This document shows, in pieces, positions 1 through 38,600 of a stretch of DNA of 38,600 nt (positions within the stretch are counted from its first letter, which is position 1; every line of letters starts with the position of its first letter). The position numbers were made by a program, and so were the translations under genes. Source of the DNA: an uncultured Propionibacteriaceae bacterium (lineage in GTDB: Bacteria; Actinomycetota; Actinomycetes; Propionibacteriales; Propionibacteriaceae); assembly GCA_964448385.1 (NCBI GenBank), contig CAYUWV010000002.1, forward strand, positions 1-38,600, in the 5' to 3' direction. Below the pieces are notes generated by a model. The model saw only the letters and a list, made by a program, of their open reading frames with translations. It did not search any database and was not told the DNA's origin.

Positions 1-410
1 CATCGGCCGTCTCGACCGTTCCGGAATGCCGCGAGTACCTGGTGGCACGTCAGCGGGCAATCATCGAGGCGGCCCCGAACGGGATCGTTGCCGAGGGCCG
101 GGACATCACCACGGTGGTGGCCCCCGACGCCGACGTCCGGCTGCTGCTGACCGCCGATCCGGAGATCCGGATGGCCCGCCGCAAGATCGATCTGGGTGGG
201 GACGTGGACGCCCAGGCGCTCCGCGATCAGGTGCTCCGGCGCGACGCCGACGACTCCTTGCTGGTCAACTTCACCGAGGCGGCCGACGGGGTCACTCAGC
301 TGGACTGCACCTACCTGACCCTGCCGGAGACCATCGACGCCGTGCTCGACCTGGTCGCCCGGACCACGGGACGCCGGGTGGCGCCGCCGCTGACCGAGGC
401 CGGACTGTGA
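1..410 (+). CDS. cmk: Cytidylate kinase, C-terminal part (5' end outside window)
   Basis: Motifs [33 protein letters not shown] and LDCT-LTL are typical of Cmk. The TGA overlaps the der start (GTGA), the usual cmk-der synteny. Confidence 0.88.
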
Positions 411-1732
411 GCGCCGAGGTCAAGCCAGTGGTGGCCGTCGTCGGGCGGCCCAACGTCGGTAAGTCGATGCTGGTGAACCGGATCATCGGGCGGCGCGAGG
501 CGGTCGTCCAGGACATCCCGGGGGTGACCCGGGACCGGGTGTCGTACGACGCCGCGTGGGGTGGCCGCGAGTTCGTGATCGTGGACACCGGAGGCTGGGC
601 GCCGGACGCCCAGGGGCTGGCCGCGCAGATCGCGGAGCAGGCCGAACTGGCGATCGCCGCCGCCGACGTCGTCCTGTTCGTGGTGGACGCCACCGTCGGC
701 ACCCAGGACTCCGACGAGGCCGTGGTCGAGGTGCTGCGGCGCAGCCGCAAACCGGTCGTCCTGGCCGCCAACAAGGTGGACGACGCCCGCGGTGAGGCGG
801 ACGCCGCCTCGATGTGGAACCTCGGCCTGGGCGAGCCGCACCCGGTGTCGGCGCTGCACGGGCGCGGCAGCGGTGACCTGCTGGACGCACTGCTGGGAGT
901 CCTGCCGGACGCGCCGCGGGAGTCGTTCGAGGAGGAGGGCGGTCTCCGGCGGGTGGCGATCGTCGGTCGTCCCAACGTCGGGAAGTCGTCGCTGCTCAAC
1001 CGGTTGGCCCGGCAGCAGCGCTCGGTGGTGGACAACGTGGCCGGCACCACCGTCGATCCGGTGGACGAGTTGGTGAACGTTGGCGGGGTGACCTACCGGT
1101 TCATCGACACCGCGGGCATCCGGCGCCGGGTCAAGGAGTCGTCCGGCCACGAGTACTACGCCTCGCTGCGCACCCAAAGTGCCATTGAGCGGGCCGAGGT
1201 GTGCGTGGTGGTGATCGACGCGTCCGAGACCATCGCCGATCAGGACCTGCGGATCCTGTCGATGGTGGAGGAAGCCGGCAAGGCGCTGGTGATCGCCTAC
1301 AACAAGTGGGACCTCACCGACGACGAGCGCCGGCACTACCTCAACCGGGAGATCGAGCAGGACATCCAGGCGTTCGCCTGGGCGCCGCATGTGAACATCT
1401 CGGCGCTCAGCGGACGGAACGTGGAGAAGCTGTCCAAGGCGATCGAGGAGTCTCTGGAAGGCTGGGAGACCCGGGTCTCGACCGGCAAGCTGAACGCCTT
1501 CCTGGGCCGGATCAGCGCAGCCCATCCGCACCCGGTGCGCGGTGGGAAGCAGCCGCGGATCCTGTTCGGAACCCAGGCCCAGAACTGCCCGCCGACCTTC
1601 GTCCTGTTCACCTCAGGAACGCTGGAACCGCAGTATCTACGGTTCGTTGAGCGGCGGTTGCGCGAGGACTTCGGGTTCCGGGGGAGCCCGGTTCGGGTCG
1701 AGGTCCGGGCCCGCGAGAAGCGCAAGAAGTAG
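407..1732 (+). CDS. der: Ribosome biogenesis GTPase Der (EngA)
   Basis: Two tandem G domains (GRPNVGKS...DTGG...NKVD and GRPNVGKS...DTAG...NKWD) plus a KH-like C-terminus ([20 protein letters not shown]). GTG start at 407. Confidence 0.97.
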
Positions 1733-1742
1733 CCGCTGAGCC

Positions 1743-2954
1743 TCAGGTGGTCGGCGGCTGGCCTTGGCCCGCGGTCGGCCATTGATTGGTCGGGCCCGGG
1801 GCCCACGGCTGCGGGGACTGCGGCGGTTGCTGTGCCCACGGCTGCCCGGGCTGCTGGTTCCAAGGCTGCGGCGGTTGGGGTGTCGGCTGCCCCCACGCCT
1901 GCGGCTGCTGCGACTGCTGATTCCCCCAGGTCTGGCTGGGCTGACTGGTCTGCTGGCCCCACGGCTGCTGCGCCTGGCCTTTCCACGGCTGGCCGCCCAT
2001 CCCCCCGCCGAAGCCGGTCGGTTCGAAGGCGTCCTCCTTGCGCCGTACCTGGTCGAGGAACATCACGGTCACGTACGTGCTCATGAACGGCACGACGAGC
2101 ATTGTCACGACGAACTGGACGCCGATAACGATCAGGAGCACTGGTCCGAGCGCAAGCAGCCCCATCACCGGATCCCTCTCCATGGACCAGTTGCCGCCCC
2201 GGATCATCGACGAGGTCAGGGTGTTGGTCAGCAACGAGACCGGGAAGGTGATGGCCCAGCCCAGGAGTGTGGCCAGCAGGTAGAAGCCGAACGTGCGCCA
2301 AAAGGCGCCACGGATGAGATCCCAGGAGCGGCTTAGCGCGTCGAAGCCGGTGCGCTGTTCGATCGTCGCGGCGTTCAGCCAATAGATCAACTTCACGCCG
2401 ATCCAGAGGAGGCCGAAGAAGAACACCATCAGTAACAGGAAGGCGACCAGTCCGGACGTGAAGCCTCCGTTGCGTCCAGACGAGGCAGCTGTGGTGACCA
2501 ACCCGACCACCATGGCGACGAACCCGATATAGACGACGATCGCGATCGCGCCGATACCGAGCACGGCTGGCACCATTCGAGGCAGGAAGCCCCGTGTGGA
2601 CGTCAGCAGGCTCCGAATAGTGGGCGCGTACCCCTGGGCGGTCTCGTAGGCACCCTGCGAGAGCATCGCCTGGGACTTGAGTTGGATCAGCATCATCATC
2701 AACGCCAGCGCCAGACCCCCCAAGACCATGCCGGCGAGGGGACCCGGATCGGGGTTGCGACCGCGGCCGAGGCTGGCCATGTACATGCCGAACGGGACCA
2801 ACCCGAGCATGAACAACACAGTCGGTAGCAGAGTTGCCGCAGCGGAGATGCCGAGAAAGGTGCCGAAGCGACGCTTCAGGATTGCGAACGTGCCACTGAA
2901 GACGTCGCCGACCTCCAACGGACGCGAGGGGAGCAGGGGAGTGGGTGCTAACAC
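1743..2954 (-). CDS. Multi-pass membrane protein with Gln/Pro/Trp-rich C-terminal tail
   Basis: About 6 hydrophobic segments, an N-terminal RPL..GDVFSGTF motif and an ALSRSWDLIRGAFWR motif, as seen in actinobacterial membrane proteins. Low-complexity QPW tail. Confidence 0.75.
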   Translation of the reverse strand: MLAPTPLLPSRPLEVGDVFSGTFAILKRRFGTFLGISAAATLLPTVLFMLGLVPFGMYMASLGRGRNPDPGPLAGMVLGGLALALMMMLIQLKSQAMLSQGAYETAQGYAPTIRSLLTSTRGFLPRMVPAVLGIGAIAIVVYIGFVAMVVGLVTTAASSGRNGGFTSGLVAFLLLMVFFFGLLWIGVKLIYWLNAATIEQRTGFDALSRSWDLIRGAFWRTFGFYLLATLLGWAITFPVSLLTNTLTSSMIRGGNWSMERDPVMGLLALGPVLLIVIGVQFVVTMLVVPFMSTYVTVMFLDQVRRKEDAFEPTGFGGGMGGQPWKGQAQQPWGQQTSQPSQTWGNQQSQQPQAWGQPTPQPPQPWNQQPGQPWAQQPPQSPQPWAPGPTNQWPTAGQGQPPTT

Positions 2955-3074
2955 ACCCCCATGCTACGGGCGGCCCCGGTCAGTCCTGGAAGCCGCGGGC
3001 CAGCGAGCTTCGAGCGATGCAGGAGGCACGCCGGAAACCGTGTAAGGTAACGAGCCGGACGCGGGTCGTCCGGG

Positions 3075-3148
<74 letters not shown>

Positions 3149-3167
3149 CGGGATGTTTTGCCTTGTC

Positions 3168-3199
3168 AGAGGCTGGTTACGGAAGCGTAGCCAGCCTCT
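3168..3199 (+). terminator. Stem-loop downstream of tRNA-Pro (probable terminator)
   Basis: AGAGGCTGGTTAC-GGAAGC-GTAGCCAGCCTCT forms a 13 bp stem with one G-U pair. No U tract. Confidence 0.55.
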
Positions 3200-3589
3200 C
3201 GTGCACTCCACGTGCACTTAAGGTTCCACTCAGGTTGGCCCATTAGCGGGTTTCGGACACGGTCGTGTGCCTTTCGCTTGCTCCCTCCGAGTGCATTTGG
3301 CGTACTCCGGCGCTCTGGCGCGACAGGCGGCGCATCGCCGCTGGGCGGGGAGAGGGCTGCCAGGCACAACCGTCGGAGAGACGTGCAGCACCCCGTTGGC
3401 CGCCTCCAGGTCGCCTCGGGCAAGAGGCCGAATGCCCGTCGTTCAGACGCTCTGACTGTCGCCTGCGGAATGATGGGCTCGGGACGAAGATGCTCCGGCC
3501 CCCACGCCCTGCGATGCACTCCCTCAGCGCCGTCGAGTCCGCACAGGCACACCAAGGGTCTCGATGACAGGGCCTAGCCGAGGCGCCAC

Positions 3590-4071
3590 CCCGGCTCTCC
3601 AGCCCGACTTCGGCGCGGATGCGGGCGCGGTCTTCGATGGTGCTGGCGGCCTTGGCAGGTCGCCCGTTGGCCTTGTTCAGCGCTTCGAGCCGCCGGGCCA
3701 CCTCGACGCGGTAGAGGCTGATGTCGTTGGCGTAGACCTTGAACGGCTGGCCGAGCCGGATGGCGTCCAGCATGTCCTGCTCGGTGGCCTTCGGGTTGCC
3801 GGCCAGTGCGGCGGCACGCTGCACGGCCAGCGGGTGGTGGCCTGAGCCGAACAGGGACTGCATCTGCTCGGCGGTGACGATGTCGCCGACGTCCAGACCC
3901 TCAATGCCTTCCACGCCGGAACCGATCCAGCGTCCGGCGATCTCACCCGTCTCGGTGTAGTAGCTGGCCACGCCGGTGTGGCCACGTTCGGTGGAGTCCA
4001 TGGCGGCAACCTGCCGGGTCAGGTAGTCGTAGCCCGGACCCGGCCGTGATGCGGTGAAGCGACATCGTCAC
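3590..4071 (-). pseudogene. MobF/TrwC-family relaxase, N-terminal fragment (frameshifted and truncated)
   Basis: Reads VTMSLHRITAGSG, then after a +1 frameshift (about 4033) YDYLTRQVAAMDSTERGHTGVASYYTETGEIAGRWIGSG...MQSLFGSGHHP. Similarity stops near RARIRAEVGLE. No DLTFS or HUH motifs. Confidence 0.85.
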
Positions 4072-4200
4072 ACCTTCCCTAGGCTCAGCCGGGAGGCGAT
4101 CGGGACGCGTCAGCCCCGGGGAAGACTGGTACCGGCTCGTATTCGGGGGTTGCGAATAGCCCAGTCAGCTGGGCAGGGAGAAGCGGCGTGGGGTCCCTGG

Positions 4201-4494
4201 TCAGCGGGTGGCGCGTAGGCGTTCGATCTCGGCGATGAGCCGGGGGATGTCCTGGCGGGCGTGAGCGATGAAGTCGAGGTCGGCCGGCGGGGCGGGAACT
4301 GGTTTGGGGTTTTCGACCCAGTAGTAGTGAGTCACATACATGTCCGGGGAGCCGTCGTCGAGGCCGCCGGTGCGGATGAAGTTGTCCCCGGCGGAGTGGT
4401 CGCGGCCTTCGACAAAGCACTCCCAAGGCGCCTTGGTGGCGGCGCCCGCGCGTGCTGCGATCTCGGCGAGTTCGTCGTCGCTTAGCGGGTCCAT
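4201..4494 (-). CDS. Small phage/MGE-type hypothetical protein (Ead/Ea22-like motifs)
   Basis: 97 aa: LSDDELAEIAARAGAATKAPW...ADLDFIAHARQDIPRLIAEIERLR resembles the phage AT.GPW / FIAHAR.D(V/I)P.L..EVERLR signature. Confidence 0.7.
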   Translation of the reverse strand: MDPLSDDELAEIAARAGAATKAPWECFVEGRDHSAGDNFIRTGGLDDGSPDMYVTHYYWVENPKPVPAPPADLDFIAHARQDIPRLIAEIERLRATR

Positions 4495-4535
4495 GGCCTG
4501 ATTATCCGGGTTGGCGGGAGGTCTTGTGGGCGTTC

Positions 4536-5570
4536 CTACCGGTTGGTGCCGGCGAGCGGGGTGTGGTCTCCGGGGGCGTATCGCTGCCAGGTGTTGCCTG
4601 CTTCGGCGGCGATCTTCTCGGCGGTGGTGGTGTTGAAGCCGAGCAAGGGTGCGATGAGCGCTGGCGGGGCTTGGAGGACGAGTTCGCGGAGTGCTCGGCA
4701 GCGGCCGGGGGCGTTGGGGATGCCGAGGTGTTGGAGTCGTTGTCGGACGCCGTTGGGTTGGATGGCGAGTCCGGCGAGGCGGCCGGGGAACAGCCAGTCG
4801 CTGTCGGGGTTGGCGGCTGGTGCGACTTGTTGGGCGCGTTCGGCGAGGTGCGTGCGGAGCAGGTGCCAGGTGGCGTATCGGGTGAGGATGGCACGCTGGT
4901 CGCCGTTCTCGATGCTGGCCAGCCAGCCGGGTAGCCAGCGTTCGAACCGGTCGAGGTGGTGGTCGTAGTCGGGCAGGGTGCCGGCGGCGACGAGCAGTTT
5001 GCGGACGTAGGAGACGCAGGCGACGGGTTGGAGGGTGGTCAGCCCGTCGTGGGTGAGGGGTACCTGGCCGGTCGCGATGGCGTGCAGGACGGGTTTCACG
5101 TGGGGCTTGTTGAGCCACAGGATGCCGGTGCGGGGCCGGGGCATGGCGGCGAGCCGATCGGCCAGCGCGGTGAGCTCGGGCCGGATCCGGCCGGTCCCGT
5201 CGTCGAGGGCGTCGGCGAGGCGCTGGGTGAGTACGCAGCGTCCGCACACGCCGCGGAGTTCCATCCAGCCTTCGGCGCCGCAGCGGGTGCATGCCATGGC
5301 GGGCATGCCGGCGCAGTCGGTGCAGCACGGCTGGCCGGTGGGGTTTCGGCCGGGCAGCATGCGGTGGGTGTGACAGCCGGGGCAGGTCCCGAAGGTCTCC
5401 TGGGCGGTGGCGGCGCAGCCGGAACAGATCATGCCGTCGGGCCAGCGCCGGACCACGGTCAGGACCTTCCCGCGAGACGGTGTGGGCTCGCGGGTGGCCA
5501 GTCTCAGGGGCCGGTGGCAGCGGGCACACTCGAGGTTGCCGGGGTCGATGACACGGTGGGCGGGGCTCAC
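4536..5570 (-). CDS. Cys-rich (multiple CxxC) protein with degenerate recombinase-like C-terminus; third gene of the recombinase cassette, probably internally deleted
   Basis: GTG start overlaps the HTH gene stop. CxxC pairs: CARC, CSGC, CPGC, CTDC, CTRC, CGRC. C-terminal WLFPGR...LG...W.RY. Confidence 0.75.
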   Translation of the reverse strand: MSPAHRVIDPGNLECARCHRPLRLATREPTPSRGKVLTVVRRWPDGMICSGCAATAQETFGTCPGCHTHRMLPGRNPTGQPCCTDCAGMPAMACTRCGAEGWMELRGVCGRCVLTQRLADALDDGTGRIRPELTALADRLAAMPRPRTGILWLNKPHVKPVLHAIATGQVPLTHDGLTTLQPVACVSYVRKLLVAAGTLPDYDHHLDRFERWLPGWLASIENGDQRAILTRYATWHLLRTHLAERAQQVAPAANPDSDWLFPGRLAGLAIQPNGVRQRLQHLGIPNAPGRCRALRELVLQAPPALIAPLLGFNTTTAEKIAAEAGNTWQRYAPGDHTPLAGTNR

Positions 5571-5911
5571 CGCTGATCCGCGTCGGGGGCCACTTGGGCG
5601 CGGATCGGACGGACCCGGTCGCCGCGTGGCGGCGGGGTGGCGTTGACCGTTTCGCGGGTGGCGGCGTTCGCGGCCTCGACCCGGATCAGCTCGCCGGGTT
5701 CGGTGCCCAGGATGTCGCATAGCGCTGCCAGCACGGCCAGGTTCAGCCGTTCGGGGGGGCTGGTGACGAGCCGGTGGACCTGCGAGGTCGACAGCACCAC
5801 ACCGCGCTCGGCCAACGGCTCGATCAGGTCGGTGGTGGCGAACATGCCGGCCTCGGCCATCACCTGCCGCAGCCGCCACGTGTAGGAGACGATGCGTCGT
5901 TGTCGAGCCAT
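5567..5911 (-). CDS. Cro/C1-type (XRE) helix-turn-helix regulator
   Basis: WRLRQVMAEAGMFATTDLIEPLAERGVVLSTSQVHRLVT.PPERLNLAVLAALCDILG..PGELI. Translationally coupled to both neighbours. Confidence 0.88.
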   Translation of the reverse strand: MARQRRIVSYTWRLRQVMAEAGMFATTDLIEPLAERGVVLSTSQVHRLVTSPPERLNLAVLAALCDILGTEPGELIRVEAANAATRETVNATPPPRGDRVRPIRAQVAPDADQR

Positions 5912-7050
5912 CAGATACCTCCGGATCGGTCAGCGCCGACGGCTAGGTGGCCCTCGGTGGTGGGCTGGTTGAGGGCCTCGGCGATGAGGCTGTCCAGGGT
6001 TCGGCGCAGGGTCCGGGTGCGGTAGTCCGACGACACGCAGGTGTACAGCGAGGTGGTCGAGGCGTGTTCGTGGCCGACCTGTTCCTGCACGAACCGGGTA
6101 TCCCAGCCGTCCTCGATCAGATGGGTGACGTAGGAGCGGCGCAGCGAGTGGAAGTCCAGGATGGGGTCCAGCCCGATCGCGGCACGGGCCTCCCGCAGCA
6201 TGTTATCGACGCTGGGCGGGGTGATCCTTTCGGCGCGCTCCGAGGGCCACGCCGCCGGCCCGTCGCCGGCCAGGTAGGGCCGGATGTCGCCGAACCACTG
6301 CTGGAGCACCGGCACGATCCACGGCCACACGGTCAGCACGCTGCGCCGTTTCGGTGGGGAGCCGCGCTGGGCCTTGCCGTAGCGCACGTACAACACCCCG
6401 TAGCCACCGAACTCCGGCGCTGACGGATTGGATCCGAAGTCGACCGCGTCCAGCATCCTGGTCTCGTTGCGGCGCAGCCCGAACGCGTACGCGGTCTTCA
6501 ACAAAGTGGCGTCACGGAACGCCGGCAGCCAGCCCTTCCGGCCCACAGAGCGGCGTGCTTCGACCTGGTCATCGGCGTAGTCGAACAGGGCTTGCAGCTC
6601 TTCCCGGGTGAACGCCCGCTTCAGCGGGAAGGCCTCGTTGTCCGCGACGTGCGCAGCCGCGTTCACCTCGTTGATCACCTGGATCGGGTGCGTGCCGAAG
6701 CGGCGCTCGCACTCCTCGGCCCAGCCGTAGGCCGGGTCGGTGATGAACCGGCAGAACCCCCGAACAGCGACCTGGTAGGACCGCACCGTGCTGTTCGCAA
6801 TGTGGTGAACTCCGCGCAGATCGGCGAACCACTCATCGGACATCGCGCACGTCCACGACCACGGATACACATCGGCATGGGCCTGGAAAGCGCGCACGTG
6901 GCGCAGTGACGAGTCGATCGTTGAGGCAGCCAGATTCCTGGCCAGCATCTGGTTTCGCCAGCCCGCAAGCATGCCCTCGAACACCTGGCTCTCCGGATGC
7001 AACAACGGCACCCCAGCCGGCAGAACCAGCTGAATCGCCCCCGCCGACAT
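5911..7050 (-). CDS. Tyrosine recombinase/integrase (alternative starts up to 7104)
   Basis: Full catalytic set: GLRRNE (R), K, HSLRRSY (HxxR), VGHEH (H), TSLYT (Y). N-terminal SAM-like region. Confidence 0.93.
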   Translation of the reverse strand: MSAGAIQLVLPAGVPLLHPESQVFEGMLAGWRNQMLARNLAASTIDSSLRHVRAFQAHADVYPWSWTCAMSDEWFADLRGVHHIANSTVRSYQVAVRGFCRFITDPAYGWAEECERRFGTHPIQVINEVNAAAHVADNEAFPLKRAFTREELQALFDYADDQVEARRSVGRKGWLPAFRDATLLKTAYAFGLRRNETRMLDAVDFGSNPSAPEFGGYGVLYVRYGKAQRGSPPKRRSVLTVWPWIVPVLQQWFGDIRPYLAGDGPAAWPSERAERITPPSVDNMLREARAAIGLDPILDFHSLRRSYVTHLIEDGWDTRFVQEQVGHEHASTTSLYTCVSSDYRTRTLRRTLDSLIAEALNQPTTEGHLAVGADRSGGI

Positions 7051-7085
7051 GCCCTTGCCCGACACCACCACACCACCCCTACCCG

Positions 7086-7121
7086 ATCCCGTCAGACGGG
7101 ACAATATCCCATCAAACGCGA
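7086..7121. promoter_or_regulatory. Two tandem imperfect palindromic boxes flanking a candidate -10 (TATTGT on - strand) upstream of the recombinase
   Basis: ATCCCGTCAGACGGGA (7086-7101) and ATCCCATCAAACGCGA (7106-7121), 20 bp apart. A third copy lies at 7270-7285. Confidence 0.55.
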
Positions 7122-7262
7122 GGAGCTAGTGACGGCCGTAGCCACGAAGCCAGCGGCGGCCAGCCGCCCGGAACAGGCAACCCCGACGACACGCTTAACG
7201 CCACCAGACCTTCCGCACCTGACCAGCACGAACCCCACCAGCCCGTCGCTGATCACCAACGT

Positions 7263-7292
7263 TTGCGAGATCCCATCAGGCGGGATTCGCAA
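7263..7292. repeat. Long imperfect inverted repeat, candidate end of the recombinase cassette
   Basis: TTGCGAGATCCC-ATCAGGC-GGGATTCGCAA, which contains the third box copy. Confidence 0.5.
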
Positions 7293-7486
7293 TCCTAGTC
7301 CAGGCAATGCCGAGGGTGTGTGCCACATGAGGAAGGCCGTGACCATGGAGTCGGGCTCTTCAGGGGGACGTCGACTCAGTCGGGGAGTTACGGCGGTCGT
7401 GTCGGAACCGATAGGTGGGAGGGCCTATGAGCGCGACGACCGTGGGTCCGGTGAGTAGCAAGCGCGTGGCGGACCTGTGCGCTGGG

Positions 7487-8029
7487 TCACATCGCGGTTG
7501 TCAGTGGCGCGAAGCCAGCGACGTCCAGACCGGCTGCCCGATAGCGCGCCCAGACATCTGTGAGATCAGGTGAACGGTGGGCCCAGCCAGCCTTCGTGAC
7601 GAGACTGTCCTCCTCCTTGGAGACGACTACTGCCGAATGTGCTGCGCGCAGGAGATCGAGCAGACGCTCGACGGTCAGTCCTTCCGTCTCCTCGACGATC
7701 TTGGCGAGCAGTTCACGCTTGGGCACGATGTGCTCGATCACGATCTGTCCGGGCCGTCCTGACCTGGACGGCGAACCGTGCCAGATCTCGCGTGCCTGCG
7801 CGGACCAGGGGTAGGCGAAGGGGTACTTGCCGTTCACGAGGGGCCTGGGCAGCCGGGGCTGCTCCCACCGGAACCACAAGACCTCCTTGAGCGCTCTTCC
7901 ATGGACGGTCCCACCCATGAGATCCCGCACTTCGTGCAACGCCTGAATCACTCGGAGCAACTGCCCGGCGACCTCGACGTCGTCATCGCGGCGGACAAGC
8001 TGCCCGGGTTCAAGCCTGGACGTCACCAT
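7487..8029 (-). CDS. Hypothetical protein with HNH/His-Me-like EHIVP motif
   Basis: 180 aa with IVIEHIVPK...VVVSKEED...WARY. The ATG lies 7 nt after TAGTGT (leaderless-type). Confidence 0.6.
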   Translation of the reverse strand: MVTSRLEPGQLVRRDDDVEVAGQLLRVIQALHEVRDLMGGTVHGRALKEVLWFRWEQPRLPRPLVNGKYPFAYPWSAQAREIWHGSPSRSGRPGQIVIEHIVPKRELLAKIVEETEGLTVERLLDLLRAAHSAVVVSKEEDSLVTKAGWAHRSPDLTDVWARYRAAGLDVAGFAPLTTAM

Positions 8030-8036
8030 GCAGGTG

Positions 8037-8059
8037 ACACTAGCCGAGTCACTCTCGGC
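8037..8059 (-). promoter_or_regulatory. Candidate leaderless -10 (TAGTGT) with adjacent palindrome GCCGAG-N5-CTCGGC
   Basis: TAnnnT hexamer 7 nt before the ATG at 8029. The palindrome spans 8043-8059. Confidence 0.4.
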
Positions 8060-8076
8060 CTTGCGCTCGCGGAACC

Positions 8077-8844
8077 TCAGTAGGCTGACTGAGGCTTCGG
8101 GTGCGTCGGGGCGTAGCCCTCGCCGGCGAGCCAGGCTCGGGCTCTCCCTCGGTGGCGGTCATCGCTGAAGCCATACCAGCGGTCAAGGAGGTCGGGGGAC
8201 TCGGCCAAGACGTCCTTGAACCGGCGGAACGCTCCGCGGCCCCGGATCGCTCGCGCGAGGCGATCAGCGAGCCGGTCCTCCTCGAGGTTGTCGATAAAGA
8301 TCTCCATGTCGCGGTACCCGCCGCGAGAACCCTCACAGAAGACGTGGAGCCATCGCTCGTCGTCCTCGGCGTCTGGGTCTGCTTCCCCGACCTCCTCGGC
8401 GTATTCGATCGCAGCCTGCGGCCAGACCTCGCCGGTGTGGAGGTCGATTCGTCCGCCGCCGGTCAACGGGTCACCCTCCAGCAGGTCCGCCAGTTCCTCC
8501 AGGTCGACCGGAAGGCCCTTCAGCAGCGGCGTGGGTCCCCAGCCGAGCGCGGCCTCGATCTGGTCCACAAGCTCGGCGTCGCCCTCCCAGTCACGGTCCC
8601 GCAACGCCTCCACGCAGCGGCGGGCGGCCGTCCCGATATCGTCCGGGCGCTGACGAGCGACCTCCAGTACCGCATCGCCCAGCAATTGCAGCGCGTTCTC
8701 GGGCCACGCGGCATCGTTCAGCGCGACCTCCAGCGCGTCGGTTTCCGCTCGGTAGACAGCGGCGCGCAAGCCGTCCCGGTCAAGCCGAGGAGCAATGACG
8801 TCATTCTGCGCCGCATCGAGCGCCGACTTCAGACTCCCAGCCAT
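8077..8844 (-). CDS. UPF0158 family protein
   Basis: C-terminal GYRDMEIFI...LARAIRGRGAFRRFKDVL...RWYGF...ARAWLAGEGY signature. Confidence 0.82.
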   Translation of the reverse strand: MAGSLKSALDAAQNDVIAPRLDRDGLRAAVYRAETDALEVALNDAAWPENALQLLGDAVLEVARQRPDDIGTAARRCVEALRDRDWEGDAELVDQIEAALGWGPTPLLKGLPVDLEELADLLEGDPLTGGGRIDLHTGEVWPQAAIEYAEEVGEADPDAEDDERWLHVFCEGSRGGYRDMEIFIDNLEEDRLADRLARAIRGRGAFRRFKDVLAESPDLLDRWYGFSDDRHRGRARAWLAGEGYAPTHPKPQSAY

Positions 8845-10067
8845 TCGGCCACGGCGGCGGCGTCGTCGGTCGCGACGGTGATTCCCGCCAGTTCCGCCCG
8901 GGACAGCACGCTGGAGACCAGGGCCCGCGCGATGGCCTCGGCCGTTGGTTTGGCGGTTCCGTCCAGGCGCGTGCCCTGGTGGTGGCAGGCCGTGATGACG
9001 TAGAGGAACGCGGCTCGCGGGATCTGGTGGCCGTCTTCGGCGGCGCGATCACGTGGCCACTTCGAGGCCTCGGTCAGGTTGAAGTCGTTGCTGGCCGCGT
9101 AGGCCTCCAGGTAGCCGAACACCCGGGGCCAGTCCTCGCGCGCTATCCGCGGGAGGCGAGCCACCTCGAACAGCGCGGCGACTGATGGCTGCTGCCGATC
9201 GGTGCCAGCATGCTCGGGCGGCGCGTGCCGCGAGGTGTCCCACAAGAAGAGCTGCGAGAACGCGGCGTTGGGCAGATCCAGGACACGGACCGCGCGGCCG
9301 AACGAACCGGCACCGAGCCAGTTCGTCGTGCGGAGCTCGGTGCCGAGCTGGGCCACCACCTGGGACGCGGCTCGAGCGAGGTTGATCGGCTCCGACGCCT
9401 CGAGGTAAGCGTTCGTCATCTCGGTGCGGAACGCCTTGAAGAGCTCGCTGCGTCCATCACCGCCATCATCGTGAGACTCAGCCAGCCCGGCGGGCGCGGC
9501 CTGGTCCGCTTCTTCCTCGGGCTCATCGACCCGCACCAGCTCGAGCATGGATTGAGCGTCCAGGAGACGGTCAGCGAGGGCCTCGTAGGCAGTGGCGGTC
9601 TCGCCGGTGGCGATCATCGTGATCCGGCGATCGTGGGCGCGGACGACCTGCAGGAGAGGGGTGAAGTCGGCGTCGCTGGACGCCAGCACGAACTCATCGA
9701 CGTGGCTCGGCCCTTGGAGCGCAGTCATCACGTCGATCACGATGCCGATGTCGGCGGCGTTCTTGCCCCGAGCCAGAGTTGGGCAGTCAACCACTTCGAA
9801 GCCGGCCTGGACGAAGTAGGGCCGGAACTTGGAGAAGTAGAGGCGTTCGCCCTCAGCCAGCGGGCTTGCCACCCAGCCGCTCGGGTTCATGTAGCACCGG
9901 ACCGCGAGCCACCGCCGCTCGCCGTCTGCCGAGTGTGCGTAGGTGAGCCGGGAGAGCCACCGTGCCGGGTTCATCGCCACTTCCACAGCGGACGTCGGGT
10001 CGGTCGCGATGAGGCCCCCAAAGAAGTTGTCGAAGTCGACGTACAGGGCTGCGCGGGTGTCGCTCAC
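8829..10067 (-). CDS. NYN (LabA/DUF88, PIN-like) domain protein
   Basis: ALYVDFDN, GKNAADIGIVID and LASSDADFTPL acidic catalytic motifs. The GTG at 10067 follows TAGAGT by 8 nt (ORF can extend to 10118). Confidence 0.88.
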   Translation of the reverse strand: MSDTRAALYVDFDNFFGGLIATDPTSAVEVAMNPARWLSRLTYAHSADGERRWLAVRCYMNPSGWVASPLAEGERLYFSKFRPYFVQAGFEVVDCPTLARGKNAADIGIVIDVMTALQGPSHVDEFVLASSDADFTPLLQVVRAHDRRITMIATGETATAYEALADRLLDAQSMLELVRVDEPEEEADQAAPAGLAESHDDGGDGRSELFKAFRTEMTNAYLEASEPINLARAASQVVAQLGTELRTTNWLGAGSFGRAVRVLDLPNAAFSQLFLWDTSRHAPPEHAGTDRQQPSVAALFEVARLPRIAREDWPRVFGYLEAYAASNDFNLTEASKWPRDRAAEDGHQIPRAAFLYVITACHHQGTRLDGTAKPTAEAIARALVSSVLSRAELAGITVATDDAAAVAEWLGV

Positions 10068-10258
10068 GAGCACCGACTCTAGGGGCCTCGAGATCGCGAG
10101 TTGTCGATTCGTGGCCAATCGACCGTGGCTTCGACCTGCCTGCTGGTCGCTCCTCTTGGTCCGCCCGCAGATTCACTCGGCTCGCGCGCGTCCCGATCGA
10201 CCCGTCCTTGGGCTTAGGGAGGGGTGAAGAAGGCGAACCGGAGGATCGGAGGGTCGCA

Positions 10259-10600
10259 ATGGAGCAGAGCTTGCGACAGCTGGCACGGAAGCGGGTGAAG
10301 GAGGCGACCGCGACGCGTCGCCAGGATTGGCTCGAGCGTGAGGCCCGGCTCGGCGACGCGGCGGTCGAGGTGGTCGCGGCGATCGGCATCCGGGATCGTG
10401 CCGAGTCTGAAGCGGCCAGGTCGATCGCGTCGATGCTCGAGTTGGGGGTGTCCCTGACCGAGGTGGGGGAGCGGTGTGGGCTTCCGTTGAAGGAGGTTGT
10501 CCGGCTCAAGCGGGTCCACCTCGAAGCCTCCGCGGCGACCGGCGCACTCGTCCGACCTGTGTCGTCGACCTCGGTCGGGACGGGAGGGCAGCAGGCATGA
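10259..10600 (+). CDS. Small hypothetical protein with probable C-terminal HTH
   Basis: GGAGG RBS before the ATG. LGVSLTEVGERCGLPLKEVVRL resembles an HTH. ATGA overlap with the next gene. Confidence 0.65.
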   Translation: MEQSLRQLARKRVKEATATRRQDWLEREARLGDAAVEVVAAIGIRDRAESEAARSIASMLELGVSLTEVGERCGLPLKEVVRLKRVHLEASAATGALVRPVSSTSVGTGGQQA

Positions 10601-11406
10601 CCTGGCGAGCGATCTGGTTGCGGGCTCAACTCACGGGCATCGCGTTCAGCAGCATGGTCTGGCTGGTCCTTTCGGCACTCGAGCCGGACGTGGTGGCGCT
10701 GTCCTGGCTGGCCGGCGCTGTGCTGGTGGCGGCGTGGCCGTCTCGTCTGATGTTCCGGGCGCGGTTCGCCGGCCGGCCGGTCTCGCCGGCCGATCGGGAT
10801 TTGGTCCTTCGGGCCGTCGCTCCGATCCAGTCGCTGCGGGGACGCAACCAGCCCGAGGTGCGCACAAGCCGACCGCCGCAGGCGGGGGTGGCGGTCGGCC
10901 CGGGCCTCGTGGTTGTCGGCCAGCAACTGCTGGACAAGCTCCGCTCCCAGCAGGTTTCTGAGCTCCAGTTCGCGACCTTGGCCGCCCGTTGCCTGGGCGT
11001 GGCGGGGGTGAACCAGTCACGGCTGGTGGTCGCAGTGGACTTGTTCTGCCTGCCGTGGTCGCTGATGCGTCAGCTGTCCCGCGCGGCGATCTTCCGCCTT
11101 CCGCGTCGGGTTCTTGCCACGGCGCTTGGCCGCGCGATGGCCGGGCTGGTCCTCGTCCTTGCCGCCGTCGACCTGTTCCATCGTGGCTTGTGGGTGTCGC
11201 TGGTGATGGTCGTGCTGGTGGCGGTCGCTGCGGTGACCACGGGCGGGTTCGATCGGGCCTGGGCCGTCCGCCTGGACGAACTTGCCGAGGACGGGGTTCG
11301 CCGCTGCGGTCTCGCCCAAGCGAACCGGACGCCGGCATCACCTGACCCGTGGGAGCCCCTGCTGCGCGATGAGCAGGGTCGCCGCGACCGGGAGGTGTGG
11401 TCGTGA
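10597..11406 (+). CDS. Hypothetical membrane protein
   Basis: Several hydrophobic segments; coupled to both neighbours by ATGA/GTGA overlaps. Confidence 0.6.
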   Translation: MTWRAIWLRAQLTGIAFSSMVWLVLSALEPDVVALSWLAGAVLVAAWPSRLMFRARFAGRPVSPADRDLVLRAVAPIQSLRGRNQPEVRTSRPPQAGVAVGPGLVVVGQQLLDKLRSQQVSELQFATLAARCLGVAGVNQSRLVVAVDLFCLPWSLMRQLSRAAIFRLPRRVLATALGRAMAGLVLVLAAVDLFHRGLWVSLVMVVLVAVAAVTTGGFDRAWAVRLDELAEDGVRRCGLAQANRTPASPDPWEPLLRDEQGRRDREVWS

Positions 11407-12050
11407 GCATCACGCATGCGGGCCTGCGGTCGTGGGCGAAGGGGCTGTACCCGCTCGAGGCAGCCGTCGAGATCCTGGTCCGCGCGTTCGGGGGACGGTT
11501 CGCCGCACCGGGCCAGCCGTGGATCCAGCCGTGCGATCAGCCGGGCTGGTGGTGGCTGGACGTCACCATGCTGGTCGACGACCAGATCGGCCACCTGTCC
11601 GGCGGCGAACAACGTGTTCTGCGGATCGTCGCGTCCTTGGCCGGGGGAGCGCCGGTCAGCCTGGCCGACAACCTGCCCGGACTGGATCGAGAACTGACCG
11701 ATCTCGTCCTGGCCGGCCTCGCCCACGCCAACGGAAGCCACGAACATCCCGACCTTCGCATCGACCACGCCCGTGGCGTCGCCGTCCTCAACGGACGGCT
11801 CCCCTCGCTGCACCCGTGGCCTGCGGCCGTCCAACCGGGCTCCGCGGACGCGTCCATACCCTCCGACGAGACCGAGGCAGTCCCCGCGTCCGTGCCGACG
11901 AATCCTGATTGGCGGCAGCAGCTGGCCGATCTGCCGCTGATCCGCGAGGATCTCCTGGTTCAGCTTGAGCAGCGCGCCCGCAAGGGCGCGAGCCGGGCCG
12001 AGCTCGACGAGTTGCGCCGCGACTACCACGAGCTGTTCGGCAGGTCCTGA
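11403..12050 (+). CDS. Hypothetical protein (MGE backbone)
   Basis: LRSWAKGLYPLEAAVEIL...LSGGEQRVLRIVASL. Coupled to its neighbours. Confidence 0.65.
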   Translation: MSITHAGLRSWAKGLYPLEAAVEILVRAFGGRFAAPGQPWIQPCDQPGWWWLDVTMLVDDQIGHLSGGEQRVLRIVASLAGGAPVSLADNLPGLDRELTDLVLAGLAHANGSHEHPDLRIDHARGVAVLNGRLPSLHPWPAAVQPGSADASIPSDETEAVPASVPTNPDWRQQLADLPLIREDLLVQLEQRARKGASRAELDELRRDYHELFGRS

Positions 12051-13129
12051 TGGCCGGCCGCGCCCTCACCCCGGCCCAGCGAGATGCGGCCGATCAGGCC
12101 CGCCGCGAGACTGTCGAGCAGTTGCACCAGCAGCTCGCCGAGGGGATCGCGAACCTTGACAACCGGGACGAGTGGCAGCGCTACCTGCGGTTCGCCCGCG
12201 GCTTCCACCACTACAGCTTTGGTAATCAGATCTTGTTGCTCCGCGCCAGACCAGACGCGACCGCAGTATGCGGTTACCGGGGCTGGCAGGCCAAGGGCTA
12301 CCAGGTCCGCCGAGGAGAGAAGGCGATCCGCATCCTCGGACCGGTCACCCGCCGCGTCCCACTCACCGACCCCGCCGGCCAGCCGCTGCTGGACGACCAG
12401 GGACGGCCCCGGTACGGCCTGGAGATGATCGGCGTACGTCCCGTCTCGGTGTGGGACATCAGCCAGACCGACGGACCGCCCGTCCCCGAAGCACCCAAGC
12501 CCGTGCTGCTGACCGGTCAGGCGCCACCGGGGTTGTGGGACAGCCTTGCCGAGATCGTCGCCGGGCAGGGCTACCGACTCGAGCGCGGCGACTGCGGCGC
12601 AGCGAACGGGCTGACCAGCTACGCCGAGCGGTTCGTGCGCGTCCGCGACGACGTCGACGCCGCCAGCCAGGTGCGCACGCTCGCCCACGAGGTCGGTCAC
12701 GTCCTGCTCGCCGACCCCGCCCAGGTCGCCCGGATCGTCGACTGCCGTGGGCTGCGGGAGGTGGAGGCTGAGTCGATCGCGTTCATGGTCGCCGAAGCGC
12801 ACGGGCTGCGGAGCGGGCAGTACACGTTCAACTACGTCACCGGCTGGGCCAGCCAGGCCAGCGACACCCTCACCGCCGAACAGGTCGTCCGCGCCACCGG
12901 CCAACGCGTCATGGACACCGTCGACAAGATCCTCGCTCACACCAAGCCCACTCCTACGACGGGCGAACTGCTCCAGGCAGCGGTCGAAACCGCGCTCGAC
13001 CACGACTTCGCCACCGCCGGACACCGCTGGGGACCCATCGCCCACGAACCCAGCCCCGGCGCCCGCGCCGAGCGATCCGCCGGAGTCGGCCTGTCCCAGC
13101 CGAGCCGCGGCCTCGAAGTCGGACGATGA
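12050..13129 (+). CDS. ArdC-like ssDNA-binding/antirestriction protein with metallopeptidase-like domain
   Basis: FHHYSFGNQIL, GYRGWQAKGYQVRRGEKAIRIL and VWDISQT (ArdC-N), followed by TLAHEVGH...EVEAESIAF...YVTGW. Confidence 0.85.
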   Translation: MAGRALTPAQRDAADQARRETVEQLHQQLAEGIANLDNRDEWQRYLRFARGFHHYSFGNQILLLRARPDATAVCGYRGWQAKGYQVRRGEKAIRILGPVTRRVPLTDPAGQPLLDDQGRPRYGLEMIGVRPVSVWDISQTDGPPVPEAPKPVLLTGQAPPGLWDSLAEIVAGQGYRLERGDCGAANGLTSYAERFVRVRDDVDAASQVRTLAHEVGHVLLADPAQVARIVDCRGLREVEAESIAFMVAEAHGLRSGQYTFNYVTGWASQASDTLTAEQVVRATGQRVMDTVDKILAHTKPTPTTGELLQAAVETALDHDFATAGHRWGPIAHEPSPGARAERSAGVGLSQPSRGLEVGR

Positions 13130-13401
13130 CCAGCCTGTTGCCACTCGCGATCGGCCACGTCCGCAACGCCGTCTGGCAACTGCTGAGCAACGACCACGAC
13201 GAAGGCCTCGCTCTCGGACTGGAAGCCCTCGAAGTCGAAGCGCTCCTCACCCTCGACGACCTCGACCCCGAGGTGCCGACGCTCGAGCCCGACCCGTCCG
13301 CCTCTCTGGTCGCCGCCCGCGCCCTGCTGGACAGCGCCCCGGACGAGGTCCCGCCCGCAGCCTGGGCGGCCCTGCAAGCTCTGATCGCGAAGCTGGGCTG
13401 A
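13126..13401 (+). CDS. Small acidic hypothetical protein
   Basis: ATGA overlap with the ArdC-like gene and a 3 bp gap to the next ORF. Confidence 0.55.
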   Translation: MTSLLPLAIGHVRNAVWQLLSNDHDEGLALGLEALEVEALLTLDDLDPEVPTLEPDPSASLVAARALLDSAPDEVPPAAWAALQALIAKLG

Positions 13402-13404
13402 CCG

Positions 13405-14667
13405 ATGGCCACCATCGGCGACCTGCTCAACCGCTTGGAGGACCGGGCGCACACCCTCACCCGGACTCCCGACGACACCGTGAGGAGCCACCTCGCCGGC
13501 TGGATGCCACTCGCCCGAACCACCCAGCACGCGATCGCCCTGCTCCCGCTGGGCGGACGCAGCGAGGTCGTCAAGGCCGGCGTCCGCAACGTCCTGGCAC
13601 CGCTCGCCCGCGGCCCCCGCCAGCCGCTGGACGTCGTCCAGCCCGCACCACAACTGGTCGGCCTCGCCCAGGTCATGGGCGGCATCTCCGACACCCTCAC
13701 CGACAACCTCCGCACCGGCGGACGCGCCGAGTACGCCGGCACCGAAGCACTCAAACTCGAAGCCAGCCTGCTGTCCGCTGTCCACGTGGCCGCCCGCTGG
13801 TCACGCAGCACCATGGACGACCAGAAGCTCCCCACAACCAGGTCATCAGTGATGGCCTTCCTCGGCGACCTCGCCGTAATCACCGAACCGTACGCGCTCA
13901 TCCCACCCGGACGACGGACGAGCACCCTCGAGGAGCTCGCCCTGCGCGCACCCAACACCCCCGGTGTGGAGGGCGCCGCGGTCGTCTGGGCCCACGTCGC
14001 CTCCGAGACCCTCACCGAGCGATACCGCATCAGCAGCTGGGCCATGCAAGCCATTGCCGGCGAGCTCGCCCTCCTCAGCCACACGGCCCGCTCGGCGGTG
14101 CTCGCGGCCGCCAGCCGCGGCGAACTCTCACCCCAAACCGCCAGCCAGCTCTCCGACAGCCTGCACGCGTCCACCCGCGCGTGGCGCGCGGCCGCAGCGT
14201 GGCCGCCGTATCTGCGCCTCGGCGGGCGCAGCCTCGACCTCCGCGAGGCATCCCGGGATCTCCGCGAGACGATCGCCACCGGCGCCACCGCGACCCTGGC
14301 CACTTGGCGCAGAGTCCTCGGGGTGGCCATGCCGGTCGCCCTCAGTCACGCCGCCGTCATGCGGTCACTGGTCCGCGGACACGAGTTGTGGATCCACAGC
14401 TCGGCTGTCGACCCGGCCGACGGGTACGCCCGCGGTTGGGGCAGGGAGCCTCGATGGTCGCAGCAAGGACAGCCGCTTCTGGCCGCCGCGCTGGACGGAT
14501 GCCGCGCCCTCGACAACACGGTGTCGTTGCTCGGCACACTCGCACATGGCGACACCAGTGGCAGCTCACACCGCTGGGGCCCCGTTCACGCGGCGCCCCT
14601 CCGGACGCGACAGGATCACGAGACCCAGGCTGCGGACGAGTTGCCCACCGTCTCGCCTCGACTCTGA
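13405..14667 (+). CDS. Hypothetical Ala/Arg-rich helical protein (MGE backbone)
   Basis: 420 aa ORF with protein-like composition; last gene of the co-oriented backbone run. Confidence 0.6.
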   Translation: MATIGDLLNRLEDRAHTLTRTPDDTVRSHLAGWMPLARTTQHAIALLPLGGRSEVVKAGVRNVLAPLARGPRQPLDVVQPAPQLVGLAQVMGGISDTLTDNLRTGGRAEYAGTEALKLEASLLSAVHVAARWSRSTMDDQKLPTTRSSVMAFLGDLAVITEPYALIPPGRRTSTLEELALRAPNTPGVEGAAVVWAHVASETLTERYRISSWAMQAIAGELALLSHTARSAVLAAASRGELSPQTASQLSDSLHASTRAWRAAAAWPPYLRLGGRSLDLREASRDLRETIATGATATLATWRRVLGVAMPVALSHAAVMRSLVRGHELWIHSSAVDPADGYARGWGREPRWSQQGQPLLAAALDGCRALDNTVSLLGTLAHGDTSGSSHRWGPVHAAPLRTRQDHETQAADELPTVSPRL

Positions 14668-14842
14668 CAACACGCCGGATGCTTCGTATCCGAAAGCTCT
14701 GGGTGGTTCACGCTTGATGTACGGCGCTGTTCGGCATCGTTGGTCTTGCGGTGGACGCGCATTTGCGGTTCGTCCTGCACGCGCTGGTAGTTGGATGCAG
14801 CCAATCTCCTGTGAGGCAGTCTGGCCCGAGCCATTCAGCTTT

Positions 14843-15430
14843 CTAATCGGCCGACCCCGTGCCATCGAGTTGTGTTACTTCGGTAGTTGACTCAGGGTCC
14901 GGCTTCCGTTCCCACGCTGTGATGTACCAGATCAGGGCTTGGGTCGTTCCGGAGAAGACAAGCCAGGTCAGGGCTGCGGCGAACCAGTCGGTCCACAGAA
15001 CGCTCGAAGGATCCCAGAAAGCGATCGGGACAACGACAAACGCGGTCATTGGTACGACTGTGACTGGAGCCATGAGCCAATCCAGAACCCCCACCTTCTC
15101 ACGCCCGATCAGTCTGCATAGGTGGACGAAGTACGCGACATAGAGCGCCCACCCAATGATCGCGAGAACTGTGCTGAAGCCTCCGACTAGCCAGGGTTCT
15201 CGGTCCTCCCACGACGCGCTGCGGGCGAAGTACAGCATGCCGAAGAAGCCCGCAGCGGCTAGCTCGTAGGTCACGGCGACCGAATCCCACAACCGGTACG
15301 AGTTGCGCTCTTTGGTCTCACCCGCCTCGTCCCCGGACCTGATTTGGCGGGCCGCGAGAGTGATGGCGAACACCACACCGGCGAAGGCGGACAGCGCCAT
15401 GAAATAGGAGTCCCAGTCCACGACCAGCAC
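14843..15430 (-). CDS. Hypothetical integral membrane protein (start may be GTG at 15421)
   Basis: About 5 hydrophobic segments. TAGCGT lies 7 nt before the GTG at 15421. Confidence 0.65.
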   Translation of the reverse strand: MLVVDWDSYFMALSAFAGVVFAITLAARQIRSGDEAGETKERNSYRLWDSVAVTYELAAAGFFGMLYFARSASWEDREPWLVGGFSTVLAIIGWALYVAYFVHLCRLIGREKVGVLDWLMAPVTVVPMTAFVVVPIAFWDPSSVLWTDWFAAALTWLVFSGTTQALIWYITAWERKPDPESTTEVTQLDGTGSAD

Positions 15431-15942
15431 GCTAGTGAACTCGTGGGCGTGGCGCTGGCGATGTTCGAAGTACCGAACCCTTGTCCTTGCCGCTGGTTGA
15501 CGCGGAATGAGGCGACCTCACCCCGACCGGCCGTCCGCAGGACGATCTCCGTAGTGCGGACTCCGGCTCACCCGACGTGCCCACGCGGCAGGCCCGGGAC
15601 CACCGGCACGTGCCCTTCCGTCTCGATCGCATCGATCACGCCCGAAGCTTCTGGAAGACCGAAGCCGAGGCGACAACGATGGTGAGTTGTTCGGCGAGCT
15701 ACACCATGAATGTCAGCCCAATCGGTGTCATGCGATGGCTCACAACGAAACGCGCTGTCCTAGCCGCCGATCGAAAGGCTCGCATGCGCGTCCCAACTTG
15801 CTGCGGCTTCGTCCTGAGCTTCGTCACCTGATGGCAGAGAGCCTCACGATTGGCGCATGGACCGTGCACTCGCGGGTCTCCTTGTGCGCCGTTGGCCGGT
15901 TGTCGCCTCGAGTCGCCGCTAACATCCTCCGCAGGAGGATCG

Positions 15943-18900
15943 GTGACTGACGTTTCGGAAGTGACAGACGCACTTGCGTCGCCGGTGCTCAACGGGCCGT
16001 TTGATCCCCCGTCCCGCCACTTCGAGATCGGGCATAAGGGCCCCACCGGGATGGTTCAGGAGGGGCGCCGACCTAGCGAGTCGTACATCCCTGTACCCGT
16101 GCCCAAGAAGCGTGGCAAGCAGGGCGTCTTGCAGGACGCCCTCGACTTCGACCTGACCCACGAGCGGGTCGAGAAGAACACCCTGATCAACGACCTGCGC
16201 CGCGCGGTCGAGCAGTGGCGGCTTCGGGACTACAAGGGCGCCACACCGACTTCCCGCCGGCTCCTGATGTACTGGGCGGAACCGACCCGCGAGAACCGGG
16301 TGATGTTCTGCCAGCGCGAGGCCGCTGAAACCGCGATCTTCCTCGCAGAGGTCGCCGGCCGGCAGACGTTCACCGCCGACTGGCGGGAGCGGGTGGACGC
16401 AGCGAACGCTGAGCACAACGCAGGCCTTCCGCGGGTCGCGCTGAAGATGGCGACCGGCACTGGGAAGACGGTCGTCATGGCGATGTTGATCGCTTGGCAG
16501 ACTCTGAACAAGGTGGCGAGCCCGGGCGACAAGCGGTTCGCCAAACGTTTCCTGATCGTCACCCCGGGCATCACGATCCGCGACAGGCTCCGCGTGCTGG
16601 ATCCTTCCGAACCCGGTAACTACTACAAGCTTCGCGATCTCGTGCCGGCCGACCTCGAGGGTCAGCTCCGTCAGGCGCAGTTGATCATCACGAACTACCA
16701 CGCCTTCCTGCCTCGTGACACGAAGGAGATCAAGAACGTCGCCCTCAACACGCGCAAGTTGCTGCTCGCCGGCAAGCACGACGATCCCTTCAAGGAGACC
16801 GATGCGGCGATGGTGTCGCGGGTGCTGCGCGGCTGGGGCGTCGGGTCAGGTAAGCAGCAGGCCGAGATCGTTGTGTTCAGCGACGAGGCCCACCATTGCT
16901 ACGCCGACAAGCCGCAGAGCGTGGTCGAGGTCGATGGTGAGGCCGCCGACAAGGAAGCCGAGGAGGCGAACAAGGAAGCACGCGTCTGGTTCAAGGGACT
17001 CCAGGCTGTTGCCAAGTACGTCGGTGTGAAGACGATCTACGACCTGTCGGCGACGCCCTACTACCTGCGCGGCTCTGGCTACCACGAGGGCTTCATCTTC
17101 CCCTGGACAATCAGCGACTTCTCACTGATGGACGCGATCGAGTCGGGCATCGTGAAGGTGCCGCGGATCCCGGTCGACGACGACGCGATCAACGACCAGG
17201 TCACCTACCTCAACCTGTGGGAGTACGTCGGGCCGAAACTGCCCAAGCGGGGACTGGCGAACACCGACGTGACCGACTGGCTCATCCCCCCAGAACTCCA
17301 GGGAGCGCTCGACAGCCTCTACCGAAGCTACTCACGCTCCTTCGACTACTGGCAGAAGCACCTCGAGGCCCTCGATGAACCACCGCCAGTGATGATCGTG
17401 GTCTGCCCCAACACCGCCGTCTCCCGGCTGGTGTTCGACTGGATCGCCGGCGCCGAGGTTGAACGCAAGGACGGCAGCGGCCTGCTTGTCCCCGGGAATC
17501 TGCCGCTCCTCAGCAACGTTGACGGCGAGCACTTCCTCGACCGTCCGCGGACCATCCTTGTCGACTCTGCCCAGCTCGACTCCGGCGAAACTCTGAAGGA
17601 CGACTTCAAGAAGGCTGCAGAGAGCGAGATCGAAGCGTTCAAATCCGACTTCCGGCGCCGGAACCCGGGCGCCGACGTCGATGCGATCACAGATGAAGAC
17701 ATCCTCCGTGAGGTGATGAACACTGTCGGCAAGAAGGGTCTCCTCGGTGAACCCGTCCGGTGCGTCGTTAGTGTCTCGATGCTCACCGAGGGCTGGGACG
17801 CCAACACCGTGACCCACATCCTCGGCGTGCGCGCCTTCCGGTCCCAGCTACTGTGCGAACAGGTGGTCGGACGCGGCCTGCGCCGTCGTTCCTACGCGAT
17901 CAACGACGACGGCAAGTACGACGCCGAGTACGCGTCGGTGTACGGGGTGCCGTTCGCGTTCATCCCTTCCGACAAACCACTCCCGGAACCCAAGCCGTCA
18001 CCGCCCGCAACCGAAGTACGCTCCGTGCCGGGGCGAGAGGAACTCCGGATCACCTTCCCGAAGGTCGAGTCCTACCGGCTCGAGATCCCCGACGAAGACC
18101 TCAGGCTCGACATCGAGCACGCAGCCCACTACCGCGTCGGCCCAAGCACCGTGCCCACCTGGACCATGAACTCGCCGGTCGTCGGCGAGGTCGAACTCAT
18201 CGAGGACGAATCTGGCCCGATGCGCGCCCAGGCTGTGGCCTTCCGCCTTGCTCGTCGGCTCCTGAAGCACCAGTACATCATCGGCAGCGACGAACGCCCC
18301 TGGCTGTTCCCGCGGCTCGTCGGCATTTGCCGACAATGGATCGACAACTGCGTCGACCTGGAGCCTGGCTTCGACATCGGCACCCTCGTCCGCTACGCCG
18401 AGTTCGAAACCTCAGCCGCCGAAGCCATCTACAACGCCATCGGCGACCAGCCGATGGACCGGCGCGAACGTATGCGCGTGATCCTCCGTCGGTTCGACCC
18501 AGTCGGCCACACCGGCGACGTATCGTTCGTCACCCGCAAGCCGGTGTTGACCACGCGGCTGTCCGAGGTCAGCCACGTCGTGCTCGACGGCCCTGGCGGC
18601 AACACCTGGGAGGAACGCGTCGCCGGTTTGTGCGAGGAGGGCTGGCTCCCAGAAGTCGCTGCCTACGTGAAGAACGACCACCTGGGCTTCACCATCCCGT
18701 ATGTCTACAAAGGCAAGACCCACGACTACGTTCCGGACTTCCTGCTGCGCCTCAAGAGGCGCGAGGGCGAGGAGTTCGACCGCACCCTGATCGTCGAAGT
18801 CTCTGGCGGCATGAAGTCCGCGCACTCACCCGGATCCGTGCAGACCAAGGCGAACACCGCACGCAACTCCTGGTGTGCCGGCGTCAACAACCACGGCGGC

Positions 18901-19047
18901 TTCGGACGTTGGGGCTACACGGAAATCACGGACATCACGTACGCCCGCGAGCGACTCCGCGAGGCGATAGGCGCCTTGTACGGCGACGACGTGATCATTG
19001 GCGATCCAGACCTGCTCGACTACAACGAGGTGAACCGTGGCGCGTAG
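15943..19047 (+). CDS. res: Type III-like restriction subunit (SF2 helicase plus C-terminal PD-(D/E)xK-like nuclease; BPTD_3080-like)
   Basis: GGAGG RBS. Motifs MATGTGKT, DEAHH, LSATP, MLTEGWDA, EQVVGRGLRR, and C-terminal YVKNDHLGF.IPY...YVPDF...VEVSG. Confidence 0.9.
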   Translation: MTDVSEVTDALASPVLNGPFDPPSRHFEIGHKGPTGMVQEGRRPSESYIPVPVPKKRGKQGVLQDALDFDLTHERVEKNTLINDLRRAVEQWRLRDYKGATPTSRRLLMYWAEPTRENRVMFCQREAAETAIFLAEVAGRQTFTADWRERVDAANAEHNAGLPRVALKMATGTGKTVVMAMLIAWQTLNKVASPGDKRFAKRFLIVTPGITIRDRLRVLDPSEPGNYYKLRDLVPADLEGQLRQAQLIITNYHAFLPRDTKEIKNVALNTRKLLLAGKHDDPFKETDAAMVSRVLRGWGVGSGKQQAEIVVFSDEAHHCYADKPQSVVEVDGEAADKEAEEANKEARVWFKGLQAVAKYVGVKTIYDLSATPYYLRGSGYHEGFIFPWTISDFSLMDAIESGIVKVPRIPVDDDAINDQVTYLNLWEYVGPKLPKRGLANTDVTDWLIPPELQGALDSLYRSYSRSFDYWQKHLEALDEPPPVMIVVCPNTAVSRLVFDWIAGAEVERKDGSGLLVPGNLPLLSNVDGEHFLDRPRTILVDSAQLDSGETLKDDFKKAAESEIEAFKSDFRRRNPGADVDAITDEDILREVMNTVGKKGLLGEPVRCVVSVSMLTEGWDANTVTHILGVRAFRSQLLCEQVVGRGLRRRSYAINDDGKYDAEYASVYGVPFAFIPSDKPLPEPKPSPPATEVRSVPGREELRITFPKVESYRLEIPDEDLRLDIEHAAHYRVGPSTVPTWTMNSPVVGEVELIEDESGPMRAQAVAFRLARRLLKHQYIIGSDERPWLFPRLVGICRQWIDNCVDLEPGFDIGTLVRYAEFETSAAEAIYNAIGDQPMDRRERMRVILRRFDPVGHTGDVSFVTRKPVLTTRLSEVSHVVLDGPGGNTWEERVAGLCEEGWLPEVAAYVKNDHLGFTIPYVYKGKTHDYVPDFLLRLKRREGEEFDRTLIVEVSGGMKSAHSPGSVQTKANTARNSWCAGVNNHGGFGRWGYTEITDITYARERLREAIGALYGDDVIIGDPDLLDYNEVNRGA

Positions 19048-21727
19048 ACCTGCTGCTCCCAAGGGGCCGACACCAGTCGAGAGCATCACCCACGACGACA
19101 AGCGGCCCAACATCCCCACCGCTGACGCCCACGAGTTCGTCGACCCTGAGATCCAGCAGATCCGTCAAGTCGCGTTTGAACGCAACGCCAGCCTTGACCC
19201 GCAGTTGATCTGGCGCGGCAAGTACCCCGAGGACGACCCCGCGAAGGCTACCGGCCTGATCGCCGATGCACCGCCGATCTACATCCAGGAGAAGATCGAT
19301 CCCCGCGTCCTCATCGAGAACCTCAGGCAGACCTCCAAGGACGCCAAGGACGAACCCGAACTCACGCTGTTCGATACCTTCGATGGTCTCGATGAGCTCG
19401 ACGCGATCGAGTTCTACAAGCACCAAGCCAACTGGTCCAACCGCCTGATCCTCGGCGACTCGCTTCAGGTGATGAGCTCACTTGCCGATCGTGAGGATCT
19501 ACGGGGCAGAGTCCAGATGGTTTACATCGACCCCCCCTACGGCATCAAGTTCGGCTCCAACTGGCAAGTGTCGGCACGCAGGCGAGATGTCAAGGACGGC
19601 AGAATCCAAGATGCCGCGCGCGAGGCGGAGCAGATCAAGGCATTTCGAGACACTTGGGAACTCGGTATCCACTCATACCTGTCCTACCTGCGGGACCGCT
19701 TGTTCGCCGCTCATGAACTCCTGAACAGGTCTGGCTCTTGCTTTGTCCAGATCGGAGACGAAAACGTCCACCTCGTCCGGAGCCTGATGGACGAGGTGTT
19801 CGGCAAGGAGAACCTGGTGAGCCAGATTTCCTTCGACAAGACCACCTCCTCGTCTATGGACTACCTGGACGGAGTCAGCGACTACATCCTCTGGTACGCG
19901 AAAGAGTACGAATCGCTGAAGTTCCGTCCGCTCTTCAGCCTCAAACCTGAGCGGACGATGCGCTTCCTGGAACTGGCTGATGGAACTCGGCGGCCAGCAA
20001 CGCAGGCTGAGAGAGCTGGTTCGGTTTCGCCGCCGGAGGGAGCTCGATGGTACGAGGTGGGAGACCTCACCAGCCAAACGGACTCGTCTCAGGCGAGGTA
20101 CACAGTTCGCTTCGACGGTCAAGACTTCCCTCCCGGCAAACGCAACTGGGCGACGCCTCTCCCTGGCATGACCCGAGCAATCGCTGCCCGAAGGGTTGAG
20201 CGCCGCGCTGCGAGCATTGGCTTCGTTCGGTTCGCCGACGACTTCCCGGCCGTTCCGCTTCGGAACAACTGGACCGACACGGGAACTGGCTCGTTCACAG
20301 ATGACAAGGTCTACGTCGTTCAGACGGGGACCAAGATCGTTCAGCGGTGTCTCCTCATGTGCACAGACCCCGGCGATCTGGTTCTCGACCCGACCTGTGG
20401 TAGCGGCACGACAGCGTATGTGGCCGAGCAGTGGGGACGCCGGTGGGTGACCATCGACACGTCGCGGGTCGCCTTGGCGCTCACGCGTCAACGTCTGATG
20501 GGTGCGAGGTTCCCGTATTACCTGCTCGCCGACTCGGGCAGCGGTAGGGCCAAGGAACGGGAGGTGAGCCGGAGACTCCTTCCGCCTGCGCCGACCTCCA
20601 ACGACATTAGGCACGGGTTCGTCTATGAGCGCATCCAGCACGTCACCCTCAAGTCGATAGCAGCCAACCCAGAGATCATCGACGGAATGACGCCAGCGCA
20701 GATCGACCAGGCGATCCGGAAGTACGCCGAGGTCGAGGTGCTCTATGACCGCCCCTACGAGGACAAGGAGATCGTCCGCGTTGCTGGGCCGTTCACGGTG
20801 GAGAGTCTTTCGCCACACCGATCCCTTGCCTTTGCAGGCGGCGACGAGCCACAGCCGGTGTCAGAGCGCGTCGCGGCCATCGACGGCGAAGGGCCGACCT
20901 TCGAGCAGACGATTCTCGAGAATCTGCGCAAGGCCGGCGTCCAGAACGGTCGTACGAGTGAACGCATCTCGTTCCGCGCTCTCGACCCGCACGCTGGCAC
21001 CTACATCCAGGCGATAGGGGAACGCATCGGAGGAGACGCGCCCCTGCGCATCGCCATCTCGATCGGCCCTCAGTACGGCATCGTCTCGCCTGGCTACATC
21101 AAGGATGCGGCACGAGAGGCGATTCGTGCAGGCGATGTCGACCTGCTGTGCGTCCTCGGCTTTGCCTTCGACCCGCAGGCTCTTGGCGTCCACCTGGAGA
21201 ACTGCGTGACTGTCGAGACAGGTGACGCCGGATTCGCCGAGGTGGCTGGGGAACGGCAGTTGGGCAAGGTGAAGGTGCTCCTCGTCCGCATGAATGTCGA
21301 CCTGCTGATGGGCGAGGATCTCAAGAAGACTGGTGCCGGCAATCTGTTCACGGTGTTTGGGGAACCAGATCTGAAGCTCACCGAGACAGCCGATGATCGG
21401 CTGGTCGTGGAGTTGCAGGGCGTCGACGTCTACGACCCGACCAGCGGCGAGATTCGTTCCCGAGGCGCCGACCAGATCGCCCTCTGGATGATCGATACGA
21501 ACTACAACGATGAGTCGTTCTTTGTACGTCACTGTTACTTCACTGGTGGCAACGACCCCTACAAACGTCTGAAGATGGCCCTCAAAGCTGAGATCGATGA
21601 GGACGCTTGGGCGTCGCTGTACTCGACAGTCTCCCGCCCCTTCCCGAAGCCGGACACAGGCAAGATTGCAGTCAAGGTCATCAACGACTACGGCGACGAA
21701 GTCATGAAGGTCTTCGACTTGGGCTGA
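19037..21727 (+). CDS. mod: Type III-like DNA methyltransferase (Mod, N6-adenine, beta class)
   Basis: YIDPPYGI precedes VLDPTCGSGTTA (beta motif order). C-terminal GKIAVKVINDYGDE. Overlaps res by 11 bp. Confidence 0.92.
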   Translation: MARRPAAPKGPTPVESITHDDKRPNIPTADAHEFVDPEIQQIRQVAFERNASLDPQLIWRGKYPEDDPAKATGLIADAPPIYIQEKIDPRVLIENLRQTSKDAKDEPELTLFDTFDGLDELDAIEFYKHQANWSNRLILGDSLQVMSSLADREDLRGRVQMVYIDPPYGIKFGSNWQVSARRRDVKDGRIQDAAREAEQIKAFRDTWELGIHSYLSYLRDRLFAAHELLNRSGSCFVQIGDENVHLVRSLMDEVFGKENLVSQISFDKTTSSSMDYLDGVSDYILWYAKEYESLKFRPLFSLKPERTMRFLELADGTRRPATQAERAGSVSPPEGARWYEVGDLTSQTDSSQARYTVRFDGQDFPPGKRNWATPLPGMTRAIAARRVERRAASIGFVRFADDFPAVPLRNNWTDTGTGSFTDDKVYVVQTGTKIVQRCLLMCTDPGDLVLDPTCGSGTTAYVAEQWGRRWVTIDTSRVALALTRQRLMGARFPYYLLADSGSGRAKEREVSRRLLPPAPTSNDIRHGFVYERIQHVTLKSIAANPEIIDGMTPAQIDQAIRKYAEVEVLYDRPYEDKEIVRVAGPFTVESLSPHRSLAFAGGDEPQPVSERVAAIDGEGPTFEQTILENLRKAGVQNGRTSERISFRALDPHAGTYIQAIGERIGGDAPLRIAISIGPQYGIVSPGYIKDAAREAIRAGDVDLLCVLGFAFDPQALGVHLENCVTVETGDAGFAEVAGERQLGKVKVLLVRMNVDLLMGEDLKKTGAGNLFTVFGEPDLKLTETADDRLVVELQGVDVYDPTSGEIRSRGADQIALWMIDTNYNDESFFVRHCYFTGGNDPYKRLKMALKAEIDEDAWASLYSTVSRPFPKPDTGKIAVKVINDYGDEVMKVFDLG

Positions 21728-21767
21728 CTGAGGCGGCCTTGGCACTTTCGGCGCTTCCGCGAGTACC

Positions 21768-21789
21768 TGTCAGCGTTGGCCAATAGAGT
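21768..21789 (+). promoter_or_regulatory. PafBC/RecA-NDp-type DNA-damage promoter motif (leaderless) for sir2-herA
   Basis: TGTCAG-CGTTGGCCAA-TAGAGT matches TGTCRG-N10-TAnnnT. The ATG follows 7 nt later. Confidence 0.65.
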
Positions 21790-21796
21790 GCGAGCC

Positions 21797-23041
21797 ATGT
21801 CAACCGCCCCGGCCGCGGGCTCGACGTCGAGTCCCACACAACGCTTGATTCTTGGCTCCCTTCGCAAGGACGGGGCAGCTGACCTCGCTGACCAGGACAC
21901 CGTCCAGGCGTTCCTGGCTGCCGTGCTCCAGAGCGAACATCTGAACCTCCTCGTCGGGAACGGCCTGACGACCGCACTGACCCTCGCAGCCGGTGTCAAG
22001 CCCCCAACGATGTCGGGGGTGGTCTCCACAGGTGAGAGTGATCTAGACGATGCGCTCGAAGCTCAGGCTCTGCGGTCAGCAACCGCGAGTGGTCGGGGGG
22101 CGGGCAACGTCGAGGACCGGCTACGTGTGGCGCTTGCGTCGGTACCAGGGCTCAGACTGAGCGATGCCGCCCTTGGGCAGAAACTGGCGGAAGCGATCGA
22201 CGCATCCCTAGCTCAGCTACACCAGAGCATCGTGGAAGCCGAAAAGGCGATTGCCGCATCTGCCGCAGCTCGCCGGCTGGTCACGCTGTTCCTGCGCTCC
22301 TTCGCCGGACGCGTCCCGACCAGGGACCGCCTCCACGTCTTCACCACCAATTACGACCGGGCCGTTGAGTGGGGAGCCGAGCAGGCGGGCCTGCGGGTTC
22401 TTGACCGGTTTGTAGGGACGCTCAGTCCGATCTTCCGCTCGTCCAGACTGGAGACTGACTATCACTACTCACCGCCCGGAACGGTGCGGGAACCTCGTCA
22501 TCTTGACGGGGTGGTCCGCCTGACGAAGCTCCACGGCTCCCTTGACTGGCGGTGGTCTGGCGAAGACGTGCTGCGTGCGCCTTCCCCGCTGGGCGAGGCA
22601 AGCGCCAAGGATCCGTCGGAGGTCCTGATCTATCCAAATGCCGCCAAGGATCGGGAGACGTCCGACTACCCGTACGCCGACCTGTTCCGCGACTACTCGG
22701 CCGCGTTGTGCCGGCCGAATGCTTCGCTGGTCACGTACGGCTACGGTTTCGGCGACGACCACATCAATCGTGTGGTCCGGGACATGCTGACAATCCCAAG
22801 CACTCACGTGGTGGTGATTTCCTACGACGACCAGACCGGCCTTGTCGAGAAGTTCCTTGCGGATCACGAGCCTTCAGGTCAGGTCAGTCTGCTGTTGGGC
22901 CCCGGCTATTCAGATCTGAAGGCTCTTGTTGAGTCTTGGCTTCCTTGGCCCGCTTCTGATGCGCTCGCACGTGCGCAGGTCGAGAACCTGCGGGCAACTG
23001 CCCCACCGGCAGCACCGACGAGTTCGGGGTCGGCGCCGTGA
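21797..23041 (+). CDS. SIR2-like (SIR2_2) NADase of a Sir2-HerA defence system
   Basis: LNLLVGNG, FTTNYD, KLHGSLDW, IYP, YGYGFGDDHIN. GTGA overlap with HerA. Confidence 0.9.
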   Translation: MSTAPAAGSTSSPTQRLILGSLRKDGAADLADQDTVQAFLAAVLQSEHLNLLVGNGLTTALTLAAGVKPPTMSGVVSTGESDLDDALEAQALRSATASGRGAGNVEDRLRVALASVPGLRLSDAALGQKLAEAIDASLAQLHQSIVEAEKAIAASAAARRLVTLFLRSFAGRVPTRDRLHVFTTNYDRAVEWGAEQAGLRVLDRFVGTLSPIFRSSRLETDYHYSPPGTVREPRHLDGVVRLTKLHGSLDWRWSGEDVLRAPSPLGEASAKDPSEVLIYPNAAKDRETSDYPYADLFRDYSAALCRPNASLVTYGYGFGDDHINRVVRDMLTIPSTHVVVISYDDQTGLVEKFLADHEPSGQVSLLLGPGYSDLKALVESWLPWPASDALARAQVENLRATAPPAAPTSSGSAP

Positions 23042-25260
23042 TTGCTCGCGCATGGGAGGACGATGCGCGCATCGTCGGTCAGGTGGTTGAGGTCGGCCCG
23101 TCGGTTCTGACGGTCCTGATCAACCGAGAGGCGCCCCATGGGACGGCATTCGCTCCGGACAGCCTCAGCCAGTTTCCTCGGATCAACGGGATCGTCGTCG
23201 TGCCGACCGAGATGGGAGCAGTTCTCGCTCTGGTCGTGTGGGTGGGCGTGAGCGATGATCCGACTCGCTTCAAAGACCTGACGGACCACGTCGGGCTCCC
23301 GACGCCAAGGCGGGTCCTGAAGGCGATGCCGCTGGGCCTCGTGCGTCGAGTTCTCGGCAAGGACGGTTCGCTGAAGACCCAGCTCGACCGCGGGGTGCTT
23401 TCGTTCCCGACGGTCGGCGACCCTGTCAGGCTGCCAACGGCTGACGAATCCGCGAGCGCCGTTCCAGCGGCCACCGGGTCCGACGCCATTCCCCTTGGCG
23501 TCGCCCCGCTCGCTGGCAACACCGCAGTGACTGTGAGCGGGGCGAGACTGTTCGGGCGGCACCTTGCCGTTCTCGGAAACACTGGGAGCGGAAAGTCCTG
23601 CTCCGTCACGCACCTCGTCCGCGCTGGCGCACGTACCGTGAACCCGGAGTACGGCACCTACCGGGCCGTGGTGCTGGACCTCAACGGCGAGTATGGACAT
23701 GCCTTCGATGGGCTGCCGGTCTCGATCGCGGTGACGCGCCTCTCTGTCGGCCCGGCGCAGTCCTACCCTGGCTCGACTCAACTGAGAGTGCCGTTCTGGT
23801 TGTGGAACTACCGTGAGTGGGCCGCCTTCTGCGACGCGAGCGGCAAGAGCCAGGCGCCAGTTCTTCGACAGGCGTTGCACCTCCTGCGCTCCAGTTCAAG
23901 TCGCATCGTGCCTCGTGCGGCTGTCCAGATCATTGCTGCGAGGCGTGTGCTTCTGGCGTCGCGCGTCGGAACAGACGCCACTGTCCTCAAGCAGCTGCTG
24001 TTCGTCCTCGACAACGCCCGTGAAGCGTGCAAGGCGCTCGATCCTGCGGTCAACGCCGCCGTCGCCACGCTCGAGTCCAGCCTGGGCCGGATCCTTGGTG
24101 CGCGGCTGAACCCGCCGGGGAGCCAGTACGCGTTCAAATTCGACGTTCGTCCGCTCTCGCCTGCTGAGGAGCAGGAGATTCTCCTCGCCATGAGCGACTC
24201 GCTTCGCGAGCTGAGTATCCCGGTCGGTGAGGGCGACACCTCAAGCGTTGACACCCCAACTCCATTCGATGCGCGCGACCTTGTCGAGATTATGAACCCC
24301 ATCGCTGCGGGGATGAGTGGCGGTGATGTTCAGGGCTGGATTGCCCCAATGCAGGACCGGCTCTCGATTGCCATGAACGACGCTCGGCTGACTGATGTCT
24401 GTGGGTTCCTGCCAGGTGAGAGCCTGGAAGGCTGGCTCGCGGCCATCATGGGCCCATCGGCCTCAAGTCAGATCACAGTCATCGACCTCAGCCTGATTCC
24501 AGCGAACGCCCAGCACGTGATCGCGAGCGTGCTCGGACGGCTGATCCTTGAGGCACATGAACGACACCGTCGTGCGACTAGGCGGAATGCGCCGCCAACG
24601 ATTCTTGTCGTCGAGGAGGCACACAGTCTTGTCCGACGACGGGGAGAGTCGGGGGTGGATGAGGCTGGAGTGCAAATGGCGGAGCTGTGTCGGGAGACCT
24701 ATGAACGGATTGCACGTGAGGGTCGTAAGTTCGGGCTCTCGCTGGTCGTATCGTCACAAAGGCCGAGCGAGTTGTCTGAGACGCTGCTGTCTCAGTGCAA
24801 CAGCTTCTTGGTGCATCGACTCGTGAACCCGAGAGACCAGGACGCAGTGAAGCGCATGGTTCCAGACTCGGTCGGGGCACTCCTCAGTGAGGTGTCATCG
24901 CTGCCAGCGCAGGTTGCCATCTGCATAGGTGCCGCCTCGCCGATTCCCACCTTGGTGCGGATGGAGACCGTGCCACCGGAGTACAGGCCAGACTCGAGCG
25001 ACCCAGAGTACGTCGCCGCTTGGGCGTCCGGCATGGAGCTGGACATCCCGGCCCTTGTGGCCGGCTGGGTGGTGCCACCTGCCCTCGGACAGTCGAGTGC
25101 CTCGGTCAGTCCGCCGAGTCCCGGTTGGGATGAAGCGGTGGAGACGTCCGATGACTACGAGCCCGACCCGGAGGAAATGTATGCGGAAGTGCGCGACGAG
25201 TATGAGCCTGACGATGACGAGGAGCGGTGGGGACCCGATCCTGAGCGTCCGCCGTTCTAG
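23038..25260 (+). CDS. herA: HerA-family ATPase (DUF87) of the Sir2-HerA system
   Basis: N-terminal HAS-barrel-like region, Walker A GNTGSGKS, DLNGEY, Walker B VVEEAH, REGRKFG, SQRPSE. Acidic tail. Confidence 0.92.
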   Translation: MIARAWEDDARIVGQVVEVGPSVLTVLINREAPHGTAFAPDSLSQFPRINGIVVVPTEMGAVLALVVWVGVSDDPTRFKDLTDHVGLPTPRRVLKAMPLGLVRRVLGKDGSLKTQLDRGVLSFPTVGDPVRLPTADESASAVPAATGSDAIPLGVAPLAGNTAVTVSGARLFGRHLAVLGNTGSGKSCSVTHLVRAGARTVNPEYGTYRAVVLDLNGEYGHAFDGLPVSIAVTRLSVGPAQSYPGSTQLRVPFWLWNYREWAAFCDASGKSQAPVLRQALHLLRSSSSRIVPRAAVQIIAARRVLLASRVGTDATVLKQLLFVLDNAREACKALDPAVNAAVATLESSLGRILGARLNPPGSQYAFKFDVRPLSPAEEQEILLAMSDSLRELSIPVGEGDTSSVDTPTPFDARDLVEIMNPIAAGMSGGDVQGWIAPMQDRLSIAMNDARLTDVCGFLPGESLEGWLAAIMGPSASSQITVIDLSLIPANAQHVIASVLGRLILEAHERHRRATRRNAPPTILVVEEAHSLVRRRGESGVDEAGVQMAELCRETYERIAREGRKFGLSLVVSSQRPSELSETLLSQCNSFLVHRLVNPRDQDAVKRMVPDSVGALLSEVSSLPAQVAICIGAASPIPTLVRMETVPPEYRPDSSDPEYVAAWASGMELDIPALVAGWVVPPALGQSSASVSPPSPGWDEAVETSDDYEPDPEEMYAEVRDEYEPDDDEERWGPDPERPPF

Positions 25261-25317
25261 CGGCGCTCCTACGGCAAACTGCCAACGGCAGTCCGCGCCT
25301 GAGTGAAGGATGCTGTC

Positions 25318-28125
25318 ATGCCCTTGTACACGGAGGCCCAACGGCTCGCGATCGATAGCGTCGATAGGCACCTTCAGATCATTGCGTGCGCCGGGTCGGG
25401 CAAGACGCAGGTCATCTCCCAGCGGATTGCCGGGATCCTCGGTCAAGAGGGCGTCACCCCGGCAAACGTCATCGCGTTCACATTCACCGAACGGGCGGCC
25501 GCCGAGCTGAAGGACCGAGTGTTGTCAATCCTCGAGGACGAGGGCTTGGGGACGCTCGGCCTGGCCGAGATGTTCGTGGGCACGATGCACGGCTATGCGC
25601 TTGATCTGCTGCAGCGGCTGGTTCCGGAGACCTTCAAGTTCTCCGTTCTCACCGAGATCACATCGCGGCTGCTGGTGGATCGCAACTCGGTTAAGTCGGG
25701 TCTCACGGTGTGCCCCACCAACTCACGCGGCACCCCGCATCTTCGCCGATTCCTGCACTCGAAGCTCTTCCTCCAGGCGATGAGCGTGCTGCGGGAAGAC
25801 ACCGTCAACCTGAACGCTGTGCCGGACGGGGTCATCGCCTCGTTCCGGAGCTACATGAAGCTCATCTACGGCCACGCATCCTTCGACTTCACCGAGATGA
25901 TCAACCTAGCGGTGCAGCTCCTCGAGGCCGATCCAGATGAGGATCCCGCCGCCGGCGTCGTGCAGGAACACATCCGCGAGTCCATCAGGTACGTCGTTGT
26001 GGACGAGTACCAGGACGTGAACCCGCTGCAGGAGAGGCTGATCCGAGGGCTCACGAGGTTCGGCGCGAACCTCTGCGTTGTCGGGGATGACGACCAGACC
26101 ATCTACCAGTGGCGCGGCAGCGAGGTGACCAACATCCTCACTTTCACCGACCGCTACGAGGGCGTCCGTTCCGTCACCCTCGACGACAATTTCCGCTCCA
26201 GCGAAGGCGTCGTTGAGGTTGGGCGCTCGGTTGCGGAGCGGATCCCCGCAACCCATAGGCTGCCCAAGACGATGGTTCGTGCAGGGCATCAGACGTGGGA
26301 GCGTGGCGACCTGATCGCGTCTGACTTCGTAGACGCAGACTCGGAGGCCGTGTGGATCTGCGACCGGGTCGAGGCCATGCGTGGGCTGGCCTTCCGAGAC
26401 ACCCCTGACGGTGATCCTCGTGGGCTTTCGTACTCCGACTTCGCGGTCCTGTACCGGTCGGTTGCTCATGATGCCGGCCCGCTCGTCGACGAACTCCGTC
26501 GGCGCGAGATCCCATACATCGTCAAGGGGCTCAATCGGCTCTTCGACAGCCCAGAGATCCAGGCCGTCGTCGGTGTCTTCCGCTACATGGCATCACTGAT
26601 CGACGGGACGACGCTTCACCAGCTGTGGCAGGCCGCGGACCTCCTGCCAACCGGTGGCGACTGGCCTGCTGCGATGGCGGTGCTGGTCGAGGGCCGGGAC
26701 TTCACGCGAGGGAAGCGGTGGGGTGTGTACAACATCCAGCGCCTCTACCTGGAGTTCCTCGAGGCGCTTGGCTTCCGCGAGGAAACAGTCCCGGGGGACC
26801 CGGTTCGCGCCGAACTCGTGTTCTACCAACTCGGCAAGTTCAGCCAGGCAGTCTCCGACTTCGAGCAGATCTACTTCAACACCGACCCCGCACAGAAGTA
26901 CGACGCCTTCGCGAAGTGGCTGGACTATCAGGCGCCCGACTACTACGCAGAATCCGATGCCGACGTCGGGTACGCGACGCCTGACGCGGTTGTCCTTGCC
27001 ACCGTGCACCAAGCCAAAGGAATGCAGTGGCCGGCAGTCTTCCTTCCGTGCCTGCGCCGAAACAGGTTCCCGTCCAAGCGCCAGGGCGGCCTGGGGTTGT
27101 TCCATGTCATCCCAGACACAGCTATCGCTGACCCCGACCGGTACCGCGGAACCGAGGAGGACGAGACGCGGCTCTTCTACGTGGCCGTGACGCGAGCCCA
27201 GAAGTACCTGTTCGTCTCCTTCTCGCCAGGGGAGAACAACCTCTATGCCAACCGCTCAGTGTTCTTCGACCACTGCACCCGCCAGCAATGGTTCTCCACC
27301 CGCGACCTCGGCGTGGCGGCCGATGCCCCTCGGCTGGAACCCCGAGCACGCCATGAGACCCCGAACGTCACACTGTCATTCTCGGAGCTGAAGTACCTGT
27401 TCGAGTGCCCGTACGAGTTCAAGCTGCGGTTCCTGTACGGCTTCAACCCGCCCATCCACGAGGCGCTCGGCTTCGGCAAAGGTCTCCACGATGCACTGTC
27501 CGAGGTGCACAAGCGGGCCATCGCAGGCGACATCCTGGCCGCAGACGCTGCGGCAGAACTCGTGGGCCGCCACCTCTACACGCCGTTCGCGTACCCGGAA
27601 CTCCGGGACACGCTTCAGAAGGCTGCGATCAAGTCGGTAGAGAGATATCTGACCGAGCACGCAGACGACCTGGAACAGACGGTGCACAGCGAGAAGCAGA
27701 TCCAGGTGCACATCGCCCCCGGCATCACGGTCGACGGCCGAATCGACCTCGTTCGGCGTCTCGACACCAACGAGCTGTCGATTGTCGACTTCAAGTCCAC
27801 CGCTCGCGCTCAAGCCGAGGAAGTGACGCGCGACCAGCTGCACGTGTACGCGGTCGGGTACGAAGAGCTGACGGGCGAGCGCGCAGACCTCGTTGAGGTG
27901 CTGAACCTGGACGAAGAGGGCAAGACGATCCGCGAGGAAGTTGAGGAGTCGCTCCTGGACGGAGTGCGGGCGCGGATTCGTGACGCAGGCGATGCGCTGC
28001 GGTCGAACGATCTCCCGCGACACGCATCATGGTGCGCCGCGTGCGACAAGTGCGACCTCGCCGAACTGTGTCGGGTTGTTCCGGACGAAGCGCGGAAGGC
28101 TCGGAGGGCGTCCGTCGGCCGGTAG
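25318..28125 (+). CDS. UvrD/Rep SF1 helicase fused to PD-(D/E)xK (AddB/Cas4-like) nuclease
   Basis: Helicase motifs ACAGSGKT, VDEYQD, VGDDDQTIYQWRG, NFRS, TVHQAKG and RLFYVAVTRA. Nuclease region SFSEL..CPYEF...GRIDLV...IVDFKS...QLHVY with terminal CxxCxxCxxxxxC. Confidence 0.92.
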   Translation: MPLYTEAQRLAIDSVDRHLQIIACAGSGKTQVISQRIAGILGQEGVTPANVIAFTFTERAAAELKDRVLSILEDEGLGTLGLAEMFVGTMHGYALDLLQRLVPETFKFSVLTEITSRLLVDRNSVKSGLTVCPTNSRGTPHLRRFLHSKLFLQAMSVLREDTVNLNAVPDGVIASFRSYMKLIYGHASFDFTEMINLAVQLLEADPDEDPAAGVVQEHIRESIRYVVVDEYQDVNPLQERLIRGLTRFGANLCVVGDDDQTIYQWRGSEVTNILTFTDRYEGVRSVTLDDNFRSSEGVVEVGRSVAERIPATHRLPKTMVRAGHQTWERGDLIASDFVDADSEAVWICDRVEAMRGLAFRDTPDGDPRGLSYSDFAVLYRSVAHDAGPLVDELRRREIPYIVKGLNRLFDSPEIQAVVGVFRYMASLIDGTTLHQLWQAADLLPTGGDWPAAMAVLVEGRDFTRGKRWGVYNIQRLYLEFLEALGFREETVPGDPVRAELVFYQLGKFSQAVSDFEQIYFNTDPAQKYDAFAKWLDYQAPDYYAESDADVGYATPDAVVLATVHQAKGMQWPAVFLPCLRRNRFPSKRQGGLGLFHVIPDTAIADPDRYRGTEEDETRLFYVAVTRAQKYLFVSFSPGENNLYANRSVFFDHCTRQQWFSTRDLGVAADAPRLEPRARHETPNVTLSFSELKYLFECPYEFKLRFLYGFNPPIHEALGFGKGLHDALSEVHKRAIAGDILAADAAAELVGRHLYTPFAYPELRDTLQKAAIKSVERYLTEHADDLEQTVHSEKQIQVHIAPGITVDGRIDLVRRLDTNELSIVDFKSTARAQAEEVTRDQLHVYAVGYEELTGERADLVEVLNLDEEGKTIREEVEESLLDGVRARIRDAGDALRSNDLPRHASWCAACDKCDLAELCRVVPDEARKARRASVGR

Positions 28126-28138
28126 CTCGGATCGCGCC

Positions 28139-31100
28139 CTACGCTTCGGCGAGACCCTCAACCGCGACCTGCGCCCAGCCCTTGTCGAAGCTGAAGTGGC
28201 TGGCCTGCGCGATCGGATCGTGGATTCGGATGATTCGCGCATCCGGCTCGCCCGCTCGCTCGACGATGTACAGCCAGAACTGAGTGCCGTACTTCTGGGC
28301 AGCTTCGAACTGCGTACTCGAGATCGCGGCTGGTCGCTCGTCGAAGGAGACCCGTAGGGCTTTCACCTCGACCACCCGCAGCAGGTTCCCGGCTCGGTCG
28401 CGCTCTTCAAGGTCGTATCCTGGATTCCCAGGCGGCATCCGCACGAGGTCTGGCTCCTGACTCAGTATCAGGTCAATCGCAGCGTCCTCAAGGGCCATTC
28501 GCTCTTCGTATGTGGCGGAATCAGCGTCAGCATCGACGTCGTCATGCCACACCCCAACGAAGGAGTGGAACGCCGTGCGTGTTCCGCGGGCTCGGTTGCG
28601 CTGTTCGCGCCTTCCTCCCGATCCACCGCCAACCGGGGTTGAGGAGTGCTCGTGTCCGACGGGCTCCATGGTGGCCTCGCCCTCGGTGTCCCAATGGAGC
28701 AGGTCGCGCGTGCCAAGACTGGTTGATGAGCTGGCTTCCGAGGAGTCCACGTCAGAGTCACCGTCGCTGTTGCTCTCATCCCCGTCCTGATCGCCAGCCG
28801 TCGTGGGGTCTGGCTGGATGGGCTCAACTGGCGCTGCGTCGGCCTCGGCGAGTTCCGTCTCGGGCTCGTCCGGAAGGAGCTGCCTGAGGTCGTCAAGGGT
28901 TCGGATCCCCCGGAGCTTGAGTAGGTCGAGCATCTCGGGCTCGAAGCCTGCCTGTACGGCGAGTTCGTCGATGATGGGCGGCTTGAACCGGATCTTGCTC
29001 TGCAGGAACGGGTGTTCCCGCCAGCCGGTCGCCTCGAACTCCACCGAGTCTGGAACGTGCAGTCCTCCGTCGGAGAACACCCAGAGCCTGTCAGTGAGCT
29101 GTCCGAGGAACCGCGGGGCGAAGTCTGTGGAGTAGTTGCCGTAGTAGCTCCACCTGTAGGTTGCGCTGAACACGCCTTGACTGCGGTTGTGCTCCAGGTC
29201 TCGGAGCGCCTCCCACAGCAGCGCCGAGCGTTCGCTCTGTTCCTCGACGTCCAGGGTCGGAAGAAGGTCCAGAAGGCCGTCAAGACCAGCGATGTCCCAG
29301 TCGACAACAACATCCTTCGCAGTTGACGATCTTGGCATTCCGCTGAGATCACTTAGGGCCGACATCTCGTCTCGCGAGAGCATGTTCCGCCGCTCAATGG
29401 GGCGGAGATAGTCCAGCGCTCCCGCCTCCCGGACGATTTTGCGAACCTCTTCGCCGGCGAGTGCCTCGATCGAGTCGTCGAGAACGAGGACGTTGGTGAC
29501 ACCGGCGAGCAAGGTGCGAATTCGCTGAGTCGGCAGATACACCTGACCCGGTTGGGCGAAGTAGTTCTTGTCGGTGCCGAGATCGATTGCTCTGACGAAG
29601 TACGAAGTACCCAGAGCCTCAATTAGCCTCGCGCGCCGGGACGTCGAGTCAGATGAGGCGGCGTGGCAGATCCGCCGCAGGTCCTCCTCGTAGTCAGTGG
29701 CGTCGATGGCCCTAGGTCGGTACTTGGGCAGGACGTGGCGGATCACGTCTTCGACGGGATCCGGCTCGGTGAGGCCCAGCTTCTCTTGGACGAAGCGCCG
29801 GGAAGCTTCCGTGAGCACGACTTCGCGCTTCACAAGTGGGAACCCTGTGATCGTGGAGTCATCTCCTAGTAGGTAGGCGGCCGGCTCGCCGTTGATGACC
29901 GCCGGCACCTGGCTGCCGTCGGCCAGCCGAACCAGGGGTCGCGATTCGAGGCGAGTCCGCCCGAGCGAGAGTCCGACTAGGAACTCATACAGCGCCCGCA
30001 CCCAGTCGTCGTCCTGCTCCTCGAGGAACTCACGCGTGAGGCGAGGGATGAGGAACTCCGGGGTCAGGGCGCGAACATCCGCGGCTCTGGTCAAGTAGTT
30101 GTAGAGGTCCGCCGTTCGGTCTTCCGTAATGCCTTCGCTGAGCCACGCGGACTCGCTTCCCAGCAGCTGGGAGAGCTGGTCTCGGCTGAGCAGCGCTCGG
30201 AGGTCACGCGTGCCGATGACCGCTCCTTCTGCCGCAACAAAGCCTCCGTCGTATGTGGGTAGGAGGGGCTCGGATCGGATCGCGTCGAGTACCGCCTGGT
30301 ACAACGGCGCGAAGAGCCTGCCTCCCTCGCCCTCGTAGGCATCCGAGCGGATGGGCAAGCACTGAAGCACGGCAGGCGTCAGTCTTCCTGCGTCTCGGAG
30401 CCAACGCAGGGCATCGACGATGACGGTGGCCGTTTGGGCGACGAGTGCGTGGTTCCACGGGTCGGCGCGCTTCACGTTGTCCCGGCTCGGGGTGGTCTCG
30501 TAGGGACCCTGAATCGCCACACCGCAGTGCGTGTCGACGGCCGTGGGGAAGAAGACGGACAGCCTGGACTGCGACCGCTGGCGGATCTGCCAATCGGCTG
30601 CGCGATCTGACCTGTCGACAGCGAACGCGACCTCGACAAAGAGCTCCTTCTCGGATCCTCCAGCACGCCGGCGGAATAGCAGCCATTCCTCGTCGGTGTC
30701 ACCGGGCCGTTCGGAGTCCTGCCCGATGATGGTGACGATTGACGCGAAGTCGTCGAGATGGTCCTCGTCTCGAAGGAAGTCGCCAGAGTGTGTGCCGCCG
30801 GCATCCCAGCTGATCTCTTTGATTCGGCGGAGGAACAGCAACGCGGACGATCCCAAGTCCTTGAGTGCCGCAAGGATCTCGTCGCCTGCCCCCGGAACGT
30901 CGGATCGGAAGGGCAGGCAAATCGAGGTCTCGCGGGGCGCGAGCGCTGCCGGCTCGCATGCGTGGGGGAGTACGTAATCCTCGATGGCAAAGGCCTCGTC
31001 GCCCGAACGGATCTCCGGTCTCTCCGTGTAGGCGTACACGGACTTGAACCCAATCCCAAACTTGCCGATCTCCTGGGAGTCCTTAGTCGACTGGCCGATG

Positions 31101-31369
31101 CCGCAGACACCGCGGACGTCAAGCTCCGTGAACTCAACGCCGAAATGCCGGACATCGAGGCTCGTAGGCTCCAAGTTGAACCGAACACTGGCCTGAGGGG
31201 GGTTGTCCTCGCGGCGCGTATAGGCATCCTCCGCGTTCTGAAGGAGTTCGAACAGGAAATGCGTGCGGTCGTCGTACCGGTCGCGGAGGAGCATGTCGCC
31301 ATACACCCCGACATCCGTGCCGTATCGGCGAAGGTTGTCGACGCGTATCGCCTCGTAGTCCGACGTCAT
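28139..31369 (-). CDS. GHKL/sacsin-like ATPase with C-terminal DUF3883 (NOV-type) nuclease domain
   Basis: GGAGG RBS. ELLQNAEDA, IGQSTK and IGKFGIGFKSVY (GHKL). C-terminal GYDLE...VEVKA...ISSTQFEAA...FWLYIVE. Acidic linker before the last domain. Confidence 0.85.
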   Translation of the reverse strand: MTSDYEAIRVDNLRRYGTDVGVYGDMLLRDRYDDRTHFLFELLQNAEDAYTRREDNPPQASVRFNLEPTSLDVRHFGVEFTELDVRGVCGIGQSTKDSQEIGKFGIGFKSVYAYTERPEIRSGDEAFAIEDYVLPHACEPAALAPRETSICLPFRSDVPGAGDEILAALKDLGSSALLFLRRIKEISWDAGGTHSGDFLRDEDHLDDFASIVTIIGQDSERPGDTDEEWLLFRRRAGGSEKELFVEVAFAVDRSDRAADWQIRQRSQSRLSVFFPTAVDTHCGVAIQGPYETTPSRDNVKRADPWNHALVAQTATVIVDALRWLRDAGRLTPAVLQCLPIRSDAYEGEGGRLFAPLYQAVLDAIRSEPLLPTYDGGFVAAEGAVIGTRDLRALLSRDQLSQLLGSESAWLSEGITEDRTADLYNYLTRAADVRALTPEFLIPRLTREFLEEQDDDWVRALYEFLVGLSLGRTRLESRPLVRLADGSQVPAVINGEPAAYLLGDDSTITGFPLVKREVVLTEASRRFVQEKLGLTEPDPVEDVIRHVLPKYRPRAIDATDYEEDLRRICHAASSDSTSRRARLIEALGTSYFVRAIDLGTDKNYFAQPGQVYLPTQRIRTLLAGVTNVLVLDDSIEALAGEEVRKIVREAGALDYLRPIERRNMLSRDEMSALSDLSGMPRSSTAKDVVVDWDIAGLDGLLDLLPTLDVEEQSERSALLWEALRDLEHNRSQGVFSATYRWSYYGNYSTDFAPRFLGQLTDRLWVFSDGGLHVPDSVEFEATGWREHPFLQSKIRFKPPIIDELAVQAGFEPEMLDLLKLRGIRTLDDLRQLLPDEPETELAEADAAPVEPIQPDPTTAGDQDGDESNSDGDSDVDSSEASSSTSLGTRDLLHWDTEGEATMEPVGHEHSSTPVGGGSGGRREQRNRARGTRTAFHSFVGVWHDDVDADADSATYEERMALEDAAIDLILSQEPDLVRMPPGNPGYDLEERDRAGNLLRVVEVKALRVSFDERPAAISSTQFEAAQKYGTQFWLYIVERAGEPDARIIRIHDPIAQASHFSFDKGWAQVAVEGLAEA

Positions 31370-31410
31370 GGCTGCTCCTCCGTTGAGCACCTTCTGCTGT
31401 GGATGTGACG

Positions 31411-32550
31411 CTAGTCCGACACCGCGTCCGGGGGTGTGGGTTGGGTCTGGATGACCCTGCCAACTCCCTCGCAGTCAGACTCGGCAAGGGTCGTGAGGAT
31501 CAGCTCCGTTACTTGGCGGCGCTTCTTCTGGGATGAGGCCGAGTGCTGGAGGCCGACTCGACGCCGAATGATGTCACGTGCCGGCCCACCCTGGGCCATG
31601 CTGCTCGCAGTCGGCTTGTTGGCCATCTCGGCGTAGAGGGTCTCGCTGCTCAGGAGAGCGGGGTGATCGTCGTAGGAGAGGATCCACCGGAGTGACGTTC
31701 CCGTGGCAAGGTAGGCCGCGAGTTCCTCGTGCTCGGTAAGGCCCTCCCACCGGTCGGGGTTGTCAAAGCGTTTCGAGAACCCCGTCTTGTACAGGCGAGC
31801 TGACTTCTCGACGTACGGCGGATCCAGGTACACGATCGCTTGATCCATTTCGAGCTGGCCGGAGGTCGCTCGAAACGAATCCTGCCACCGTGCATGGCGA
31901 GGGGTTGCGAGCTTGCCTGTGCTGTGGAGGTGAGCGACCCACAGAATCCGGTGGGCAAGGGAATCCGGGTTGAACCGGCAGCCGATCTTGTACTCAGACG
32001 TCTGTGCGCGTCCTCCGATCGGGCCGGCGTTGCCATGAAGGATCCCGGAGAAAGTCGTGCGATTGAGGAAGAGGCACTTCATCGCCCGCTGGCGCTGAAC
32101 AGTGGCGACGTCGTCGCCGGGTGACGGTTCCCAGGCGTGCCAATAGTCCCATCGGTCGACGGCAGTCTGCCCACCACCCGCCACATACGTGCCGACCTCG
32201 TCGTTCATCGCCTCGATGAGTCCGGCGGGGTTCGTAGCAGCCTCTATCCAGAACGACGCAACCAGGGGGTCGCCGTCGGCAATCATCGCGTGGTCGACCA
32301 CTCCGTCAGTCAGAAGCCGGAGTGTGGTCGCAGCGCCGCCGGCGAACGGCTCGACGAGGGTGAGCGGTCGTTTCAGGCGTCCGCCATCAATGGCGCTCGC
32401 GATCATGCGGGCGATCATCGGCGTGAGCTTGGCCTTGGCCCCCGGGTACCGAAGTGGCGACAGATACCGCACGGGTGCCGTCGGATCCAGGGTGACCAGC
32501 GACAGCTGCGGAACGGACTCACGAGTGACCTCGTGCGCTGTGTTCAGCAC
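31411..32550 (-). CDS. Dam-family (D12/alpha class) DNA adenine methyltransferase
   Basis: SPLRYPGAK, LVEPFAGGAA, FLNRTTFSG, GPIGG...YKIGCRFN, YLDPPY, WILSYDD. Confidence 0.9.
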   Translation of the reverse strand: MLNTAHEVTRESVPQLSLVTLDPTAPVRYLSPLRYPGAKAKLTPMIARMIASAIDGGRLKRPLTLVEPFAGGAATTLRLLTDGVVDHAMIADGDPLVASFWIEAATNPAGLIEAMNDEVGTYVAGGGQTAVDRWDYWHAWEPSPGDDVATVQRQRAMKCLFLNRTTFSGILHGNAGPIGGRAQTSEYKIGCRFNPDSLAHRILWVAHLHSTGKLATPRHARWQDSFRATSGQLEMDQAIVYLDPPYVEKSARLYKTGFSKRFDNPDRWEGLTEHEELAAYLATGTSLRWILSYDDHPALLSSETLYAEMANKPTASSMAQGGPARDIIRRRVGLQHSASSQKKRRQVTELILTTLAESDCEGVGRVIQTQPTPPDAVSD

Positions 32551-32556
32551 GCTGGC

Positions 32557-33936
32557 TTACCTCTCTCTGTGCTCCTGGGAAAGCCCTAGCCTTTCGCGCG
32601 CCACCAAGCGCAGGACATCGGTGCCAACACCAATGGGGAAGGCTGCGCGACCGTGCGCGGCCGCCACCGGAATGATCCCATCCAGATACATGGAGGAGCC
32701 AGTCCGGTCGATCACATCGAGGATCGCAGGAAGCGTCGGATATCCCTCAGGCCCCGGCTGGCCCCCATTGGAGTCGTATGCGGTCCCTGTGACTGGAGGC
32801 ACGGTGATCACGACTACGCGACCATCCTTGCTGCGGTACATGAACTTTCGTCCCCAGTAGGTCTCCTTGCCGAAGTTCGTAGGGTCCTGGGTGCCCACAA
32901 GGCGCTTGAGGACCTCCTCACCGCAGACAACAAGTTCGCCGGGTTGAACGAGGTCGTGCTTGGCGAGCTGGCGCGCGTAGTCGACAAACGTGCCTGACTT
33001 CTCGACCCCACAGATGTACGGCCCGGTGCCGGGCGTCTGGGTGGTCATCGAGCGGAAGAAGAACTCGGCTCGGGCGCGGAGCTTGGCGGGCTCGCCGTAC
33101 ATCGCGAGAGGGCCATCCTGGATGAACAGGACGCGCGGCAGCAGCGCGGTGCGCGACTGCTCCCACAGGAGCGTGGTCAGACCGACGAGAACCAGTAGCT
33201 CGATCACGGACCGGAGGCGGCCCAGCGAGGTCTCGTTGGTTCCGTCCTCCTGGACTCCTTCGTGGATGCGCAGGGTGTCGGTGGGGAATAGGTCAGTGCC
33301 GCAGAGCGGGCAGGCGGTCCCGTCGAACTCAACCTCGACGCCTTCCACGCGGCACCCGGGGCAGTTGACAGGGACGGACCTCGCAGGGGACGTTGGCGCG
33401 CCATGGAGCCGGAAGAGCAGGCTCATCAGGGTCTGCTCGAAGCCGTTCACAGCGACCTTCTTCTTGCGGAAGATCTGATCCATCAGAACGCGCCAGGACA
33501 TCTTGATGTCGATGCCATCACTCGCGTATGCGCCGGCGACAGGCATGTCGATCGTGACAAGTTCGGCGTTGACGGCCTGTTCGATGGCAATTGGGTCAAC
33601 GAACCGCTCTGCGCGCTGGGTGGACATGACTGCCAAGTCGACGTAGGCAGCCGCAGCCTGGGCGAAGCCGTACAGCACGGTGGGCATCCCGTCGCGCACC
33701 TGCTGGGTGACGTGCGAACCGTCCACCGCGATCGCCGCGTCGAGAACGGCCGCTGCGTTCGCACCAGGGAGTGACGACCTGGAAACGACCACATCGCGCA
33801 CCCAGTCCGCGTCGCTCAGCGCATCCGCCGGGACGAAGAACTCCGCGCGGTCCGCCATGGCCTGGATGGCGGCCGCGCTGTGGCCGAGCCTCGAGGCCCG
33901 TTCGAAGCTCTGGCCGTTGAACGATTGGTACGGCAT
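32557..33936 (-). CDS. nurA: NurA-family nuclease with CxxC...CxxC insertion
   Basis: AIAVDGS, FIQDGPL, GVEKSG and C-terminal PVAAAH match the NurA/RNase H-fold pattern. TGATG coupling to the upstream HerA. Confidence 0.8.
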   Translation of the reverse strand: MPYQSFNGQSFERASRLGHSAAAIQAMADRAEFFVPADALSDADWVRDVVVSRSSLPGANAAAVLDAAIAVDGSHVTQQVRDGMPTVLYGFAQAAAAYVDLAVMSTQRAERFVDPIAIEQAVNAELVTIDMPVAGAYASDGIDIKMSWRVLMDQIFRKKKVAVNGFEQTLMSLLFRLHGAPTSPARSVPVNCPGCRVEGVEVEFDGTACPLCGTDLFPTDTLRIHEGVQEDGTNETSLGRLRSVIELLVLVGLTTLLWEQSRTALLPRVLFIQDGPLAMYGEPAKLRARAEFFFRSMTTQTPGTGPYICGVEKSGTFVDYARQLAKHDLVQPGELVVCGEEVLKRLVGTQDPTNFGKETYWGRKFMYRSKDGRVVVITVPPVTGTAYDSNGGQPGPEGYPTLPAILDVIDRTGSSMYLDGIIPVAAAHGRAAFPIGVGTDVLRLVARERLGLSQEHRER

Positions 33937-35978
33937 CAGCCGACCCCACGGTCTCCGGCAGCCAAGCGGGCCTCGTCGATGAGCGATGGGCCGTACTTCT
34001 CGATCTGAACCGGCACGATGAACGGCGACGACAACGTCTTGAGGCGGACGAAGCCGCGATCCTCGGAGGTCAGAATCGCGTCCGCGAATGAGCCGAAGTC
34101 GTAGAACTTGCCGAGCTCGTTCAGTTCCTGACGGTTGTTGAGGTGCGAAACGACCCAGTTGGCCGTGTTCGCCTTCACCTGATGGGCGACGCCGGTGACC
34201 TCCTGAGTGGCGTAGATCATGCCGATCTTGAGCTTCGCGGCCTCCTTGGCAAGTCGGACCCACACATCTGCATCGTCGTTGTACCGCTTGGTCGTGAACA
34301 GATTGTGGGCCTCCTCCAGCATCACCTGGATCGCTGGCGGCTCCTCTCCGGAAGTGAACACATCCGTCTGACGCTTCAGGAGGTGCACGGTGATCGTCTC
34401 GGAGAGAGTCTGGACCACCTTCTCGTTGCCGATGTGCAGGTCGACGATCACGACGCGACCAGCAACGAGTTCGTTGTAGATGTCCTGAGCAACATCGCTT
34501 CCGACGTCTGGGTCGTGGAACGCACGGAGTGGGATCAAGTTGCGGAAGCCCCGCACGCGGCCGCCTGCCGTCGATTGACCCGTTGCCATCGGGGCGGCGG
34601 ACTGCCACCGGATGTCCTCTCCGAAGTGCTTGGCATCCGGGTCGTCCTTGCTTCGCATGGCCTCTATGGCATCCACAACCGCGGTGATGCGGCTCGCCGG
34701 AATGGACACATACCCTGGCCCGGCGGCAGCCAATGGATCCGACTTGAGGTGCTCGGCCACCTTCACTGCGAAGGCTTCCTTCATGCTGACCCGTGCGGCA
34801 AAGTTCGCCGGAGCCCGGAAGCCGGCCTTCAGCAGCGCTGCGTACAGAGCCAGGCGTCCGCGTGTGGCGTGGTTGGATCCGCTGTACTCGCCGCGGTGGT
34901 CCGAGAAGTCGGTCGAAGCGAAGTCGGACACATATCCGGATGCGCCCTCCGCGCCGAGGTGATCTGCAATGAGTCCTTGAACGGTGCCGATCTGGTCGAT
35001 ATCAAAGAAGTTCACGGCGAGCGGGCGGACGTGGGACATGGAACCGTCCGCACCGAACTTGAAGATCCGTACGTGTTCCTCGCCGAGTGCGGCGATCGCG
35101 CTCTTGTCCTGGACGTTGTCGTTGGCATACTCGCCCTGGGGGTCAAAGATCAGCTGGCCGATGGGCCCCTTTTCGGCCTTCAGCCGGCGCTGCGACGCGA
35201 TGAAGGTCCGGGCGATGATGATCTTCGCCGTGTTCGACTTGCCCGTACGGGTCATGCCCAGCAACGCAGTCTTGTGGCCGATGAAGTCCTGAATGCGCAC
35301 CGTGACGTTCGAGTTGCTCTGATTCGCCGCTTCTGCGCGGCGTCGCGTGGCGGAGTACCGGACTGCCCCGATCGTGACCAGATCACTCACTTCCCCATCG
35401 GGTCGCAGGTAGCTCGCGATCTCAGAGAGCCCTTCGCCGATCGGCTTGAGTACTCGGTAGGTGCTCGTCGCGTAGAAGTTGTCGACGTCGGGCTCGAAGA
35501 TGAGCTGCCGGGTTCCGTCGACAGCCGACTCGTAGAAGGTGCCAAGGACCTTGCAGCGCAAACCCGTGAACGATGCCCTGTTCTTGGTGAAGGGATCCAT
35601 CTCGTAGTCGAGTACCACTGACGGCGAGGCGTTCTCCGTGCGGCTAAGCGCGGTTCGCAAGGCTTCTTCTCGCACAGCGTGCAGGTCGCTCTCGAGCGCG
35701 AGCGGCGCAGTTCCCTCGACCCGCAGCAGGAGCACCTCGTCGTCGTCACCAGGGTTGTTCGCGTCATGTGCCGTTGCGATGAGGAACGAGTACTGCGGGA
35801 TCCCGCCGGCGTCGAACTTCCACTTGTCGTGCGTCAGCACGATGGCCTCGTGGTAGTCGATTCTCTGGACTGCTCCGACACGGATCGCTCGACCGTCCGC
35901 GAGCAGCATCGTCTGCAGCAGCGCGCCCACACCCACACCTGGCAGGAAGTTCACTGTTTCCCCTTGAGTTGTCGACAC
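33936..35978 (-). CDS. herA: HerA-family ATPase (DUF87), partner of NurA (start may be GTG at 35954)
   Basis: Walker A GMTRTGKS, FDPQGEY, Walker B MLEEAH, YATQE. HAS-barrel-like N-terminus. Confidence 0.85.
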   Translation of the reverse strand: MSTTQGETVNFLPGVGVGALLQTMLLADGRAIRVGAVQRIDYHEAIVLTHDKWKFDAGGIPQYSFLIATAHDANNPGDDDEVLLLRVEGTAPLALESDLHAVREEALRTALSRTENASPSVVLDYEMDPFTKNRASFTGLRCKVLGTFYESAVDGTRQLIFEPDVDNFYATSTYRVLKPIGEGLSEIASYLRPDGEVSDLVTIGAVRYSATRRRAEAANQSNSNVTVRIQDFIGHKTALLGMTRTGKSNTAKIIIARTFIASQRRLKAEKGPIGQLIFDPQGEYANDNVQDKSAIAALGEEHVRIFKFGADGSMSHVRPLAVNFFDIDQIGTVQGLIADHLGAEGASGYVSDFASTDFSDHRGEYSGSNHATRGRLALYAALLKAGFRAPANFAARVSMKEAFAVKVAEHLKSDPLAAAGPGYVSIPASRITAVVDAIEAMRSKDDPDAKHFGEDIRWQSAAPMATGQSTAGGRVRGFRNLIPLRAFHDPDVGSDVAQDIYNELVAGRVVIVDLHIGNEKVVQTLSETITVHLLKRQTDVFTSGEEPPAIQVMLEEAHNLFTTKRYNDDADVWVRLAKEAAKLKIGMIYATQEVTGVAHQVKANTANWVVSHLNNRQELNELGKFYDFGSFADAILTSEDRGFVRLKTLSSPFIVPVQIEKYGPSLIDEARLAAGDRGVG

Positions 35979-36010
35979 ATCAGGACCCCGTCGATCCTGG
36001 GACAGTCTTG

Positions 36011-36032
36011 AACCTATCGACGCCTACTGACA
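36011..36032 (-). promoter_or_regulatory. PafBC/RecA-NDp-type DNA-damage promoter motif for the herA-nurA operon
   Basis: The minus strand reads TGTCAG-TAGGCGTCGA-TAGGTT, matching TGTCRG-N10-TAnnnT, 32 nt upstream of 35978. Confidence 0.62.
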
Positions 36033-36170
36033 CCTCCGCGCAGCGCGCCGGTCCGCGAGCCAGATCGATTGTCCCTGGATCGCGTCGCACTGCCCTCGCG
36101 ACTCGACAGGCGCCCCGCCGGCGACCGGCCGATCACGCCGTGGTGTTGCCCCGGCGAACGACCCAAGAGG

Positions 36171-36293
36171 CTAGCTGGAGGCCATCTCAGACAACCTGCG
36201 CGCGATCTCCGCGTCCCGCCCGGCGGCGGCGTGTTGATAGATCAGGGCGGCCTTGACGTCGGAGTGGCCGAGCCGGTTCATCAGTTCGGCCAC
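36171..36293 (-). pseudogene. C-terminal remnant of a phage-type tyrosine integrase
   Basis: Manual translation gives VAELMNRLGHSDVKAALIYQHAAAGRDAEIARRLSEMASS*, the LGH...Y(QH) end of integrase box II. Not in the ORF track. Confidence 0.8.
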
Positions 36294-37062
36294 AACCTGT
36301 CCTGAGGCCGGCCAGCCATGCGTCAAGAAGCTCGTCGTGGCCGCCTCGCCAAGCTAGCCGCACGGTGGGCTGGATCCTCGTCGCGACGTCGAGGACCCGC
36401 CCTGCGCGGTCACTCGTGAAGCAAGCCATGCCTCGACGGCCGAGTCGATTGGAGCCGGCCAGCTCGTGGTCGTAGCCGGTGGTCGCCATGGCGAGCTCGT
36501 CGTCCCAGGTCTCGTCGCCGTAGATGCCCTCCGAGGCAGCGCGCAGCACCGTGAGGAGATCGTCGGCGTCCTTCGTTTCGGCGGGCTGACGTCCCGCGAA
36601 GGCGATGAGCTTCAGCACGGCGATGAGTTCGAGGGGAGCGACGGGCAGCAGTCTTCCGGACGGCAGCGTGGCGAAATCCGCGTTGGCGGCTGCTTCAGCG
36701 CAGCCAAGGACGCTGAGGCTGGACTCATGGATAACGACTTCGCCTTCGTGCTCGAGGTCGCCGAAGGGCACCACGTCGACCTGCTGCCCGAGCAGCCTCC
36801 TGCGCTGCCAGGCTCGAGTCGGTTCGCCAATGGTCGCCAGCAGCGCGTCGAAGTCGCCAGCGTCGTGGGCGGCCACTGCGATGTCGACGTCGTTGGTTGC
36901 TCGTCGGGGGAGCGTGACTCCTCCGAGGATGAGTGCAAGGTCGCGGGCGGTGGCGCCGATGAGTACCCACGGCCCGGGAGGCCCGAGAGTGTCGACGAGG
37001 GCATCCAGCAGCTCGCCGGGAACGGGCAGGTCGCGCTCAGCCAAGGGTGCGAAGGTGCGCAT
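36187..37062 (-). CDS. AbiEii-like nucleotidyltransferase toxin (type IV TA); C-terminus reads through into the integrase relic
   Basis: GGAGG RBS. VLIGATARD, RRATNDVDIAV, VDVVPFG, LKLIAF...KDADDL. Confidence 0.82.
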   Translation of the reverse strand: MRTFAPLAERDLPVPGELLDALVDTLGPPGPWVLIGATARDLALILGGVTLPRRATNDVDIAVAAHDAGDFDALLATIGEPTRAWQRRRLLGQQVDVVPFGDLEHEGEVVIHESSLSVLGCAEAAANADFATLPSGRLLPVAPLELIAVLKLIAFAGRQPAETKDADDLLTVLRAASEGIYGDETWDDELAMATTGYDHELAGSNRLGRRGMACFTSDRAGRVLDVATRIQPTVRLAWRGGHDELLDAWLAGLRTGCGRTDEPARPLRRQGRPDLSTRRRRAGRGDRAQVV

Positions 37063-38062
37063 CGTTCCTCCTGATGTTGGCGGCGATATCAAGAGAGCGG
37101 GCGTCGCCCTCGCGTAGCAGGTCCCCGTAGATCAGGACTGATGGCACCAGGCCCGGTTGCGGCGTGGGCAGTCCGTCTCCCCAGAAGCGCTCACGCACCT
37201 CGACGCGGAACGGAGTGGGGTCGGTCGTCAGGCGCAGCAGAGTCACGGCGGAGCCAAGAGTCGCCGCGTAGACGATGCCGTCCGTGGCGCGAACCTGGTC
37301 GTCCAGCACCGCCGCCGCGGCGATTCCGCCGAGGAAGACCTCGCCCCGGCTTTGACCGCGAACCTTGTCCGGCCATCCAACTTCTGCGGCGTACAGCGGT
37401 CGGGGCGCTAGTGGACGCACGGCCAGCCGTCGATAGGTGTCTGCCCATGCGTCGAGCAGCCGGCCCGGGCGGGAGAGTCGCCTGTCCAGTAGGAGCCCGG
37501 CATCGGTGAGTTGGGCAAGGGTGCTGTGGACGGTGCCGATCGAGGCCCTTGCGGCCGAGGCCAATGAGCGCACCGAGCTGGCCGCCAGTTCCGGGTTGGC
37601 CAAGAGCGCGAACACCACCCGGTGGCTGGCTCGGTTGAGCGCCAGGGCACCCGGGGCTCGCTTCGCCTGCGTTTGCCGGCCCGCCAACTTGGCGTGTGTT
37701 CCCGTGGGGGCGGGTCTGTCGACGTCAGCGAACAGCACTGTGCGCCCGTCCAGAGACAGATGGGCATTGCCGCGCTCGTCCATGAAGCTGGCGTCTGCGT
37801 CGGCGAGGCGGGGGACTGTGGCGTCGTCGAAGCCGCTACTCACTAGCAAGGGCAGCCATCCGGGGTCTTCGTTGGGCGTCTTCGGGCTGCGGCCGACGGG
37901 GACGACCCGAACTCGATGCAGCGCCGTGCCATGGCGTAGAACGAGCCGTCGGCCACCGGAAGGCTGCACAGACAAGACGGTGACGTCCTTCATCCCTGCG
38001 CGCACCAGACCCTGTTGAACGAGGCGCGCCAACGCTTCACCCTGAGCGTTCAAAAGACTCAT
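37037..38062 (-). CDS. AbiEi-like antitoxin / transcriptional regulator (type IV TA)
   Basis: FMDERGNAHL, HTH SVRSLASAARASIGTVHSTLAQL, LLDAWADTY, RERFW, LIYGDLL..GDAR. Overlaps the toxin by 26 bp. Confidence 0.82.
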   Translation of the reverse strand: MSLLNAQGEALARLVQQGLVRAGMKDVTVLSVQPSGGRRLVLRHGTALHRVRVVPVGRSPKTPNEDPGWLPLLVSSGFDDATVPRLADADASFMDERGNAHLSLDGRTVLFADVDRPAPTGTHAKLAGRQTQAKRAPGALALNRASHRVVFALLANPELAASSVRSLASAARASIGTVHSTLAQLTDAGLLLDRRLSRPGRLLDAWADTYRRLAVRPLAPRPLYAAEVGWPDKVRGQSRGEVFLGGIAAAAVLDDQVRATDGIVYAATLGSAVTLLRLTTDPTPFRVEVRERFWGDGLPTPQPGLVPSVLIYGDLLREGDARSLDIAANIRRNDAHLRTLG

Positions 38063-38099
38063 TCGTTCAATATAGCTGAACGCCACCGTTTCTTGAACG
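38047..38099 (-). promoter_or_regulatory. Leaderless abiE promoter with overlapping CGTTCA/TGAACG operator half-sites
   Basis: The minus strand reads TTCAAG-N17-TATATT-N6-ATG. Half-sites are at 38047, 38064, 38077 and 38094; CGTTCA-N7-TGAACG spans the -10. Confidence 0.65.
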
Positions 38100-38110
38100 A
38101 GGACGCCCCC

Positions 38111-38267
38111 GAGAGGCCCGGTCGCATCGAGGTAGGCGTTCGTTATCTCGGTACGGAGCGCCTGGAAGATGTCGCTGCGTCCATCGCCGGCATCATCGTG
38201 AGGCTGAGCCAGCGCGTCGGGCGCGGTCCTGTCTTGGTTCTCCACGGTCTGCTCAACCCGCACCAGC
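38111..38267 (-). pseudogene. Internal fragment of a paralogue of the NYN-domain gene
   Basis: Ungapped similarity to 9384-9540 (offset 28727): HDDAGDGRSDIFQALRTEITNAYLDA versus HDDGGDGRSELFKAFRTEMTNAYLEA. Confidence 0.85.
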
Positions 38268-38336
38268 GCGGATACGTCCGATCATGCCGTCGAGTCGAGG
38301 GCGGGGCGTCGAGGCTGCGGTCGGACAATCCCGACC

Positions 38337-38600
38337 TCATCGCGTCACTCGTTGAAGCTCCAGGATCAACGCCCGGTCCGGCTGCAACCAGGGCAACCGG
38401 ACGCCGACGGTCCCCAACGCGCGACCCGAGAGTCGCAGGGGACCGCCGATCACCCAGGGCGGAACGCCCAAGCCGGCGATGCTGGCGTCCAGTCCGGCCT
38501 CGGCTGTCAGCCGCCCGCCGGGATCGGCCACCCGCACCTCATAGTGGGTGTCGGGGTCAAGACCCGGGAGGGTCACGCAGCCCAGGTTCGCGACGTCGGC
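38337..38600 (-). CDS. Alpha-galactosidase (GH36) C-terminal domain, partial
   Basis: VTLPGLDPDTHYEV...LSGRALGTVGVRLPWLQPDRALILEL resembles the GH36 C-terminal domain. Runs off the window end. Confidence 0.72.
   Translation of the reverse strand, partial: ADVANLGCVTLPGLDPDTHYEVRVADPGGRLTAEAGLDASIAGLGVPPWVIGGPLRLSGRALGTVGVRLPWLQPDRALILELQRVTR

Follow-up and report, generated by a model that had tools for sequence, protein, structure and literature searches.

The locus raises the question of whether four adjacent genes, encoding a HerA-type motor, a Zn-ribbon NurA, a DNA methyltransferase and a GHKL–DUF3883 protein, act as one defence system or whether a smaller unit lies within them. On the minus strand of the window (the whole 38,600-nucleotide stretch analysed, from an uncultured Propionibacteriaceae bacterium), four intact ORFs lie in the same orientation in the order HerA, NurA, MTase and GHKL-NOV_C. 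Specifically, the first core gene, HerA (35978–33936, 680 aa), encodes a TdpA-like ATPase/translocase and overlaps the second, NurA (33936–32557, 459 aa; predicted TdpB-like nuclease fold with a Zn-ribbon insert), by 1 bp at TGATG. A 6-bp gap leads to the third, MTase (32550–31411, 379 aa), an alpha-type amino-methyltransferase of the D12 / PD-lambda-5B / M.CbeI group, and a 41-bp gap separates it from the Tiamat-type GHKL-NOV_C gene (31369–28139, 1076 aa counted from the ATG), a putative passenger outside the conserved core. The tight, co-oriented arrangement of intact genes described in the original prediction is thereby borne out. The ATG of the fourth gene is preceded by GGAGGAG, its own ribosome-binding site, and for HerA a GTG at residue 9, preceded by AAGGGG, is a likelier start than the annotated one. 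A promoter and terminator scan of the locus returned nothing above chance and no terminator-like site in the 41-bp gap.

Analysis of other NurA neighbourhoods reveals that the first three genes travel together. Among 137 other NurA loci, of which 7 end too early for the methylase to be judged, a methylase lies within the module in 127 of the 130 with enough flanking room (genomes 45/45, metagenomes 75/75, viral contigs 3/3, relatives 2/2, plasmids 2/5), a count in which loci are not independent, near-copies being included, and in which the searches favour two clades. HerA lies directly upstream of NurA in 123 of the 137, and 13 of the remaining 14 end within 200 bp. The exceptions to the methylase rule are three cyanobacterial plasmids with the order HTH-HerA-NurA and no adjoining methylase, replicons on which no PF01555 or PF02086 match was found anywhere. 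The co-occurrence anticipated by the original prediction thus holds for HerA, NurA and the methylase and fails for the GHKL–DUF3883 gene, which is found in 0 of the 137 loci, 71 of them long enough to contain it. The conserved unit is therefore three genes, HerA, Zn-ribbon NurA and methyltransferase, not four; the same counts rule out an obligate four-gene system. Across 47 genome loci and 80 further loci, no other conserved neighbour was found, including any counterpart of a type IIG enzyme. The cassette spans bacteria and archaea with a patchy distribution (2/100 relatives, 1/300 genomes of the order, 0/400 sampled from the phylum of G001), and it occurs on plasmids, viral contigs and integrative elements, often beside integrases and IS elements. 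The GC content of its genes, 62–65% against 68% genome-wide, fits a mobile unit as well.

The HerA protein matches PF01935 (Pfam, E 2e-11) and carries a Walker A motif, GMTRTGKS, at 241 and a Walker B motif, LEEAH, at 554. Its top PDB sequence match is TdpA (E 4e-14 with the single sequence, 2e-27 with a profile), and its predicted model (pLDDT 85) also superposes best on TdpA (Z 30.0, rmsd 5.5, 533 aligned residues), followed by HerA 8xau (Z 28.1), a narrow structural margin over other HerAs. The protein scores far under the NCBIfam cut-offs for repair HerA. The arginine of the EGRK motif of TdpA, its arginine finger, is missing from 103/103 family HerA sequences, so the motor here may differ from TdpA.

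The window NurA has no Pfam match; among the 37 members of its alignment, 15 match PF09376 weakly (best E 7e-4). Its motifs comprise DGS (D72), CPGC/CPLC (192–212), DG (D274), GxEK and AxH. The Zn-ribbon residues C192, C195, C209 and C212 are invariant in 37/37 close alignment rows, and the four positions are cysteine in 98, 97, 99 and 78% of 116 near-full-length representatives of a family that forms 647 clusters at 50% identity. The predicted model matches TdpB best (Z 16.5, rmsd 5.2, 303 aligned), with Sulfolobus NurA at Z 12.8, and the profile reaches TdpB at E 5e-7, the sole NurA-family chain found by sequence. These weak family matches to PF09376, together with the predicted fold, support the assignment as NurA.

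The third gene matches PF02086 (Pfam, E 3e-11) and PADLOC PD-Lambda-5_B (E 2.5e-49), with LRYPG, EPFAGG, LNRTTFSG and DPPY all intact. Its description as a Dam-family, m6A-forming enzyme is doubtful: the profile lies nearest the M.CbeI structure 7M6B (E 2e-18, against only 2e-3 for EcoDam), and the score against the Dam model TIGR00571 is 50.5 bits, below the cut-off of 114.85. Because the enzyme is closer to the m4C methylase M.CbeI than to Dam, its mark may not be m6A, and judged by sequence m4C may be at least as likely. The MTase shares the D12 annotation, the DPPY motif and the recognition-loop layout with PD-lambda-5B and the alpha-class m4C methylases M.CbeI and DmtB (PMC3425538), but its loop sequence differs from that of M.CbeI/DmtB, so their GGCC site cannot be assumed.

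Across the family, enzymes unrelated to one another occupy the methylase position, namely long D12, short D12 or SPPY-type proteins, and the third genes carry PF02086 or PF01555. The NurA tree implies at least 6 changes of methylase type (minimum 3), which indicates replacement of the gene in the slot, not its loss. Short convergent D12 genes are nested within the long-D12 clade on starred branches of this tree; deep swaps are less certain than these nested ones because long branches meet there, and a single clade of all D12-linked NurAs is not rejected (p-AU 0.056). Since the slot holds unrelated enzymes, some encoded on the opposite strand, the methylase probably works independently of the motor.

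The fourth gene encodes SACS (E 4e-13) and NOV_C, equivalent to DUF3883 (E 7e-9; both Pfam), with the motifs ELLQNAEDA, GKFGIGFKS and GYDL..EVK. PADLOC identifies it as TmtA, the Tiamat protein (E 1.5e-67); nine TmtA models match, spanning residues 32–621 and 849–1078. The protein joins a GHKL ATPase to a NOV_C/DUF3883 nuclease domain in one chain, the architecture by which the Tiamat preprint curates its family. It is known here from sequence, is shorter than most TmtA models and gives no DUF3684 Pfam hit at E 0.01. The original prediction had cast it as the obligate first cutter of an unnamed system. That role is not supported: the gene matches a named system, is absent from all 137 other NurA loci and has homologues that occur without the module (none of 11 examined Tiamat loci has the cassette). 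The NurA, for its part, is covered by no family model in PADLOC or NCBIfam. In G059, G735 and G758 the Tiamat family has weak matches, located on contigs or at places apart from the module. Tiamat probably entered this lineage's island as an antiphage gene in its own right, a passenger of the cassette.

The island itself supports the expected defence setting, with type III R-M, Sir2-HerA, UvrD-PD-(D/E)XK and AbiE genes around the operon. The UvrD–PD-(D/E)XK fusion (25303..28125, plus strand; Pfam) converges on the Tiamat gene across a 13-bp gap, and Sir2-HerA (21776–25260) is a separate system of its own. More broadly, PADLOC defence hits occur in 21/124 cassette-flanking genes versus 2/111 control ORFs, and in 14/31 loci versus 2/18 controls, the control ORFs being drawn from only three genomes. 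Close orthologues of the UvrD fusion (55–76%) lie near the module in 6/47 genome loci (L001, L005, L009, L033, L036, L045), at varying positions and mostly accompanied by type III R-M genes; the fusion was rejected as a fourth part and is a recurrent, optional neighbour.

By sequence and predicted fold, TdpA and TdpB are the nearest solved relatives of HerA and NurA (TdpAB structures 8wet, 8wfd, 8y1k), and TdpAB fits better than the archaeal end-resection pair offered as the original comparison. TdpABC likewise combines a HerA-type motor, a NurA-type nuclease and one self-modifying enzyme, and TdpB shares an MPYxGE-like N-terminus with the cassette NurA. In contrast, the third gene here is a SAM-dependent methylase, the NurA is ~85 aa longer and bears the Zn ribbon, the HerA is ~95 aa longer, and identity in structural alignments is just 12–22%. 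Because TdpC is absent, the cassette is not a member of TdpABC, which leaves intact the proposal that it works like it. The restriction pair of that system is TdpAB and its self mark is phosphorothioate, as An et al. 2025 (Nat Chem Biol 21:1160) reportedly describe. Two sources place Tdp among the PT-based R-M systems of defence (PMC12914056, PMC13223576).

Analysis of these features favours, at a probability of roughly two in three, HerA, NurA and the methylase forming a methylation-coupled, TdpAB-like, R-M-like defence cassette with Tiamat as passenger; it builds on observed gene identities, intact motifs, co-occurrence, methylase exchange and homology to TdpA and TdpB. The R-M-like mechanism is modelled on TdpABC and its phosphorothioate self mark. 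The methylase would mark a short site in host DNA; six HerA subunits in a ring, with a NurA dimer as cap, would engage DNA, drive it through the ring at the expense of ATP and degrade it. At marked sites HerA-NurA would stall or fail to cut, and DNA of phages or plasmids that arrives without the mark would be broken down. The self-marking and degradation steps of the R-M-like operon first envisaged thus remain the best reading, without GHKL-DUF3883 as an obligate part. Counting against it are the methylase-less cyanobacterial plasmids, the donation link of ICEth1, the missing EGRK arginine, the narrow structural margin of TdpA and the four-gene order of a sister allele.

That allele, diverged and recovered from other wastewater metagenomes, carries Tiamat at the same position, with the full order within individual contigs in runs X6 and X14, and part of it in X9. 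Together with the co-orientation and the terminator-free gap, it speaks for a system of four genes, in this lineage at any rate, in which a Tiamat nick in unmarked DNA would give entry to HerA-NurA or the UvrD-nuclease; the preprint text describes Tiamat as nicking dsDNA, with helicases and methylases as frequent neighbours, and does not mention HerA, NurA, DUF87 or D12 (10.64898/2026.09.30.754977). Such a system is nevertheless quite unlikely, given the absence of Tiamat from all other loci and its own ribosome-binding site. Additionally, one contig joins the methylase directly to UvrD with no Tiamat in between, locus L036 has the methylase followed by a convergent UvrD and likewise no Tiamat, and G018, a 98%-complete genome with the three cassette genes at 83% nucleotide identity, has no Tiamat match. 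A weak tblastn hit of Tiamat in L036 (E 9e-5) had no support from the family HMM.

Another reading takes the cassette as a DNA donation or mobilisation module, in which HerA-NurA would prepare chromosomal DNA and pump it for transfer, the methylase being an accessory. In Thermus thermophilus ICEth1, the operon is tth111II-nurA-tdtA-PF01555 methylase, and nurA and tdtA mutants lose transjugation (PMC5365140); loss of the methylase has only minor effects, according to a second report (PMC7767461). The resemblance, drawn by gene set, is that a single operon within an integrative element encodes NurA, a HerA-like ATPase and an amino-methylase, and the cassette too occurs on such elements and on plasmids. 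ICEth1, studied for donation, differs in its nurA-tdtA order, its shorter NurA (377 aa) and the type IIG enzyme inside the operon. Donation is unlikely here, since the module has no conserved type IIG, secretion or conjugation neighbour, the neighbours it does have are defence genes, and a methylase kept or replaced nearly everywhere fits self-protection better than an accessory role. A selfish addiction module, which would persist through post-segregational killing once a cell loses the methylase and would defend only incidentally, would explain the patchy, mobile distribution, the nuclease-plus-methylase logic and the adjoining integrases and IS elements, but is improbable: defence is the better fit to the cyanobacterial copies that lack a methylase and to the enrichment of defence genes around the cassette. 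The addiction and defence readings are mutually compatible. A housekeeping role in resecting double-strand breaks, known from archaea and Deinococcus, is very improbable; the fold resembles repair NurA and HerA, but the cassette is rare among relatives, its methylase partner is near-constant, and the HerA falls far short of the repair models. Archaeal/Deinococcus HerA-NurA, Sir2-HerA and HerA-DUF4297 share the ATPase family, and the NurA fold recurs, whereas the cassette operon lacks a Mre11/Rad50, Sir2 or DUF4297 partner and no Mre11/Rad50-type gene is among the conserved neighbours.

If the defence reading is right, TdpAB-type translocase-nucleases would be a broad restriction platform rather than a sulfur-tied thermophile oddity, with everyday methylases as partners in actinomycetes, archaea and various other bacteria; the discrimination of marked from unmarked DNA by a ring motor could be tested directly, and the Thermus ICEth1 operon would be open to a defence-based re-reading. 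The cassette, which current libraries miss for want of a NurA model, may be an unrecognised transformation barrier in Streptomyces and relatives. The literature search found no description of a defence cassette that links HerA-NurA to a methylase, and passages of PMC12977600, PMC7251087 and PMC3417536 offered nothing of relevance; such a cassette may be mentioned by An et al. 2025 or Iyer et al. 2004, outside that search. A more tentative possibility is that the HerA-NurA ring has no target-recognition domain of its own and senses self as a chemical obstacle in translocation, so that any modification writer could be plugged in: phosphorothioate in TdpABC, and here D12/M.CbeI-type or SPPY-type methylases, both possibly m4C. 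Methylase-less cyanobacterial copies would then borrow the host's own methylome, and specificity throughout a widespread R-M class would be set solely by the modification enzyme.

Re-reading of the window bears out the four minus-strand open reading frames with junctions of 1, 6 and 41 bp, namely a HerA-family ATPase whose Walker A and B motifs are intact (gene 1, 33936–35978), a Zn-ribbon NurA (gene 2, 32557–33936), a methylase annotated as D12 that keeps its DPPY motif (gene 3, 31411–32550), and a GHKL ATPase ending in a NOV_C/DUF3883 nuclease domain (gene 4, 28139–31369). The original prediction was one undescribed four-gene restriction–modification-like (R-M-like) operon. What the window adds is that the proposed fourth gene is a Tiamat gene and separable, that the actinobacterial clade has an M.CbeI-like methylase, and that the methylase has been swapped repeatedly.

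Linkage within the HerA–NurA–methylase cassette was surveyed in 137 NurA loci (genome scan, 47; metagenome scan, 80 kept of 370; viral contigs, 3; plasmids, 5; further relatives, 2), after removal of the two entries for the window itself (L056, L142) and of four duplicate loci (L053, L054, L055, L140). A six-frame search with HMMs for HerA and two methylase classes, built from the NurA loci themselves with Pfam checks on representatives, places HerA directly upstream of NurA in 123/137 loci and finds a methylase within the module in 127 of 130 loci extending far enough, counts that overstate independence since many loci are near-copies. Among the remaining 14 loci, 13 end within 200 bp and L131 gives no HerA match in about 700 bp. 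The association anticipated for NurA homologues holds for HerA and the methylase. Within clades, HerA and NurA distances correlate closely (Mantel r 0.93 and 0.82), those of the methylase less so (0.49–0.60), values that shared descent alone can produce.

The methylase itself varies. The actinobacterial set carries a long D12 enzyme in 42/45 loci and a shorter, convergent D12 gene in 3/45, while a distant metagenome clade carries a PF01555 methylase unrelated to D12, with FxGxG first and TSPPY second (75/75); SPPY is the m4C hallmark according to PMC3425538. The PF01555 type also accompanies the HerA–NurA pair on archaeal (Halorarius) and Deferribacter plasmids. On a 33-row NurA tree, methylase state changes six times (minimum three) and the short D12 genes nest inside the long-D12 clade; by these sequence comparisons, the methylase has been swapped repeatedly. 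On the Deferribacter plasmid (L052), an IS200/IS605 element splits herA and the methylase lies upstream. Three cyanobacterial plasmids (L049, L050, L051) encode HTH–HerA–NurA with no methylase of either family anywhere on the replicon, and these operons may rely on methylation by the host, or their mode of action may differ.

Among solved structures, HerA and NurA are nearest to TdpA and TdpB, respectively, of the phosphorothioate (PT) system TdpABC. TdpA is the closest solved relative of gene 1 by sequence (E 4e-14; profile 2e-27) and tops the fold comparison (Z 30.0; other HerAs 22–28). Gene 2 itself gave no family match; the top match of its model (pLDDT 76) is TdpB (Foldseek E 1e-6; Z 16.5 against 12.8 for the NurA that follows), and TdpB is the sole NurA chain found by the family profile (E 5e-7). 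Gene 2 carries the two DG motifs and C-terminal AH that PMC13748450 gives for NurA, and Zn-ribbon cysteines are conserved across its family. In family HerA, Arg is invariant at Walker A (R244) and at R645, and the Arg of TdpA's EGRK motif is replaced by Ala, Ser or Gly in 103/103 sequences (residues 578–582).

The profile of gene 3 is closest to PDB 7M6B (E 2e-18), then DpnM (2e-7) and EcoDam (2e-3). The predicted "Dam-family" enzyme stands as a D12-annotated methylase whose Dam-like character is doubtful. We take 7M6B, from its entry name, to be M.CbeI. Its chain start matches a cloning primer in PMC3425538, consistent with M.CbeI, an enzyme described there as D12-annotated with DPPY yet writing m4C in GGCC; the mark written by gene 3 may therefore be m4C or m6A. 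The actinobacterial clade methylase is, by profile, M.CbeI-like rather than Dam-like.

The four-gene combination includes a described gene: gene 4 matches Tiamat in PADLOC (TmtA, E 1.5e-67). The text of the Tiamat preprint (10.64898/2026.09.30.754977) reports nicking by Tiamat and neighbouring genes for helicases or methylases, and nowhere mentions HerA or NurA. It is possible that Tiamat acts together with the cassette in this lineage: single contigs of metagenome runs X6 and X14, and partly also of X9, hold all four genes in order in what looks like one allele from three studies, so the array is stable here, and this sister allele has diverged from the window (HerA/NurA about 95% identical, methylase/Tiamat more diverged). 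Against such cooperation, the Tiamat HMM matches 0/137 NurA loci at E 1e-4, 71 of which continue for 4.5 kb or more on the downstream side of NurA. Genome G018 shares exactly the three cassette genes with the window (83% identity over 31460–35963) and has no Tiamat match. A single contig of run X19, with 113 letters on its short side, skips the Tiamat position and runs from the methylase end straight into the UvrD gene, a layout also seen in L036. Conversely, the module occurs in 0/11 Tiamat loci, with upstream flanks of about 9 kb in five and about 1.5 kb or less in six. A draw of 300 genomes holds Tiamat in one and the cassette's NurA in a different one, and 400 genomes of the phylum of genome G001 hold Tiamat-like genes in five and this NurA in none. 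The adjacency is real, but the Tiamat gene is, on this distribution, probably a passenger separable from the three genes.

The cassette lacks TdpC and is therefore not a TdpABC member, although it likely works like one. Reviews class Tdp as R-M that relies on PT and has one modification gene (PMC12914056, PMC13223576). For the cassette, the parts, their motifs and linkage, the exchange of the methylase and the homology to TdpAB are established by the data, whereas its mechanism is a proposal: the methylase would mark self DNA, a HerA ring with NurA would translocate along DNA and degrade it, the self mark would block this activity, and unmarked invading DNA would be destroyed. The blocking step is proposed by analogy to TdpABC, its model being the mechanism reportedly described by An et al. 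in 2025. This scheme leaves unexplained the EGRK Arg replacement and how methylase-less copies escape self-damage. No description of the methylase-linked form was found in the literature searched, though one might already be contained in the original paper on Tdp; a 2026 NurA review states that bacterial nurA lacks stable synteny (PMC13748450).

Two other roles were weighed against defence. The cassette is rare and patchy in genome samples, which argues against repair. The main rival is DNA donation, which the same gene set serves in the Thermus ICEth1 operon according to PMC5365140 and PMC7767461. For defence, the four flanking ORFs (two per side) of 31 genome loci (near-copies L017, L019 and L043, frameshifted L004 and short loci omitted; ORFs cut at 520 aa) gave PADLOC matches at E 1e-15 for 21/124 proteins, versus 2/111 in control stretches (18, taken from three genomes), a difference with Fisher p 9e-5 when counted per protein and 0.025 per locus. 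Among the matches near the cassette are type I, III and IV R-M, pPIWI-RE, Lamassu, Gabija-like, AbiE and PD-lambda-5A. The D12 methylase of the L028 module belongs to the PD-lambda-5B family, and the cassette and the PD-lambda-5 system may share or exchange it. Two genes downstream of that methylase lies a PD-lambda-5A gene (L028:13870–15399, E 8e-182). Three actinomycetes (L002, L003, L012) have genes of a pPIWI-RE system immediately next to the cassette.

The defence-island setting noted at first also holds, with an integrase, type III R-M pair, Sir2-HerA, UvrD–nuclease fusion and AbiE as neighbours. The island adjoins tRNA-Pro, and gene GC content is 62–65% against 68% for the genome. Its left part (3075–14667) comprises tRNA-Pro, a TrwC relaxase fragment, an integrase, an NYN-domain protein and an ArdC-like antirestriction protein; a second copy of the 22-bp 3′ end of tRNA-Pro, found on contig C266, may mark an att site. 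A type III-like R-M pair in res-mod order follows (15850–21727, +; BPTD_3080 family endonuclease and 896-aa Mod), with relatives near the module in L033 and L045 and fragments in L036. Between this pair and the UvrD gene sits Sir2-HerA (21776–25260, +; PADLOC SIR2 E 5e-152, HerA E 1e-197), whereas in run X6 a contig leaves the window sequence at 25302, so that Sir2-HerA does not adjoin UvrD in the sister allele. The UvrD–PD-(D/E)XK fusion (25303–28125, +) has counterparts in L001, L005, L009, L033, L036 and L045 and may be a roving defence helicase–nuclease; the partner ahead of it is Sir2-HerA in the window, an OLD/GajA-like ATPase in L033, a Sir2 protein in L036 and Mod-Res in L001. Just upstream of herA, a short frame (about 36171–36290, −) that overlaps the AbiEii ORF end resembles a tyrosine recombinase C-terminal end (LGHS..IY); a Pfam search of it gave no match. 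The AbiEi/AbiEii type IV toxin–antitoxin pair occupies 36187–38263 (−), and a second, partial AbiEi-like stretch lies near 9.4 kb (about 9381–9536, −; 56% over 52 aa).
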